Shown here piece after piece: positions 1 through 64,000 of a stretch of 64,000 nt of DNA. How positions within the stretch are numbered: the first letter of the stretch is position 1; each line of letters opens with the position of its first letter. The position numbers and the translations under genes are program-made. The notes beneath the pieces were generated by a model. That model made no database searches, was not told the DNA's origin, and saw nothing but the letters and a program-made list of their open reading frames with translations. This DNA comes from a virus (lineage: Duplodnaviria > Caudoviricetes): positions 1 through 64,000 of the IMG/VR virus record IMGVR_UViG_3300033073_001027; one strand, written 5' to 3'.

Positions 1-1392
1 AGCATATGTTGGACCAGCAAACGGTCCAGTTGGATATGGTCTTTGGGTTGCAGGTCCAGAGTAATATCCTGTGTATGCTAAGGGACTAGAATAATACCCT
101 GTAAAATATCCAGTATAGGTTGTAGGAGAAGAATATGTTCTAGAACCAGAATAAAAACCAGTATATGAAGATGCACTATAGAATGCAGAATACCATGGAC
201 TTCCAGTATAGAAACCAGTATATCCAACCAAAGGACCAAGTGGAGCAGTATATGTTCTAGAGTAAGCACCAGAATATGATACGCCCGAATATGGTCCAGT
301 AGGCGATGAGTATGGTGTTCCTGTATATGGACCACCGCCACCAGACCCACCAGAAGCATAGTTACCAGTAAATGCTTGCGAATACGTACCAGTATAGTTT
401 GTAGGACTATAAACTATGCCACCATAGTTACCGCTGAATGCTTGGGAGTATGTTGGTCCTGGTCCAGAGTAGTTTCCAGTGTAATTTCCTGTACCACCAT
501 AGTTACCAGTAAATGCTCTTGAATATGCAGGACTTGTGTAGTATGCAGTATAAGGTGGACCACCGTATGTTCCACTGAAATTACCAGTAAAGTTGCCAGA
601 ATAAGATCCAGCATAGTTTTGCGGTGTTACTTGCTCGCGTGTATCAGTGGTAGCATTGCCCATCTGAACCCATGTACCAGATCCAGGAGCACTGTCTTGC
701 AATTTATATGTGCCAACACCAGTATCAATAATTCTGTTGCGGAAATTAGCAACCAACTGCTCAATTTCGGTGGAAGACATAATCTTAACAGAATTGTTAT
801 CGTACTTCTTCAGAGGCGCAAGAGAACTGTCAGCAGAAGAACTTGCGGCAGTTTTCTGCCACAAATATGTGGTTGTGTTCCCACCATTCGCTACGTCTGT
901 TATTGTGTATCTTGAAACCCAAGTACCACCAGAAGGCGCAGATGCTTGTAACTTGTATTGCCCAGCAGTGTATGAGGATTCCGACACCATTGCTGAAATA
1001 ACTTTGTCCATGACAGCATCGAGTTGCCCATCTGACATTTCGATGATACCGTCGGACCAAGCGATAGGACGATTAGTAACGCTTTCGGAAGCAGCAGCAG
1101 TTACTTGTTTCGCGTAATAGGTAGTGGTAGTTACGGACCCAGTTGCAGGGTGCGTCCCAGTCGCTTCAGTTCTGTCGGTGTCAGCAAATGTGCCGATCGA
1201 TGTACCCGAACCAGAATTGTCTGTTGTGATATTTAATTCAGCAGTTCCAGAACCAGTAGTATCAGTAGCAAATTTTGTGGTAATTACGTTTGCAATATAG
1301 TTCTGCACCTCGCCATCGGTCAAAGGTTGAAGTCCGCTAAATACGGCGGACGTAATAGGAGTTGTCGATGCTTTGACCTTTAGAGGATTCAT
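1..1392 (-). CDS. Putative virion structural protein with a C-terminal Tyr/Gly/Ser/Thr low-complexity repeat region (3' end runs off the window)
   Basis: Not in the ORF track. I read an uninterrupted minus-strand frame from ATG at 1392 (MNPLKVKASTTPITS...) to position 1. The distal ~205 codons read NYAGSYSGNFTGNFSGTYGG...YTGFYSG...YTGYFTGYYSS. It lies directly downstream of virion genes. Confidence 0.85.
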   Translation of the reverse strand, partial: MNPLKVKASTTPITSAVFSGLQPLTDGEVQNYIANVITTKFATDTTGSGTAELNITTDNSGSGTSIGTFADTDRTEATGTHPATGSVTTTTYYAKQVTAAASESVTNRPIAWSDGIIEMSDGQLDAVMDKVISAMVSESSYTAGQYKLQASAPSGGTWVSRYTITDVANGGNTTTYLWQKTAASSSADSSLAPLKKYDNNSVKIMSSTEIEQLVANFRNRIIDTGVGTYKLQDSAPGSGTWVQMGNATTDTREQVTPQNYAGSYSGNFTGNFSGTYGGPPYTAYYTSPAYSRAFTGNYGGTGNYTGNYSGPGPTYSQAFSGNYGGIVYSPTNYTGTYSQAFTGNYASGGSGGGGPYTGTPYSSPTGPYSGVSYSGAYSRTYTAPLGPLVGYTGFYTGSPWYSAFYSASSYTGFYSGSRTYSSPTTYTGYFTGYYSSPLAYTGYYSGPATQRPYPTGPFAGPTYA

Positions 1393-1394
1393 TT

Positions 1395-1877
1395 TTAGTT
1401 CAACCTGTTACCACTTGTGTCGTATACAATTAGGTTTGTCACACGATACCAGTCTTGGGTATCTTGCGAAACCAACTGAACAGAACTGTATGGTGCAAGA
1501 TTTACTGCAGCATTAACAGTTCCGCCGTCGATAACATCGCCAGTCGACGGATAGATTTTAATTGTATTGCTTGTGGTATTGATAACTGTTACGCTAAGAC
1601 CAGCATCAGCAGCAGGAAGTTTTACGCCCTGATTTGTTGTTGCTGTGGTAACAATGCTGATAGTTTTTGTCAGGGCAGTAGCACCTGACTGATCGGTACC
1701 AGCAGCAGAAACTGTTGGGTCAACCGATGGAACCATCGAACCTGTTAGCGTAATATTTTCGAAGGTCGGACTGTCGCCCGATTCGTATTTGTCTGTGTTG
1801 AGATTGATAAAGTTTTGATCAACCTCATTATTGGTAAGAGGTGTGCCTTTCGCAGACCTCAGTGTTAATGTGCTCAT
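1395..1877 (-). CDS. Virion structural protein
   Basis: N-terminal motif TLRSAKGTPLTNNEVDQNF is typical of T4-like virion/fibre proteins; structural gene context. Confidence 0.7.
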   Translation of the reverse strand: MSTLTLRSAKGTPLTNNEVDQNFINLNTDKYESGDSPTFENITLTGSMVPSVDPTVSAAGTDQSGATALTKTISIVTTATTNQGVKLPAADAGLSVTVINTTSNTIKIYPSTGDVIDGGTVNAAVNLAPYSSVQLVSQDTQDWYRVTNLIVYDTSGNRLN

Positions 1878-2098
1878 GCTTCCCTACCTTGGTTGTTAAG
1901 AATTTTCGTCAATAAAGTCTTTATCTCAATCATTTCGCTCTTCAACATATTTATATCATCGAGAGAAGATTGTATGTGTTTTGCTCTTTCTCTTTGCGCT
2001 TTATATGCTGATAACGAATTGCGGTCACTAGAGATAATCGCTTTAGAGTCTTTATCTCTTACATATTTATTGGTGTCTTGAAGTTGTAATTTTTCCAT
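1874..2098 (-). CDS. Hypothetical protein, 74 aa, coiled-coil C-terminus
   Basis: ORF track; abuts or overlaps both neighbours (ATGA overlap). Confidence 0.7.
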   Translation of the reverse strand: MEKLQLQDTNKYVRDKDSKAIISSDRNSLSAYKAQRERAKHIQSSLDDINMLKSEMIEIKTLLTKILNNQGREA

Positions 2099-2099
2099 A

Positions 2100-5000
2100 T
2101 TAAACCATCAAAGCAATTGCTCTGAGTTCCTTACACTTAGGAACAACAGAACTGTTGTTGGACAGCATTACAATCTTTACTGCGAATGCTTTGAACCCAG
2201 TATAGGTAACACCATCACGCGAATATTCAAATTCTGCAGTAGCAACACTACCTGCTCTGTTAGCAGCAGGAATAGTATATTCATATTCAACGAATCCAGA
2301 TGCAGCAGTTGCACTCAGTGGAGCAACGTCTGTAGACAATTCAATCCAGTCAAGATCGTCAAAGGTATAGTAATCTGACTCGTTTAAGAATTTACCATAG
2401 ACCTTAATATTAGTTCCTGATGGAATATAGTTGCTTAGATATACTCTAAGATCCTCTGCTTGTTCTTCTAGAACAACTCGACGAGAAATATACTTGGAAA
2501 ATGCATCACCCTCGTTAGTTGTTTCATCTGTTGAGTCATTGTTTACATGATTCGAAACGCAGATCAACGAACACTTTCTAAGATCGATTACTGGTGAAAC
2601 ACTGTCAGTTGAAGTAGTCATGCCGACGCGAAGTCCTAGAGTTTTATCTCCACCATAATCATTCTGCTCATTGGAGTAAGAATAGATTGTCCCTTCAGTC
2701 AGAAGATCATTCGTATCACCAAATGTCATTCTTTCATATGAAGATCCTGCTGCAGCAGCACCTGTATCAGTTTTTGCGTATGACCAAATTGCTGTAGTTG
2801 GAGTAAATTCCATAAATCCAATATTGGACTGAATCGAATTAATCAACTTATCTTCGATGCTGGACACTTCGATATATACTGAACCATTGGTAATAACATC
2901 ACCAGCGGCGAATGTTCCTGCCTCGACAACAACCTTCAGAACATTGTGGAGAGGATCGAACTGCTTTACGTAACCATACTTCGTGGATTCGAATCCATCA
3001 ACGTAAACCTTATCACCAGCAGAGATAGATTTAATTGTATCTTCTTCTGTGACAATAGTTGTCAATGTGTTATCGGTGTAGTATGTTGTTCCGTCAAGAA
3101 CAATATAATCATAATTGGAGTTCTGGAACTGTGCAGTTGCAATCTTAGTTGTGTCGAATACTGCTCTGTAAACAGTAAACTTCATATCTTCTGATTGCTT
3201 CTCAGACCAAGTTCTGTTGTTTGCTGATGTGAACAGCATACCAACGTTTGGTTGTTCAGAAATACGAACATTCGTACCAACCTGATTTTCACCAAGTTCC
3301 GAAACCCAAACATTATAATCTGGGTTATTACCTGCTGGTAGAAGAACAAAGCAGTATTCTGTGTTGTTCTGTAGATACACAGGTGATGGGAAGGTAAATC
3401 TTGTTGCCTGGAATGTCACATTTCCGGAACCGTCTTCGGTTGATGTGGTAACTTGATCTGGAAGAAGTGTGACTTCACCAAAAGGAAGAACCCTTTCACC
3501 AGGAACACCGTTTATCATCTCGCGTAATTGAAGAGTGATCGGTGCGGTTGTTGACTTGGTGCGGAAGAACACATCAATACCAGTGCTGAATGTTCCGAAT
3601 GGCATGCCTGAAACGAAGAAACTCTGTGCGAGAGGATCCAATCGGATTGGCATGAAATTCCATTCCCACAACCAGTTATTCAGGAATCCCCAGTCAATAA
3701 CTGGTGCTGGTGGGTCAACTGGGACTGGTGGTTCAATCTCAGGAGGAAGAACTGGAGGATCTGTGAAGACGACTTCAACAACAGGTTCAACAGGATTCAC
3801 AACTGGTGCGACAAAAACTGGTTCCGGAGGAAGAACAACAGGAGGTGGCGCTGGAGGTTCAACAACAGGAGGTAGTACCACTGGAACTGGAGTTTCTGGT
3901 TCAGCAATGATAGTTGGTACTGGTGTTGGTTCAATAATATTGGTAATTTCGGTAATATTATTTACCGTTGTATTTACCACGTTTGTATTGTTGACAACAG
4001 TAGTGTTGTTTGAAACGTTTGTAACGTTAGTTGTGTTGTTAATTGTAGTGAAGTTATTGTTTACTGTTGTGTTTTGAACAGTTCCAACAACACGATCACC
4101 AAGACGATTAACTGATGTTGAAGATTCTGAAATAGATCTTGAATCGCTCAGGGATCTTGTTGCCAGATTTGCTTCTCTTGTCGACACAACCGTATCTTGT
4201 ACTGTTTGTGACAAACCATTCGCAGAGAATGTCTGCGTTGCAGAGGTAGTAGTAAATGCTCCGCGATTAAATTGATCATCGCAAACTCTGAAATTCTTGG
4301 CACCAACACGGAATGTATTAGCAGGAATTCTAAATTGAATTACTGCAACACCGTTCGAATCTGTTACGATTGCATCACCATAATCAGTTACAGCATACTG
4401 CGAGTACTGTGCTGGGTCTGTTGGTGTTACTGTTAGAGCAGTTGAATTTAATTTGCGGCAATGCGCTGAAACATTAACACCATCAAAGAATGGATAAATT
4501 CTTGTATTTGGTTTCAGACGCTGACACTTAACAGTGATTGGAACACTTCTCATAAATGGAATCAGAGAAGTATTTGTTACCTTAGCACCAAGACGCTGTG
4601 TCACAGTTTCAGGAGTTGCACTCAACTGAATACCTTGTCTTGTTTGTCTCTGCTGGGTTGTTGTGGTAGAAATTTGAATCTGTTCTTGGAACAGTGTATC
4701 GCCAGAGACACGAGTCTGACCACCAGTAACAGTAGTATCAGTCGACACTGTTCTACCTGTTACGAGATCCTGCCAATCGCCCCACTGAGTTCCCCATGCA
4801 TTTGCTAGAGTCTGCCAGTTGTCGTAGTTCCCGTCAAAGTTTGCAGCAACATCTGGTTGGACAGTAGTATCAGTCCAGTTATCGACTGGTGGATCAAGTT
4901 GCATGTCACCAATATAACTGAACAGCAGTTCGCCAACACAGTTTCTAGTCTTCGAAGCAAAAAGATTTGAAGAAAGAGATGTATAGTTATATGGCAGAGT

Positions 5001-7982
5001 CAGAAGATCGCCTGTCTTTTTAATTCCAGGAGAATTTGCAGAATCATAGATTAAATCGACGTTCTCAATATTGAAGAACGGACGTAGTTCTTGCTTATAT
5101 GGATCGATTGAGCAACTATACGCAGCGTCTCTTGGATTACCAACATTATGCCCTGTAAAGGCATCAACCATGATACCGTTCTTGAAACGATTCAGAGTTG
5201 GATCTGCAGCACTCTTGATGAATAGCGATTCCGTCGACTTCTCAAGAAGCGATAGAGAAGTATAGTATTCAATTCTGGCAACACGTTGTTCAATGTTACC
5301 GATATCGCGCATTGTGTAGCGACGATTATCCATTGTCTTGAACGTGACACCGAATTCAGGGCGAGAAGAAGATTTTGCAACATATGGTGACAGCGAAGGA
5401 TATGGCGGAATCGTTACGATTGCCAGCGACATAGCATTCTCTGGTTCTTGTGGTGGCAGAGGAGTCAGCGATGGTGTTCCATGAACAGCACTGAATACAC
5501 CATGATCGTCAATGATAATTCTGTCAATTCTACCAAGATAATATTCATAATCAATCTGAAGTTCTTGACTTGGAACAGGAATTGTCAGACCAACAGAAGG
5601 AATTTGAATTGCAATACTGTCTGATGGATCAGCACTAATAGATGCCAAGTTGGCATAAGTAACTGGTGTTGCTGTGTCTGTTACTCTTGGTCTAAAATCA
5701 ATAGTATCGCGCAAGTCATATGACTCGCCAAGAACTGGAGAGTAGTAAACAGGAATTTCTTCGGTGCGAATATATGCGCTGGAAACCACACTATCGTTTA
5801 CTGGATATGAGTCGACAGTAAAGTATGATGCAGTTGCGAGACCAGTACCACCCGATGATGTTGAGTGCGCAAAATAGTCAAACGAAACTGCAATTTTCTT
5901 ACCAGTAAGATCTGTTATTGCCGCTGCAGTTCTTGTTAGAGATGCATGCCCATAGAACGAATCCCTTTGACCATTATCAAAAATATAGTCAGAAGAAATA
6001 TCAACACCAAGATCAACAATTTGCGCATATGTCAGAGTGTTATCGCCAACATATACGCCATTGATTTTCCAAACATCGGAAACACCGAGGTTTAATACAG
6101 ATCCAGCAGTTTCGCTTGGAGCACTAAATCCGACATAACGATCGCGTGTTAGAACCTTGGACATTGGTGCTGCAAGATTAATTTCAACTGTTGCGTAAAC
6201 AGTTGCTGTTCCAGTATATCCAAGTCCAGTAAAGGTAATTAACTGACCAGTTGGATCACTCGCGTCAACTGTGACACCAGAAAGATCTAATACTTGCCAT
6301 GTTGAATCCTTTACGACAAGAAGATTTTCTTTCTTGTATGCTGAAGAAGCAACGTTACCGCCATCGATGAAATATTCATCACCAGTAAGAGCAATTGACA
6401 TGTTGCCAGATGAAACAGAACGAGAAAACTTCTTGGTATAATAGAAAGAAGTATTATAAGTTCCAGTTGGTTTTGTTGTTTTAGTTGCCTTGGATGGCAT
6501 TCTATAAAGAAGTTTGTTATATTGACCTTCTTGAATTGCTGGTGTTATGACATTAGCAAATCCATCAACTGTTCCATTATAGTATATACCAGCAACATCT
6601 GTGAAGTCACCAGATGTCATTCTAACATCATAGACGTAGATATTGTATACCGCAGTAGCAGTTCCTGGAGCATCTGGACCAACATATTCAATATGACGAA
6701 CTCTTGCAGTTCCGATCTTGGTTCCAATATGAACCGTACTTGTTCCAAGACCACCAGAAACACCATTCTGTTCTGCATTGTAAAGATCGATTTCAGAACC
6801 ATCGATTGGGAAGAAACCAAGCATATCATTAACTTGGATGTAATTACCGTACGCAGTGCTTAGAGGAACACTTTCCTTTGTTACAGTATCGATACCCTTT
6901 TCGGTAATAACATATTCAGTTTGACGTGTCTCGTATTCGTAACCACGAACATATGCCTTACCTGCTTCCAGACCAATCGCGAGCAAGTTAGAATTCCCGC
7001 CATAATCTGAAACAAGCAGACCGTTATTCGACCCAGTGTCCAGATGTTCTTTAACCAGAACAGGGAATGGTCTTACTGTATAGTTGCCTGACTCGTCATA
7101 TGTTCTGCGTGCCATATTATCGCCGAGAACAGAATAGATGTCACTTGTGTGAATGCGGGAAACTTCGCCACCAACAATGTCAGCAACTTGATAATAACCT
7201 TCCGGAATAGGATCACCAGAAAGAACAAAAATTAGTTCTGTGTCTAACTTGTATCGATCAGCGCCAGGAGCAGCATAGTTATATGAACCCTTTGCTGGAT
7301 CAGTCAGCGTATCATCGTCTGCTGCGTCCACGATTTGCTCAAGAAGACCAACGCAAACTTTACCTGATGGGAAGAAGGTATATTTAGAAAGAATAATTGT
7401 TTGTGCTGTGTGCTTTACAAAATTTCCATTTAGATAGATCACACCATCTTCGAGAGTGAATCTAGTACCATAACCAAAATAATTGTTTGTTGCGTCGGTT
7501 GAATCGACTGCAAGATCAGAAACCGTAAAGGTATCGCCATTCAGTGCAATATTGTCGGAAGAAACTGTAAGAGTTTCCGCAGCAATAAAGTGGTTTGTTG
7601 AAGTTTCGCCATCGCCACCTGTATAACGCAGATACAAAGTATCGCGATCAGATCCAGTAGCAGCAATTGCATCAATAATTACAGCAGTAAGTCCACCAGA
7701 TCCTGTTACCGTTGCACCAATGTATGATGTAACTGTTGTTTCTGGTGCATCAATTGTAACAAATGAAAGTTTGTTGTCGATTTTTGTATCACAACCACTA
7801 ACTACTGCACCGTTTTTAAATACGTGATTACCGAACTTACCAATTTGATCCTGGAGCGCTGTCTGCAGTTGCGTGAGTTCTCTTGCCTGAACCGCATATC
7901 CAGGTTTAAATAAAATCTTATGATATTTTTTAGTATCGGTATAATCATCCCAATACGGAGCAGCATTTAAATTGAGTGCCAT
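2100..7982 (-). CDS. Large virion structural protein, VrlC/DUF4815-like
   Basis: 1960 aa. N-terminus PYWDDY...KILFKPGYAVQARELTQLQ and internal NRRYTMRDIG..EQR...EYYTSLSLLE / RFKNGIMVDAF motifs typical of this family in T4-like phages. Confidence 0.85.
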   Translation of the reverse strand: MALNLNAAPYWDDYTDTKKYHKILFKPGYAVQARELTQLQTALQDQIGKFGNHVFKNGAVVSGCDTKIDNKLSFVTIDAPETTVTSYIGATVTGSGGLTAVIIDAIAATGSDRDTLYLRYTGGDGETSTNHFIAAETLTVSSDNIALNGDTFTVSDLAVDSTDATNNYFGYGTRFTLEDGVIYLNGNFVKHTAQTIILSKYTFFPSGKVCVGLLEQIVDAADDDTLTDPAKGSYNYAAPGADRYKLDTELIFVLSGDPIPEGYYQVADIVGGEVSRIHTSDIYSVLGDNMARRTYDESGNYTVRPFPVLVKEHLDTGSNNGLLVSDYGGNSNLLAIGLEAGKAYVRGYEYETRQTEYVITEKGIDTVTKESVPLSTAYGNYIQVNDMLGFFPIDGSEIDLYNAEQNGVSGGLGTSTVHIGTKIGTARVRHIEYVGPDAPGTATAVYNIYVYDVRMTSGDFTDVAGIYYNGTVDGFANVITPAIQEGQYNKLLYRMPSKATKTTKPTGTYNTSFYYTKKFSRSVSSGNMSIALTGDEYFIDGGNVASSAYKKENLLVVKDSTWQVLDLSGVTVDASDPTGQLITFTGLGYTGTATVYATVEINLAAPMSKVLTRDRYVGFSAPSETAGSVLNLGVSDVWKINGVYVGDNTLTYAQIVDLGVDISSDYIFDNGQRDSFYGHASLTRTAAAITDLTGKKIAVSFDYFAHSTSSGGTGLATASYFTVDSYPVNDSVVSSAYIRTEEIPVYYSPVLGESYDLRDTIDFRPRVTDTATPVTYANLASISADPSDSIAIQIPSVGLTIPVPSQELQIDYEYYLGRIDRIIIDDHGVFSAVHGTPSLTPLPPQEPENAMSLAIVTIPPYPSLSPYVAKSSSRPEFGVTFKTMDNRRYTMRDIGNIEQRVARIEYYTSLSLLEKSTESLFIKSAADPTLNRFKNGIMVDAFTGHNVGNPRDAAYSCSIDPYKQELRPFFNIENVDLIYDSANSPGIKKTGDLLTLPYNYTSLSSNLFASKTRNCVGELLFSYIGDMQLDPPVDNWTDTTVQPDVAANFDGNYDNWQTLANAWGTQWGDWQDLVTGRTVSTDTTVTGGQTRVSGDTLFQEQIQISTTTTQQRQTRQGIQLSATPETVTQRLGAKVTNTSLIPFMRSVPITVKCQRLKPNTRIYPFFDGVNVSAHCRKLNSTALTVTPTDPAQYSQYAVTDYGDAIVTDSNGVAVIQFRIPANTFRVGAKNFRVCDDQFNRGAFTTTSATQTFSANGLSQTVQDTVVSTREANLATRSLSDSRSISESSTSVNRLGDRVVGTVQNTTVNNNFTTINNTTNVTNVSNNTTVVNNTNVVNTTVNNITEITNIIEPTPVPTIIAEPETPVPVVLPPVVEPPAPPPVVLPPEPVFVAPVVNPVEPVVEVVFTDPPVLPPEIEPPVPVDPPAPVIDWGFLNNWLWEWNFMPIRLDPLAQSFFVSGMPFGTFSTGIDVFFRTKSTTAPITLQLREMINGVPGERVLPFGEVTLLPDQVTTSTEDGSGNVTFQATRFTFPSPVYLQNNTEYCFVLLPAGNNPDYNVWVSELGENQVGTNVRISEQPNVGMLFTSANNRTWSEKQSEDMKFTVYRAVFDTTKIATAQFQNSNYDYIVLDGTTYYTDNTLTTIVTEEDTIKSISAGDKVYVDGFESTKYGYVKQFDPLHNVLKVVVEAGTFAAGDVITNGSVYIEVSSIEDKLINSIQSNIGFMEFTPTTAIWSYAKTDTGAAAAGSSYERMTFGDTNDLLTEGTIYSYSNEQNDYGGDKTLGLRVGMTTSTDSVSPVIDLRKCSLICVSNHVNNDSTDETTNEGDAFSKYISRRVVLEEQAEDLRVYLSNYIPSGTNIKVYGKFLNESDYYTFDDLDWIELSTDVAPLSATAASGFVEYEYTIPAANRAGSVATAEFEYSRDGVTYTGFKAFAVKIVMLSNNSSVVPKCKELRAIALMV

Positions 7983-7996
7983 ATCTTCCTACTTCT

Positions 7997-10162
7997 TTAG
8001 AAATTAATTTGTGCTCTAATCTTTTCAACCTGATCAGCAGTTCTAATAATCTTAACTCTATTGTCAATATACAGGATTTCTCCCGATCTATTATCAATTT
8101 CTGGAGGTGTAACATTTAATACTTGCCCAGAAGAGATGCCTTGCGTCACATTAGTCATACCATTGCCAACACTAATACGAGGAATAATTGGTAGCAAGTG
8201 AATATAATCTACAGTTCCATTTAAATCAGCGTCTTCTTTCTGAACGACAATAAATCTTCCGCCATCATCAGTTTCAATAATATCATCATAATCAAATAAG
8301 TCAGGATTATTTATACCGACAACGTAACAGCAATTAGCAGTATCAGTAGTAACAAGATTTGTAGAATTAAATTGTCTTGGATTAATTACAATACCAAGTT
8401 GTCTAAAATCATTATTCAAGAAACTATCGGAGGTTTCGTTTGTCAGAGGAACCGTCAACGATAGAGTTGTAGCAAATAATTCTTTCTGTGGATTTGATCC
8501 ATGCCCACCGAACGGTGACAATATTGCTCTAAACTTGGCACCAGTTCCAGGAGAAAATGGATTACTATTCACAACAGATATTTCTGCGAACGAATATTCC
8601 GACCCAGGATTAGTAATAGTCACGCCTGTGACAACACCATCAGTAAGAGTAATAACTGCTTCGGCGTCCTGTCCGTCACCCTCAATAACAAGATATGCAT
8701 CGCCCTCGATATAATCGAGTCCGCCGTCAAGAATTTCTATTCTGTCGATTGTTCCTGGGATTGCAGCAGCTTCTACCTTTTCTTGTGGAATACCACCCTC
8801 GACGCTCCCAAGAATGGCAGTAGCAGTTGCTTCTGCTGACGGATTGTTTCCATTTACAGGAACGAATCTAACATTTGCAAAAGTAAACGCAGAACCTGGA
8901 GCATCTACTGTAATAGAACTGACGCTATCTCCAGTCAAGGATGCTGTCGCTCTTGCACCAGAATATCCAGTTCCTCCGTTTGTGACGTTAATTTCTGAGA
9001 TAGTTCCACCAGAAATGACTGCAGATGCAGTAGCACCAGTTCCACCGCCGCCAGAAAGATAAACCTTTGTTCCTTCGAATGTAAGACTATGCGAGGAACC
9101 TTCACCATATGAGGTCAAGTCAACATATGTTTCTGCTTCTAAATTATCTTGACTTGTTGCAAGAGAAACAGTATCTACGTCAATTACTGCCAGATAATAT
9201 GGTCTAGAATTTGTCAGTCCACCAATTGTGGAACCACCGCCATTCGAGTATACGACAATATCACCATTGGTAAATCCATGCGATTCAATCAAAATAGTAT
9301 TAGCAGTCAAAGAAACGCCAGAAGAAGAAGAACCATCGAATGCCTTGGCATTTTCTTCTCTGTAACCAGAACCGCCATTAGTAACAATAACAGAATGAAC
9401 AACATCTTGCTCAGTTTCAGGATCTGTTTGGCAAATAGAAAATGCTTCAGCGCCAGAACCTGTTGTGCTGTCAATAATAACTGTTGGGCAAGTCTGCCCA
9501 TCGCCTTGGATTATTACATATGGAGCATCTGTATATCCAGAACCACCTGAAGTAACTTGAATACGATCAATAAATCCATTAACATCAAATTGCGGATCGC
9601 CAAGTCCTGCCATTTTACGAACAGGAATGTGCGTCGAGGTCAAAAACTTGCTTTGGTCTGCGGATTCTACGCGAAATAGAAACTTCCAAACATACCCATC
9701 AGAAGTTTCGAATGCAACTGTGTCTGTTCCAGTTGGTTTAACCACACTTGGGGAATTGTTATTATTTCCAAGACATTTGTAAACATTAAATTCGTCAGTA
9801 ATAACAAAAAAATCAGCATCAGCAAGATTGCTGACACCGCTATATGCAGTAATTAAATTGCCATTGTCATCTTCTTGACCATATGAATCGTCATACTGGT
9901 CATATACTGTACCCAATGACCAATTACGTCTAGTTGCCATCAAACAAACATCTGATGCTGCAATACGCTTAACAAACATCATATTTCTATGCGCAGTGTT
10001 GTTGTAGGATCCAGAGTCAATTGGTTGCTCTGGATCCTGCTCATCAACCCAATTCAGGGTTCTGGCGATATAGAAATAGTAGTAGTCATGCTCGCTGTAA
10101 ATATCGCGATAGATGCTTCTTGCTATCTCAGTTCGCCCCTGCGATCTTAGAAGAAGTGGCAT
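7997..10162 (-). CDS. gp8: Baseplate wedge subunit gp8-like, with inserted GGSGY repeat domains
   Basis: YDQYDD...FFVITDEFNVYKCLGNN...KPTG...TSDGYVWKFLF, GGHGSNP and DFRQLGIVINP motifs. Confidence 0.85.
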   Translation of the reverse strand: MPLLLRSQGRTEIARSIYRDIYSEHDYYYFYIARTLNWVDEQDPEQPIDSGSYNNTAHRNMMFVKRIAASDVCLMATRRNWSLGTVYDQYDDSYGQEDDNGNLITAYSGVSNLADADFFVITDEFNVYKCLGNNNNSPSVVKPTGTDTVAFETSDGYVWKFLFRVESADQSKFLTSTHIPVRKMAGLGDPQFDVNGFIDRIQVTSGGSGYTDAPYVIIQGDGQTCPTVIIDSTTGSGAEAFSICQTDPETEQDVVHSVIVTNGGSGYREENAKAFDGSSSSGVSLTANTILIESHGFTNGDIVVYSNGGGSTIGGLTNSRPYYLAVIDVDTVSLATSQDNLEAETYVDLTSYGEGSSHSLTFEGTKVYLSGGGGTGATASAVISGGTISEINVTNGGTGYSGARATASLTGDSVSSITVDAPGSAFTFANVRFVPVNGNNPSAEATATAILGSVEGGIPQEKVEAAAIPGTIDRIEILDGGLDYIEGDAYLVIEGDGQDAEAVITLTDGVVTGVTITNPGSEYSFAEISVVNSNPFSPGTGAKFRAILSPFGGHGSNPQKELFATTLSLTVPLTNETSDSFLNNDFRQLGIVINPRQFNSTNLVTTDTANCCYVVGINNPDLFDYDDIIETDDGGRFIVVQKEDADLNGTVDYIHLLPIIPRISVGNGMTNVTQGISSGQVLNVTPPEIDNRSGEILYIDNRVKIIRTADQVEKIRAQINF

Positions 10163-10168
10163 GTTATA

Positions 10169-10621
10169 TTACGATACAGTTACAGTCCAAGTGATAGTCA
10201 TGCTGTCTGACGCACCCTTGTTGATAACGTCAAAAACAGTGCGGCAAAGCATTGTTCCGCTTGTAGAAGCATTAAAGATACCTGCTTCCTTAACAGCACC
10301 AGTTCCTTCACCAGCATTGAATGAAGCAACATATTCAACAGCATTGCTTGTTACTGTTGTTGATGTTAGTGCCTTACGCGAACCAAGTTGCGAACCCAGA
10401 GCAGTATCGCCTGCAGCTGCAGCAGTATTACCAGAACCGATTGCCATGTGCGACATAACTGTTGCAGAAGTTCCTGCCATGCGCGAAGCAATATAGTCGA
10501 GACCTGTATCAACAACAAGGTTTGTTGTTTCAAAGTCGTGCTTTACTTCCCCAGTTGTTGCATCCTGGACAAGAATACGCAACTTACCAGTTGCGCCAGT
10601 TAGTTTATCCTTTAGATTCAT
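10169..10621 (-). CDS. Virion structural/baseplate-associated protein
   Basis: NLVVDTGL...HMAIGSG...EAGIFNA...MLCRTVFDVINK motifs resemble tail-collar/fibre-base-like proteins; baseplate context. Confidence 0.65.
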   Translation of the reverse strand: MNLKDKLTGATGKLRILVQDATTGEVKHDFETTNLVVDTGLDYIASRMAGTSATVMSHMAIGSGNTAAAAGDTALGSQLGSRKALTSTTVTSNAVEYVASFNAGEGTGAVKEAGIFNASTSGTMLCRTVFDVINKGASDSMTITWTVTVS

Positions 10622-10642
10622 TTTTGTTTACCTTCTTCTAGA

Positions 10643-13444
10643 TTAAAAATACGTTGCTTGACCAACATAATCCGAACCAAAATCGCCATTCACATAATCT
10701 TGAGTATTGATTATACCCGAATCAGTGATACCAAGTAGATCTCCGATTCCTTTATTTATAAGCATTCTCGAAGTTTCATTGATTCCAACCAGATCTGTTT
10801 TTGGTTCTTGCACATCAAGAAAAACAATATCCGAAACATTAGAATCTTCTGATTTTGAAAGTTGTAGGACTTTATTATAGTAGTCAAAAGTTGTTGCAAG
10901 TTCTGTCTTATTGAGTACAGAATTCAATGCAATTTCATCCGAGACTCCAACAGTTGCATCTTGCCTTGGTGTTCCAATTGAAATAGACTTATTGTCTGCA
11001 ACAGAAACTGAATCAGTAAGAACCTTATTGATTGTAAAACCAAGAGATTCTGCAGTATCTGCATAATCCTGTAGAACCTTACCAATATCAAAACTATTTA
11101 TTTGATCGCTTGGATGTTTATAGTCTGTGAGAACTTTACCAAACGCAACATTTATTGTTTCTTCTGGGTCCCAAGCAAATTCAGTTCCGCTATAATCTGG
11201 TGCTGCCCAGAAATCTCTAGTCACCCAGACAGGGTCTTCGGATAGAACCTTACCAAAATCAACAAAAGAATCAACTGAAGTCGTTGCAGTTTCGGTGAAA
11301 TCTCTGAAGTAGGAAACAACTCTGGAGAATGTATCCGACATGGTTGTTGTATCATCTTCTGGTTCATAGATACCAACATCAAACAAGAAGTCTGTTGCTT
11401 CAGATACCGTTACTGCATCAGAAAGAACTTTGTAGAAATCAACTTTGACTAAATCAGCATTATCATCATAAGCATAATCTGTTCCAGAATAATCTGCTAC
11501 AGCATAATATGATATTCCAGTATTTACAGAATCACTAAGAACCTTGAAGAAATGGACTTCAACGAGTTGTCCAGTTTCTGCAATATCCACGAATGTTTCG
11601 TGGAGATGCTCATACTCTACAGCACCAATATAATCTGTCAGACCGATAGTCTGGGAAATAATCAACTCACCAAATACTGCCATACCTGCAGGGTGTGCAG
11701 TTCTCTTTAGAATATCTGTCCAATAGTTAGCAGGAACGCCAGATCTAATTACATATGAATAATTCTGATAATAATAGTTGTCTTGCAGTCTAATACTATT
11801 GTCAGACAACATACCACGAGAGTCTTTAAATCTTCCCGATTTAACAAGAACTGCACCAGTAGTGAAAGCAAGAGTTGCAACACAACCTGTTGGAGATGTT
11901 ATGGTTGTCTCGAAGTATTCTTGTTCAAAGTCAAAACCAGTATTAAAGATTTCAACTGCAACAACACAACCTGTTTCGTCAACAGAAGTGACGCGAACAG
12001 ACGCTCTGTTATCTCTACCAACTAGAGTATATTGCTGTTCTTGGTCGAAATAATACAGATCCCCGTCAAACTGCGCTGGATCGTATGTCCCGTAATCTGC
12101 AGGGTTAGCATCAATTGCATCAATTACTTCTGTTGTTGGTGTGGCAAGAGGAGGATCAATTACATATGGACCGACTGTGCTGAGTTCGTCGATTTGATAA
12201 ATTTGACCGACTCTAAATCCACAATCACCATCTACACCTTCTCCGTCACAAGAAAGAACATCAACAGTCGAAAGTTGTCTGATAACATAACCATAGATAG
12301 AAGTGTTACCATGTAAATATATTTTTGTTCGAATAGAATCTGTTGAAAACAGAACTTGGTTTGCTTCAGTATATCCAGATCCGCCAGTCAATACTGTGAC
12401 AGTATCAATAGTACCATTTACTAGATTTGCCCTAAACTGAGCACCAGTTCCATCTGTGCCTGGAAGTGTGATGGTTGGTGCTGCATAGTATCCAGAACCA
12501 CCATCAAATATATTGATGGCAGTAATTTGTCCGTCTGTTATTTCTGCTTCAGCAACAGCACCAGCACCAGGAACCTTTAATGGAGTGTTCTTGGGTAAAG
12601 AAATAATCAATTCATAGATTGGTGGTTGTGTGTATGCTAATTTTTTAACATCACTGACAGTTGCTTCAATTGTTTTAGGGAAAATCTGAGTACCAGTATT
12701 CTCATAATAAACAAGATCGCAAATTGTTCCTGCCAGTTTGAAAGGATTTGTTCCTAAATCACCACCAACAATTCTAATAACAACATCTTCAATCCAGACA
12801 CCATCAGATGCCTTCAAGATATGCTGAGAAGGGTAGAAAAATTCAATACTCTCGTCATACAAAATCTTGAACAGAAGTTCCATAGAATCTTCTGCACCCT
12901 TGGAATCATAAAATTGTCTGATTAATTTTACGAGTCTACGTTGATTTACCAGAACTGTTCTTGGAATATCGATAGCATATTGTCTTCTGAATTGCTCGAC
13001 GAATTCGTCAAGAGTTCTGTCAACATCAGAAAAATCTTTTGCGTTCAATAGAACATTATTTACTTCCCCTGATTGATCAAGGAAACGATAATATGCTTCA
13101 AGAAAAGTGACAAAACCAGAATATTCATTCTGAACAAATTCTGGTAATTGTTCTTGGATCAGGTACTCAAGTTTGTTTTTATAGTCAATATCACCAATGA
13201 TTGCTTCTACGACTGCACCAGAACCCGTCGAATCATCAATCTCGACAGTTGGAACTTCGGTAAAACCTGTTCCCTGATTGAGAATCGTAAACCCTGTGAT
13301 TTTACCTTCAGTTACTATTGCCTCAACTGAAGCATTTTGCCCACCGCCACCCGTGATCGTGATGGTTGGTGCAGTATAATCTGCACCACGACTGGTAATT
13401 GTGAACCCAGTAAGAACCTTTGAGTATGATGGGATAGTGTTCAT
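10643..13444 (-). CDS. gp7: Baseplate wedge initiator gp7-like with C-terminal repeats
   Basis: QLPEFV...FLEAYY, FYDSKG...LFKILYDE and LQDNYYYQNYSYVIRS...HPAGM motifs; lies between gp6 and gp8. Confidence 0.8.
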   Translation of the reverse strand: MNTIPSYSKVLTGFTITSRGADYTAPTITITGGGGQNASVEAIVTEGKITGFTILNQGTGFTEVPTVEIDDSTGSGAVVEAIIGDIDYKNKLEYLIQEQLPEFVQNEYSGFVTFLEAYYRFLDQSGEVNNVLLNAKDFSDVDRTLDEFVEQFRRQYAIDIPRTVLVNQRRLVKLIRQFYDSKGAEDSMELLFKILYDESIEFFYPSQHILKASDGVWIEDVVIRIVGGDLGTNPFKLAGTICDLVYYENTGTQIFPKTIEATVSDVKKLAYTQPPIYELIISLPKNTPLKVPGAGAVAEAEITDGQITAINIFDGGSGYYAAPTITLPGTDGTGAQFRANLVNGTIDTVTVLTGGSGYTEANQVLFSTDSIRTKIYLHGNTSIYGYVIRQLSTVDVLSCDGEGVDGDCGFRVGQIYQIDELSTVGPYVIDPPLATPTTEVIDAIDANPADYGTYDPAQFDGDLYYFDQEQQYTLVGRDNRASVRVTSVDETGCVVAVEIFNTGFDFEQEYFETTITSPTGCVATLAFTTGAVLVKSGRFKDSRGMLSDNSIRLQDNYYYQNYSYVIRSGVPANYWTDILKRTAHPAGMAVFGELIISQTIGLTDYIGAVEYEHLHETFVDIAETGQLVEVHFFKVLSDSVNTGISYYAVADYSGTDYAYDDNADLVKVDFYKVLSDAVTVSEATDFLFDVGIYEPEDDTTTMSDTFSRVVSYFRDFTETATTSVDSFVDFGKVLSEDPVWVTRDFWAAPDYSGTEFAWDPEETINVAFGKVLTDYKHPSDQINSFDIGKVLQDYADTAESLGFTINKVLTDSVSVADNKSISIGTPRQDATVGVSDEIALNSVLNKTELATTFDYYNKVLQLSKSEDSNVSDIVFLDVQEPKTDLVGINETSRMLINKGIGDLLGITDSGIINTQDYVNGDFGSDYVGQATYF

Positions 13445-13447
13445 TTT

Positions 13448-15376
13448 TTATTGTGGATACGCAGAAACTGTCAGACCAACTGGAATATTTGCATCAACAT
13501 TCGCACCGCTGGTATCAAGTTTTAACAGAGAATTTCTAGAAACAGTAGGAATTATCGGACCAGTAGTACTTTCCATCATAGCGCCATCGGTAGACAGAAT
13601 TTTAGTAGTAATATCTGCAGTCACATTTTGCGGTTTGACATAAATTCTAAACGATGTAGCACCACCGAGATACTCGATGAAATATGTGTTAGGAATTACA
13701 ATCTTACCTGTGTTATAATCAATTGTTCCCACGTTAGTTGAAATTGTAGATCCAGTTCCAACCTGCTTTAAGTGAATTGTTCCTGTTCCAGTTGGATCTG
13801 CAGGAACACTATCTGGAACATCAACCATATAAACATCATAATATAGTCCATCAAGATATGTCTTAAAGTTTGTTGAATGTAAACTAGCAGGTGCAATTTG
13901 TTGCCCAAAATTTGGCGTCAGTCTGTAACCTGTTTGACTACTGATAATATTTGTGAATCTTTTGTGCAATGTAAGATCAATTGTATTTGTTGTAATTGCA
14001 TCGAGCGAATCCATAATATCAGAACTGAGTTGAGAATAATAAAAATTCTTTGCCAGTTTGTTAAGATTCGTGGAGAAGTAACCTTGGATTGTCTGGCGAA
14101 CTAACTCTTCGACTTGCGATGATGTTTGTGTAGTTCTTGTTTCTAGATATTTGATAGAAGAATTGATACCAATATATGTGTATTCTGGATCCACAAATTG
14201 TGGTTGGATAGAAACAACACTTTTCGGTCCAATAATACTTCTTGCAATATTATCTTTATCAGTTTCAGTGATAATTGTATTTTCTACTGGATCTAGACAG
14301 ATAAAAACTTTACCATAGATTGGAGGATCATTTTCTTCTCCACCCCAAACTGTGATTGAATTGATTCCTGGAAAATCTCTCTGAATTAGAGATTTATAAT
14401 CTTCTGCTGTTACCGCTCTATCTCTAGTAGTATTGAATTTTGGTGCATAATATTTGATACTATCGATACTTTCTACTGGAGTACCACCACCAGCAACATT
14501 CACAACTTCAATCAATTTAGTTTCATTATTATTAATGAGATTACCAATCATCTTGAAATTACGGATGTTGTTTCCGTATTCTGCAGCACCAACAAAATAT
14601 TCAACTGTTACAATATTACCATACTCTAATTGTTTACCGATAATATTGTCACCAAAAATAATTCTAAACAGACCATCAGTTCCTTCTTCAACCCAGAAAG
14701 AATTACTTGATCCATCGATATTCAGAGAGGTTCCAGCATAATTGAATGATGTCAATGTAAGATCTGTAGAAGAATTCTGAACAGTTACTTTTAGTGTGGT
14801 AGTATCCACATCCTTATTAGGAATTACAAATGGTCCAGATAAGTTAGTAGTATCTACGATAAAACTGTTAGTTACTCTATTACCTTGGATAATAGGTATA
14901 TTCTCAAAAACAAATGTCTTAATTGAACCTGTTTGATTTGCAATGCCAACGGTATAATCTTTGTCTGGTGAGAATGAATACTGCCCAGACCCAGAAAAAC
15001 TAGAAGACAAACCTGTTCCTGTAAATACAGTATTTTTACTCAATAACAATGTCGAACCAGTATATCCACTTGGAGCAGTAATTGTCAGATTAATTGTTGC
15101 TCTCGCAGAGTGCTGAGAATTCGGAACATACCCCATTGTTTTAGCAATAGATACAACCGAAGAACGCTTTAGTGCGCTGTCAAGAAACATTTCGTTTGCA
15201 AGCATATGCGCAAGAGTGGCATTATAGTGAGTGTTATACGCAAGAACGTCGAGAAGAACTGACATTGCAGATCCCTCAAAGTTGTAGTCTGAAAATTCAG
15301 GTTGACTTGCTAGAAATTCTTTTAGATTGGTTTTGATTCCAGCAAAATCCAGTTCTGTGACTCTTAGTTCAGGCAT
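13448..15376 (-). CDS. gp6: Baseplate wedge subunit gp6
   Basis: ELDFAGIKTNLKEFL...DYNFEGSAMSVLLDVLAYNTHYNA...FLDSA and RAVTAEDY motifs. Confidence 0.95.
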   Translation of the reverse strand: MPELRVTELDFAGIKTNLKEFLASQPEFSDYNFEGSAMSVLLDVLAYNTHYNATLAHMLANEMFLDSALKRSSVVSIAKTMGYVPNSQHSARATINLTITAPSGYTGSTLLLSKNTVFTGTGLSSSFSGSGQYSFSPDKDYTVGIANQTGSIKTFVFENIPIIQGNRVTNSFIVDTTNLSGPFVIPNKDVDTTTLKVTVQNSSTDLTLTSFNYAGTSLNIDGSSNSFWVEEGTDGLFRIIFGDNIIGKQLEYGNIVTVEYFVGAAEYGNNIRNFKMIGNLINNNETKLIEVVNVAGGGTPVESIDSIKYYAPKFNTTRDRAVTAEDYKSLIQRDFPGINSITVWGGEENDPPIYGKVFICLDPVENTIITETDKDNIARSIIGPKSVVSIQPQFVDPEYTYIGINSSIKYLETRTTQTSSQVEELVRQTIQGYFSTNLNKLAKNFYYSQLSSDIMDSLDAITTNTIDLTLHKRFTNIISSQTGYRLTPNFGQQIAPASLHSTNFKTYLDGLYYDVYMVDVPDSVPADPTGTGTIHLKQVGTGSTISTNVGTIDYNTGKIVIPNTYFIEYLGGATSFRIYVKPQNVTADITTKILSTDGAMMESTTGPIIPTVSRNSLLKLDTSGANVDANIPVGLTVSAYPQ

Positions 15377-15765
15377 TATCTCAATCTCTTTAAGAACGTT
15401 GAATAAGTAACGGGATCTGGCAACCCTACCACATAGAAAATGATAGTAATGTCATATTGATTGAGATCCTGATTTGGGTTTACATCCACCTGTTCCAATC
15501 TACATCTTGGTTCATAATTACGTATCAATAAAGTAATCTGGTTCTGTAACATGTTTGCTGTAATCATATCCATCGGATCAAACAGCATCTTGTATATTGG
15601 CGAACCAAGTTTATAATTAAATGGTCTTTCTCCATTTGCAGTCATTAGTAATATACGAAGAGACTGCTTCACAGCATTTACGTCATACTTCTTTGCCACG
15701 TCACCTGTTCCTGGGAGTGGCGCAAAAGATAGATCTAGATCTTTGTATATTCTGACTTTTTCCAT
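15376..15765 (-). CDS. gp25: Baseplate wedge subunit gp25
   Basis: YKDLDLSF...AVKQSLRILLMT..GERPF...YEPR motifs. Confidence 0.92.
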   Translation of the reverse strand: MEKVRIYKDLDLSFAPLPGTGDVAKKYDVNAVKQSLRILLMTANGERPFNYKLGSPIYKMLFDPMDMITANMLQNQITLLIRNYEPRCRLEQVDVNPNQDLNQYDITIIFYVVGLPDPVTYSTFLKRLR

Positions 15766-15771
15766 AAGACT

Positions 15772-15779
15772 TATTTATA
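15772..15779 (-). promoter_or_regulatory. T4-type late promoter TATAAATA
   Basis: Exact TATAAATA on the minus strand just upstream of gp25. Confidence 0.8.
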
Positions 15780-15786
15780 TGAGATG

Positions 15787-18700
15787 TTAGAATTTCTTAA
15801 ATGTTCCAGGCGAAGAAACACGTTTATGATTATACATCGTAAAGTGTTCGTATCTGTTTCCTGAAGATTTGAACGAGATATGTATCCAGTGACCACCTGA
15901 TGGAAGATATTCCAACAGGAGTTGATCATATGGAACATTCTTCGCGATCCATTGAACGATTTCAAAATATTGTGGTTTAGAATGTCCACTAAATTTCATA
16001 TCTACTGCTTGTCCAAGCATGTGTTGAGATGTCTTAGAACCACCTTCTGGAATATAATCTCTAAATCCAGATGTGAAATACATATCTGGGTATTGCTTCT
16101 TGATTACATCGAGGCAGTTTACCGCAAGGCAACGCATATTAGCAATCATATCTGCTTTACTAAATCCACCGTAGTCTCTAAGTTTACCCTTAACCATGAC
16201 ATCTTTAAGAGTAAAGTAATCGGAAATCTTCATACCATAGTTGATGCCATTTGAAATATTAATATCAGGAAGTTTAGTTCCCTTCTTTGTTACATTACAT
16301 GCACCAGCAGGAACCTTACTGCTTGTTACATCTGCAGAATCTTCTTCTCCTGGTGTCGGTGTGTCCTCAATTCCTGCTTTATTTCTGTCCTCGATACCAT
16401 CCTCACCATCATAATCCATGCCCTTCAATTCGTCAGCAGTTGGTCCGCCGCCACCAACAAATTGAGGTTCGCTCGGAGTCATTGGAGAAACAGGATCAGA
16501 AACAACTGTAATTTCAGGAGGTGTTCCGTCTGCTGCTGATGCAGGGGAAGTAACACTAACTGATGTTGTACCTCTGATATTTTGCGTATCGTCTGGTAGA
16601 TTGTGGGTTCCCTTGAGGTTAGTAGTCCCTGCATTCAATGTAGAAGTTTTTACCAATGGTGTATTAAGTTCTGCTGTTTCTATCTTCGAAGAAATAACCT
16701 TTGCTGCCTTCAGATTGATATTTCCTGAACCTTCAGCATTAATTGCAGCACTTGACTTGATGTCAATATTGCCAGTAGCATCAACCTTAATTCCGTCAGC
16801 AGACAATAGATCGATTGAGTTTGCAGAACCCATTCTATACCCACCTGAAGTAGAGGAGTTAATGTCACCAGTTACGTCAAGTGAATACTCCCCATCGACA
16901 CGTGAGGCAAAAGTTCCCTTTACTGCTAGACTGAAATTACCACCGATACTCCAGTCGACATTACCATGCGTATCAATAGATGTATTACCGCCAACAGTAA
17001 GATTACAATTATTTGCAACGTAGATATTACAACTACCACCAACATGGACATTCGCTTTACCCTCAATCGTAATAACACCATTACGATCAATTACTGTATA
17101 TCCATCACCAACAATTTTGTTTACCTGCGAACCATCTGGTCGCATTTCTTGGAATGTTCCAGATCTGTGATTCAGCGAAACACGTTCAGCATGTGGAGTG
17201 TCATCAAACTCCAATGTGTGCCCAGATTCTGATTGGTATGTGTGATTGTGTGGATACTTGGATGCTGCTGCAGATTTAGGTTGCGACACGGTCTCACCTG
17301 TTCTACCAGCAATAGTCTTTGATTGTGTTCTCTCAGCATCATGCTGACCATGGATGGTTTCTTCCTTTGGCAAAGTTTTGGTGCCTGAATTGTCACCAAC
17401 TGCCAATGGATTAACGTCTCCCGCACCAGTTTTCAAATAATCTTTCTTGGGATATACGTTGTTTGGGTCTTTGAAACCAATTCTTGGATCTGTGTTATAC
17501 AACCCCTCGTGCGTCGGTTGGTTTGCAATAGTTGGTTTTGCTGCAGCAACCTGCGCAGGTGTAGTCTTAGGAGGCGTGGCAATCCCAGATGTAGATTTCA
17601 ATCCATCATCCAACGTAGATAATGCAAGACTGCCAACGTTAAAGAAATCTAATGAAGTCTTTCCATCAGAACTTGTCTTTACCATTCCTCTTGCAAATTT
17701 GATTGCAGTATCAATACCTTGACCATTAGCAACCGAAAGCAAACCAGTGATAATTTCTTTTGGACTGTCGGAGTCAATAACCTTGGAAGAAAATAACGAC
17801 TTCAAGTTTCTGTCAAGCAATGACAACATAGCATTATTTTGTGCAATAGGATCATTAAGAAACCCTGAAGATCCACCACCAAGATTTAATGTTTGCTCTC
17901 CAAGAACATTTGTTAATGCATCGTCTGTTTGATCTCTAAAATCGCTGATCAGACTACAAACATTTGTCGCGCTGGCAGATAGTGTTTCTGGTGTACCTGT
18001 TGTTCTGAATTCATCAAATGAGACATCAATTGCTCGATTAAGAGCAGTTGCATTTTGAACAATTTGATTGCCAACATCTGTAAATGCAATTGAAGAAGGA
18101 GAAGGTAATTTTGCAGAAGAAAGAGCAGATGAAATACTAGAAACTGTTGATGTGATTGAAGACTGTACGCTCTTTGACAACTTATCAACTGACTGGATCG
18201 AAGCAGTCAATGACGTTGCCTGATTACCAGAATTATTGATTTTATTTGTGATTGAAGTAACTGATGATGTAATTTGTTTTGTTGTGCTAGAAAGCAAAGA
18301 ATCGACTTTTCCAACAGAACCAGTAATAGTTTTGTTTGCTATTTCCGCTGCGCTTCCTGCCTTGGCAACCCAAATTTTTGGATCTGCCATTGCGGCGAAA
18401 TTTAAATTGTTTGCAACGGAAAGTGGGATTCCTGTTGGAACACCAATTTTAAATTTATTCAATGCATCGAGAGCAAAATTCTTGCCAAGGTTTTTACCAG
18501 TTAGTCCAGATAAACCAAGTTTGCCGAGAGGATCTGCAGCAGAACTACGTAACCATGTTTTCTTTGTCAGAGAATCCAGAGGATTTCCAACTCTTTTTTT
18601 AATATTTTCTAGAGTTTTTTCTACAGCACCAGGAACAACCGCACCAACTGCTTGTAGTGCTTCCAAGTTAAATCCATATGCACCCATTTTACCAGACTTA

Positions 18701-18843
18701 CCAACAGCGGCAGCATCACCATCAGATACGTGCGTGGCAACTGCCATCATCAATTTCTTGATTTCTGTGTCGGGAAGTGTCAATCCCAGTTTAGTACCTG
18801 AGATGAATGTTGTTATATCATGGTTGAGCAAATCTTGTTGCAT
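15787..18843 (-). CDS. gp5 C-terminal-half protein: degenerate lysozyme-like N-terminus, gp5 beta-helix, C-terminal M15A peptidase
   Basis: YPHNHTYQSESGHTLEFDDTPHAERV (gp5 central motif), V.G....V.G beta-helix repeats, and SGFR...SQHMLGQAVD...WIHISF (M15 peptidase). Its ATG overlaps the upstream stop (TGATG). Confidence 0.85.
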   Translation of the reverse strand: MQQDLLNHDITTFISGTKLGLTLPDTEIKKLMMAVATHVSDGDAAAVGKSGKMGAYGFNLEALQAVGAVVPGAVEKTLENIKKRVGNPLDSLTKKTWLRSSAADPLGKLGLSGLTGKNLGKNFALDALNKFKIGVPTGIPLSVANNLNFAAMADPKIWVAKAGSAAEIANKTITGSVGKVDSLLSSTTKQITSSVTSITNKINNSGNQATSLTASIQSVDKLSKSVQSSITSTVSSISSALSSAKLPSPSSIAFTDVGNQIVQNATALNRAIDVSFDEFRTTGTPETLSASATNVCSLISDFRDQTDDALTNVLGEQTLNLGGGSSGFLNDPIAQNNAMLSLLDRNLKSLFSSKVIDSDSPKEIITGLLSVANGQGIDTAIKFARGMVKTSSDGKTSLDFFNVGSLALSTLDDGLKSTSGIATPPKTTPAQVAAAKPTIANQPTHEGLYNTDPRIGFKDPNNVYPKKDYLKTGAGDVNPLAVGDNSGTKTLPKEETIHGQHDAERTQSKTIAGRTGETVSQPKSAAASKYPHNHTYQSESGHTLEFDDTPHAERVSLNHRSGTFQEMRPDGSQVNKIVGDGYTVIDRNGVITIEGKANVHVGGSCNIYVANNCNLTVGGNTSIDTHGNVDWSIGGNFSLAVKGTFASRVDGEYSLDVTGDINSSTSGGYRMGSANSIDLLSADGIKVDATGNIDIKSSAAINAEGSGNINLKAAKVISSKIETAELNTPLVKTSTLNAGTTNLKGTHNLPDDTQNIRGTTSVSVTSPASAADGTPPEITVVSDPVSPMTPSEPQFVGGGGPTADELKGMDYDGEDGIEDRNKAGIEDTPTPGEEDSADVTSSKVPAGACNVTKKGTKLPDINISNGINYGMKISDYFTLKDVMVKGKLRDYGGFSKADMIANMRCLAVNCLDVIKKQYPDMYFTSGFRDYIPEGGSKTSQHMLGQAVDMKFSGHSKPQYFEIVQWIAKNVPYDQLLLEYLPSGGHWIHISFKSSGNRYEHFTMYNHKRVSSPGTFKKF

Positions 18844-19940
18844 CAAATAAACTTCCCATTTTTAGTTAAATTATCCATAAAACACTTATACATTTCTTGC
18901 TTCTTCGGCCAACCAGTCTTGACACCACCGACTGCTTTCAATAATATTGGCATTGCATTATCGCCCTTAAGACTTGAAAGACTTACTTTACGGCAAACAG
19001 TAAAATATGCGATAGTCGCCTTTGTGCAAGTTTCTACATTCTGAATCATTAGATCAGGATTAGCAGTCAAGTTTATACCAATTTTATTTCCAATTATCGA
19101 GTAGTTTGACTTACCAGTAATCTGAATGAATCCTCTACCTCGATATTTCCAACCATCCATATTTGGATCAGTGCTGATTCCATCAAATGGTTTATTCCCA
19201 AGAGTTGCTTGTCCATATAAGAAATTGCCAACTGCAACTTTACCTGCGCCAGCAAGTTGACGAGCAAATGCATCACCCTTTGATTTTACGCGACTGAAGT
19301 TTTTCAGTAGTCCGTTTGCGCTGTAATTTAAATTTTCTTCAATAGGTTTCCAAGTAGACTCTCCACCTGCGATTGCAAGCAAAGCAGCGACAGCATTTGG
19401 ATAAGCAGATTGAGTCCAACCAAGCGCCGCAGCACCATTAATAATTGCCTGAATATTAGATTTGCTACCAGAGGCAATAGTTCTTTTCGCAGCATCACTA
19501 CAATTACAATTTTTCAATGCTTCCAGAGTAGCAGGATCTACCTTACCACCACCAGAACCACCAGATCCTCCTGCAGTTGGTGAATTACCAGAACCATCTC
19601 CAGTGGAACCATCTCCGCCCGATCCAGGAACAGCAGCAATTGTGCCAACATATGCTGGTAACTGACCCTCTTCACCATCAATGAAGAACCCCCAACACCA
19701 AGTCCCTTCAACTGGTCCTGTTGGAGACCATCCTATACCAGAAGTTCCTGCAGAAATAGCAGGTTGAATTGGCAATGCCCATGGAAGATCATCAGTTGGT
19801 AGTTGTTCTTTATCATCTGTGTGGTATCCTAGGATACGAAGGCGCAATCTCCCCAAACGAAGCGGATCATCGCGATCTTCCACGACTCCGAAAAACCAAT
19901 AAAAGTTTGCATCATTGTTAGAGAAAAAGTTATTTGCCAT
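18843..19940 (-). CDS. gp5: gp5 N-terminal OB-fold protein fused to a GH19-like glycoside hydrolase
   Basis: WFFGVVEDRDDPLRLGRLR...LPWA...GPVEGTWCWGFFIDG (Gp5 OB fold), a G/S linker, then EENLNYS...YRGRGFIQITGKSNY (GH19 endolysin motif). Confidence 0.88.
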   Translation of the reverse strand: MANNFFSNNDANFYWFFGVVEDRDDPLRLGRLRLRILGYHTDDKEQLPTDDLPWALPIQPAISAGTSGIGWSPTGPVEGTWCWGFFIDGEEGQLPAYVGTIAAVPGSGGDGSTGDGSGNSPTAGGSGGSGGGKVDPATLEALKNCNCSDAAKRTIASGSKSNIQAIINGAAALGWTQSAYPNAVAALLAIAGGESTWKPIEENLNYSANGLLKNFSRVKSKGDAFARQLAGAGKVAVGNFLYGQATLGNKPFDGISTDPNMDGWKYRGRGFIQITGKSNYSIIGNKIGINLTANPDLMIQNVETCTKATIAYFTVCRKVSLSSLKGDNAMPILLKAVGGVKTGWPKKQEMYKCFMDNLTKNGKFI

Positions 19941-19942
19941 AA

Positions 19943-21868
19943 TTAAAAGTTTCCATATATTTTCTGCGGATCAATCGGAGTTCCGTTCAATCGCACCTCA
20001 AAGTGTAAGTGCGGCCCAGTAGATCCACCTGTAGAACCACACTTCATAATCGACTGACCTCCCTTGACAGTGTCGCCAACCTTGCATGAATACGATGATA
20101 AATGCATATAAACTGTCATATATCCACCATCATGCTGTATTTTTACAACATTACCACCTGCCCCAGCGGAACCTGCGAAGACAACCTTTCCATCTCTTGC
20201 AGCATAAACAGGAGTTCCAGTTGGACCAGCAAGATCAACACCATTGTGCATTTTCATCTTATGTTGAATTGGATGCATTCTCATACCAAATTTTGAAACC
20301 AGTTTTCCGCTCATGGGTTTTGCCCAACCATTTTTATCGATTGTGGTTGGTGTAGCATTTGAAGAACCAGTATCATTTTCTGGATTATTAGGATTCTCGG
20401 GATCATCCTTTGCCATATTAGGATCTGGTGCACGTTCAATTGACTGGAATGCAGTATGGAATGAATCTTTAGCAATCTCAAGAATCATCTTGTGCGCCAT
20501 CGGCGTAATTTTGTGGTGAATTGCTGTGATCATCCACACACCAGAAAAGAACGGATCCCATAGAGTTTCGTCTGTTTTATCTGCTCCATCACCAACCTTT
20601 GGATACATGAAATTGATCAGTTTGCCAACTTCTGCATCAGTTCTACCAGGAACAGTAATGTGCATTCTCAATCCAGAAATATCCTCAAGGATACTTTGTC
20701 TGGCAGGTAAAAACTTAGAAGGATCATATTCAATTAATTCAGCATCATCTGAAAGGACTTTTTGGTGCACTGTTCTATAAAAATTCTTGGACAATGCAGA
20801 TCTTGTGACATTGGCGGGATATGTCATATTGTCATTCTGCTCGCCATCAAATTTTGCCGTACCATTCTCGATCTTATAATTTTCCATGTGGACATAATCT
20901 GGATAAGAATATCCATAATCCCATGCCCAGTTAGTAAATTCTTTCAAGGATAGATCTAGAACTGTTGTTGTGCTTGCAAACCTACCATTATCTTGACTCT
21001 TCAACAAGTCGATTTGCTCGGGGAATCTGATCTCTTGAACAATATTGAATTGACGAACCAAGTCCGATTTTGGAACTGAAAAACCAGTCTCTTCATTTTC
21101 TCTGGATTCATCAAATGGTTTTTGTAGATACATATATTCCGCAAAGACCATACTTTCGTCTAACTGCGATTTGATTAGGTTGTCAATTGACGTAAAGTAA
21201 AACTGTTTTGTTGTTTCATAAAAAAGAAAACTTGGAGATTTTTGTTTAGAACCAATAGATCTTTTTGCAACATAATTCAAGCAACGGAAAGGAGACCACA
21301 TATTTGCAACAAAAGCAGTCTTTGATTCATGTGGAGTATCTGCGATAGTCATTGGAGTAATATCCTCAGACTCCAATGTCCCATAACAACGTTGCTGTTT
21401 GATATAATCAGTATAGATTTTATCTGCTATTTCATCAGTAGTTCCTTCGAACTTCTTGCTGACTTGTGTTACGTTATCTCCCATACCCTCCAGCGAACAG
21501 AAATATAATGCATATACCTGTTCTCTGTCGCTTGTTAGTGTTCTATTTTTAATCGAGTAGATTGAAAATGATTTCTTAATAGATTCACCGTATGATTCAT
21601 CGAATGTTGGTGTTCTTACCCAAATATTGATGAGTTCGTCACCAACTAATGGCAAACCTGCAAGAAGATCTGCAGAGTCCACAACAATCAAAACCCCATT
21701 CAACGAATTAGAAAAAATATCCTCATAGATATTCAATTCACTGACGAAATTCTTGATGTCTAGGATATCGCCGTTTACACTTTGTATTTCTACGACCTCC
21801 AGGGAAACGTCCCCTGGAGTTGCCAGACCCTTAACTGGATTAGAATTTACAGGTGTTTCATCTGCCAT
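19943..21868 (-). CDS. Baseplate hub protein (gp27-like) with C-terminal M23 peptidase
   Basis: LNIYEDIFSNSLNG, FLFYET and SGVWMITAIHHKI hub-like motifs; C-terminal HNGVDLA...HLS...STGPHLHFE (M23). Confidence 0.8.
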   Translation of the reverse strand: MADETPVNSNPVKGLATPGDVSLEVVEIQSVNGDILDIKNFVSELNIYEDIFSNSLNGVLIVVDSADLLAGLPLVGDELINIWVRTPTFDESYGESIKKSFSIYSIKNRTLTSDREQVYALYFCSLEGMGDNVTQVSKKFEGTTDEIADKIYTDYIKQQRCYGTLESEDITPMTIADTPHESKTAFVANMWSPFRCLNYVAKRSIGSKQKSPSFLFYETTKQFYFTSIDNLIKSQLDESMVFAEYMYLQKPFDESRENEETGFSVPKSDLVRQFNIVQEIRFPEQIDLLKSQDNGRFASTTTVLDLSLKEFTNWAWDYGYSYPDYVHMENYKIENGTAKFDGEQNDNMTYPANVTRSALSKNFYRTVHQKVLSDDAELIEYDPSKFLPARQSILEDISGLRMHITVPGRTDAEVGKLINFMYPKVGDGADKTDETLWDPFFSGVWMITAIHHKITPMAHKMILEIAKDSFHTAFQSIERAPDPNMAKDDPENPNNPENDTGSSNATPTTIDKNGWAKPMSGKLVSKFGMRMHPIQHKMKMHNGVDLAGPTGTPVYAARDGKVVFAGSAGAGGNVVKIQHDGGYMTVYMHLSSYSCKVGDTVKGGQSIMKCGSTGGSTGPHLHFEVRLNGTPIDPQKIYGNF

Positions 21869-21874
21869 TTTCTA

Positions 21875-22402
21875 TCAACTAATCAATTTCTTAAACTCAT
21901 TAATAAACTTACTTAAATATTTTGGCGGAACATATTTAATCTCGCGTTTTGCATCATTAAGTTCTGATTCATATTCCCAATTAGTAACAGGTTCAATGTT
22001 ACCATTTAAATCCTCTGTTTCATCATAGTCAACTATCAATCCTGCAGGAATACCAGCATCTAGATTTTTATCAGTTGTTCTGTAGTGATGGATCGCAGAG
22101 TAAATATTTTCTTCACCATACTTGTCAAGACAATATTTGTATAAATCTCTTTCATCTCTTGGCCATTCTTCGCGAACGTCGACAATGTTATTAACAATCA
22201 ATAAAATCCAGTGATAATCCTCCCTACCATAAATTTTATATGCCAGTAGTTCTGGAGTTTCTCCTTGTTGAATTGCAGTTGTCTCTAGATTATACAGATT
22301 CTTTGTCGCAAAAATAGCAGCAACTCTTCGAAAGATATCTGTTACAATTGAATAATTGCCAAGGAATTTTCCTTGTAAAAGTGGAAATTGATTAAAATAC
22401 AT
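21875..22402 (-). CDS. gp53: Baseplate wedge subunit gp53
   Basis: MYFNQFP...GETPELLAYKIYG...HWILLIVNNI...EWP...NDAKREIK motifs. Confidence 0.92.
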   Translation of the reverse strand: MYFNQFPLLQGKFLGNYSIVTDIFRRVAAIFATKNLYNLETTAIQQGETPELLAYKIYGREDYHWILLIVNNIVDVREEWPRDERDLYKYCLDKYGEENIYSAIHHYRTTDKNLDAGIPAGLIVDYDETEDLNGNIEPVTNWEYESELNDAKREIKYVPPKYLSKFINEFKKLIS

Positions 22403-22403
22403 C

Positions 22404-23486
22404 TTAGAATCCTTGGTAAATTCTTTGCGTTGTTAGAAGTTCCAGTTCGAGGAAATTCAAACGCATCGTAGCATAAGAAGGCATACCATTGGCAAAAGTA
22501 GTAAATCCTTCTGCGCCATAGTCAACGCTCATACTTTGAAGAACGCAACTAGAAATCTTTCTTACGTATTTATTTTCATCTCCATTGAAGTAATAAACAA
22601 TGGAAAACTCTGATGGATAATTAAAGAAGTAACCACTCTTTGATAGTTCTGGGTGCATATGATATGCAAATTTATTGATAATTCCTGAACGTCCAAATAC
22701 TGTTTCTGCTTCTTGTTGATTTTTTGGTGCAAAAACATAATCAAAACTAAAAGTTCTGTTGTCCATAGATTTAAAGAATTGTTCTTTATATGGGTTCTTA
22801 ACAGTCTTGGAAGTAGCAGCAATAACATTTTCCAGGGAGTCTGCGCCAAGTGCTTTAGATAGAAGTCCTCCTGCTCTTGCTGCAAGTTTAATGTTTTCGC
22901 CATTAAGTGGATTCATCGCTCCAAGTAATGATTGATTACCTGCTGCAATAGCACCAACCAATGTTCCGAGTTCGTCTGCTTGCCAGTTGGCACGATAGGA
23001 AGTTGATATTCTTTCACCTATCTGCAGAGCAATACCACCAGCACCCTCTAGGACTTCTTGCTCTCCTGCGATCTGACTCGATATTGCACCACCAAGTCCG
23101 CCAGCAAAAATTTTTCCTGCTACTGTACCCAGTTTACCATCAAGTTTAACGCCGCCAGCATTTTTACCGCCAGATTTTGCCAGTGCTTCACCAATACCCA
23201 GTGCTGCACCGATTCCTGCGCCTGCTGCCGTCGCAGCTGCGCCACCTTTGTCTGGATTTGTTCTGTTTTGTTGAGATTGATCAACTACTGGTGGTTTGCC
23301 GCCATTACGAGCAGTAAGGCTTTTCCCAATTCTAGAATCCTCGCGAACAAGCGGATAAAAAATTATATAATGCGGAGATTGTTCTTCGAGGTCAGCAGGA
23401 TATCTAAGATTCTTGCCATCTATATCGTTTCTGTTGATAAAAGCATCGCGTGCTTTATCAGTTGATGTAAAATCTTTCGAGTCCAC
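22404..23486 (-). CDS. gp48: Baseplate tail-tube cap gp48-like
   Basis: LRYPAD, NPYKEQFFKSMDNRTFSFDYVFAPKN and CVLQSMSVDY motifs. Start reassigned to GTG at 23486, which follows an AAGGA RBS and a late promoter. Confidence 0.8.
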   Translation of the reverse strand: MDSKDFTSTDKARDAFINRNDIDGKNLRYPADLEEQSPHYIIFYPLVREDSRIGKSLTARNGGKPPVVDQSQQNRTNPDKGGAAATAAGAGIGAALGIGEALAKSGGKNAGGVKLDGKLGTVAGKIFAGGLGGAISSQIAGEQEVLEGAGGIALQIGERISTSYRANWQADELGTLVGAIAAGNQSLLGAMNPLNGENIKLAARAGGLLSKALGADSLENVIAATSKTVKNPYKEQFFKSMDNRTFSFDYVFAPKNQQEAETVFGRSGIINKFAYHMHPELSKSGYFFNYPSEFSIVYYFNGDENKYVRKISSCVLQSMSVDYGAEGFTTFANGMPSYATMRLNFLELELLTTQRIYQGF

Positions 23487-23520
23487 GAATAAATATCCTT
23501 GATTGGTATTACTTTCTGTA

Positions 23521-23528
23521 TATTTATA
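23521..23528 (-). promoter_or_regulatory. T4-type late promoter TATAAATA
   Basis: Exact motif upstream of the gp48-gp53-hub-gp5 operon, at the strand switch point. Confidence 0.75.
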
Positions 23529-23971
23529 TGGGTTACGCAAAAGAAACTCTCAAAGGTCGGTATAATATTCAAAAACCCAATAAGTATATTGGGGATCCGA
23601 ACAACATCATATTTCGATCAAGTTGGGAACTGAAGTTTATGAAGTGGTGCGACCAGAATGATCAAGTTGTTGAATGGGGATCAGAAGAATTATTCATTCC
23701 ATATAGATCGCCAGTAGATGGTCGTTTACATCGATACTTTGTAGATTTCTATATAAAAGTCAAGGGGCAAAAGTATCTAATAGAAATAAAACCCGAAAAA
23801 TTTACCAGAGAACCAAAGATTCCAAAAAGAAAAACAAAACAGTTTCTCAACGAAGTAATAACGTGGGGCGTAAACCAAGCAAAGTGGAAAGCAGCAGAAG
23901 AATTCTGTTTAGATAGAAACTGGAAATTTATGATATTAACTGAAAAAGAATTGGGAATCTCGAATAAATAG
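23528..23971 (+). CDS. gp4: Head completion nuclease gp4
   Basis: KYIGDPNNIIFRSSWELKFMKWCD...WGSEE...YFVDF...EIKP...NQAKW motifs. Confidence 0.92.
   Translation: MGYAKETLKGRYNIQKPNKYIGDPNNIIFRSSWELKFMKWCDQNDQVVEWGSEELFIPYRSPVDGRLHRYFVDFYIKVKGQKYLIEIKPEKFTREPKIPKRKTKQFLNEVITWGVNQAKWKAAEEFCLDRNWKFMILTEKELGISNK
23963..23970 (+). promoter_or_regulatory. Late promoter variant AATAAATA
   Basis: One mismatch to TATAAATA, immediately upstream of gp2. Confidence 0.5.
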
Positions 23972-23976
23972 ATTCT

Positions 23977-24552
23977 ATGGCAAATCCGTTCGAAACCCTT
24001 CGCGCAAAAGCAGGTGATGGTCAAAAATCAGTCTGGTGGTATATGCGCAATGTCCAAAAGATAGTCGGCGCAACTAGTGCTACGCCGAATGCGACAATGC
24101 AATCTGATTTAGGTCAGATGAAAAGCAATGTTGAAATCGGTTCCATGTATCTGTATTACTATGATCCTAAGTGGAAAAAAGAATTGCCGTTCTATGATAC
24201 CTTCCCTCTAGTTCTACCATTTGGTCCTGCACCAGGAGGATTTTACGGCATCAATCTTCACTACGCTCCATATATGGTAAGAGCAAAGATTCTTGGAGAG
24301 TTACTAAATTTTGCCTCTTCAAAAACATATAATGACACAACAAAAATTAAAATGTCATATGAGTTGCTAAAGGGATTGAGCAACGCAAATGAAGTTAAAC
24401 CCTGCATCAAGCATTACTTGACTCCTCATGTCAGATCAAGATTTCTCAAGATCAATCCGATCGACTGGAAAACTGTTATATTCTTACCGCTTGAACAGTT
24501 CCAAAAGAAAACAAAAGATGAAGTCTTCAGAGACTCTAGGAGCAAATACTAA
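23977..24552 (+). CDS. gp2: DNA end protector protein gp2
   Basis: YLYYYDPKWKKELPFYDTFPLV...GINLHY...IKHYL motifs. Confidence 0.9.
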   Translation: MANPFETLRAKAGDGQKSVWWYMRNVQKIVGATSATPNATMQSDLGQMKSNVEIGSMYLYYYDPKWKKELPFYDTFPLVLPFGPAPGGFYGINLHYAPYMVRAKILGELLNFASSKTYNDTTKIKMSYELLKGLSNANEVKPCIKHYLTPHVRSRFLKINPIDWKTVIFLPLEQFQKKTKDEVFRDSRSKY

Positions 24553-25250
24553 TGGCGGGTAATGGTTTGAAAGAATTTCTTTCAGAAATCAAAGAAAAAG
24601 ATCTAGCAAGATCGCATCGTTTCGAAGTAATTATTGGAACTCCGACGTGCATGAATGGATTAGAGAATTCTGTAACGAATGCGATTACCAGCATTCCAGG
24701 AGTTCAGGGGGCAACAGAATTCCTAACAGGGCAGAAAAACACTCCTGAAAATACAAATACTAATTATACATCTTTGATGTGCGAAGAAGCAATTTTTCCT
24801 GGACTACTGGCAGGAACAAGACCCTTTAGATATAATAACAGAATAGAACAGCGTGCCACAATGTTAGATTATGGCGGAGATTCTGCAACATTTACATTTC
24901 TCTGTGACAGAAACTGGAAAGTAAAAAAATATTTTGATCAGTGGATGCGAAATATAGTGGACCCACAAACAAGAACAATAAATTATTATGATGATTATGT
25001 AACGCAAATCGAACTCTACGCTTTAGACAATAAAGATCAAATTTCCCAAGCATGGGTTATTGAAGACGCATTTCCAAGATCAATCGCTCCAGTTTCAGTA
25101 GCGTGGAGTAATACTCAATTTGTAAGATTACCTGTGACATTCACATTTAAAACATGGAAAATTAAAGAAACAGTGGCGCAAAGAGCAGAGGGATGGTTCG
25201 CTCGCAGAATCTTTGGAACAACTTCTGCAGATCCAAATGGAATTGGATAA
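24552..25250 (+). CDS. Tail tube initiator/tube-like protein (gp54/gp19 family)
   Basis: ARSHRFEV...CEEAIFPG...TFTFLCD...FDQWM...AFP..I...VTFTF motifs. Confidence 0.75.
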   Translation: MAGNGLKEFLSEIKEKDLARSHRFEVIIGTPTCMNGLENSVTNAITSIPGVQGATEFLTGQKNTPENTNTNYTSLMCEEAIFPGLLAGTRPFRYNNRIEQRATMLDYGGDSATFTFLCDRNWKVKKYFDQWMRNIVDPQTRTINYYDDYVTQIELYALDNKDQISQAWVIEDAFPRSIAPVSVAWSNTQFVRLPVTFTFKTWKIKETVAQRAEGWFARRIFGTTSADPNGIG

Positions 25251-25268
25251 TTATATTAGGAGATTATT

Positions 25269-25949
25269 ATGTTACCTTCGTTGAACACTCCAACATTTTA
25301 TATTGAAATGATTGGGTCAAAAGAAAAAGTAAAATTTAGACCATTTCTGGTTAAGGAAGAAAAATTATTAATCCTTGCATCAGAGTCTGAAGACAGAAAT
25401 GAAATGATGAACGCTATGCAAGAAATTGTTGGCGTATGTAGTTTCGGTAAATTGGATGGTCACTCCCTTCCATTTTTCGAGTTACAGAATATCTTCATCA
25501 AATTACGTTCTCAGTCTATTGGTCAGATTTCAGAATTCAACTTGATTTGCGGGGAATGTGGGCATAGAACTCCATCCTCGTTGGATCTCGATACGATTAA
25601 ACCGACAACATATGATCAACACACAAATAAAATTAAATTGTCTAGTGATCTTGGTGTTATCATGCGGTATCCTACTGCAAAAGATCTTACCGACGAAAAA
25701 ACAACGTTTGATCTTGTTGTTGATTGCATTGAAACAGTATTTACTGAAGATGAATTATATCAAACCAGCGATCTACAACGCAAAGAAGTAGAAACATTTG
25801 TCGATCAATTAACATCAGAGCAGTTTAAAAATATTACAGATTTCTTTTTAACTATGCCTAAAATTGAACACAAGATTGAGTATAATTGTCCAAGTTGCAA
25901 CGTCCACAATATTGTTGTTCTTGATGGCGTAGAAAGTTTTTTCGAGTAA
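25269..25949 (+). CDS. gp26: Baseplate hub assembly protein gp26/gp51 family
   Basis: LPSLNTPTF...KFRPFLVKEEKLLI...LRSQSIG, CxxC pairs, C-terminus GVESFFE. Confidence 0.85.
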   Translation: MLPSLNTPTFYIEMIGSKEKVKFRPFLVKEEKLLILASESEDRNEMMNAMQEIVGVCSFGKLDGHSLPFFELQNIFIKLRSQSIGQISEFNLICGECGHRTPSSLDLDTIKPTTYDQHTNKIKLSSDLGVIMRYPTAKDLTDEKTTFDLVVDCIETVFTEDELYQTSDLQRKEVETFVDQLTSEQFKNITDFFLTMPKIEHKIEYNCPSCNVHNIVVLDGVESFFE

Positions 25950-26125
25950 CCCTTTCTCATGATAATTTGAGGAATCATTATAAGACCAACTTCCTACTCA
26001 TGCAAGAACATAAATATTCGCTGAGTGAGCTTGAAAATATGATTCCTTGGGAAAGGGAAGTTTACGTTGGTCTTTTGGTTATGCATTTGAAAGAAAAGGC
26101 AGATAAACAAAGGCAAGAACAATAA
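25943..26125 (+). CDS. gp51-like small hub-assembly ORF, probably translated as a -1 frameshift extension of gp26
   Basis: Not in the track. The -1 frame is open from 25943: RVTLSHDNLRNHYKTNFLLMQEHKYSLSELENMIPWEREVYVGLLVMHLKEKADKQRQEQ*. Its stop overlaps the next ATG (TAATG). Confidence 0.75.
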   Translation, partial: RVTLSHDNLRNHYKTNFLLMQEHKYSLSELENMIPWEREVYVGLLVMHLKEKADKQRQEQ

Positions 26126-28650
26126 TGGCGGATGAGTCTAAAAATAATTTCGAAAAACTGTTTACCAAAACAAACAAAATCGAAGAAAAGGTCGAACAGG
26201 ATTCGAAAAGCAAAGAGGATTTGTTTGCGCAAATTCGAGACTCATTGCGTTTAGACAAAAACAGACCTGCGGACAAACAAGCAGCAACTAGGATACTGGA
26301 TTCTTTTATTGAATCATTGCAGAAAAACAACAGTGATCTTTTAATTGATCTTGCTGATTCAGATAAGAAATTATTAGAACAGACAATCGATGAGATTTCA
26401 AAACTACAAAACAAAACACTAGAAGAATTTAAAAAGTCTCTTGCTTCAATCAATAAACTAGCAGAAGAACTGTCTAGAAGAGGAGAGAACACGGGATCTG
26501 CTACAATGAAAGATCTCGGCGAAAAATTGAAAGAATCAACTCTCCAAGAAAGATTTAAGGCAGAAGGTCTTACTCTCGAAGGAAAAGATGACACCTTTAA
26601 GAACCGTCTAAAACAAGAACTGTTTGGGAATTCAAAAGAACCTGGAAGAGAAGGCAAACCAACCAGAGGTTTGCGCGAAGGATTCAAGAATTTCGGTTCC
26701 GGATTCATGGCGGGGTTCAAAGAATCCCTTGCACCAAAGGGTGGTTTCATCGATAGAATCGCGACCACACAAGAATCTCGTCGAGAAGATATTCGCAACG
26801 AGGTAAACAGAGCGAATGCATATAATTCAGAAGTTACAAATATTCTAGAAAAAGTAAAAGAAGTCATTCGCGGCAAAAAAGAAGAACCAAAGAAAAAAAC
26901 TGACGAAGAACAAAACACTGATGCAAGAGCATCTGCATCAAATGCTCCTGATATTGAAAACACGTCAAAGGTTGTTGACGGAAAAGTAATCAGCGAAAAT
27001 GCAAACGAATCTGCACAAAATATTGAAGGTGCAACAAAAAGTGTAACGGAGGAGCAAAAGGCAGGCATAACTGATGCCGACCCAAGTTATTCTAGATCTG
27101 CGACGCAAAATTCGCAAAAGGAAGAAGATCGTTGGGATGAATTAATTGATCTTCTGAAAGAAATTAGAGATTGTGTTTGCGAATGCGGTTGCGATGATAA
27201 CAATGAAAGAATTCCAACTCCATCGCCAACACCTGTGTTACCAAAAGTAACAACAGCAGAACCTACAGCAATACCACAGGCAGAATCCAGTGGTTTAGCA
27301 ACAGGTGCAAAGGTGGCGCTTGGCGCTGCTGCTACGGGAGCAGTTGCACTTCTGACTAGAAGACCACAACTCGCAGCAAGAGTCGGTAAATTATTCTCGA
27401 GGTTCGGAAGAACTGCAGTTGCTGCAAAATCAGCAGGAAAACCTCTTGCTCTACCTGCTCCTGCAAGAATGGCAGCAAATGGAGAGAGACTTGCGCTACC
27501 TGCTCCATCCATGGGAAATAGAGCAGGAGTAACTCTAGAAGAACTGGGAGTAAAATCTGCAACAAGAGAAAAAGTTCTGGCAGGCAGACCAACTCCGAAT
27601 ACCTCTGCACAAAAAACTATTGCACAAAGATTCCAAGATGGTGAATTAAGCGCAAGAGAAGCAGCGGCACAACAACGTGTATATAATAGAAATCTTCCTG
27701 CAGAACAGAGAACAAAATTACCATCTACAACAGAATCTATTGCGAAAACGGAAAAGATCACAAATACTCGATTAAATTCAAATTCGAATTTCCTAGAATC
27801 TTCGAGAAGATTAACTCGCGAAGAATATATTGGAAGACTCAAAGCAACTGAATCTGAGAATCAATTACTGCGAAATATAAAAACAGATCAAGCGCAAGCA
27901 AATGCACCTCTGGCAAGAGCAAATGCTTCGGAAGCAAAATTAGCAAGAACCCTAAGAAATTCTACACCAGCAGCAAAACCAGGATTACTATCCAAAGTAG
28001 GTGGTGGTTTAGGTAAGGTTGGTAGAGTTGGTGGTAAACTTCTGGGTCCACTTGGAGCAGCATTAGATTTTGGTTCGAGAAAGGCAGAAGGACAGAGCAC
28101 CACAAAAGCAGCAATCGGAACTGCTGGTGGTTTGGCAGGAGGAATTGCTGGGGCTGAAGCAGGGGCAGCAGGTGGTGCAGCCATTGGAGCATTGTTTGGC
28201 GGAGTCGGCGCAGTTCCTGGTGCAGTGATTGGAGGTATCGTCGGAGGTATCGGAGGAGCATTATTCGGAGGAACGGTAGCAGATAAAGCAACAGATGCAG
28301 TCGGTATGAGAGCTTCTGGTGGCCCAGTATCACCAGCGAGTACATATATTGTTGGCGAGAAGGGACCAGAATTATTCACACCAAATACTGCTGGTTCTAT
28401 AACAAATAATATGAATTCAAGAAATCTGGTAGAGACTGGTCAAAATAATATTTCTAATTCTATCGATCAGATTACAAATGAAGCAAGAGAAAATACTGCT
28501 CCAGTAATTAATGTTCCACCACCAACTGTAATCCCGCAACCAATTCCTACGGGTGGGGGAAGTAATATTGCTTCTTCTCTGCATGCAGATACAGTAAGAA
28601 CTGAAGATAGCAGTTGGCAAAGATTCCAGAATAGAAGAACGTTTGGATAA
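26125..28650 (+). CDS. Tape-measure-like protein/baseplate hub (gp29 position)
   Basis: 841 aa, helical and low-complexity, with a glycine-zipper segment and RASGGPV...YIVGEKGPELFTP motif typical of tape-measure C-termini; follows gp26/gp51. Confidence 0.7.
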   Translation: MADESKNNFEKLFTKTNKIEEKVEQDSKSKEDLFAQIRDSLRLDKNRPADKQAATRILDSFIESLQKNNSDLLIDLADSDKKLLEQTIDEISKLQNKTLEEFKKSLASINKLAEELSRRGENTGSATMKDLGEKLKESTLQERFKAEGLTLEGKDDTFKNRLKQELFGNSKEPGREGKPTRGLREGFKNFGSGFMAGFKESLAPKGGFIDRIATTQESRREDIRNEVNRANAYNSEVTNILEKVKEVIRGKKEEPKKKTDEEQNTDARASASNAPDIENTSKVVDGKVISENANESAQNIEGATKSVTEEQKAGITDADPSYSRSATQNSQKEEDRWDELIDLLKEIRDCVCECGCDDNNERIPTPSPTPVLPKVTTAEPTAIPQAESSGLATGAKVALGAAATGAVALLTRRPQLAARVGKLFSRFGRTAVAAKSAGKPLALPAPARMAANGERLALPAPSMGNRAGVTLEELGVKSATREKVLAGRPTPNTSAQKTIAQRFQDGELSAREAAAQQRVYNRNLPAEQRTKLPSTTESIAKTEKITNTRLNSNSNFLESSRRLTREEYIGRLKATESENQLLRNIKTDQAQANAPLARANASEAKLARTLRNSTPAAKPGLLSKVGGGLGKVGRVGGKLLGPLGAALDFGSRKAEGQSTTKAAIGTAGGLAGGIAGAEAGAAGGAAIGALFGGVGAVPGAVIGGIVGGIGGALFGGTVADKATDAVGMRASGGPVSPASTYIVGEKGPELFTPNTAGSITNNMNSRNLVETGQNNISNSIDQITNEARENTAPVINVPPPTVIPQPIPTGGGSNIASSLHADTVRTEDSSWQRFQNRRTFG

Positions 28651-28685
28651 AAAAAGAGGGGACCGAAATCCCCTCTTTTCTTTTT
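28651..28685. terminator. Bidirectional rho-independent terminator
   Basis: AAAAGAGGGGA-ccgaaa-TCCCCTCTTTT hairpin flanked by A and T tracts between convergent genes. Confidence 0.88.
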
Positions 28686-29604
28686 AGTCGTCAGCGAGAC
28701 TCGAGAAGTAACTCATCGTGTCATCATCATCCTCGTTCCAAGGTGGAGTATCATCAACTGCCTTAGCAGCAGGTGCTGCCTTCATCTTGGTTTCAACGAA
28801 CAGTTCATCCTCAGCATCAAGAGGCGAGACCTTCTCAGCAGTAGCAACACGTGCGCCACCATTAAGAACTGCATTCAACTTCTGCTTGAGTTCGTCATAC
28901 GACTTAAAGTTCGAAGGATCAAGGAATGCAGCAAGCGAATGCTGCTTGTTCCAAATTGCTTCAATTTCAGCATCATCTTCTGACAGAGCAGAAACCGAAT
29001 CAAATTCCGACTTATCGTAGTTACGATAACCTTCGACCTGACGAATGCGCAACTTAAAGTTAGCACCCTGCCAGAAGTCAAACGGATTGATAGGATCTTC
29101 GTCCTCAAAGGTAGGCTGCATCACATCCTTGATCTTATCAAAGATCTTCTTACCATACTTATAGAGGAAGACCTTACCTTCGTTCTCAGGATTCGCGGGA
29201 TCACGAACAACAAGAACGTTCGAGATATACGACAGACGACGCTTCTGCTTACGAGCGATTTCCTTATTCGCTTCAATCCCTGAATTCCAAAGTTCCGAAT
29301 TCAGTTCACCAACAGGATCGGGCTTGTTGATAGTGGTCAGCGAGTTTTCGATATACCACTTACCAGTTGGACCCTGGAACCCATGATCGAAAACACGAAC
29401 CCAAGGGAGTTCTTCACCAGCAGGTGCTGGGAGAAAACGCAGGACTGCCTGACCATTACCTGCCTTATCGACAGTAGGCTTCCAGAAGCGATCATCGTCG
29501 CTCTTCTTGTCATTTGAGGGATTGGCGATTGACTCAACTGCCTTCATGAGTGAGTCGAAGTTTCCGCGATTCTTGCGGAGTTCAGATAGTGAATTAAACG
29601 ACAT
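28684..29604 (-). CDS. gp32: Single-stranded DNA-binding protein gp32
   Basis: DDRFWKPTVDKAGNGQAVLRFLPA...WYIENSLTT...GANFKLRIR..EGYRNYDKSEF, acidic tail. Confidence 0.97.
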   Translation of the reverse strand: MSFNSLSELRKNRGNFDSLMKAVESIANPSNDKKSDDDRFWKPTVDKAGNGQAVLRFLPAPAGEELPWVRVFDHGFQGPTGKWYIENSLTTINKPDPVGELNSELWNSGIEANKEIARKQKRRLSYISNVLVVRDPANPENEGKVFLYKYGKKIFDKIKDVMQPTFEDEDPINPFDFWQGANFKLRIRQVEGYRNYDKSEFDSVSALSEDDAEIEAIWNKQHSLAAFLDPSNFKSYDELKQKLNAVLNGGARVATAEKVSPLDAEDELFVETKMKAAPAAKAVDDTPPWNEDDDDTMSYFSSLADD

Positions 29605-29633
29605 ATATTTTTCCTTTGTATTGCGTTGTATGT

Positions 29634-29801
29634 TTAATATTTTTGCGCTGTATCATAATAATCATCATAGTCATCATCTTCTTGACTACTCGAGTATTTA
29701 TACAAGTTTTTACGATGTTTACGCGACTTGTTAACATCTTTCTCATTATGACGAATTTTAAATGCATCGTCATAATAATCTCTACGGCGAGACTTGCTCA
29801 T
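29634..29801 (-). CDS. Small hypothetical protein, 55 aa, basic N-terminus and acidic C-terminus
   Basis: Read manually: MSKSRRRDYYDDAFKIRHNEKDVNKSRKHRKNLYKYSSSQEDDDYDDYYDTAQKY*. It fills the gp59-gp32 gap and is preceded by a GGAG-containing sequence. Confidence 0.6.
   Translation of the reverse strand: MSKSRRRDYYDDAFKIRHNEKDVNKSRKHRKNLYKYSSSQEDDDYDDYYDTAQKY
29695..29702 (-). promoter_or_regulatory. T4-type late promoter TATAAATA upstream of gp32
   Basis: Exact motif about 90 nt upstream of the gp32 start. Confidence 0.6.
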
Positions 29802-29802
29802 A

Positions 29803-30387
29803 TTAGTTTACCACCACTCCGATCTCCTTTTGATATAGGTGAGTAAATTTTTCTTTGTCTATCTTAACAAATGGTCGATACTTCTTTACCAAATGCGTGA
29901 AATCATTCCACATAAAATCATTCGATAGAGAACCGTAATCTCTAGAAGTAAATTTAATGATTTTATCCAAAATAGCAATAGATTCTAGAGAAATTTTTCC
30001 ACCCATATACAATTTAAAGATGTTTGGGTGTTGACCATCAACTGACAGCAATGGATCGCCATCAGCATACATGGTATATAAGTCTTGTTTGAATTGATAA
30101 GTTAGTTTTTGCATTTTATATGTCCACTGAGTATAAACCTCAGCAGATTCTGAATCAAAAACTCCACCCCAGCGATTGCCTGACACAAAATTAGAAACAA
30201 GGAAATCGATAATTTCCTGCTTTGTTTTTGTTTCTGCAAGTTTTCTGATAGCAAACAAATCTTTTCTCTTTAGAAATGCTTGCTTTGACGGACGAACTCC
30301 GCCTTTCGTTTTTGTGATGTCATATTTTTCATTGGTGAAATGCAATCTTAGTGCCAAGTATAATCGATAAACCGCATACGGGTCCAT
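29803..30387 (-). CDS. gp59: Helicase loader gp59
   Basis: YRLYLALRLHFTNEKYD...FLKRKD...FLVSNFV...ISLES...KKYRPFV; gp33-gp59-gp32 synteny. Confidence 0.88.
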   Translation of the reverse strand: MDPYAVYRLYLALRLHFTNEKYDITKTKGGVRPSKQAFLKRKDLFAIRKLAETKTKQEIIDFLVSNFVSGNRWGGVFDSESAEVYTQWTYKMQKLTYQFKQDLYTMYADGDPLLSVDGQHPNIFKLYMGGKISLESIAILDKIIKFTSRDYGSLSNDFMWNDFTHLVKKYRPFVKIDKEKFTHLYQKEIGVVVN

Positions 30388-30653
30388 TAGATAGGCAACC
30401 TCCCAGAATCGCTCTTGAGCATATTGAGGTTTTGTGCTTCCACCCGAATCTTTTCCTTCAAAGAGGAACTGATAAGAGAGGCGACAGAGTCCACTTCAAT
30501 TTGACGCTTTTCGCAATAATCAATCAAAACATCCATGCAAGGCATATTTGATTCCTTTGCGATTTTCTCAATATGAATAGAGAACTCTGTCGCTGATTTG
30601 AATTGCTTGGTAATCAAGAATTCGTCAGTTGTAGGAATTTCTTCCAATGTCAT
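30387..30653 (-). CDS. gp33: Late transcription coactivator gp33
   Basis: FSIHIEKI...MDVLIDYCE...ISSSLKEKIRVEA..LNML.....LPI motif. Confidence 0.9.
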   Translation of the reverse strand: MTLEEIPTTDEFLITKQFKSATEFSIHIEKIAKESNMPCMDVLIDYCEKRQIEVDSVASLISSSLKEKIRVEAQNLNMLKSDSGRLPI

Positions 30654-30656
30654 AGT

Positions 30657-31256
30657 TTATCCTGCATAAAAAATATGTCTACCAATTTTACCGACACGCT
30701 CTAATCTCCATCCAGGATTAACATAATCCGCATGATAGAAAAGCACGTTTCTTGAAACAATATTACTAGTTTTTATCTCTGAAGTCAATACTTTTTCAGC
30801 GATTTGTTTTGCTTCAGCGTAAACAACAGGATTAGGAGAGTACTTTCTCATACATGTCCAAGAAAATTGACATGTTCCACCTGTTCGCTGATAAACGACT
30901 GAACAAACTGATTTTGGAAATTTGGGATTCTTAACCCGATTGACAGTTACACCCGCAACTGCTATCTTACCAGCAGTCGGTTCGTGTCCAGCTTCGTAAT
31001 ATATGTTATCCGCAAGGCATTTAATTTCTCTGCGATTTGCGGAGATATACTTTCGTTTTTCTTGCTTTCTAACTTCTTCTTTTACATCTTCAATATTTTT
31101 ATTCACGGTTTCGAGTTTATTGTAAGACGCTGCAGAGAAATCTAATGCAGTGTCTTCAATTCTTTCTTTAGCAAAATTTAAAGCAATGTAATAACCTAAT
31201 ATCAGTGCTAGTATAATAGAAAGAATTTTCAATGACTTCTTGTTGAAGGAAGGCAT
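30657..31256 (-). CDS. Cell wall hydrolase, SleB/Hydrolase_2 family, with N-terminal membrane anchor
   Basis: CLADNIYYEAGHE...AVAGVTVNRV...CSVVYQ...CQFSW...FYHADYVNPGW...IGRHIFY; hydrophobic residues ~9-29. Confidence 0.9.
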   Translation of the reverse strand: MPSFNKKSLKILSIILALILGYYIALNFAKERIEDTALDFSAASYNKLETVNKNIEDVKEEVRKQEKRKYISANRREIKCLADNIYYEAGHEPTAGKIAVAGVTVNRVKNPKFPKSVCSVVYQRTGGTCQFSWTCMRKYSPNPVVYAEAKQIAEKVLTSEIKTSNIVSRNVLFYHADYVNPGWRLERVGKIGRHIFYAG

Positions 31257-31399
31257 TTACTATTCCTTAGATTGTTAAACTTGAGAGGTTTTGATACTAC
31301 AGTGACTCCCCACACTGTGATGAAAAATGGAACCAAGAGGTTCCATACAACTATTTATCGGTATTAACCTTTCTGTTCGCTCGGTTCACCGTCGAAAAA

Positions 31400-31716
31400 G
31401 AACGGTTGGAGGTTTTATTCTGTTTCGAGGAAAAACCGCCAAAAACCCAATGCTAGCTTAAGCAGCTAGAGCAAAGGCAACGTCATTATCGTTTGCATTT
31501 ACATTTAGTGGCACTTTGCCAGTCAATCAGTCTCGGACGTCCTATTCCACGAAAATCGATCCTAGTTCACCCCCATCAACTACACACTGGCGACAATATT
31601 AAAGACCTTTGCTCTTATCATCGGGACGGTCATGCGAGGACCAATGTGTAGATGGTGGAGGTGGTGGGAGTCGCACCCACGTCTTTCCGCCTTTATTGTT
31701 GCCTGTCAACAACTGA
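31400..31716 (-). ncRNA. ssrA: Circularly permuted (two-piece) tmRNA; tag peptide ANDNDVAFALAA
   Basis: Minus-strand order: acceptor piece ending GTGGG-TGCGACT-CCCAC-CACCTCC-A-CCA (3' end 31653), intervening segment 31575-31652, then a coding piece starting GGGGGTG (31574) with the tag ORF at 31496-31458. The acceptor stem has a G3-U70 pair. Outer boundaries are approximate. Confidence 0.92.
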
Positions 31717-31721
31717 TAATC

Positions 31722-31752
31722 TATTTATACTATAGAATTCTTTAGAAGTCAA
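31722..31752 (-). promoter_or_regulatory. Overlapping sigma70-like (TTGACT-17-TATAAA) and late (TATAAATA) promoters for the tmRNA
   Basis: TTGACT at 31752-31747; TATAAATA at 31729-31722. Confidence 0.7.
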
Positions 31753-32429
31753 TCCAAATAATAACCATTTTCAAAAAAATCTCTCGTTCTGATCAATTCT
31801 TTCGTCCAGTCATCGCGACGTTCGATAAACACCTGAGGTTCATCATCTTCGACTGCAATCAGAATAACCAACCAAGGAACAGGAATCCCAGTCCGCTCTT
31901 CATACATGATAGCATATGCTGCTGCTTGCATAAAGTAAGAGTGAATCTGTGACTTATACTTTGCTTTGTTGGCAGTCTTGAAGTCGATAACTGCACGTTT
32001 GCCTTCGTATTCAGCAATACAGTCTACGCGACCTGCCATACGCAGGTGATCACTGTAAAGTGCAAGTTCCTGGCAATGAATGTCGCCGATAGAATCGAGA
32101 ACAGACTTAAATTTGTTAAACATCTCGATATCTAGTATCGACGCCTTTGTCGTAGCGTATGCGTCGTAAATATCTTCGTTTTTGAGATATGCTTCAGTCA
32201 GTGAGTGGATCTTAGTTCCACGAGTAGTTGCTTTGCGCGAAACCTTGTTCGCTTCTTCTTCGCCAACACGCTTACGCCAAGCAGCGATAGCATCCCGAGA
32301 AAGAACCGACAAAACAGTGGTAGCAGAAGGATACGCAGTGCCAGAGGCATTTACGTAAACTCTGCTACCATCTTCGTTCGTTGTCGATTGAGCGAAATCT
32401 TCATAGTCATATATCGTTTTAAACATCAT
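31749..32429 (-). CDS. PD-(D/E)XK exonuclease (phage RecB/Cas4-like)
   Basis: YPSATTVLS...RGTKIH...AGRVDCIAEY...IDFKT...YFMQAAAYAIM motifs. Confidence 0.88.
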   Translation of the reverse strand: MMFKTIYDYEDFAQSTTNEDGSRVYVNASGTAYPSATTVLSVLSRDAIAAWRKRVGEEEANKVSRKATTRGTKIHSLTEAYLKNEDIYDAYATTKASILDIEMFNKFKSVLDSIGDIHCQELALYSDHLRMAGRVDCIAEYEGKRAVIDFKTANKAKYKSQIHSYFMQAAAYAIMYEERTGIPVPWLVILIAVEDDEPQVFIERRDDWTKELIRTRDFFENGYYLD

Positions 32430-32434
32430 AAACC

Positions 32435-32462
32435 ATTATACTAAAAACTGCAAAAAAGTCAA
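32435..32462 (-). promoter_or_regulatory. sigma70-like promoter TTGACT-16-TATAAT
   Basis: Near-consensus elements directly upstream of the exonuclease start. Confidence 0.65.
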
Positions 32463-32749
32463 GCTTGTTTTGCTAAAATAAATTCTCTCAATCCAGTTTT
32501 ATACGTAAAATACGCTTGGATTTCTTCTGCATTTTCTGTGACAGCACCACTATCCAACGCATCTTGCATTTCTTGGATTTCTCTAGTAAGAGTTTGCTGT
32601 CTGGTCGCAAAATCTTCTGCAGAGGGATCCAACGAATTTAACTCGTTTTGTAGAGATACCACTCTACCTTCAGCAAGTTCTTTGGGAAGAAGTGGTTCAG
32701 AAGTAAACCCTTCTAATGTTGCTTGGTACTCTTGTTCTACGGTAGTCAT
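32459..32749 (-). CDS. Hypothetical acidic helical protein
   Basis: ORF track; start reassigned to MTTVEQ after an AAGGA RBS. Confidence 0.7.
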   Translation of the reverse strand: MTTVEQEYQATLEGFTSEPLLPKELAEGRVVSLQNELNSLDPSAEDFATRQQTLTREIQEMQDALDSGAVTENAEEIQAYFTYKTGLREFILAKQA

Positions 32750-32759
32750 TTTTTTTCCT

Positions 32760-33512
32760 TTATGCTGCGTAACGTGATTCGTATTCCATTCTCGCAATTA
32801 TATATTCTTTTACGAGTTTCGAACGAACGATATCGTCTACAGTAAATTCAACGGTTTTAAATGAAGGCATCATGTCAGCGATTGCCAGAAACTTTTGCAA
32901 TCCAGACATATCGTTCTTCTTATATAGGTCAGTTTGGCGGAAGTCGCCGCAGAAAATAACCTTAGAATTCTTACCGACGCGAGTCATAATTGAATTGAGT
33001 TCCATATCTGTCATATTCTGACATTCATCAACAATGACGATGGAATTATCTAGAGTGATACCACGAACAAACGAGGTGATCATAAATGCAACTGACTTTT
33101 GTTCTTGTAATCTCTGAAATGGTTGGATATGATTGAACAAATCTTCGCAGATTTCTACATATGGTAAAGTATAAACTTCTGTCTTTTCTTTTTCATCACC
33201 TGGAAGGTGACCGATATCCCTTGATGGAACAGCAGAGCGAACAATAATTACTCGTTCGAAATTTGTTGTATTGTCTAATACTTCTTCCAATGCTTTGTAT
33301 AGTGCGATATATGTTTTTCCTGTTCCTGCTACTCCATGTAATAACATTGCGGTGGACTGTTTATCATATAACTCAAAAAAAGTTCTTTGATTTTGATTTA
33401 GCGGAGAAATTTGTTTGAGATCATTATAGTGGACTTTGCAATTTCTGCTCTTCTCCTGAATTACAGTAGGCGAATCGACGAGGTGGAGATTATTTTTTTG
33501 TTTTCTCGACAT
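32760..33512 (-). CDS. phoH: PhoH-like ATPase
   Basis: GVAGTGKT Walker A, RSAV...IGHLPG, VRGITLDN..VIVDECQN and TRVG...CGDFRQTDL motifs. Confidence 0.95.
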   Translation of the reverse strand: MSRKQKNNLHLVDSPTVIQEKSRNCKVHYNDLKQISPLNQNQRTFFELYDKQSTAMLLHGVAGTGKTYIALYKALEEVLDNTTNFERVIIVRSAVPSRDIGHLPGDEKEKTEVYTLPYVEICEDLFNHIQPFQRLQEQKSVAFMITSFVRGITLDNSIVIVDECQNMTDMELNSIMTRVGKNSKVIFCGDFRQTDLYKKNDMSGLQKFLAIADMMPSFKTVEFTVDDIVRSKLVKEYIIARMEYESRYAA

Positions 33513-33539
33513 AACAGTCCCTTGGGTTTGTGTTGATAC

Positions 33540-33567
33540 AAAAAAGGCGACGCAAATAGCGTCGCCT
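33540..33567 (-). terminator. Rho-independent terminator
   Basis: AGGCGACGC-tattt-GCGTCGCCT followed by a T tract on the minus strand, downstream of the DenV-like gene. Confidence 0.75.
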
Positions 33568-33599
33568 CGAAATTATCCGTTTTTCACGGAATTGAAAAA

Positions 33600-34169
33600 T
33601 CAGGAAGTGGAATCTTGTTCGTTCTCATGTAAGTATTTATTACTCCACCACTCTGGAACTGGTCGATTTTTCCACTTTGCAAAACTTTTTTTCGCACCGA
33701 TATAATAGTTACGATACGACTGAATCGAATCAGAAACCTTGTATTCGTCAGGCATAGCAGGAGTAGGTTGCGTCAGATAACCGACTGGAATATTCTTCGG
33801 TGGTTTACGCAACCAATAGACAAGACGATCGGTAGCATGAATCTTGCCATATCGATGTGTATATTCCTGCAATAATTCTGTAAACAAGCAGAACAACCAA
33901 GTATAATTGTTGTTGGACTGGCGAACCCAGAGAGCACTGGGGTGATTGATATGAGATGCCTTGTATAGATTCTGTTCCATCGCCTGATCGTCAAGCCGCC
34001 AACGCTTGATGCGTCGACCAGAGGATGCATCGATGTATTCCTCGCCATCTAGAATACGATGCGCAGTGGATAGGAGTTGCGCATACTCGATGATCATCTT
34101 GACGACATGCTTGTCAACATGCATCTCTGCGCATACGCGAGGTTCGGGATGTAGATAAAAAATGTTCAT
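33600..34169 (-). CDS. Pyrimidine-dimer DNA glycosylase/endonuclease V-like protein
   Basis: MNIFYL...CAEMHVDKHVVKMIIEYAQLLSTAH...HINHPS..W...EYTHRYGKIH...PAMPDEYK motifs. Confidence 0.75.
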   Translation of the reverse strand: MNIFYLHPEPRVCAEMHVDKHVVKMIIEYAQLLSTAHRILDGEEYIDASSGRRIKRWRLDDQAMEQNLYKASHINHPSALWVRQSNNNYTWLFCLFTELLQEYTHRYGKIHATDRLVYWLRKPPKNIPVGYLTQPTPAMPDEYKVSDSIQSYRNYYIGAKKSFAKWKNRPVPEWWSNKYLHENEQDSTS

Positions 34170-34175
34170 AATATA

Positions 34176-34457
34176 TTACTCGTCAAAAGGTAACTCTTGT
34201 ATATTGTCTAGGATTGCGTGCAGATGTTTTTTTGCACCATCACTAATTATACTCGATGTAGTAGCGAAGTCAATGCATTTCTTGACAAAAATCGGATCCA
34301 ATCCAACAAGATCCTCGGCAAAATACTTTTTTTCTGTATCTGGATATGTGTTCAATGCAACCAATACCAATTCCACTTCATAGTCCGTATATAATGTTAT
34401 ACGGTATCTGCGTGGAAAAGGCAATAGTTTATCAGGAAATTTTAATATCTCTGCCAT
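34176..34457 (-). CDS. Hypothetical protein
   Basis: ORF track; start reassigned to MAEILKFP, preceded by an AATAAATA late-promoter variant. Confidence 0.6.
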   Translation of the reverse strand: MAEILKFPDKLLPFPRRYRITLYTDYEVELVLVALNTYPDTEKKYFAEDLVGLDPIFVKKCIDFATTSSIISDGAKKHLHAILDNIQELPFDE

Positions 34458-35565
34458 CAATATATTTATTAGTTTGAAGAGTTTTGATGATAGTTTCCAA
34501 ACCATCCGACTCTTTTATTGCGTTGGAATATTCTAACCCAATAGAATAATCATAAAAGTCGCGATCTAGTGTATCGAGCAATTTAGTGGAGGTAAACTCT
34601 TCTGGTTGAATCACTGCACAGAAATGAGAGAAGTACTCAGAATTTTCAGAATTCTCTTGCATCTGCGGGACAATTATCTGCGGCGTATTTGATTCCAAAC
34701 ATTTTGCAATTGTTCCTATTCCACCATGATTTACTACTGCTCTTGATTGCGGGAACAGTAAATGATGTGCTAGTGTTTCGTTACAAACAAAAACATTTTC
34801 ATGTTCAACTTTGACATCTCCGAGTACGATCGAACGAATACCAGAAGATGCAACTTCTATAATATAATCTAAAAAGTTTTTTGGTTTTGTTTCGCCGCCA
34901 ATACCATAACCAAGAGTGTATACTACTGGAGGGGTTCCTGCGTCGATAAAATTTTGCATATCAATCGGCAATCCAGATTGATCATAATGTTGCATAAAAT
35001 TACCATAAACCAAATTTTCATGATCACCAGAATCATAAATCTTTTTTGGAAATAATGTAATCTTCAAATTATCATTCCGAAGAGGAGATAAACTTGTATA
35101 TGAATCTTTCGGCAATCCGAGCGCATACCTTCTCTCATTGAGACATTCCAACCAATATGAATTTAAGAATGCATCGCTGCTAGGATTATTTTTGATATAT
35201 TTTGGAGAAATTAGTAAGTCTACTTTTGGGATACAATAATAATCAGAAATTATTTTTGCCATTGGACATAGAGGGTGAGAAATAATCAAATCAATCCCAC
35301 TACAAATTTCTATCATCTTTGGAAGAAAAGACATAGAATGATTCATCAACAAATCTAATATCGGAAAAATAAAATCTTCATTTTTGCTGAAATCAACATC
35401 CATAACATTAACATATGGAATAGCATGAAAGTCAGCAACATCTTTTAAGTTATTTTCTGGGAGAACAAATATTACCTCATGACCAAGATCTTGTAATTTT
35501 TTACCAAGAGGAATAAATGGACTAATATCTCCATAGGAACCACCTGTATGTAGTAAAATCTTCAT
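34432..35565 (-). CDS. GT-B glycosyltransferase (GT1/GT28-like, NDP-sugar dependent)
   Basis: GSYGDISPFIPLGKKLQDLGHEV N-terminal motif; HHLLFP...VNHGGIGT...PQIIVP sugar-nucleotide-binding motif. Confidence 0.88.
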   Translation of the reverse strand: MKILLHTGGSYGDISPFIPLGKKLQDLGHEVIFVLPENNLKDVADFHAIPYVNVMDVDFSKNEDFIFPILDLLMNHSMSFLPKMIEICSGIDLIISHPLCPMAKIISDYYCIPKVDLLISPKYIKNNPSSDAFLNSYWLECLNERRYALGLPKDSYTSLSPLRNDNLKITLFPKKIYDSGDHENLVYGNFMQHYDQSGLPIDMQNFIDAGTPPVVYTLGYGIGGETKPKNFLDYIIEVASSGIRSIVLGDVKVEHENVFVCNETLAHHLLFPQSRAVVNHGGIGTIAKCLESNTPQIIVPQMQENSENSEYFSHFCAVIQPEEFTSTKLLDTLDRDFYDYSIGLEYSNAIKESDGLETIIKTLQTNKYIDGRDIKIS

Positions 35566-36992
35566 GAAAATACTCTAACACCATATGTCTGTTCGAACTC
35601 TCTGGCATCCTTTGAATTATTTACCATTGGTTTACCCTTTACGTTCAAACTTGTATTAAGTAGTATCGGGCACCCTGTTTCTTGGTACCATTGTCTGAGT
35701 AAAGTATAGAGACCAGGATGTTGCTCAAATGTCACAGTCTGGACACGACTTGTCCCATCAGCATGAACAATAGCAGGAAACTCATCAGGATATTTACATC
35801 TTGAAGTATACTGCATATACGGGGAGTCTTCCCATGACATTTCAAAGTAGTCTCTTGCATGTTCTGCCAGAATGACTGGAGCGAACGGACGAAATTTTTG
35901 TCGTTGTTTGATCTCATTAACTCTATCCTTGATGTCATGACCACGAGGATCGGCAAGTAAACTACGATTACCCAATGCTCTAGGTCCGAACTCTGCGCGA
36001 CCATTAGCAACCCCAACTATACCTGTTTTGTGTAGTTCTGTCAATAGTTTTTTGATTGGATATTCGTCGCCCATATCTGCACCAAGATATGGACCCTTCC
36101 AATTCAACTTTTGTCGATTATTAGCAGCGATAGCGCCAAGCGAACTTCCCGCATCACCAGGATTTGGCATAATCCAAACGTTCTTAAAATACTTTTTTGT
36201 GATATGATTGGCACTACAGTTTAGCGCACAACCACCCATCAGAACAAGATTGTTGCTATTTGTTAATTCAGTAGCAAGAATTACAAGTTTCTCAAACTCT
36301 TCCTCGTAAACTTTTTGAGTTGCTGATGCGACGCTATATACGTCCAAGACGTCATCAGTATGGCGCCACGCACGGCATCCGCGATGGAGGTTCTCGTGTT
36401 CCCAAAGACCTCGGACATCCGTGTAATATTTTTCTGAATCTCCGTATGCTGCCATTCCCATTAGAATGTATTCGTCTTCATTGGGTTTTAGTCCAATTCT
36501 ATCTGTCATAGCAGAATAGAACAGTCCCAGTGACTGCGGATACTTCATACTCCACAACTTCTTCATCTTCGACCCTCGGCACGACCAAATAGAAGCAGTA
36601 TCTAATTCGCCTATGGCATCAATAACCAGAACAGTTGCCTCTACAAATCGAGAAGTGTAAAATCCTGCAGCAGCGTGAGATTCGTGATGGTTGGCATATT
36701 CAAATACAGCATCTATACCGAAGTTCTTCTTCATATATCGAGAAGGGAAGAAATGTTGAAATCCTTGCCCTGCATAAAGTCTGCGGATTGTTCTCAGATA
36801 CGGTTTCTCGTACCAATGTATTTTTGTCGGAACACCATATTTCATTGCTTCGGTGATAATCTGATTGTTCAACCAAGGATCGTTCTTGATACCACTAAAA
36901 CGCTCTGCGTGACTTGCAAATAGAATTTCACTTCCATCAACTACAGCAATAGATGCATCATGTGCGCCAGCTGAAATACCCCATTCAATCAT
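35562..36992 (-). CDS. Carbamoyltransferase, NodU/CmcH family
   Basis: HDASIA...ERFS..KND, HHESHAA, DAIGE, EYILMGMAAYG, GGCALNC, EFGPRALGNRSLLADP, RPFAP, DGTSRVQTV and LLNTSLN motifs. Confidence 0.95.
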   Translation of the reverse strand: MIEWGISAGAHDASIAVVDGSEILFASHAERFSGIKNDPWLNNQIITEAMKYGVPTKIHWYEKPYLRTIRRLYAGQGFQHFFPSRYMKKNFGIDAVFEYANHHESHAAAGFYTSRFVEATVLVIDAIGELDTASIWSCRGSKMKKLWSMKYPQSLGLFYSAMTDRIGLKPNEDEYILMGMAAYGDSEKYYTDVRGLWEHENLHRGCRAWRHTDDVLDVYSVASATQKVYEEEFEKLVILATELTNSNNLVLMGGCALNCSANHITKKYFKNVWIMPNPGDAGSSLGAIAANNRQKLNWKGPYLGADMGDEYPIKKLLTELHKTGIVGVANGRAEFGPRALGNRSLLADPRGHDIKDRVNEIKQRQKFRPFAPVILAEHARDYFEMSWEDSPYMQYTSRCKYPDEFPAIVHADGTSRVQTVTFEQHPGLYTLLRQWYQETGCPILLNTSLNVKGKPMVNNSKDAREFEQTYGVRVFS

Positions 36993-37089
36993 AAATGAAA
37001 GGATCCATTTTTCTAATTGCCTTTAACCTCTGTTTAAGTTTCTTCTTATTTTGAAAATACTTAATAATCTTGAAAAATATTTTGATCAT
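36985..37089 (-). CDS. 34-aa peptide with C-terminal DPFIYD motif
   Basis: Read manually: MIKIFFKIIKYFQNKKKLKQRLKAIRKMDPFIYD*. It has a GGAG RBS, an ATGA overlap with the upstream rSAM stop, and overlaps the carbamoyltransferase start. Confidence 0.75.
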   Translation of the reverse strand: MIKIFFKIIKYFQNKKKLKQRLKAIRKMDPFIYD

Positions 37090-38195
37090 GTATATTCTCC
37101 GTATACTCTTAGAAGTTCTGGCCACAAGTCATATGATCTTGTTGATTTATTTAACATTTTATACTCAACTCCAGCAGTCCAAGAGTTAAAATTAACAAAA
37201 CTAGATTCTTTATCAATATTCAATAAATTTTTCCTAAATGACTGCAACGATTCAACGTTCGGGTTTCCAGAATATTTTTCCAAACATTCGTCAAGTTGCT
37301 GCAGTGCAATTGTTTTTATTTCTGGATGTTGATCGAATATGCTGAGAGAAGCAGGAGTAGTTAAACATTGCCAATATACATTAGCAAAATATTCAGAATT
37401 TAACACATAATCGCAATAGTCAATCAGACGCAAAGAAGAAAACAAAAAATATACTGGGTGCGCATTTAATTTTTTGCCAGTTTGTTCATATATTATTCTG
37501 AGATTTTCCTCGAATACTTTCCATGATGCGCCATGTCGAACATACTCGAATCTATCGCCTATTGTTTCAAAACTAACACCCCAGGTAACATTTGGATTTG
37601 AGATCATTTTTTGCGCAAGTAAATTTGTTTTGACATCATTTGTCAAATTAGTAAGAACATAATACTGTTTATCGGGCAGTAAATCCAACAATTTCAAATT
37701 TTGTTTTTGAAGTAGAGGTTCACCGCCCAATAAATTGATATTCTCTATAGTAGATAGATTAGTCGTAATAAAATCAAAAACATTAATTTCTGCAGCATCT
37801 TTGTTCGGAGTAGATTGTTCTTCTTTACTCAATGATGCCCATTTCGAACTAAACTGCGAGTTACAATAAACGCATGAAAGATTACATGTATTAGTCCATC
37901 GAACATCAAAATTAGTCAGCGTAAATTCTTCGGGTGTGTTTACCTTAATCACTGGAGGTTTTCGTTGAGAATTTCCGCCAACTGCTTCTATCTTTTTACA
38001 ATACGAACAATTTTTTTCATGCCATTCACCCTTAAACATCGCTGCTCGAATATCATTGGATTTTTCATTGTTTAATATTTGTTCTAGCGGTTCTTCGTTT
38101 ATGTTACCAAGAGTTACATCTGATGCACAGCAAAATTTCACTTCTCCATTTGTATTAAGAAAAAAAGAATCAAATGGATAAGAACACAAAGGCAT
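37086..38195 (-). CDS. Radical SAM protein with N-terminal twitch/SPASM-like domain (copy 8)
   Basis: CNLSCVYC, GGEPLL; N-terminal CSYPF...FCC...CSYC. Confidence 0.92.
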   Translation of the reverse strand: MPLCSYPFDSFFLNTNGEVKFCCASDVTLGNINEEPLEQILNNEKSNDIRAAMFKGEWHEKNCSYCKKIEAVGGNSQRKPPVIKVNTPEEFTLTNFDVRWTNTCNLSCVYCNSQFSSKWASLSKEEQSTPNKDAAEINVFDFITTNLSTIENINLLGGEPLLQKQNLKLLDLLPDKQYYVLTNLTNDVKTNLLAQKMISNPNVTWGVSFETIGDRFEYVRHGASWKVFEENLRIIYEQTGKKLNAHPVYFLFSSLRLIDYCDYVLNSEYFANVYWQCLTTPASLSIFDQHPEIKTIALQQLDECLEKYSGNPNVESLQSFRKNLLNIDKESSFVNFNSWTAGVEYKMLNKSTRSYDLWPELLRVYGEYT

Positions 38196-39049
38196 TAAAA
38201 TCTCTCCAACAATTCACCATAAATTGTTTCGGATAATTCTACGTGCTTATCATATTTCGCATGCCCAAATCCGCAAACTGGATAACTCTCGGTGGTAAAA
38301 TATTGTGCATTTTTCAAACGTGATTGAAAATTCTCTGCTGTATTAATCATAGTTTCAGAAATATGTCCATCTATTTGCCCCTGCCCATACCAAGGAATCA
38401 ACGCATCCCAAGAAGTGGAAATTGTAAACCACACAATTCTGTTATTGTGCCGCGAGGATAATAGGTCCAAATATTTTAATTCTTGATAATACTTACATAA
38501 CATATTCTTAGGATTCGCATATTGTAAAACATATTCCTCGTAAGATTTCTTATTCGGCCAGTTCCACCATTGAGCATTAAAATGACCATAGATTATATTG
38601 TGTTCTTCGCCAGAATCATCAATCCAAAATTGTCTATTGGGAGCAGGCGCTCCAATTACAACAAGAGATTTATCTGTAATATTACCTGACAGCAAATCTT
38701 CTTCTAATTTGTGTATCGAATATGCCAAACTAGATCCACCAAGACCACGATTAACCCAAGGAACATTAAATTTATCAGACAACCAGCGAGGCCATGCAAA
38801 TTGTTCTTGGTATTCTCGAACTTTCTGTGCCACATGTTTTGGATCAGGGTTGATAAACCAAGCAGGATTACTACAATATTCTGGGGTAAAATATTTTGCA
38901 TAAAAATCACCAGTTCTGTGATTTGTATATTCTCGTTTAATTCTATCTACTTCTTGCTCTGACAACTTGTCTATAACAACATGATCCATCAGTTCCTCAC
39001 CAGAAGTAAAACTGCAACCATATGCAAAAATCTTATCAATTTGTATCAT
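38195..39049 (-). CDS. SGNH/GDSL-fold hydrolase- or acyltransferase-like protein
   Basis: Block I-like FAYGCSFTSG, block II-like NRGLGGSS, C-terminal GHA...H. Confidence 0.6.
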   Translation of the reverse strand: MIQIDKIFAYGCSFTSGEELMDHVVIDKLSEQEVDRIKREYTNHRTGDFYAKYFTPEYCSNPAWFINPDPKHVAQKVREYQEQFAWPRWLSDKFNVPWVNRGLGGSSLAYSIHKLEEDLLSGNITDKSLVVIGAPAPNRQFWIDDSGEEHNIIYGHFNAQWWNWPNKKSYEEYVLQYANPKNMLCKYYQELKYLDLLSSRHNNRIVWFTISTSWDALIPWYGQGQIDGHISETMINTAENFQSRLKNAQYFTTESYPVCGFGHAKYDKHVELSETIYGELLERF

Positions 39050-39058
39050 TAATTCCTC

Positions 39059-40246
39059 TTAAATTAAATTTGCTTCTCGATATGACAGTAGAATATTACC
39101 AAATTCAGGAAAAATATCGAAATAATTCTCGTTTCGATATTGATCGTGCAGTTTTATCTTTCGCATCATACTAAGATAATCTGACGGATTATCAATTTTC
39201 AAAAATTCCACCAACGAAGGAAGTTGTTCGTGTAGAGATTGATTTTTCTGTAATTTTTTTATAACATGTTCTTTTATTTCCATGGGCAAATTTTTCGCCG
39301 ACAATACGTCAGGAACATGCACTAAATTCAAATAGACTCCTATTCCCAAAGAGTTAAATACCTCCAAATACTCTGGGACGTAATATATATTAAGAGAACT
39401 GATAGTCAGGCAAATTTGAACATCATTCGGTCCATATCTTTCAAGGAACCTTTGTAAATTTTCAGACACCTTGCCCCAAGAAGCAGGATGTCGCATATAT
39501 TCAAATTGTTTACCTACTCCATCTATGCTAAACATAAAATCAACACGCATAAATTCGTTCCAGATTTCGTTCATTGCGAATTCAGGAAAAACAGTTCCAT
39601 TGGTATTATAATGGATTCTTTGTTTTTTACTATAACCAGCAGAAATACTTTTTCGTAATAGACTATAATGTTGCTCGTTAATTAGCGGTTCTCCGCCATA
39701 TATTTCAAATAATTCAATTTGCGGAAGAAGCGTCTCGAGATCATTCCAAAACTCAGAATTATATAATGGCCACTGTAATACTTTTCTGTAGTTTCCATCA
39801 GAGGAAAGGTTTGAATAATTTTGTAAAAACCCACCAAGACCAAGATCAATTGTTTCTCGAATCCATTTACTAGAACTTGTTGCCGTACAAGTCCTGCATT
39901 TTAAATTACAAGTATTACCTAACTTGACATCTAAAAATTTCAACTCAGGAGTAGTATGAACGCCCCATCTTTTATTTTCTCTCTGCCTCTTACTTTCTTT
40001 ACCGCATAACTCTTCTTCCCAACAAACACGACAACCACTTGGTTTCTCTCCATTTACCATGGATTCGCGCAACTCTTTAATTGAGTTTGAATTCCAAACT
40101 TCACTTAGAGTGTCAGAAGAAAGAGTAAATAATGAGTTATCGTCTCGCGTATAGAATTGTTGATTCAGACAACAGGGACTAACTAAACCATCTGCTCGAC
40201 TTTCTAAATGTATGAATGGTAGAACACAATAAGAATCACTGGTCAT
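39059..40246 (-). CDS. Radical SAM protein with N-terminal twitch domain (copy 7)
   Basis: CNLKCRTC, GGEPLI, YNTNGT, SIDG; N-terminal CVLPF...PCC...CRVC. Confidence 0.92.
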   Translation of the reverse strand: MTSDSYCVLPFIHLESRADGLVSPCCLNQQFYTRDDNSLFTLSSDTLSEVWNSNSIKELRESMVNGEKPSGCRVCWEEELCGKESKRQRENKRWGVHTTPELKFLDVKLGNTCNLKCRTCTATSSSKWIRETIDLGLGGFLQNYSNLSSDGNYRKVLQWPLYNSEFWNDLETLLPQIELFEIYGGEPLINEQHYSLLRKSISAGYSKKQRIHYNTNGTVFPEFAMNEIWNEFMRVDFMFSIDGVGKQFEYMRHPASWGKVSENLQRFLERYGPNDVQICLTISSLNIYYVPEYLEVFNSLGIGVYLNLVHVPDVLSAKNLPMEIKEHVIKKLQKNQSLHEQLPSLVEFLKIDNPSDYLSMMRKIKLHDQYRNENYFDIFPEFGNILLSYREANLI

Positions 40247-41447
40247 TAAATAAATCCTGGTATTCTGGAAACACTGAAAAGAAATCTTCGTTTCTAATTC
40301 TGTCGATAATTTGAATTTCTTCCAGCAATTCTGGTAATTGATGTGATCTATCTTCTGCCATCATATAATCTTTTAAATGATTAATTTGAGCAATACTGTT
40401 AGTTCTATCTGTCATACTTACATTACCGACCAAATAAGTTTCTTCAATAAATGAATTGAATCTAACCAGAAGTTCTTCTTTGTATTTTGCGGGCAATACC
40501 TGAATACGCATAAACTCTGGAGTTTGTATTGGATTTACCATCCATCCATTATCATCAATAAATCCAGAATTTATACAGTGTCGAATAAAATCTGTTAAAT
40601 CATATGCATTAAAAACGCCAACAGTCGCGCTGATTTTCAACGAAATGTGAGGACATTCTCGTTTGATTGCTCGAATATTATCTTCAATCTCAGACCAGAC
40701 AGTCCCCTTTCGCAAATACTCTCCTCGTTCTAGATAAGAATCTAGACTAGCCCAAACCTCAACAGTATCAAAATGATTCCAATATTCTAATACATTAATA
40801 TTTTTGTAATTCAATTTACTAAGATTAGTATTATATCTAAGGAGAACATTAGTTTTTTTGCGATCGATCAACTCTTGCAATATCATGTAATGTTGTTCCA
40901 TGATAAGAGGTTCTCCTCCTGCAAAATATATTTCTTCAACATAATCAAAATGTGGATATATTTGTTCCCAAAGATCAATCTTTTGCGGAGAAGAAAACCA
41001 ATCTTCACCCACCTTACCGAATCTTATTTTTGAATCAGAATGCCAACCTGAACTTAATTGCGGACCACAAGATCTACACTTAAAGTTACAAATATTACTG
41101 AAACGAAAATCCCAATAATACATTTTAAATTGATCTAACGACCCATCTTCATTTGTCATATTGAACAAATACTGTTTGTCTTTATTATATTCGTTCAATC
41201 TTGTTCGATTGCTGTTGCCCGAATGCTTTTCTTGTAAATAACAACGAGAACAGATCTCAGATTTTTCTCCGTTTAACATTTTTTTACGAAGAGTTTTCAT
41301 TTGGTCATTATTCCATATCTCTTCTAATGTGGAATCTGCGAGATTCCCAACATCAAGATGATGTGATGTCATACAACAAGGTAAAACCTTATTGTTTGGC
41401 AACGTATGTAAATGAATCCAAGGAGAAATACAAAGAGTATCAGACAT
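40236..41447 (-). CDS. Radical SAM protein with N-terminal twitch domain (copy 6)
   Basis: CNFKCRSC, AGGEPLI, YNTNL; start reassigned to MSDTLCISPW. Confidence 0.92.
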   Translation of the reverse strand: MSDTLCISPWIHLHTLPNNKVLPCCMTSHHLDVGNLADSTLEEIWNNDQMKTLRKKMLNGEKSEICSRCYLQEKHSGNSNRTRLNEYNKDKQYLFNMTNEDGSLDQFKMYYWDFRFSNICNFKCRSCGPQLSSGWHSDSKIRFGKVGEDWFSSPQKIDLWEQIYPHFDYVEEIYFAGGEPLIMEQHYMILQELIDRKKTNVLLRYNTNLSKLNYKNINVLEYWNHFDTVEVWASLDSYLERGEYLRKGTVWSEIEDNIRAIKRECPHISLKISATVGVFNAYDLTDFIRHCINSGFIDDNGWMVNPIQTPEFMRIQVLPAKYKEELLVRFNSFIEETYLVGNVSMTDRTNSIAQINHLKDYMMAEDRSHQLPELLEEIQIIDRIRNEDFFSVFPEYQDLFNDQ

Positions 41448-42642
41448 AGCGGGATAGTTCCTCGAACCACTCAGGAAATGTTTGTTGGAAATCTTCATTG
41501 CGCAAATTGTCAAGTTTTTTTGTAATATCACTAAATTCAGAAAGTAAATTCTGATCTTTATTCATTGTCAAAAAATTAGTTACTGTTTGCTCTACTCGTT
41601 TGCCTTGAACTCGGGAGATAATTATATCCTTCAATGTTCTTGGTAAAATTCTGGGATCATAATATGCAGGATCGGTGACAAAATTTATAGAAATATTATT
41701 TGTATACTTGCTGAAATAGTCTTCAAACTCAGATAGGTAAAAAATATTAAAAATAGAAACTGTTTGTAGGACACTATAACTCAAGTTGCTATGCGTTTCA
41801 CACAAATTACGAATCCAGTCAAACGTTTCCATTACTGTATTCCATTTAGAAGGCCAACGGATATACTTATTTCGATCATACAAGTCATCAATAGAGAGCA
41901 TAAATTGCACTCTTTTAAATTTTTTCCAAACATCATTATATTCTGTATTGATAATAGTAGTATTGGTAGAATAAATTATTTCGATGTGTTCAGAATCACC
42001 AGATTGAACTAACGACTCTAGAAAATGTTTATGTTTGTCTATCAACAAAGGTTCACCACCATTGATATACAGTAACCTTAATGATTTTCTATGCACAAAC
42101 AATTTATCCCAAAACTCAGAATCCAAACACCAATTAAACTTGTTTTTATCTATGTTGGTAGGAGAGAATCCATGAATTGCTTCAAATGCGGGAAACCATC
42201 TACTGCTAGAATAAATGTTACAAGATCTACAAGCAAGATTGCAATGATTGCCCAATCTTAATTCCACCATCTCATAATTTACATCGACGCTTCCGTCCGC
42301 AGAGGTATCTTTTATTGCGTCATCATAAGAGTATTCGAGTCTTTCCAATTCAAATTGCCGTTTACTTGTAATTCCAACACGTTCTTTATCGAAACACCGA
42401 CTGCACTGCACAGGTTCCTGCCCCGCCAACATTTCCAAGCGGACTTTTTTAAAAGATTCGCTATTCTGAATTGGTTTAAAATCGTATTGCGTATTGTTTA
42501 ACGTTCTATATTCAGGTTTCTCGAATTTATCAAATGCTTCTGACATTCTAGAATCGTGTCTTGCCTCACAACACAATGTAACTGAACCATGTGGATGCGT
42601 TGCAAGATGATTCCAGGGTAATGGACAAAATGTTTTACTCAT
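41440..42642 (-). CDS. Radical SAM protein with N-terminal twitch domain (copy 5)
   Basis: CNLACRSC, NGGEPLL; N-terminal CPLPW...LCC...CSRC. Confidence 0.92.
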   Translation of the reverse strand: MSKTFCPLPWNHLATHPHGSVTLCCEARHDSRMSEAFDKFEKPEYRTLNNTQYDFKPIQNSESFKKVRLEMLAGQEPVQCSRCFDKERVGITSKRQFELERLEYSYDDAIKDTSADGSVDVNYEMVELRLGNHCNLACRSCNIYSSSRWFPAFEAIHGFSPTNIDKNKFNWCLDSEFWDKLFVHRKSLRLLYINGGEPLLIDKHKHFLESLVQSGDSEHIEIIYSTNTTIINTEYNDVWKKFKRVQFMLSIDDLYDRNKYIRWPSKWNTVMETFDWIRNLCETHSNLSYSVLQTVSIFNIFYLSEFEDYFSKYTNNISINFVTDPAYYDPRILPRTLKDIIISRVQGKRVEQTVTNFLTMNKDQNLLSEFSDITKKLDNLRNEDFQQTFPEWFEELSRYV

Positions 42643-42648
42643 AAGTTT

Positions 42649-43965
42649 TTACTCATTAATAGAATCCCACCATACCTTAGCGTTGTCGGTCAAGCACTCT
42701 CGGAATGTTATATCCTGAGTTCGCAATCTCTCTGTTGTTAATATGTTTTTTTTACCCTTTGATGCTGCTTGCCAATATTGTTCAGTCCATTCTTCCTGGA
42801 AAGTTTTTCTATTTAACAATTCTAACAACGTATGTTTATATATCATTGTTTTGTGCGTTAACTTCGGTTCAATGTATTGCAGAATATCGTGAATAATTTC
42901 TTCCAATATTTGTCGAGGTAGACACATTGGAGACATAAGAACAGAAGGGTCGAAGGCAAAGGTTACTTTTAAGTAAGTTTTAACGTCCAACTCGGTAACA
43001 ACATCAAACAACTCTTTTAGATGAATCAATCCAGGAGTTGTTAACGTGACATCGAATACTATAGCATCGTCATTGTATAGATCAAGAAGAAACATTCCTT
43101 CTTTAAAATTATGCAACCACTTATCCCAGTCTAATCCTGTTCTGATATACTCTCCGACAGTTCCAACGCCATCTATGCTCGCACAGATATTTACATTCTT
43201 AAAATGCGGCAAGTATTCATATAGATTATGTTCTTTGTAGGATATTCTACTTAGATTGGTATTATATCGAACAACCACATCCTTACTTTTACCAGTATCA
43301 ACCAGTTGTTTCATTATCGACCAATGTCGTTCCCACATCAAGGGTTCACCGCCAACCCAATAGATTTCTTCGATGATTCCAGAATCAACTGCAGATTGTA
43401 ATTCTGTTTCTAGGACTTCCTTTTGGAAATTTCTAATTTTTTCTCTGTTTGCAGGTTGCAACCAAGGATTGCCAGCGTAATCCACTAGATCGTTCTTTAC
43501 TTTCTCAGTTTCCCAAGAAGAACTTAATTGCTCACCGCACATTCGACATTTAAAATTGCAAAGATTAGATATTCTATAGTCATAGGAAACAGGAGATAAG
43601 GTCGTATATCCTGTTTCGTCTGTAGATTCTAAAATCTCATCTATCTTGTGCGGAAATAAAGTTTCTGTAAAGTATTTTTTATATGTGTGCAGATTTAATA
43701 TTTGATTATTACAAACATCGCATTGTGAAATTTTCTCACCAGAAAGAATTCGCTTTCGAATATCTTTCATATACTCGCTGTTCCAGTGTTCTTCCAGACT
43801 CTTCGGCGAAAACTCTTGCACTTGTTCTCCCCCAGGAGCATCAATATACTGCCTCTGGAATTCAGGAGTCTCTCTGCTTGCACAGCAAAGTCTGCGCTCC
43901 CCCTGCGGACTGACGAATGTGTGAGTCCAAGGGGCAACGCAGAAGTATTCTGAAACTTTAGTCAT
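42649..43965 (-). CDS. Radical SAM protein with N-terminal twitch domain (copy 4)
   Basis: CNFKCRMC, VGGEPLM; N-terminal CVAPW...LCC...CDVC. Confidence 0.92.
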   Translation of the reverse strand: MTKVSEYFCVAPWTHTFVSPQGERRLCCASRETPEFQRQYIDAPGGEQVQEFSPKSLEEHWNSEYMKDIRKRILSGEKISQCDVCNNQILNLHTYKKYFTETLFPHKIDEILESTDETGYTTLSPVSYDYRISNLCNFKCRMCGEQLSSSWETEKVKNDLVDYAGNPWLQPANREKIRNFQKEVLETELQSAVDSGIIEEIYWVGGEPLMWERHWSIMKQLVDTGKSKDVVVRYNTNLSRISYKEHNLYEYLPHFKNVNICASIDGVGTVGEYIRTGLDWDKWLHNFKEGMFLLDLYNDDAIVFDVTLTTPGLIHLKELFDVVTELDVKTYLKVTFAFDPSVLMSPMCLPRQILEEIIHDILQYIEPKLTHKTMIYKHTLLELLNRKTFQEEWTEQYWQAASKGKKNILTTERLRTQDITFRECLTDNAKVWWDSINE

Positions 43966-45475
43966 ACTTTGCTAAAGGTTCGTCGATATTTTTACTATCT
44001 GGATTCAGAATCCAACCTTCTTCTTTAGCGATACGAAGCAAGTCTTCATCGTCTAGATACTGAACAGTGCTATCACCATTGATCAGTTCTGTTCTCTTAT
44101 TCAAACGTGTATCAGGAATTGTCTCATACCACTCTCGCAAAATATTTGGGAATGTATCAAGCAAGTTTTTTTCTCTGCGCTGATCATATTGACTGTAGAA
44201 AGTTTTAAAGTCTCTCCACAGAGTCATCTTGTTACTCGTTCTACGATGTGGCGCATCAACAATTTCAAGATAATCAATCAGACGTTCAATACTGGCACGT
44301 TCAAATGAATGCCACAATGGTCTATCCTTCGCGATGTTCCACCAGTCCTGTAGTTTCTCTCTACAATAATTCTTCAAGTGATCTGGTAGGGCGAGAGGAC
44401 TCTGGAAACTCGGAAACCGCAGGATGTTCAGACTCAACGAAGGGTCTTTACATTGACTTATTTCCTTGATGTTATACATATCCTCCATAAACTCAGTTAT
44501 GTTAAACAAACATAGACTGTTAATAGTCATCATGATGTGGACCTGTTTTACATCAGGAGAAAACACCAGACGCTCGATATTCTTGCGCCAAGTCTTCCAC
44601 TCAAACCCGTCGCGAATGTATTCTGCATGCGCATGAGTCGTTTCGCAACTTGTATAGACATGAAATTCCTTGATAGACTTCGCCTTCTCAAGAAGTTTAT
44701 CGATGATGGCATCTTTAGCAATAAGGTTGCTATTGACAGCAAAACGCATATTGTTATCTGGGTTTTCTTCGAACCAGTCAAAGAGTTTCCAAGTTTCAGG
44801 ACTCATTAGCGGTTCGCCGCCTGTAATTCTAAGTTCTTCTAGACTGCCAGACAGTCCACTGTTCCACCACTTCCAAAAAGCAGTGATGTATGGATTTTCC
44901 TCATCTCTGGAAAATGGTTCAGTCCAAGATCCATCTTGTTCGAAGGCACCTGCGCCATCAGAAACTAGATTCTGATACGGTCCATTGTTTTTAATGTCTC
45001 GTGCCCAAGAAGTGGAGAAACTTGCATTACAATATGAGCATGCTAAATTGCAAGTTCGATCGAATGCAATCTCAAATGTTTTCAGATTAACGTCATCTTT
45101 CCAATTCATTTCTTGAATGACTTTGAGTTCTTCATCGGTATAGATCACTGACTTGAATACTCTATCGCTAACAGCATCAACACCCATATCTTCTATACGC
45201 CAGCAGTATTCACACTCACGAGGTCTGTCACCCTCTTGCATCATTTTACGCATTGCCTTTTTGTGCATGGTATTATGAATCGCTGTAGGATTATTTTCGA
45301 TTTCCTCGAGAGGAATTTTATGTGCTGGCGGGTGATGACAACTGGCAGTAGTTCCACTACCTAACCAAGTAGTCGCATTAAACCACTTCGCGCCACAGAA
45401 ACTCTTAGACTTAGTATCAAGAACTCTTTTTCGATAATCAATTAGAGTTTCATCACCTTGCGGACCTTTGCTCAT
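43958..45475 (-). CDS. Radical SAM protein with N-terminal twitch domain, CHH subtype (copy 3)
   Basis: CNLACSYC, TGGEPLM; N-terminal CGAKW...SCHHP...CEYCW. Start at the ATGA overlap. Confidence 0.92.
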   Translation of the reverse strand: MSKGPQGDETLIDYRKRVLDTKSKSFCGAKWFNATTWLGSGTTASCHHPPAHKIPLEEIENNPTAIHNTMHKKAMRKMMQEGDRPRECEYCWRIEDMGVDAVSDRVFKSVIYTDEELKVIQEMNWKDDVNLKTFEIAFDRTCNLACSYCNASFSTSWARDIKNNGPYQNLVSDGAGAFEQDGSWTEPFSRDEENPYITAFWKWWNSGLSGSLEELRITGGEPLMSPETWKLFDWFEENPDNNMRFAVNSNLIAKDAIIDKLLEKAKSIKEFHVYTSCETTHAHAEYIRDGFEWKTWRKNIERLVFSPDVKQVHIMMTINSLCLFNITEFMEDMYNIKEISQCKDPSLSLNILRFPSFQSPLALPDHLKNYCREKLQDWWNIAKDRPLWHSFERASIERLIDYLEIVDAPHRRTSNKMTLWRDFKTFYSQYDQRREKNLLDTFPNILREWYETIPDTRLNKRTELINGDSTVQYLDDEDLLRIAKEEGWILNPDSKNIDEPLAKYD

Positions 45476-46857
45476 TTCCACTCCTCAATTAAATGTGTAT
45501 ATTCGGGGAAAGTTTCTGCGAAGTTCTTTCCTCTGCGCTTATCGTATTCATTGACAAACTTAACGAAATCTGCTCTATACTTGTCTTGTGTTGGTTCAGT
45601 TCGCAGATAATCACAGAACCTTTGTATTTGATCGAACTCTTCCAGATATAATCTGGCATGGTGAGAAGGAGAATGATATTTTAACCATCCTCTGCAATAT
45701 TCTTCAATTTGATCGGCGTACATATCTCGTGTTGCTTTATCGAGCATAGTTGCCTGAAGGTGAACAGGATATCGCAAGTAATTAACACTAAGAGGAATCA
45801 TATTCTCTTCAGTAAACTTGTTGAAGAATACTCTGAGTTCCATCAATTCTTCAATAAACTTAGTAAATGTTGGAAGACTGAGAATATTGATTGTTGTCAT
45901 AATAGTCACTCTGGACTTGGTCATGTTCAGAATTTTTTGAACATTATTATGCCAATCTCTATAATTTAAACCATCTCTAGCATATTCTGCCTGTTTACCA
46001 TAACTTTCTATACTGGTATAGATGTCGATCTGCTTCACACTATATTCGAGATCATTAATATCTGCAATCAATCTGTCAATCAATTCAGGAGAAGAACCCA
46101 AGTTAGTATTAACTGCCAGTTCTAAGTTTGGTTGTGGATTCTTCTTGATCATCTCCATAGTCTGCCAGAAATCCTTACTCATGGTCGGTTCTCCGCCAGT
46201 CATGCGGAACACCCTAAGATACTTCAATGCTTCTGGAAACCAAATTTTAAATGCTTCGGAGTAAGGATTGTGTTCACTGTTTTTATATGGAAACCGTCCT
46301 GCTTCCTTCAACCAATCAAGATGATGTGCACTAAACGTCGTTGGATATGGACCATTCTGCTTAATATCTTCCATCCATTTGCTAGAAATTTCAGGAGAAC
46401 AATACGCACAAGCAAAATTGCAAGCATTAGAAAATGAAACTTCTAGATATGTAGGATACACGTTTTGATCCCACGGATGAGAAGATAATTCTTCTACCTT
46501 ATCAAACGACCAATGTTCTGCTGTTTTGTAATGTCGATCCGAAAAATAGTCTTTACCGAGATCTTCAATTTTCCAACAGTATTCACACTCGCGAGGTCTT
46601 TGCCCCTCTAACATAAGTTGACGTTGTTTTTTCTTGTGTTCGCTGTTGTGCAGAGACGAAACATCATTTTCAATCTCTGACAGGGGAATTTTATGCGGCG
46701 ATGGATGGTGGCAAGAATGATTGAATCCATTTTGCAAATACAATGTAGTTTGTAACCATTTTGCGGCGCAAAATGTAGGGCTGATTGTATTCATCACATC
46801 GCGTTTGCGCTTCAGTTCTTCAATTCTTGCTTCATTTGTTCCAGTATTAACGTTCAT
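45472..46857 (-). CDS. Radical SAM protein with N-terminal twitch domain, CHH subtype (copy 2)
   Basis: CNFACAYC, TGGEPTM; N-terminal CAAKW...SCHHP...CEYCW. Confidence 0.92.
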   Translation of the reverse strand: MNVNTGTNEARIEELKRKRDVMNTISPTFCAAKWLQTTLYLQNGFNHSCHHPSPHKIPLSEIENDVSSLHNSEHKKKQRQLMLEGQRPRECEYCWKIEDLGKDYFSDRHYKTAEHWSFDKVEELSSHPWDQNVYPTYLEVSFSNACNFACAYCSPEISSKWMEDIKQNGPYPTTFSAHHLDWLKEAGRFPYKNSEHNPYSEAFKIWFPEALKYLRVFRMTGGEPTMSKDFWQTMEMIKKNPQPNLELAVNTNLGSSPELIDRLIADINDLEYSVKQIDIYTSIESYGKQAEYARDGLNYRDWHNNVQKILNMTKSRVTIMTTINILSLPTFTKFIEELMELRVFFNKFTEENMIPLSVNYLRYPVHLQATMLDKATRDMYADQIEEYCRGWLKYHSPSHHARLYLEEFDQIQRFCDYLRTEPTQDKYRADFVKFVNEYDKRRGKNFAETFPEYTHLIEEWK

Positions 46858-48170
46858 AATGTTTTACACCACTCTAAAAATTCTTTAAATTCAGGAAATG
46901 TCTCTATCAAATTAGTTCCACTGCGAAGATCGTACTCGGGAAAGAACTTGGCAAATTCTTTACGAGCACGCAGACGGTATTCTTCTGTGACTGCATGTGA
47001 GTCTTGATAAAAATATTCACGAACTCGTTCCATTTTACCGATTTCTATTTTACTGAATCCATTATGATTCATAAACTCAACATCTCGATCTATATATACT
47101 CCGAACTCTCTCGGTAGAATATTCATTGTCCAGTGTGGAGGTTCTTTAAGATGTGGGATGTCAATCAGAATACGTTCACCCCATTTTGCTCTAAGTTCTA
47201 CAATCAACTGTAGGAAGTCTTTAAAGTATGGAACAGTCAGAACATTATACGTTGTCATAAAACTCAGATACGCTGTTGGCACCGTTTCTAGAACAGTATT
47301 TACGTTCTCGAGAAACAGTTCGTAGTTTAGACCACGACGAATATACTCTGCTTGCTTACCTGTGCATTCGAGACTCGTAAACAATCGCAAATTCTTGATG
47401 TGCTTTGCTTCAATCAAACCCTGCACACGTTCGCAAAAATCTTTAACTTTACGAGTTGTAACACCAAGGTTGGTATTGATCTGTAAAAATAATTCTGGGT
47501 TACCATCTTCCTTTAACATATCCAGCAACTTAAATGTGTTTGTTGTCATCAGAGGTTCGCCACCAGTGATGCGGAAGATCTTCAAATCGTTCTTCAGATC
47601 AGGCCACCATTTCCAAAATGCTTCGACGTATGGATTGTATTCTTTTTCAGAATAAATTTTGCCATGCACACCATATGGACTATTTGAAATATCATAATCC
47701 CCAAATTGAGATATTTCCTCCTGCCACATCGAAGAAAACGTAGAACAACAATATCCGCACTTGAAGTTACAAGCATTGCTGAAACTAATTTCCATGTTAT
47801 AAGGATTTACGTCTTGATCCCATGGAGTATTGCGAAGTAGTTCCGTCTCTTCGTCTAACACAAATAGATTATTAATGCTGTCCGTATTTTTATATACTCG
47901 GTCGCTAGTTTTATCTAAATCTTCTATGCTCCAGCAATATGAACATTCACTAGGTCTGCCACCTTCAAGCATATTTTTACGCTGTTGTTTTTCATGAGAT
48001 GTATTGTGGAGGGCAGAAGGATTACTTTTAATTTCCTCCTGTGGGATATATAGAGGAGGTGGATGATGACAACTGTGTTTCTCCCCAGAGTGAAGATAAA
48101 GCGCAAGCCATCTCCACTTCTGGGGGCAAAACCCAGCACCAACAGAATCCAGTTTTTCTTTTACATTCAA
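46854..48170 (-). CDS. Radical SAM protein with N-terminal twitch domain, CHH subtype (copy 1)
   Basis: CNFKCGYC, TGGEPLM; N-terminal CPQKW...SCHHP...CSYCW. Confidence 0.92.
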   Translation of the reverse strand: MNVKEKLDSVGAGFCPQKWRWLALYLHSGEKHSCHHPPPLYIPQEEIKSNPSALHNTSHEKQQRKNMLEGGRPSECSYCWSIEDLDKTSDRVYKNTDSINNLFVLDEETELLRNTPWDQDVNPYNMEISFSNACNFKCGYCCSTFSSMWQEEISQFGDYDISNSPYGVHGKIYSEKEYNPYVEAFWKWWPDLKNDLKIFRITGGEPLMTTNTFKLLDMLKEDGNPELFLQINTNLGVTTRKVKDFCERVQGLIEAKHIKNLRLFTSLECTGKQAEYIRRGLNYELFLENVNTVLETVPTAYLSFMTTYNVLTVPYFKDFLQLIVELRAKWGERILIDIPHLKEPPHWTMNILPREFGVYIDRDVEFMNHNGFSKIEIGKMERVREYFYQDSHAVTEEYRLRARKEFAKFFPEYDLRSGTNLIETFPEFKEFLEWCKTL

Positions 48171-48562
48171 CCTCTGCGCATCCTTGCTACCTCATGTGCC
48201 TGTTCTTCGCTGATAATAGGAACAGCATTGCTCTTGTGCATTGTGGCGATACCCTTGATAAGAGTGCCAGTGTATGTGTTCTCTTTGCGAGCAAAGGTGA
48301 CACCAACACCTTCCTCTGATTTATAACGTTCGCGATGGTCGGACTTGTATGGTTCAGGTGCCTTGGTACCACGAAGTTTCGGATTATATTTACCCTGACG
48401 ATATGCGACATACTCGTCGAATGTCTTGGTCTTGCAACCGAGACGCTTCATTTGCTTGTTGTGATCTGCCCAGTCTTGAGCATACTTCGCAGTCGGAACT
48501 TTCGACTTACGATGCTTAGTATTCGTAGTGGTATACGCATGAGACATAAGGTGCATAGTCAT
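48167..48562 (-). CDS. Conserved hypothetical phage protein (basic)
   Basis: C-terminal YTGTLIKGIATMHKSNAVPI motif seen in T4-like phages; AGGAG RBS. Confidence 0.75.
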   Translation of the reverse strand: MTMHLMSHAYTTTNTKHRKSKVPTAKYAQDWADHNKQMKRLGCKTKTFDEYVAYRQGKYNPKLRGTKAPEPYKSDHRERYKSEEGVGVTFARKENTYTGTLIKGIATMHKSNAVPIISEEQAHEVARMRRG

Positions 48563-48593
48563 AACAAACTCCTATTTCAAAGTCAACATACTT

Positions 48594-48622
48594 GTTATAC
48601 CCTAACTGCGCAATATTGTCAA
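48594..48622 (-). promoter_or_regulatory. sigma70-like promoter TTGACA-17-TATAAC heading the radical SAM operon
   Basis: Elements at 48622-48617 and 48599-48594. Confidence 0.75.
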
Positions 48623-48637
48623 GGGAAAAATAGGGGC

Positions 48638-48666
48638 TTGACATTTTTAGTGTAATCAAGTAGAAT
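48638..48666 (+). promoter_or_regulatory. sigma70-like promoter TTGACA-17-TAGAAT (divergent)
   Basis: Elements at 48638-48643 and 48661-48666, followed by a GAGGAG RBS. Confidence 0.75.
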
Positions 48667-48692
48667 GGTGGTTTGTTTGAGGAGAAGAAACG

Positions 48693-48965
48693 ATGAATAT
48701 TTTTTATGAAACTGGTAATGCGAAAAATAGCGACTTTGATCCGTTTGTAATCCGTAAAATGAACCCGAATAGTGCTTGGGCGAATCATTCCTATAATCAT
48801 TTTGTTCTGACCCATATTTTTCGGAATTCGCCTGATCCTCGGGAAAAAATCCAAGCCGGAAAGGAAATTGAAATCGCTGAACGTAAGATGAAGTTTTGGG
48901 AACGTCATCCAGATTTTGAACTCGATCATGCAGAATTCTATCGGAAAAAATATTACCGAATGTGA
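48693..48965 (+). CDS. Hypothetical early protein
   Basis: ORF track; has a promoter and RBS. Confidence 0.75.
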   Translation: MNIFYETGNAKNSDFDPFVIRKMNPNSAWANHSYNHFVLTHIFRNSPDPREKIQAGKEIEIAERKMKFWERHPDFELDHAEFYRKKYYRM

Positions 48966-48975
48966 TTTTTAGGGA

Positions 48976-49004
48976 TTGACTTTTCTGTAATTTTAGCGTA
49001 TAGT
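48976..49004 (+). promoter_or_regulatory. sigma70-like promoter TTGACT-17-TATAGT
   Basis: Elements at 48976-48981 and 48999-49004. Confidence 0.7.
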
Positions 49005-49016
49005 GATAATATTGAA

Positions 49017-49244
49017 ATGGAGATTGTTATGTTTGATATTTCTAAAGAAGCAGAAAATCTGATGATCGCTCTCGGATATGATGAGCAAGGGTTTGGTTAC
49101 GTCGCAAGCGATTACCTTGAGGTGAATTTTGAACTGGAAGCAAATGGAATTCAGTTCGGTTCCTTTGAAGATTTCCTTCGTCGTAAGTTGGAATGGAAGA
49201 ACTCTTTGAAAAGCGATGTAGTTGTTGAAAGGATTGCAGCATAA
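49017..49244 (+). CDS. Hypothetical early protein (true start possibly 49029)
   Basis: ORF track; GGAG precedes the second ATG. Confidence 0.7.
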   Translation: MEIVMFDISKEAENLMIALGYDEQGFGYVASDYLEVNFELEANGIQFGSFEDFLRRKLEWKNSLKSDVVVERIAA

Positions 49245-49459
49245 TGGTTAGTATCTATACTGAAGTCGAAGTCTATATGGAAGATTTCGATGACGCAGAT
49301 TTGATTGACGAACTTGAAGGTCGAGGTTACTATGTAGTTAAGAACCCAGCACAAGTTCCAAGTGTCAATTCACTTTATGATGCATGGATTCTAGATAAGA
49401 ATAAGTTTGAAGATTTGTTTCGCGATTTTTGCCGCGAGAATATTGGGAGGAGTTTTTAA
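49244..49459 (+). CDS. Hypothetical acidic protein
   Basis: ORF track; TAATG coupling to the upstream gene. Confidence 0.7.
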   Translation: MVSIYTEVEVYMEDFDDADLIDELEGRGYYVVKNPAQVPSVNSLYDAWILDKNKFEDLFRDFCRENIGRSF

Positions 49460-49638
49460 TGACATCATCAATTAGTCAGCAAGAAATGGATATGCATTTC
49501 GACAAGATCGAAAGTGAGATGACTCAGCAACAAGTTACTGAGTCACCCACTGTTTACTTTCGTTTCGGAGAGGAAAGTCCTCTACTTACTTGGACGTTGC
49601 TCTATACACGCCATCCCAACCCTCAGTTGGTTTCTTAG
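49459..49638 (+). CDS. Hypothetical protein
   Basis: GGAGG RBS and TAATG coupling; overlaps the 3' end of the convergent cyclase gene. Confidence 0.5.
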   Translation: MTSSISQQEMDMHFDKIESEMTQQQVTESPTVYFRFGEESPLLTWTLLYTRHPNPQLVS

Positions 49639-51631
49639 ATAGTTCTTCGATTCGTTCGACCATCATATCGTAATAAGAAGTTAACTCTCCTTGCCACTGG
49701 TCTTTAAGATCGGTGGCAAACTTTTTAGCACGGATCCAATCACCAGTACGATAAGCATGGAGGAACTTGAGATGCTCGTGCCCGAGTTTCACATTAAGTT
49801 CTGTGTCAAGAACAGTGTAGATTGATACTGGTTCAGTCTTACCCTTAACAGCGACCAAGTCTAGTTCTACTGCTTGGTAGGTTCCATCGGCGAGGACTGC
49901 TTGTGCGGTTTTTGGACCAATAACGATCTTAACCCCATAAGGTTTTGATTGTCCTTCAAGTCGGGAAGCCAGATTAACGCCATCACCAAGGCAGGTATAA
50001 TCAAAACGCTGATCGCTGCCCATATTACCAACCACAACGGTGTCAGTGTTAATCCCAAGACCCATACCAAAGGGTGGAACACCTTCTTTTTCAACTTCAG
50101 CATTGAATGCCTCCAAGTCTTTCAGCATTGCAAGTCCAGTACGAACTGCATTCATAGCATGATCTTTATCATCTAACGGTGCATTCCAGAAGGCCATCTG
50201 GGCATCACCAATATATTTGTCAAGAGTGCCTTCGTTCTCGATAATACGAGCAGTCATGGCAGTCATGTAGCGATTCATAATTTTAGTTAGACCCTGAACG
50301 TCTTTACCATAGTGCTCAGAGATAGTTGTAAATCCGCGAACGTCAGTAAACATAATTGACAGTTCTCTTGATTCACCACCAAGCGCAAGCAGTTCTGGAT
50401 TCTTCTGGAGTTTCTCGACCATTGCGGGTGACAGATATGTACCGAATTGCTTCTTGATCTGTTGCTTCTGGAGGAATTCGCTGATAAACTTGACCGTATA
50501 GATGTGCATGTAGATAATAGCAATTGCGATGATATTAAATGTCACATCGAACAGAATATGCTGTTCTTTGAAGAGATATACTGGCAAATAAAAATATCCA
50601 GCGAGAATTGCGCAAATATAAATTATAGAGAACCGAAAACGAGAGAGAACGATCAATGCAAGAGCAAGACCCAGAAAAGCAGCAAGATCCGCAACTGTTG
50701 ACCAGTTCGGAATCGCAACAGAATCTCCATTTATCAGAGTTTCAAGTATACTCGCCTGAAGGTCGTGGGGATATTGGGCACCTGATGGAGTCGCTACAGG
50801 ATTCGCTACCCCAGCAGCAGTTACGCCTAATACGACAATCTTACCAGAAAGATCAGGAAGTTTCTCGCCTATCTCAAACGTTTGAAATTTATAATTTGGA
50901 TTAATGAACACTCGACCATATTCATCGGTCTTAATGGTATCGAATTGAGGAACACGTAATGCTTCAACACCAGTCTGATTTATCTTTGCTTGATACGAAG
51001 AGTCTCCTGCAGCTACACGCAGCATCTCTATCCCAAATGCAGGATAGTATTCGCCTTTTGATTGAGATAGAAGAGGAACTCTACGTACAACCCCATCAGA
51101 CTCGGGTAGTGTCGACGTTATCCCTACACCGACGGCAGCTTCTTGCAGAACTGGAATATTACTTAGAACGCATGGGTATTGAGGAAGAAATTCAGTCGGT
51201 TGTCCGTCGCCGACGACAGCAACTCCAGTCCGAGCAATATTCTGCACCCCCTTACATGAATCAGTTGTTGTCTGACTCAGGACTACTGGGTAATTAGATA
51301 GTGCACTTGCCAATACAGCGTCAGTGCCCATGCGATCAGGCTCAGGCATAAGTACAGTGCTACCGACAAGAGCAGCCCCTCTACTATAAATGTCCTCAAT
51401 AATTTTAGCATGGACTTCGCGTGGGAAAGGCCACTGACCATATTCTTCAATTGCTTTCTCCCCGATATTTACGGTAACAATTTGTTCGGATTGTTTGGGT
51501 GAACCCAACATCAAATAGTCATAAAATTTCATTCTGGTTGCTTCAACCAGATACGGATCAGAGAGTTTTACCGCCAAAAGAATACCAAAGGTAAATAACG
51601 CCAACCATGGCGAAAGTAAAACTTTTTTCAT
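49586..51631 (-). CDS. CHASE2-domain class III adenylate/guanylate cyclase
   Basis: N-terminal TM, CHASE2 motifs (GQWPFPREVHA, DGVVRRVPL, GKIVVLG), three TMs, then FTDVRGFTTISE...DKYIGDAQMAFWNAP...GNMGS..RFDYTCLGDGVNLASRLEG. Confidence 0.95.
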   Translation of the reverse strand: MKKVLLSPWLALFTFGILLAVKLSDPYLVEATRMKFYDYLMLGSPKQSEQIVTVNIGEKAIEEYGQWPFPREVHAKIIEDIYSRGAALVGSTVLMPEPDRMGTDAVLASALSNYPVVLSQTTTDSCKGVQNIARTGVAVVGDGQPTEFLPQYPCVLSNIPVLQEAAVGVGITSTLPESDGVVRRVPLLSQSKGEYYPAFGIEMLRVAAGDSSYQAKINQTGVEALRVPQFDTIKTDEYGRVFINPNYKFQTFEIGEKLPDLSGKIVVLGVTAAGVANPVATPSGAQYPHDLQASILETLINGDSVAIPNWSTVADLAAFLGLALALIVLSRFRFSIIYICAILAGYFYLPVYLFKEQHILFDVTFNIIAIAIIYMHIYTVKFISEFLQKQQIKKQFGTYLSPAMVEKLQKNPELLALGGESRELSIMFTDVRGFTTISEHYGKDVQGLTKIMNRYMTAMTARIIENEGTLDKYIGDAQMAFWNAPLDDKDHAMNAVRTGLAMLKDLEAFNAEVEKEGVPPFGMGLGINTDTVVVGNMGSDQRFDYTCLGDGVNLASRLEGQSKPYGVKIVIGPKTAQAVLADGTYQAVELDLVAVKGKTEPVSIYTVLDTELNVKLGHEHLKFLHAYRTGDWIRAKKFATDLKDQWQGELTSYYDMMVERIEELSKKPTEGWDGVYRATSK

Positions 51632-52185
51632 TGCGTCAATTCTTTCCATTCTTCTGGGGTGATTTCTCGTTTAGTTGCAAGTAAATTTTCATAATGTATA
51701 TATTCTGTTTCTAAATCATTTTCAGAATACACATCATTTTTTACATAAACTTTTGATTCGCTTTTGGTATTTGTGGTAATTGTTCTGTTGTCAGTTGGTA
51801 TATACTCAGATAATCTATCAAAATTAATATAACAAAAATCAAGATAATTTTGACGCCATTGACCTGTTTCAATATCATAGTGCACAAAATTCATAGTATT
51901 ACCATAACATATATATTTTAAGAATGGTCTGGAATGCTCGATAAATTGCTGTCTAGCATGTTCATCATATATTATACTATTACATCCAAATCTTTTATAT
52001 GCAGAAATTAATCGTTGGTACGGATTGCGCAACACAACAATTCTAAGATTTTTTGTAGTTTGCCAAATATTAAATGATTCCGCAACACAAGTATATACGG
52101 GAATATTAAAATACCCATACATACTTGTATGACCGCATCTTGTTGCAGAATAAACACACATTTTACCATTATCATAAACAAACAT
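51628..52185 (-). CDS. Sulfotransferase-like protein (Sulfotransfer_2-type motifs)
   Basis: TRCGHTSM (5'-PSB-like) and VLRNPYQRLISAY (3'-PB-like); visibly AT-richer than its neighbours. Confidence 0.55.
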   Translation of the reverse strand: MFVYDNGKMCVYSATRCGHTSMYGYFNIPVYTCVAESFNIWQTTKNLRIVVLRNPYQRLISAYKRFGCNSIIYDEHARQQFIEHSRPFLKYICYGNTMNFVHYDIETGQWRQNYLDFCYINFDRLSEYIPTDNRTITTNTKSESKVYVKNDVYSENDLETEYIHYENLLATKREITPEEWKELTQ

Positions 52186-52187
52186 AA

Positions 52188-53642
52188 TTAATTCTTCGTA
52201 TAAGAGTATCCATTACATGGTCCAGTCGTACATGTTATTTCCATTTTTGCAGAGTCTGCGGCAGTCAAGTTATTTTGCGAAACTGTCACACCAATACCTG
52301 CATTATTTAATATAAGTTGAAATTGTTTAGCAGAAGAACCAATTTGAGATACTGTAGCAGAAACTCCACCAAATGGCGCATCAATCTGTAAGAAATGGTT
52401 TCCCAATCCTTCTTGCAACGCACTGATATTATTAGAATTTCCTAACGCATTGATAAACAACGATTTTCCGTTTGCGTCTTTTTGTTGTGCAGAAATCTGA
52501 TTGCCAAGACCATTGGTTACAATCTCAGCATACTTGCTACCATGCTGTTGCGTCAGCGATATAATATTGTTGTTACCAGTCACCGAAACTTCTGCCAAAT
52601 TTTTACCGATTGGTGTTGTCGCAGTCCCTTGATTAATTGTAATACTGTTACCACTACCATTGATCAACATTGCTTGTGCACCATTAACACCGCGAATCTG
52701 ATTCTGTTTAGAAAACTGTTCAATATAAACTGAATTATTAGATCCAGTTGCATTAATGTAGATAGAGTTTTGCGTAATTGCATTAGTCTGATTGATCTTT
52801 AGTGATTGACTCGCACTAATTGCAGCAGCAGGATATGTTGGTTCTACAGGTCCAGGAGTCGGAGGTGGCGGGGCAGAAGATCCCGCATTTGGTTGAACTG
52901 GTGTGAATGTCGCACCATTCAGCAACGTTGTACCTTGCATCTGGTCAATGAAAAGAATTGGCGACAAAGCAGTATCACCAAGATTGAATGAAGCAAATCC
53001 TAATGTGTAGTTACCATCAGTAGGAACAGTAAATACCGCAACTTGCCAACCAGTGGCACCATACGAGTTAGTAGAGTAGTTACCAGTGCCAGTATTAGTA
53101 AAACCTAACAGAGCAAAGTTTTGTGTCTGTCCATTGATAGTTGGTGTTCCTGGTCCGCCAGTCAAAGTAATCAGAGAACCATCATTGTATGGCATGTAGT
53201 CTGTTGAAACATACTGCCAAGCAAACGTATAAGTAACCCCTGCTTGTAGCGTTACTGTTCTACTGATAGATGACGCATTAGTCGGCCACATGTTACCATT
53301 AGAATAGATCGTATTTTTAATTGATGTAATCGCTGAACCAGCAAGACCAAGAGTGGTCATAGCATTATCAAAGGTTGGCGAACCACCCCCTGCTTGAACA
53401 GCGACCATGTATGATCCGTATGGTGTAACTGTCCAGCACTTACCGCCACCAGGACAATAGTTTTGCATTCCAGATGTTACTTGAACACCAGCGCCGTTTG
53501 GACTCCAAGAAGTGCGAAGTGTAGTTGATCCGTTACTTACTGTCCAACCAGTATAATTCCCGTTCTCAAACCCGTAGTTTGCAACCTGCGCAAAAGATGG
53601 GAAAGAGAAGAACAGAAGAAATAGAGCGATTAATTTTTTCAT
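52188..53642 (-). CDS. Secreted protein: N-terminal beta-sandwich-like domain, Pro linker, C-terminal curlin-like repeats
   Basis: Signal peptide MKKLIALFLLFFSFPSFA; NYGFENGNYTGWTV; PPPPTPGPVEP; repeats such as TGSNNSVYIEQ, GSGNSITINQG, TGNNNIISLTQ, GLGNQISAQQ and GNSNNISALQEG. Confidence 0.75.
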   Translation of the reverse strand: MKKLIALFLLFFSFPSFAQVANYGFENGNYTGWTVSNGSTTLRTSWSPNGAGVQVTSGMQNYCPGGGKCWTVTPYGSYMVAVQAGGGSPTFDNAMTTLGLAGSAITSIKNTIYSNGNMWPTNASSISRTVTLQAGVTYTFAWQYVSTDYMPYNDGSLITLTGGPGTPTINGQTQNFALLGFTNTGTGNYSTNSYGATGWQVAVFTVPTDGNYTLGFASFNLGDTALSPILFIDQMQGTTLLNGATFTPVQPNAGSSAPPPPTPGPVEPTYPAAAISASQSLKINQTNAITQNSIYINATGSNNSVYIEQFSKQNQIRGVNGAQAMLINGSGNSITINQGTATTPIGKNLAEVSVTGNNNIISLTQQHGSKYAEIVTNGLGNQISAQQKDANGKSLFINALGNSNNISALQEGLGNHFLQIDAPFGGVSATVSQIGSSAKQFQLILNNAGIGVTVSQNNLTAADSAKMEITCTTGPCNGYSYTKN

Positions 53643-54778
53643 CTCTGCCCTGTCTCCTGAATAACAGTGATGTTACCTTGCGGTCTACCAGTACCAGATG
53701 TTGTCCATTTATCATCCATAAAGTTGTAAACATCAACCAATCCATTTTGCACGGAAACTAACTGCAGTTCTGTAGATTTTTCCATCCACACAGTGATTGC
53801 TTGTTGTTTATCTTCCGAGAGACGAGTATAAACCCAACCAACCTGCACATTCTTTTTGAATGTTGGAGAAACGTTAGTATAAATCGTTTCTGCTGGTCTA
53901 TTTCCCTCGTTGAATTCTTGATAAACTTCAATCAACTCTTGCGGAGTTGCTTGTCGAATCATAACAGCAGCAACCTGTTCGACATTGTCTGTAGTTCCTG
54001 CGTCAGGATCTTTATTGTCATCTCCTGCTGCTCTTGCTGGGTTTGTGAATTTCTTGAGTGTTTCTCTAGCAACCTGCAGCAAACTTTGACCGTCGTCTGT
54101 TTCCAGAGGAACAATCTGAACACTGTTGTCTAGTGTCTTCATCAAAGGATTAATTACCACTGGTGGAGAAGGTGGGGCATAAGAATTCTCAACAACAGTT
54201 GCTTGGAATGCTTTTGTAAGAGAAACAACTCCAGACGCAGTGATAACATCGATCGCACCATTAGGACAATCTGCTGTTTGTTTTGTAATATCTAATTCAT
54301 TATAGCATTCGGGAACAAGCACGACCGTCGAACGACCTGCTTCATCAACCGACATAACGAAGTCTGTGCCACGAACTGCGATGGTTGCAGTAGGTGTGCG
54401 AATATTTACGCCTTTCGCGTTACCGTGCGCGATGGCACCTGAGGTGTATCTGACAGTGCCGAGTGCGACTCGTAACCCGAGTTTGCCTTTCGACTTCCCT
54501 CCGCCATCATAAACAAAGTCATCGATAAGAAGTTTAGAGTTTTCTGTAATATTGACCGTAGTTGCATCATTGAATGTAATCCTAAATCTTCCCTGAGAGT
54601 TGGTGGACACCGTGTCCATTTTTTCAACACCAGAACCCTTCGCGGCAGGTGCTGCTTTCACCCCACGTTTAATTTGCCCACCACCCTTAGCATCGGTGAT
54701 CGACCCGATTGATGCCATCGCAGGGGTCGATACCAATAGTAAAAGATTAATGGCCAGTTTTAATATTGAACGTGCCAT
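53639..54778 (-). CDS. FecR-domain protein (exported)
   Basis: Signal peptide; DTVST...ITFNDATTVNITENSKLLIDDFVYD...GTVRYTSG...IRTPTATIAVRGTDF. Confidence 0.88.
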   Translation of the reverse strand: MARSILKLAINLLLLVSTPAMASIGSITDAKGGGQIKRGVKAAPAAKGSGVEKMDTVSTNSQGRFRITFNDATTVNITENSKLLIDDFVYDGGGKSKGKLGLRVALGTVRYTSGAIAHGNAKGVNIRTPTATIAVRGTDFVMSVDEAGRSTVVLVPECYNELDITKQTADCPNGAIDVITASGVVSLTKAFQATVVENSYAPPSPPVVINPLMKTLDNSVQIVPLETDDGQSLLQVARETLKKFTNPARAAGDDNKDPDAGTTDNVEQVAAVMIRQATPQELIEVYQEFNEGNRPAETIYTNVSPTFKKNVQVGWVYTRLSEDKQQAITVWMEKSTELQLVSVQNGLVDVYNFMDDKWTTSGTGRPQGNITVIQETGQR

Positions 54779-55508
54779 TTGAACCTGTGCTGTTAATGTT
54801 TATAACAGTTTCGGAAACACCATATTGTTGTGTTGTTACAGTGTTTAGAGAACCTGTTAGATTCACATACAGCGAGTGACCAAATGTTCCACCAGTGCCT
54901 GTTTGTGTAATATCAAAGTCGTTGTAGTTACCAGTCACAAGTAGAGTCTGCGATGCATTAGGAGATAATGCATCAATGTTAAATGTGTTGTTATTACCAG
55001 AGATATCCATCGAGTTGCGGATATTGGCACCCGAACCATGGAACACAATCGAGTTTGAATTACCAGTAAACTTAGCATTCATGTCAAGTTGATTACACAA
55101 CGAATCTGTCTGCAGAGTTCCGCAGCGAATATCTGCAGAGTTTAGATCGCCAAGTTGACGAATTGTTACTGTTGCGATTCCTTGGGCCCCAGTGTTGGAA
55201 ACAATTCCCATGTAGAGAGTGTTTCCGTTACCTGTCTGAATACCAATGACGCTTTGGTTGTCCCCACGTAGATAGATAGGATCAACAGCGGAACCAATAA
55301 TATTGGCAGTACCAGTTTGAACAATGTTAACATCTACATTGCCTCCTTGCTGATCGATATATACCTTATTTGTAGTTGCCACTGCATTAGCGTCAGTTTC
55401 GTTAGGTGAAGTTGTGACGATTGCTGGTGGAGTTGGTGCTGTTGGCAGAACTGTCTGAGCGAACGCAGAAGTTGAAACGAACAGCAAACCTAGTGCGAAT
55501 TTCTTCAT
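54747..55508 (-). CDS. Secreted curlin-repeat (CsgA/CsgB-like) protein
   Basis: Signal peptide MKKFALGLLFVSTSAFA; repeated x-I-x-Q-x-G-x-x-N units (NKVYIDQQG, NIVQTGTAN, IQTGNGN, IRQLGDLN, ISGNNN, ITQTG). Confidence 0.75.
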   Translation of the reverse strand: MKKFALGLLFVSTSAFAQTVLPTAPTPPAIVTTSPNETDANAVATTNKVYIDQQGGNVDVNIVQTGTANIIGSAVDPIYLRGDNQSVIGIQTGNGNTLYMGIVSNTGAQGIATVTIRQLGDLNSADIRCGTLQTDSLCNQLDMNAKFTGNSNSIVFHGSGANIRNSMDISGNNNTFNIDALSPNASQTLLVTGNYNDFDITQTGTGGTFGHSLYVNLTGSLNTVTTQQYGVSETVININSTGSNGTFNIKTGH

Positions 55509-56323
55509 TTAGATTGCTCCTGTTTTTGCTTAAATCTCCATAGATTTTTTCTTTCACCATCCTTGATCACCTCAACAACGGCCGTTTCTATGGCAGAACG
55601 GATAGCATAACTACCTGCTTCATTACTTGTTTGTTGTCCATCGAACTCAAATGCTTTCGTGTCCATATCGAAGAACTTGAAAGCAGTGATACCTTCAGAA
55701 GTCGAGAGAACTGTTTTCTCAACTGTAACTGAAGTCAGCACCTCGCCAGTCTGGACAGATACTAGACGAATACTAATCGTAACTTGGTCTTGCGCATATT
55801 GCTGGTATGGACCGATGCCAAGGAAACGAGCACCTGTTCCTCCAGTTTTAATGTTCGAATTATAGTCAATGATGCCACCCTCAAGAATGATACCTGCAAC
55901 TTTTAGTGGCGGTAGAGGTTCAGCACTTTCACCAGCAATTTGTTCACGCATCTGGCGAACAAGTTGACGTTCTTTAATGAGTGAATCGATTCCAACACGC
56001 TCAACAGGAACAAACCACTTACCATCGCCTGTATCTTGTAGAGTTTTAATCAGATATGCGTCAGCACCCTGAGTTACTGCTGTTGAGAAACTTGCTAATG
56101 TCGATGATGGTTTACGTTGCCCTGTTCTATCAGTAAATGCATATAGAGCGATAGGAATAGGTTGACCGTCTAACTCTGGTAGATTCTTGAATAATTTTGG
56201 ATTCGCGAATCTTTTGACTTCTGCATCTTCTCTGAACAAATAGGATTGATTGGTGGCAGGATGAAGCGCACCAACGCACCCTGAAGTTGCGAGCAGAAGC
56301 GGAAGGAGAATTAACTTTTTCAT
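55505..56323 (-). CDS. csgG: Curli secretion pore lipoprotein CsgG
   Basis: Lipobox LATSGC; YAFTDRTGQRKP...FSTAVTQGA...WFVPVERVGIDSLIKERQLVR...EGGIIDY...TGGTGARFLGIG...RLVSVQTGEVL. Confidence 0.93.
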   Translation of the reverse strand: MKKLILLPLLLATSGCVGALHPATNQSYLFREDAEVKRFANPKLFKNLPELDGQPIPIALYAFTDRTGQRKPSSTLASFSTAVTQGADAYLIKTLQDTGDGKWFVPVERVGIDSLIKERQLVRQMREQIAGESAEPLPPLKVAGIILEGGIIDYNSNIKTGGTGARFLGIGPYQQYAQDQVTISIRLVSVQTGEVLTSVTVEKTVLSTSEGITAFKFFDMDTKAFEFDGQQTSNEAGSYAIRSAIETAVVEVIKDGERKNLWRFKQKQEQSK

Positions 56324-56332
56324 ATATCCTCC

Positions 56333-56779
56333 TTAGAATGCGAATGTAGCAATAGGAACAGTAACAACCGTAGTGTTACCATTCTTATCGACAACTGTTA
56401 GAGTCACATCAGTATTGCTCTTGACATAAGAAATCTTATTTCCGTCAAGATTAAAAGTTCCTGCTCTCGCCTCAGAACCCTCAGCAAACAGATTGTTTGA
56501 AAGTTGTGTAGCAAGTTGGGCATAAACCTGTGAGGTGAACAGTGCCATAAACTTTGCTAGTGGTGTATTTGATGCCTCTGCCTTTGCCAGCGCAATCTTT
56601 GCTGCTTCCGCATCTTTAATTGCTTGAGTACGCGAACGTTCTTGGGCATCAATTGATTGAACGTGCGATGACCACCCATAACCATTGAAGGAAGGTGATT
56701 TAAAGGACTGGACTATAGGGTCTGCGAATGCTGGACTACTTAGACTTAGTAGCAGGAGCATCGTCGCTCGTTTTAGCAT
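56333..56779 (-). CDS. csgF: Curli assembly protein CsgF-like
   Basis: Signal peptide, FKSPSFNG (compare CsgF NPxFGG), SQVYAQLATQLSNNLF and TVVTVP; adjacent to csgG. Confidence 0.8.
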   Translation of the reverse strand: MLKRATMLLLLSLSSPAFADPIVQSFKSPSFNGYGWSSHVQSIDAQERSRTQAIKDAEAAKIALAKAEASNTPLAKFMALFTSQVYAQLATQLSNNLFAEGSEARAGTFNLDGNKISYVKSNTDVTLTVVDKNGNTTVVTVPIATFAF

Positions 56780-56867
56780 CTTTCTCTTCCTTTATTTTTT
56801 TATTTGAAGAAAAATCTAATTCAAGCGTAAATACTTTAAGGATCTCAATTTTTAGTCTTAATGTCAT
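56736..56867 (-). CDS. Possible 43-aa hypothetical protein
   Basis: Read manually: MTLRLKIEILKVFTLELDFSSNKKIKEEKDAKTSDDAPATKSK*. It has a GAGGA RBS and bridges the gap with overlaps on both sides. Confidence 0.45.
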   Translation of the reverse strand: MTLRLKIEILKVFTLELDFSSNKKIKEEKDAKTSDDAPATKSK

Positions 56868-57111
56868 CACTATGATCCTCTTTTATTTGCAATACAACAC
56901 TCACCTTCTGATTTAATCTAATAAGATCGTTATCTAACATGCGAATTCTATCAATTAGTGCGATCAAAATTACATTTGTCTCACCAATCAACGGCATTAA
57001 TTTATCTGTAACAAATTTGTAAATAAACCAAACAAAATATCCCATGCCAACTGCGGCGACAATAGGAAATCCGTACTGTTTAACAAACGAAACTATCAAT
57101 TCGGGATCCAT
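56845..57111 (-). CDS. Small single-TM membrane protein, YvrJ/holin-like
   Basis: QYGFPIVAA TM segment followed by a coiled coil (DRIRMLDNDLIRL). Confidence 0.6.
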   Translation of the reverse strand: MDPELIVSFVKQYGFPIVAAVGMGYFVWFIYKFVTDKLMPLIGETNVILIALIDRIRMLDNDLIRLNQKVSVVLQIKEDHSDDIKTKN

Positions 57112-57398
57112 TAGTCCCTCCTTGCGTCGTTCTTCCCGTCTGCTCTTGCGATTCTATCTAAGTCTGGTTTCAGACCCAAAGCGGAACTAACAACAGCATC
57201 AACGCGAATAATATCATGGTTCATGGTTTTCACACGGTTGTCCAACCCCATAATAATACCCTGCATTCCCTTGATCGCCTTAACAACGCTCTCAAGAATG
57301 TAGTTGATGACAAAATACACGAAAACGCCACCGAGCAATGCTGCCGCGATGGGAAATCCTACATCTCCAATAAGTTTAAAAATTGCATCGTAACTCAT
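57111..57398 (-). CDS. Small single-TM membrane protein, YvrJ/holin-like (paralogue of the preceding gene)
   Basis: DVGFPIAAA TM segment followed by NRVKTMNHDIIRV. Confidence 0.6.
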   Translation of the reverse strand: MSYDAIFKLIGDVGFPIAAALLGGVFVYFVINYILESVVKAIKGMQGIIMGLDNRVKTMNHDIIRVDAVVSSALGLKPDLDRIARADGKNDARRD

Positions 57399-57403
57399 GC
57401 ATT

Positions 57404-57411
57404 TATTTATA
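57404..57411 (-). promoter_or_regulatory. T4-type late promoter TATAAATA heading the holin-like/curli/cyclase operon
   Basis: Exact motif 5 nt upstream of the ATG at 57398. Confidence 0.75.
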
Positions 57412-57417
57412 ATAAAA

Positions 57418-58515
57418 TCAATGCAAATACTTAAAATCGCACATCATACGAGTCGGATATCCGTCAGTTCCTTGTGTATCACGAATGTTAAGTTTAAATT
57501 CGTAAGTGGAACTCTTGACGACTATATCGATACGCTTCCCTGCTCCGCCTTTACCACCATAGAATATTTCTTGCGAAATAGGAGTCGCTGCAGTTCGCAT
57601 ATATTGTTCATCAACTGCATAGGATTTTATTTTTCCTGGCATTTTGTGAATAACGTGATAGTTATGACCGATGCCTGTTTCCAACAACGTCTTAAGACCC
57701 TGTTTATCTGGAACAACTGTCTCTTTAGTTCCCTGCTTCAAATCTCCGTTGAATATATCACAAAACTTCTTGGGATCTATCTTAAACAATTCTAGAAGCG
57801 CAAGTCCATCTTTGTTGGTTATATTTCCAGATTGTATTTCACTCTTAGTGAGAATAGTTTTAATACCAACATTAAAGAAGGTAACAGTACTTTCAAATTT
57901 CAAACTTAGATATAGTTTCTTCTGAATACCTTGCTTGTTTTTCCAATGAACTGTTACGTCTGTGACAAGTTCTCCAACATCAGTTCCGCTTCCCTTTGGA
58001 TTCGAAACCTTAATACCATTGGTAAATGTTAGAGGTCTTCTGTTATTCGCGGCACCTTCCGCCGCTACTTTGAAGTCTGACTGGTTTCCTTCGCCAATAC
58101 CATACTTCTTGTCTAGACCTTCAATTGTATCCAACACAGTTCTATCAATATTGTCGAGATTACCTTCTCGCCATTTGTTTAATGCATCGACGAATTCATA
58201 TTCAAACGCATTACCTCTATTCTGAACACCTCTGTTACCAGAAGAACCATCTCCGAATTTCATCTTAAATGGTTGTTGGACTTTGGCAAGAGAAAGTATC
58301 TGAGATTCTGTGAGAGAACCTTTTATCGCACGAACAACATTGATTGGAGAATTCTCTCCTTTTGTCGTATCAATGTTGATTGGAGTTTCTATTGATGGAT
58401 ATTTTGTGCGCAGCAATGCAAAAACACGAGAGCAGTTCTCTCTGTATTTGTCAGACTTACTTTTCAGTTTGTCTTGGATCTCTTTTTCAGATTTTGGGAA
58501 AAAATCGTACGCCAT
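57418..58515 (-). CDS. Hypothetical protein, possible PD-(D/E)XK nuclease fold
   Basis: NRGNAFE...TDVTV...YLSLK pattern; GAGG RBS. Confidence 0.55.
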   Translation of the reverse strand: MAYDFFPKSEKEIQDKLKSKSDKYRENCSRVFALLRTKYPSIETPINIDTTKGENSPINVVRAIKGSLTESQILSLAKVQQPFKMKFGDGSSGNRGVQNRGNAFEYEFVDALNKWREGNLDNIDRTVLDTIEGLDKKYGIGEGNQSDFKVAAEGAANNRRPLTFTNGIKVSNPKGSGTDVGELVTDVTVHWKNKQGIQKKLYLSLKFESTVTFFNVGIKTILTKSEIQSGNITNKDGLALLELFKIDPKKFCDIFNGDLKQGTKETVVPDKQGLKTLLETGIGHNYHVIHKMPGKIKSYAVDEQYMRTAATPISQEIFYGGKGGAGKRIDIVVKSSTYEFKLNIRDTQGTDGYPTRMMCDFKYLH

Positions 58516-58533
58516 AATAGTCCTCTTTAAGAC

Positions 58534-58541
58534 TATTTATA
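58534..58541 (-). promoter_or_regulatory. T4-type late promoter TATAAATA
   Basis: Exact motif upstream of the 58515 start. Confidence 0.75.
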
Positions 58542-58544
58542 GTA

Positions 58545-59663
58545 TCAGCGAATAATATCAATCTTTTCGATCGTTTCGGGCGACCAAATTTCTAAATTTT
58601 GACGCAAACGTCCGTCCGAACGCAAAGTTTCGTATCTTGAGGACGCTTTTTTCTTCCACCAGCGAATAATATTCTCAGAATAGTGCTTGTCAAAGTTTTC
58701 AGGACTCTTAATTAGCGTTTTATCGGTTCCGAGGATGTAATTTTTAGAATTTTCGTATCCGTAAGTCGAAATATAGAATCTTTTTTGCGTTGTAACGTCT
58801 TTGTTCGCCTGAATTGCGTTCGAAAACTCCTTCAAGAGTTCGGATTCGTAATATTTTAGCGAATTTTTGATAACTGCCATCATTTTGTTTTGCATTTTCA
58901 ACTTGTAGGAGGCAATTCCCTCTCTACCAAACAAAGGTTGACCATTATTCTTACTTGCAAACCAATTCATCGTCTCTTCCCAGAAATCATCCGAGAATGC
59001 AAGCACAAAATTGCTTACTGTATCACCAGTGTAGCGAATAAACGGTTTTAGTCCGTCGTATTGCGACGCTTGTTTGATATTTCCGTAAAGAGATGTTGTT
59101 TCAAAAAGACAAGTTTCCATGTCATATTTCTTATTGAACATTTCACGGAACTCATGAGAAGCGCAAAGAAGTGCACAAAGTTTACCACCAAGGTAGTTGA
59201 ACCCAAACGGTTGCGCAGGGACGATAATGAACCCCATAACTGCATGCTTGTTGAAAGATCGTAAATCTGGAACGCGACCAAACCAATCATTACGAGGTTT
59301 AGAATTAATGAGAGGACTGGCGACTCGACAAAATCCAACATATTTTCCTGTGTTCTTTTCTCTTACAATGAATTTAATCTCCTTCCCGAACGAATTCTCA
59401 TTACAGAAAGACGAGGTGATCTCGACCATCGTTGAAAATTCGCTCGGGGAGGGTTCGAAGATCTCAAACTCCATATCTTCAGGATGCATATCGAAATCCG
59501 AGAACAACATGTGTTCTGGTTCACAACCTGGAAGAGTTGCAGGAAGAGACTTCAAACGTTCTAACTTCTTCATGCGCATGTGGTCATCGATTCGACCATA
59601 GTTTGACATATAGTCAATGAATCGACGACCAATATATTCTGCGTCTTGTTTTTCTAATAGCAT
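58545..59663 (-). CDS. DUF4338/DruA-like protein
   Basis: KFIVREKNTGKYVG...SP.....PRNDWFG...IVPAQPFGFNYLGGKLCALL...ETTSLYG....SQYDGL...GDT motifs. Confidence 0.65.
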   Translation of the reverse strand: MLLEKQDAEYIGRRFIDYMSNYGRIDDHMRMKKLERLKSLPATLPGCEPEHMLFSDFDMHPEDMEFEIFEPSPSEFSTMVEITSSFCNENSFGKEIKFIVREKNTGKYVGFCRVASPLINSKPRNDWFGRVPDLRSFNKHAVMGFIIVPAQPFGFNYLGGKLCALLCASHEFREMFNKKYDMETCLFETTSLYGNIKQASQYDGLKPFIRYTGDTVSNFVLAFSDDFWEETMNWFASKNNGQPLFGREGIASYKLKMQNKMMAVIKNSLKYYESELLKEFSNAIQANKDVTTQKRFYISTYGYENSKNYILGTDKTLIKSPENFDKHYSENIIRWWKKKASSRYETLRSDGRLRQNLEIWSPETIEKIDIIR

Positions 59664-59669
59664 TAAATG

Positions 59670-59698
59670 ACTATACTACGAGGAAACAAGAAAGTCAA
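59670..59698 (-). promoter_or_regulatory. sigma70-like promoter TTGACT-17-TATAGT
   Basis: Elements at 59698-59693 and 59675-59670. Confidence 0.7.
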
Positions 59699-59699
59699 G

Positions 59700-60509
59700 T
59701 TAAAAAAGATCTTCAAGTGAAGATTCAACCTTCTTATACTTCTTGTTTCGATCATGCAGTTTCAGTTCTGCATGCCCAGTCGACTCACGAATATACATCG
59801 TACACAGTTCTGGGAAAGTATCAGCAATAATCTTGACGCTGTCATAGACATACTGCTTGGTTCGGAAGTCTTGTAGTCCACCTTCTTCCTTATAGTATCG
59901 CGACTTAACAGTATAATCGTCTAGACGAACTAGAACACCATTCTTAATATACTGGCGAATAGAATATTCGTAGTCTTCACCGTGATTGGTAATACGAGCA
60001 AGGAAGTCATCATGCTCAACAATAACACCAAACATAGAAGCAATGATATAACAGATGTCGTTATAAACACGGTGCTTCATAAAATATGCATTAGCAGCAG
60101 CATAGATACCAAAAGTCTTAGCACCTACCTTGTCACATTCCTCGAAACCACGAAGAATAACTTCCTTCTCCAGATCCTCGACTCGACCCAACTTCTGTTC
60201 GCTAATCTTTACCTGAACTTCTTCAATGTCATCATCGAACATCATGAGACGAGTTCCCTCAGGATACCACTTCTCGATAAAATTGCGCTGAGCACCAATG
60301 GTCGGAACTCCACGAATAATCTCAATATCCTTTGCGTAAGGATTATCCTTCAACGCATTGGCATAGCGATCATATTCACCTTCTTCCTGATCATTAACAA
60401 AGATCTTAATCTTGGCAGGATCAATGTTATACGACTCAAGAACCTTCAACGTCTTATTCTGAACAGTCTTTTCACGATGATAAGACGGGATGGCAATACA
60501 ATAATCCAT
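59700..60509 (-). CDS. TET-associated (GREB1-like, GT-A) glycosyltransferase
   Basis: IAIPSYHR...RNFI...MFDDDI...GEDYEYSI...GGL motifs; coupled to the TET/JBP gene. Confidence 0.8.
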   Translation of the reverse strand: MDYCIAIPSYHREKTVQNKTLKVLESYNIDPAKIKIFVNDQEEGEYDRYANALKDNPYAKDIEIIRGVPTIGAQRNFIEKWYPEGTRLMMFDDDIEEVQVKISEQKLGRVEDLEKEVILRGFEECDKVGAKTFGIYAAANAYFMKHRVYNDICYIIASMFGVIVEHDDFLARITNHGEDYEYSIRQYIKNGVLVRLDDYTVKSRYYKEEGGLQDFRTKQYVYDSVKIIADTFPELCTMYIRESTGHAELKLHDRNKKYKKVESSLEDLF

Positions 60510-61885
60510 TAAAACAAATCCTCCAATGACGATGTTACTTCATATGCTTTAGGGTGATACTTCTCAACTGTTTCTCGACCCATCTTTTCTTCTAGGTAGT
60601 CATACCATTCTTGTTCATCCCACATTCCAGGCGATACGCCATTCCAAAGTGGGCGATAATACTTATGCTCGTGGTTGCTTCTGCGATCTACAACATACTG
60701 CTCCCGAGTTGTTTCGTATTCATACGATCCAAGTTCCAACATGTTCTCGCGGAAATAGCAAACGAGCGAGATACGTTCTGCTTCTGGATTATTTAGAACG
60801 ATCTCAGTGTTACCGTGCATAATTTCATGATTGTTAACAAGCAGCAGATCTCCTGGGCGAACGTTTACTGCGATACGATATTCAGGAAATACTAGATAAC
60901 CACCAGTATAATCCCCGCTACCGACAACAAGCAGATTGCTGAGACCATCGTCAAGATCGCCAGCATCTCTGTGGGCAGCAGTACGGAACGACTTGTTGAC
61001 TGTGATAGTTGTAAATACGGTTCCTGGGACAACAAACTTCTCATCGATTCTGTCGACTGCTGCTTTCTGATTCCCCCAACGCCATGGGAGTAGTTCCTTG
61101 AAACCTCTGTCAAGAGACTGTAGAAAAGGAAAGGAAAGGCGAAACTTATCAAAATTATCGCGAGTGTAACTAGTAGCACGCCCAAAAGGAATTCTCGGAT
61201 AACGATCGTACCACCCAGCAACACCTGAGAAAACCGACTTCGCATAGTTTGTGGTTGAGATCCACTTGGTGGCAACGATTTTTGCTGCATCTACAATTTC
61301 TTCCTTAGACTTTCCATCAAGACTATCGACCCACTTGTCGAACCATCCGAAATATTCTGGATATACCTTACATACCTGACTACGCAACCAGACTGCGCCA
61401 CGAGTTTCATCTGCATTCGAACGAGGCGCACCTGCATACTTAGCACGAATGCTTTCGATTGATACGTCTTCGATCAATCTTCCGCTAGTATCCATCAGGA
61501 AATCGAGCATCTCGAGTTCGTAATCAGTTACCCAGTCACGGCCGCCACGACCCTCTACGCCAAGAATCTCACCGCGAGGACCAGCAGCAAGTCCACGATT
61601 CTGCGATTCGGTTGCTGCTTCTCGCAGTCCGAGATATGCCTGATCCTGTTCTTCCTGAGTAAACCAGTTCTTACGAAACTTGAATGCGATTCGTCGCTCA
61701 TCAGTGCCAATATCGCAATCACTACAATCTTTATCGCATGAAACTTTTGTGTCAAGACCACAGTCTGCTTCCATATAGCAGTCGGTATCTTCATTGATCA
61801 CAACATCAAAGTGACTCTCATCTAGATATTGACCTAGTAGGTGTTCGCAGTCGAGTTTAGACTCTGCGACAATAACTTTTACCAT
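60509..61885 (-). CDS. TET/JBP-family 2-oxoglutarate/Fe(II) dioxygenase
   Basis: SGVAGWYDR, FTTITVNKSFRTAAHRDAGD (HxD), GDLLLVNNHEIMHGNT (distal His) and RISLVCYFRE (2OG-binding Arg). Confidence 0.88.
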   Translation of the reverse strand: MVKVIVAESKLDCEHLLGQYLDESHFDVVINEDTDCYMEADCGLDTKVSCDKDCSDCDIGTDERRIAFKFRKNWFTQEEQDQAYLGLREAATESQNRGLAAGPRGEILGVEGRGGRDWVTDYELEMLDFLMDTSGRLIEDVSIESIRAKYAGAPRSNADETRGAVWLRSQVCKVYPEYFGWFDKWVDSLDGKSKEEIVDAAKIVATKWISTTNYAKSVFSGVAGWYDRYPRIPFGRATSYTRDNFDKFRLSFPFLQSLDRGFKELLPWRWGNQKAAVDRIDEKFVVPGTVFTTITVNKSFRTAAHRDAGDLDDGLSNLLVVGSGDYTGGYLVFPEYRIAVNVRPGDLLLVNNHEIMHGNTEIVLNNPEAERISLVCYFRENMLELGSYEYETTREQYVVDRRSNHEHKYYRPLWNGVSPGMWDEQEWYDYLEEKMGRETVEKYHPKAYEVTSSLEDLF

Positions 61886-61932
61886 AAAATACTCCTTAAT
61901 TAACTCCTACTAGTATATAGACAGGATCAATC

Positions 61933-62484
61933 TTACGCAAAAAATCTACCCCAAGTGGTGTTCTTCTTGACAATACCATCTTTATCGGCAGGAATGGTGA
62001 GAGTGTCGCCCGTATGACCAGTAAGGTCAATGATTGCTTCCTGGAGCATACCACCATATGTGATCTGAACATGGACCTTACTGAGATTCTTACCCTTGAG
62101 ATTACCAATACGATAATTAAAATATCGTTCATCACTAGACGACAGTAAACTCTTGGTAGACTTAGTTTCAATACCACCAACAGTATCTGATCCAGGACTA
62201 TTCTTCGGGAGAAGAGAATCACCCTCAACCAAACACGTATAGATTTCTGCAATCTGCCCTGGACGAAAAACACCTAGTCGGCAGAAGATCTCCAGTAGTT
62301 TCTGATATGGAAGAAGATTACGACGATCTAAAACAATCTCACGAGTGAACGGATCTTCGATTAGAATGTCTTGAGACATGATACTGTCAAGCAACTGATT
62401 GACTGAATACAAATCTCCGACGACATCTGTGTGCTTTTGATTGCTGAGTTCTGCAATAGAACGAGATAATGTATTATTTTCCAT
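61933..62484 (-). CDS. Hypothetical protein, possible restriction-endonuclease-like fold
   Basis: GQIAE...GSD....IETKST pattern. Start reassigned to MENN after a consensus promoter and an AAGGTG RBS. Confidence 0.55.
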   Translation of the reverse strand: MENNTLSRSIAELSNQKHTDVVGDLYSVNQLLDSIMSQDILIEDPFTREIVLDRRNLLPYQKLLEIFCRLGVFRPGQIAEIYTCLVEGDSLLPKNSPGSDTVGGIETKSTKSLLSSSDERYFNYRIGNLKGKNLSKVHVQITYGGMLQEAIIDLTGHTGDTLTIPADKDGIVKKNTTWGRFFA

Positions 62485-62512
62485 AGTTTCACCTTTCACA
62501 TTATAAAGAATC

Positions 62513-62541
62513 ATTATACTAAATTGTAGGAGATTTGTCAA
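62513..62541 (-). promoter_or_regulatory. Consensus sigma70 promoter TTGACA-17-TATAAT
   Basis: Perfect consensus at 62541-62536 and 62518-62513. Confidence 0.85.
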
Positions 62542-63002
62542 GTGTTTTTGTTGTTCATATCATACCAACGCTGGTAGAGTCCAACCTCGCGACCGTATGC
62601 TTCAATTTCCCACGGGCAGTCCCAATATGGATCCTCGTTCTTCTTTGGATCCCAGAACTCTCCCATCCACTTCGAACCAATCCCGATACCCTTACGAGTC
62701 AGACGGAACTGCTTGCTCAACTCATTACGAATATACTGCTTGACATGCACCATCTCGTGCGCCAGCGTCTTAATCATATCCTCGTCGCTCTTCTTACCCC
62801 GAAGGGTAATCGTAAACCATCGAGGATTCTTCGTCTCCTCCTCCGACACGCATTCACCCTGCACATCAGACCGAAGGTTGCGCTCCACATCCAGCGTAAA
62901 CTTAATGCGACTCAACCCCAACGCATGCGCAAATAGCGACACTGCATTGGTAATATCCTCAGTCTGCTTCCGAGAGAATCCAGTTACCGTCAGGTCAATC
63001 AT
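62538..63002 (-). CDS. Zinc metallopeptidase-like protein (HEXXH)
   Basis: TLAHEMVHVKQY and PWEIEAY motifs. Confidence 0.8.
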   Translation of the reverse strand: MIDLTVTGFSRKQTEDITNAVSLFAHALGLSRIKFTLDVERNLRSDVQGECVSEEETKNPRWFTITLRGKKSDEDMIKTLAHEMVHVKQYIRNELSKQFRLTRKGIGIGSKWMGEFWDPKKNEDPYWDCPWEIEAYGREVGLYQRWYDMNNKNT

Positions 63003-63008
63003 GTTAAC

Positions 63009-63037
63009 ACTATACCATAAATTTGAAGAAATGTCAA
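63009..63037 (-). promoter_or_regulatory. sigma70-like promoter TTGACA-17-TATAGT
   Basis: Elements at 63037-63032 and 63014-63009; nearly leaderless ATG at 63002. Confidence 0.75.
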
Positions 63038-63041
63038 GCCA

Positions 63042-63704
63042 TTAAATATCAAGCAACGCTGGTGTGGCAGCACTCTGCCGCTTGTGCTCCAGCGTAATAT
63101 TCGGAGAAATCGAGTTAAGTACCGCATTCGCGGGATACAAACCATTATAGAATTCGATAACACCATCCTCTAGTGCTCGAAGCATAGTCTGCGGAGCATC
63201 GATCGGAATGAATATCGCAGAAGCATAATCCATGGTTCTCCCATGCTTCTTAATCCACTTATTAGCAGCAGCAATATCATCATCGCCAAGATCAGTCATA
63301 ACACGTCGAACGAACTTACCAATACGCTCTCGTGGGTCACGAATAGTTGATCCAACATACACTGATATTTCACCACTGATTGGATGTTCATAGTAAATCA
63401 CATACAACCCTCGTGTCCCCTTAATACTGGGGATATTATAGTCAAGGAAATCAATTCCCTTATACTCACCAGTCGAACTATAACGTGGTGTAATTCTGGT
63501 CTTTTCCGTCATAGTCAATACCATACTGACATACTCTGAAAGAAAATCCACATACTGCGGTAAAATCAATGTACCATCAAGTCCATATAATGTGCCATTA
63601 AGTGCACGTGCGCAACTCTCAACAACTGGACTCATCGTTGATTGCTTAACAAACATATCTGATGCCAATCTAACTGCCACTGCATGTGCTAATTCATGTT
63701 TCAT
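63042..63704 (-). CDS. GIY-YIG-like nuclease domain protein
   Basis: GLYVIY...YVGST....RERI...LE pattern; start at MKHELAH after AGGAGG. Confidence 0.55.
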   Translation of the reverse strand: MKHELAHAVAVRLASDMFVKQSTMSPVVESCARALNGTLYGLDGTLILPQYVDFLSEYVSMVLTMTEKTRITPRYSSTGEYKGIDFLDYNIPSIKGTRGLYVIYYEHPISGEISVYVGSTIRDPRERIGKFVRRVMTDLGDDDIAAANKWIKKHGRTMDYASAIFIPIDAPQTMLRALEDGVIEFYNGLYPANAVLNSISPNITLEHKRQSAATPALLDI

Positions 63705-63723
63705 ATTATGCCTCCTTATTGTT

Positions 63724-63903
63724 TCATGCTTCAACTGTAGTAGCGTATCCGTTTTTCACTTCACGCTTTCTTGATGCCTGTGCTCTCTTCACTTCTTTAT
63801 CGGAGAGTCCCAACCCCCTCGCCCATTCATAATTGTCCAGGAGGACAACAATGCCATCAGGGGTGATATACTCATAGTAGAAGTAGTGCGCTTTCCTTGC
63901 CAT
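63724..63903 (-). CDS. Hypothetical protein, 59 aa
   Basis: Read manually: MARKAHYFYYEYITPDG...YATTVEA*; TGATG coupling. Confidence 0.6.
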   Translation of the reverse strand: MARKAHYFYYEYITPDGIVVLLDNYEWARGLGLSDKEVKRAQASRKREVKNGYATTVEA

Positions 63904-64000
63904 CAGTTAAACTTCCCTTCCATAAAGTCTTCCACCCACTGAAAGAACGTGTCGTAATCGTATAGCACAGTCTCCAATAGTTCCGCTTCAATCTGTGCAG
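63903..64000 (-). CDS. 3' end of a hypothetical protein (partial)
   Basis: Open frame ...AQIEAELLETVLYDYDTFFQWVEDFMEGKFN* whose stop overlaps the next ATG. Confidence 0.5.
   Translation of the reverse strand, partial: AQIEAELLETVLYDYDTFFQWVEDFMEGKFN

Follow-up and report, generated by a model that had tools for sequence, protein, structure and literature searches.

A late phage cassette that combines a predicted curli-type export system with a FecR-domain protein and a CHASE2 adenylate cyclase

The genome fragment analyzed here derives from a T4-like aquatic phage (IMG/VR record IMGVR_UViG_3300033073_001027, positions 1 to 64,000; this whole stretch of 64,000 nucleotides is termed the window). 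It carries a mobile late cassette of tightly packed minus-strand genes which, with a probability of about 0.5, gives the infected cell a curli-like export and fibre system together with a linked envelope sensor. According to this proposal, CsgG and CsgF would form the outer-membrane pore of a type VIII (curli-like) export system, the first curlin-repeat protein (curlin 1) would serve as the fibre subunit, and in the second (curlin 2) a conserved curlin-like anchor would hold a variable head of lectin or adhesin type on the fibre. Infected cells would then probably be covered by sticky or masking fibres that serve adhesion, aggregation or receptor shielding; no clumping was seen in cells infected with the phage Melnitz by Buchholz et al. 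(PMC9004378). The soluble periplasmic FecR-domain protein would work with the CHASE2 domain of an inner-membrane cyclase to convert an envelope cue into cytoplasmic cAMP, with two small membrane proteins acting as dedicated inner-membrane components of the cassette. We infer fibre formation, physical contacts between FecR and CHASE2 (and possibly between FecR and CsgG), the nature of the cue, and the target of the cAMP.

The cassette is real but was already in the literature on marine phages in 2022: the arrangement 'HK'-CsgF-CsgG-CsgA/B-FecR-CsgA/B-adenylate cyclase was described in pelagiphage podo- and myoviruses by Wittmers et al. (PMC9599517), and its expression was detected in metatranscriptomes in the same work. 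The full set of pore, curlins, FecR and cyclase, for which the original prediction knew of no described function in a phage, is thus not an unreported combination. The present analysis adds a re-annotation of three of its parts, namely as a CHASE2 receptor, non-kinase small proteins and a modular adhesin curlin.

Organization, late transcription and spread of the cassette

Nine abutting minus-strand ORFs occupy positions 49586-57398, all of them where the original prediction had placed them, and follow the order small protein 1, small protein 2, CsgF, CsgG, curlin 1, FecR, curlin 2, sulfotransferase-like protein and CHASE2 cyclase, with a TATAAATA motif upstream (Table 1). The successive junctions measure -1, +65, +9, -4, -32, -4, +2 and -22 nt; apart from the single 65-nt gap, the spacing of the genes lies between -32 and +9 nt. 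The operon structure that had been proposed, with its abutting or overlapping junctions, is therefore confirmed, as are the gene identities, which were borne out by Pfam searches, profile-profile comparison, topology and alignment of catalytic residues.

Table 1. Features of the cassette and its boundaries (positions in the window)
Feature	Position	Strand	Remarks
TATAAATA, T4-type late-promoter motif	57404..57411	-	5 nt upstream of first ATG, near-leaderless
Small membrane protein 1, 95 aa	57111..57398	-	G-F-P-I motif, one TM segment, charged helical C-terminus
Small membrane protein 2, 88 aa	56845..57111	-	Paralogue of protein 1, one TM segment
CsgF homologue with signal peptide	56333..56779	-	Pfam CsgF E 6e-17, profile positions 4-132 of 132
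CsgG outer-membrane lipoprotein pore (predicted)	55505..56323	-	Pfam CsgG E 1e-51
Curlin-repeat protein 1, 253 aa, presumed fibre subunit	54747..55508	-	Signal peptide; Curlin_rpt E 2.5e-4
Secreted FecR-domain protein, 379 aa	53639..54778	-	Pfam FecR E 4e-12, signal peptide
Curlin-repeat protein 2, 484 aa	52188..53642	-	Signal peptide, ~235-aa head, Pro-rich linker, curlin-like C-terminal domain
Small sulfotransferase-like protein	51628..52185	-	Sulfotransfer_2 E 5e-5 (weak); no signal peptide
CHASE2 receptor adenylate cyclase, class IIIb (predicted)	49586..51649	-	Pfam CHASE2 E 1e-37, Guanylate_cyc E 9e-19
Convergent small genes	48693..49638	+	Operon 3' boundary; overlap end of cyclase gene

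The late-promoter motif was likewise found as predicted, and its interval of 5 nt to the ATG is too short to fit a leader or a Shine-Dalgarno site. TATAAATA occurs 9 times in the window, every copy lying on the gene strand, against an expectation of 4.2 counting both strands. With few exceptions, the close relatives L008-L035 keep both the motif and a spacing of 4-8 nt despite differing flanking sequences, and a homologue of the gp33-like late coactivator is encoded at 30417-30596. The motif, its conservation in relatives and the presence of a late-transcription factor together point to a T4-type late transcription unit, and the conserved TATAAATA predicts that the cassette genes are expressed late. 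At the other end, the plus-strand ORFs that delimit the operon are better conserved among relatives than the minus-strand alternatives, and a terminator-like hairpin lies on the plus strand at 49691-49719.

A megablast search with the cassette recovered nothing from 50,697 phage records, and the relatives came from protein searches, which yielded a related set of 80 viral contigs. Considering only the loci with enough flank, FecR lies downstream of CsgG in all cases (63/63), and the cyclase accompanies csgFG at the same place in every myovirus locus (41/41). The original prediction had staked itself on this co-occurrence of the cyclase and FecR genes with csgFG in relatives, and it held. Almost all sufficiently flanked related loci have the two curlin genes, with invariant repeat positions, next to the pore genes; in a few distant ones tblastn failed to detect curlin 1. 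The small proteins accompany the cassette in 78 of the 80 contigs; their genes are displaced in five loci, yet stay within about 8 kb. The gene order of the cassette is constant down to 43% CsgG identity, and its genomic position differs from that in Melnitz, which indicates movement as a single unit. The CsgG gene is encoded on more than 560 IMG/VR contigs, and the FecR homologues recovered number at least 4,588; many IMG/VR relatives share 70-95% identity and form a distinct clade. In published work the cassette amounts to about 0.1% of ocean viral proteins.

In bacteria the same components are found apart. Within 10 kb of csgG, none of the 22 nearest bacterial loci encodes FecR, the cyclase or the small TM proteins, and the 24 loci around the nearest CsgG genes include no bacterial locus with the complete set. 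Phage-type cassette genes appear among them only on two misbinned phage contigs: L088 has the whole set, whereas L108, a fragment of 2.3 kb, has no more than the small genes, CsgF and CsgG. Neighboring genes for a FecR-domain protein and a CHASE2 cyclase were found in a MAG locus (L007) and in Phenylobacterium (G009), where the pair lies on contig C5 and csgG on a separate contig; the same adjacency is documented in Campylobacterota (PMC9239204) and in S. meliloti (smc02177; PMC5498481). FecR-domain protein and CHASE2 cyclase are hence a recurrent bacterial pair encoded away from csgG, and the cassette is a mosaic of two bacterial modules, each of which is encoded separately in bacteria.

The predicted pore and the curlin-repeat proteins

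The CsgF translation displays a signal peptide and the N-terminal motif F-x-S-P-S-F-N-G. CsgG aligns over its full length with the E. coli CsgG structures (E 1e-47) and keeps the lipobox Cys; at the constriction, only the equivalent of F56 is retained among three E. coli residues. Curlin 1 scores 21.3 bits for Curlin_rpt (cut-off 20.7) and matches CsgB at E 0.006, and in its family alignment the Q-x-G-x-x-N repeat positions are invariant, as are two Cys residues. CsgG, CsgF and secreted curlin-repeat subunits, all parts of a type VIII secretion or curli system, are accordingly encoded here. CsgE (PF10627) was not matched in the record (102 kb, 59% complete), and its absence from pelagiphage cassettes was reported earlier (PMC9599517). 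This absence counts against a fibre and sensor system, as it leaves gating and substrate delivery without an explanation.

A Pfam scan of the 484-aa curlin 2 itself gave no match. Profile-profile comparison shows homology to curlin 1 in the C-terminal 200 aa (hhalign probability 98.9%, E 1.8e-17), 9 of 20 members of the curlin 2 family match Curlin_rpt, and residues 290-484 form strand-turn-strand repeats in the AF2 model (pLDDT 60-87). The head, probably a galactose-binding-like jelly roll, was modeled by AF2 at low confidence; Foldseek with this model returned nothing at E <= 0.001, and its look-alikes from Foldseek and Atlas (CBM4/9, cleaved-adhesin and DUF642) are weak leads only. Among relatives the heads vary, with F5/8-C, PA14, GLEYA and DUF7486 versions. 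Curlin 2 can thus be described, as far as its domains reveal, as a putative conserved curlin anchor which carries swappable lectin-type heads. The sulfotransferase-like gene has a counterpart at the same position only in L021 (37% identical) among the related loci and is absent from Melnitz and HTVC008M; it is inserted sporadically and does not belong to the cassette core.

The proposed envelope sensor and the small membrane proteins

The AF2 model of the FecR-domain protein is confident for residues 25-200, which match the FecR-family periplasmic domains 4m0h and PupR (6ovk) in Foldseek searches and include an invariant Cys pair (C158/C171). A signal peptide takes the place of the anti-sigma domain and TM segment; since this N-terminus looks cleavable and the FecR domain starts at about residue 25, the protein is not an anti-sigma factor. 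The C-terminal 170 aa were modeled at low confidence (pLDDT below 50). A curlin repeat in this region, by which the protein could dock on the fibre, was considered but not supported, with an hhalign probability of just 1.2% and real C-termini scoring no better than shuffled ones against a curlin-unit HMM.

The cyclase has the topology of a TM segment, a periplasmic CHASE2 domain, three further TM segments and a cytoplasmic cyclase domain. When aligned with P. aeruginosa CyaB (3r5g), it retains D436, K478, D482, T552, N559, R563 and K602, which cover the two metal-binding Asp, the substrate Lys and Thr/Asp, and the transition-state Asn and Arg. The transition-state Asn (N559) is replaced by Ser in 4 of 10 phage cyclases. 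Judged from these residues, the enzyme is predicted to be catalytically competent. The search for a phage-encoded cNMP-binding receiver (PF00027) turned up none in the record or in five related ones, of which three are complete; this, like the Ser replacement, counts against the sensor. The cNMP_binding domain is also absent from 44 of 201 sampled alphaproteobacterial genomes, the 20 listed of these being mostly small genomes.

The two small proteins had been predicted to be holin-like. They are indeed paralogous (30% identity, BLASTP E 4e-14) single-TM proteins, the TM segment of protein 1 spanning residues 13-31, and both match phrog_18771 (E 2e-29 for protein 1, E 3e-31 for protein 2). Their identity as holins was not upheld: the only resemblance is a weak match to the PHROG holin phrog_4898 (E 0.006-0.007), no holin family was matched in Pfam, NCBIfam or Atlas, where the nearest named look-alike, YvrJ, is a lead only, and they occur only with the cassette. 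Of the 50,697 phage records, six have such proteins, all of them cassette carriers, protein 1 being found only in Melnitz and HTVC008M; related myoviruses without the cassette lack them as well. This restriction to cassette carriers argues that they are not the general holin of the lineage, and they look like components of the cassette rather than lysis genes. The published label of histidine kinase for the small upstream genes (PMC9599517) was also rejected, given the lack of any HisKA or HATPase match, a length of only 88-95 aa and the absence of a conserved His across 97 homologues.

Alternative readings, significance and comparison with known systems

The alternative that survives best, though it is itself rather unlikely, is that two functions were merely co-transferred, with the type VIII system, curlins and FecR making fibres and the CHASE2 cyclase being a separate auxiliary gene. 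FecR would then stand in for the missing CsgE as an accessory in the periplasm, and the cyclase would reprogramme host metabolism via host cAMP receptors. The absence of CsgE is compatible with this, as are the location of the FecR gene between both curlin genes rather than beside the cyclase, and the ability of a sulfotransferase gene to insert before the cyclase with the rest undisturbed. Furthermore, podovirus cassettes always keep FecR, whereas they have the cyclase and the second curlin only 'frequently' and often lack them (PMC9599517); its retention without the cyclase implies that FecR may serve the secretion system instead. Against co-transfer stand the constant place of the cyclase in all 41 myovirus loci and the recurrence of FecR-domain proteins beside CHASE2 cyclases in bacteria without csgG nearby, so that a partnership of FecR with CHASE2 is the simpler explanation.

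Within the favored reading of fibres with a linked sensor, a more specific version is conceivable, if doubtful: FecR could bridge the CsgG/CsgF pore, or curlins in transit, to CHASE2, such that engagement of, or load on, the lectin-headed surface fibres is reported as cAMP and the small proteins act as inner-membrane effectors, the whole forming a virus-installed trans-envelope contact sensor. The load might arise when the fibres touch another cell, a particle or a competing virion.

An outside-in signaling role with an effect on lysis timing is plausible as a function of the cassette. The full scheme, in which FecR and CHASE2 relay a signal from a surface amyloid or receptor to cAMP, which tunes lysis timing or superinfection exclusion, with the small proteins as holin and antiholin in analogy to T4 lysis inhibition, is nevertheless improbable. 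Late expression, as it appears from the conserved TATAAATA, would suit it, as would the first place of the small one-TM proteins in the operon and their weak PHROG holin match; Buchholz et al. 2022 argued likewise from synteny (PMC9004378), and the CHASE2 cyclases of S. meliloti, which sense an outside protein signal via an outer-membrane protein (PMC13001267), offer a precedent. However, the holin match falls below any safe threshold, the small proteins are tied to the cassette, a Pfam scan of ten flanking ORFs matched no endolysin or spanin family, and no cAMP receiver was found in the record or the five related phage records.

The least probable reading is that CsgG and CsgF form an ungated channel for small-molecule import or efflux, or a pinholin- or secretin-like lysis device, with curlins that are not secreted fibre subunits: the lack of CsgE and the retention of one of three constriction residues agree with it, but the conservation extends to CsgF, although the pore itself can do without it, two signal-peptide curlin-repeat proteins persist beside the pore, and lectin-type heads make sense only when exposed. 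This pore-only role had been put forward by Buchholz et al. (PMC9004378) and Zaragoza-Solas et al. 2020 (PMC7029224).

Cassette-bearing phages are very abundant in aquatic metagenomes. If lectin-tipped amyloid fibres and a viral receptor cyclase are indeed produced, this would revise the understanding of how infection affects aggregation, particle attachment and phage competition in the most abundant planktonic bacteria. To our knowledge, the ligands of CHASE2 and FecR-domain sensors are almost unknown, and a compact, transferable cassette of this kind could provide a tractable laboratory-host model for both.

Among known systems, the cassette is closest to the type VIII secretion or curli module of the pelagiphages HTVC008M and Melnitz, with which it shares the gene set and order, including one or two small genes at the start, and whose proteins are 37-51% identical to those described here. 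It differs in not adjoining ssb, from which a radical-SAM array separates it, in its additional sulfotransferase-like gene and in another head domain of curlin 2; neither 'histidine kinase' nor 'iron regulator FecR', as pelagiphage genes have been labelled, finds support in the present sequences. With bacterial curli systems (E. coli csgBAC/csgDEFG and alphaproteobacterial csgFG) it shares the CsgG lipoprotein pore, CsgF and secreted Q-x-G-x-x-N curlins. In contrast to these, the phage version lacks CsgE, CsgC/H and CsgD, has different constriction residues, conserved Cys pairs in its curlins and one subunit with a lectin-type head, and is joined with FecR, the CHASE2 cyclase and two small TM proteins. 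The bacterial FecR and CHASE2 clusters (Campylobacterota, PMC9239204; S. meliloti CyaD1, SMc02177, PMC5498481) similarly place a secreted FecR-domain protein near a class III CHASE2 cyclase of the same topology. They also encode TPR proteins and a phosphodiesterase but neither csgFG nor curlins, whereas the phage pair is interleaved with curlin genes. Finally, FecA-FecR-FecI signaling shares with the cassette the fold of the FecR periplasmic domain and the idea of an inward relay of an outer-membrane event; it employs an N-terminal anti-sigma domain, a TM segment, an ECF sigma factor and a TonB-dependent transducer, all of which the cassette does without, and the output of the phage system would be cAMP rather than the release of a sigma factor.

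Identities of the cassette proteins

The part identities can be stated directly, as Pfam and hhalign searches recover CsgF, CsgG, the curlins, the FecR protein and the CHASE2 cyclase of the original prediction; the sulfotransferase-like gene that it listed alongside them is a sporadic insert, since among 80 related loci it occupies this position in only one other (37% identity; Pfam Sulfotransfer_2, E 5e-5). CsgG (E 1e-51) bears a lipobox Cys, and signal peptides begin CsgF (E 6e-17), the FecR protein and both curlin-repeat proteins. The smaller of the latter, the 253-aa curlin 1, matches Curlin_rpt barely above the cut-off (E 2.5e-4). The 484-aa curlin 2 has no Pfam match of its own; homology to curlin 1 covers its C-terminal 200 residues (hhalign 98.9%, E 1.8e-17), the C-terminal region is predicted by AF2 to form a strand-turn-strand repeat, and 9 of 20 members of its family match Curlin_rpt. 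The anchor is conserved and ends in a C-x4-C motif (curlin 2 alignment A5; e.g. L036:13021-14862 and L048:10011-11339 in related loci). The heads borne by the relatives are mutually non-homologous and differ lineage by lineage, including F5/8 type C (E 2e-12), PA14 (E 3e-8), GLEYA and DUF7486, all of them domains of carbohydrate-binding or adhesin type. The window's own head yields only weak leads to CBM4/9, cleaved-adhesin and DUF642. Such exchange of heads on a constant anchor is the pattern that would be expected of an exposed adhesin.

The cyclase combines CHASE2 (Pfam, E 1e-37) and Guanylate_cyc (E 9e-19) domains, has the canonical CHASE2 topology in transmembrane prediction, and can be aligned to CyaB of P. 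aeruginosa and to cyanobacterial cyclases. Its catalytic motifs, predicted to be intact, retain all seven residues in the alignment (D436, K478, D482, T552, N559, R563 and K602), and the sequence places it among class IIIb enzymes of the adenylate type. Four of 10 phage CHASE2 cyclases (alignment A2; Melnitz and marine relatives) have Ser in place of the transition-state Asn, N559 here, always paired with Asp rather than Thr at the substrate-specifying position 552. The Ser559/Asp552 combination may represent a covarying active-site variant.

The FecR protein (Pfam FecR, E 4e-12) carries a signal peptide in place of the anti-sigma domain and transmembrane segment, which sets it apart from anti-sigma and iron regulators. 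The N-domain of its AF2 model matches 4m0h and PupR, and together these features describe a secreted FecR-fold protein.

Co-inheritance, mobility and bacterial counterparts

An IMG/VR scan seeded with CsgG recovered at least 560 contigs, from which 80 loci were fetched and searched by tblastn with the nine proteins. The predicted co-occurrence of the FecR and cyclase genes with csgFG is observed throughout: FecR is present in 63/63 loci that extend 2.5 kb or more downstream from CsgG, and the cyclase in 41/41 that extend 7 kb or more. The order CsgF, CsgG, curlin, FecR, (curlin 2), cyclase is fixed even where CsgG identity falls to 43%. Of the 80 loci, 78 have the small proteins, which in five have shifted beyond the cyclase and are still linked. 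Among 50,697 cultured-phage records, a small protein, CsgG and the FecR protein match the same six (Melnitz x4, HTVC008M x2), and the full-length CHASE2 cyclase matches these six only; its catalytic domain alone matches three further records, and CsgG also one 1.5-kb Salmonella phage fragment. The window covers the first 64 kb of its source record, a 102-kb T4-like phage sequence (59% complete by CheckV) akin to Pelagibacter phage HTVC008M and Methylophilales phage Melnitz. The window has a tmRNA, gp33, gp59 and ssb at 28.7-31.7 kb, with a radical-SAM array of 14 kb between this group and the cassette. The cassette occupies another genomic position in Melnitz, so it moves as a module.

The closest bacterial CsgG genes (35-48% identity) belong chiefly to Sphingomonadales and Caulobacterales, with some from other lineages, and no FecR or cyclase gene was found within 10 kb of them. 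Bacterial relatives of the cyclase adjoin FecR-domain and TPR genes without csgG (as in the fetched locus L007), and in one Phenylobacterium genome adjacent CHASE2 and FecR genes lie on one contig and csgG on another. Pairing of a FecR-domain protein with a CHASE2 cyclase is recurrent in bacteria, being described in Campylobacterota (PMC9239204) and S. meliloti (PMC5498481); the CHASE2 cyclases of the latter sense an external protein signal via an outer-membrane protein (PMC13001267). As the closest bacterial csgG genes lack FecR and cyclase genes nearby, and the FecR-CHASE2 pair occurs in bacteria without csgG, the phage cassette is an interleaved mosaic of two bacterial modules. Only two of the nominally bacterial loci carry phage-type cassette genes, and in both cases a phage contig has almost certainly been misbinned. 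L088 (RGCF01000015.1, MAG "Bacteroidetes bacterium") carries the complete cassette (83-97% identity), and L108, a fragment of 2.3 kb from the MAG "uncultured Cellvibrio", is limited to the small genes, CsgF and CsgG (37-63%).

Operon layout and predicted late transcription

The predicted run of abutting or overlapping minus-strand genes is seen in nine ORFs with junctions of -32 to +65 nt. The operon ends at the cyclase, as conserved small genes converge on this gene and overlap its end. The T4-type late-promoter motif TATAAATA occurs nine times in the window, always on the gene strand, as against 4.2 copies expected on both strands together. Its copy before the first cassette gene lies 5 nt from the ATG with no Shine-Dalgarno site, and a spacing of 4-8 nt is kept in nearly all close relatives despite differing flanks, which upholds the predicted late promoter and suggests a leaderless or nearly leaderless late cassette transcript. 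T4 late transcription starts about 6 nt past the motif; were the same true here, both the first cassette gene and the ORF at 15376-15765 would have leaderless late mRNAs.

Cassette features and neighbouring loci in the window
Feature	Position	Strand	Details
Cassette, nine ORFs	57398 to 49586	minus	junctions -1, +65, +9, -4, -32, -4, +2, -22 nt
TATAAATA upstream of first cassette gene	57404-57411	minus (gene strand)	motif search
Second short-spaced TATAAATA, ORF 15376-15765	15765-15779		motif 5-6 nt from start codon; no Shine-Dalgarno site
Conserved small genes converging on cyclase	48693-49638	plus	overlap last 53 nt of cyclase gene
Terminator-like hairpin, 13 bp	49691-49719	plus	inside cyclase gene 3' end
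tmRNA, permuted, alphaproteobacterial-type	31367-31756	minus	tag ANDNDVAFALAA; as in Melnitz
TATAAATA in tmRNA	31722-31729		within predicted 5' end
Array of ~400-500-aa ORFs	34432-48170	minus	between cassette and replication genes
365-aa ORF	57418-58515	minus	directly upstream of cassette; no Pfam family; own TATAAATA at 58534-58541
DruA-like (Druantia) domain protein, TET-associated glycosyltransferase, TET/JBP dioxygenase	58545-61885	minus	directly upstream of cassette

No glutamine riboswitch reaches the Rfam gathering score. The four array ORFs nearest the cassette (42649-48170), those scanned, match Radical_SAM, one of them below the cut-off and one also matching SPASM. The 365-aa ORF is a variable neighbour, being found in only 2 of the 80 related loci, and the genes beyond it look like a DNA hypermodification locus.

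Functional reading and relation to published phage cassettes

The original observation holds, and its interpretation is supported in part. In the best-supported reading, a curli-like fibre system, made late, would present a lectin-tipped subunit, a periplasmic FecR-domain protein and CHASE2 would form a sensor that makes cAMP, and the two small proteins would be dedicated inner-membrane components. The sequences show what the parts are and that they are inherited together; we infer fibre formation, contacts of FecR with CHASE2 and with CsgG, a cue and a cAMP target. Several points count against a single integrated circuit, namely the absence of CsgE, the lack of an encoded cNMP-binding protein in the window's 59%-complete record and in five related ones, the absence of clumping in Melnitz infections (Buchholz et al. 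2022, PMC9004378), and the podovirus cassettes, which often retain FecR without the cyclase (PMC9599517). The last observation favours a rival in which the FecR protein serves the secretion system. Least support attaches to a version of the signalling model based on lysis timing and holins: the small proteins at the operon's 5' end (95 and 88 aa; paralogues, E 4e-14; one predicted transmembrane segment each) have a weak PHROG holin match (E ~0.006) and YvrJ as closest named look-alike, a lead only, so that the holin-like label originally given to them is not convincing.

The original prediction was wrong in regarding the full set of pore, curlin, FecR and cyclase as undescribed in phages. csgFG in these myoviruses were reported with no mention of FecR or cyclase (Zaragoza-Solas et al. 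2020, PMC7029224; Buchholz et al. 2022, PMC9004378), and the whole set, comprising one or two "HK" genes, CsgF, CsgG, CsgA/B, FecR, a second CsgA/B and adenylate cyclase, was described in podo- and myoviruses by Wittmers et al. 2022 (PMC9599517). These authors drew attention to HK, FecR and cyclase as elements foreign to the curli operons of bacteria, found cassette genes at 65/65 GOV2 stations and in metatranscriptomes, and proposed roles in superinfection defence, sibling capture or cofactor import; our search of later literature found no paper adding a cassette function. The core discovery thus dates to 2020-2022. What is new here is the secreted FecR-fold protein, the head-swapping curlin 2, the Asn to Ser variant of the cyclase, the non-kinase nature of the small proteins, and the recognition of the phage cyclase as a CHASE2 receptor, a term found neither in the three earlier phage papers checked for it nor in combined literature searches. 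Neither a HisKA nor a HATPase domain is present in the window's small proteins (88-95 aa), and none of their His residues is conserved across 97 homologues, which excludes the published "HK" label of histidine kinase. The window's version is a new member of the published phage cassette, probably from a distinct clade, and has an extra sulfotransferase-like insert.
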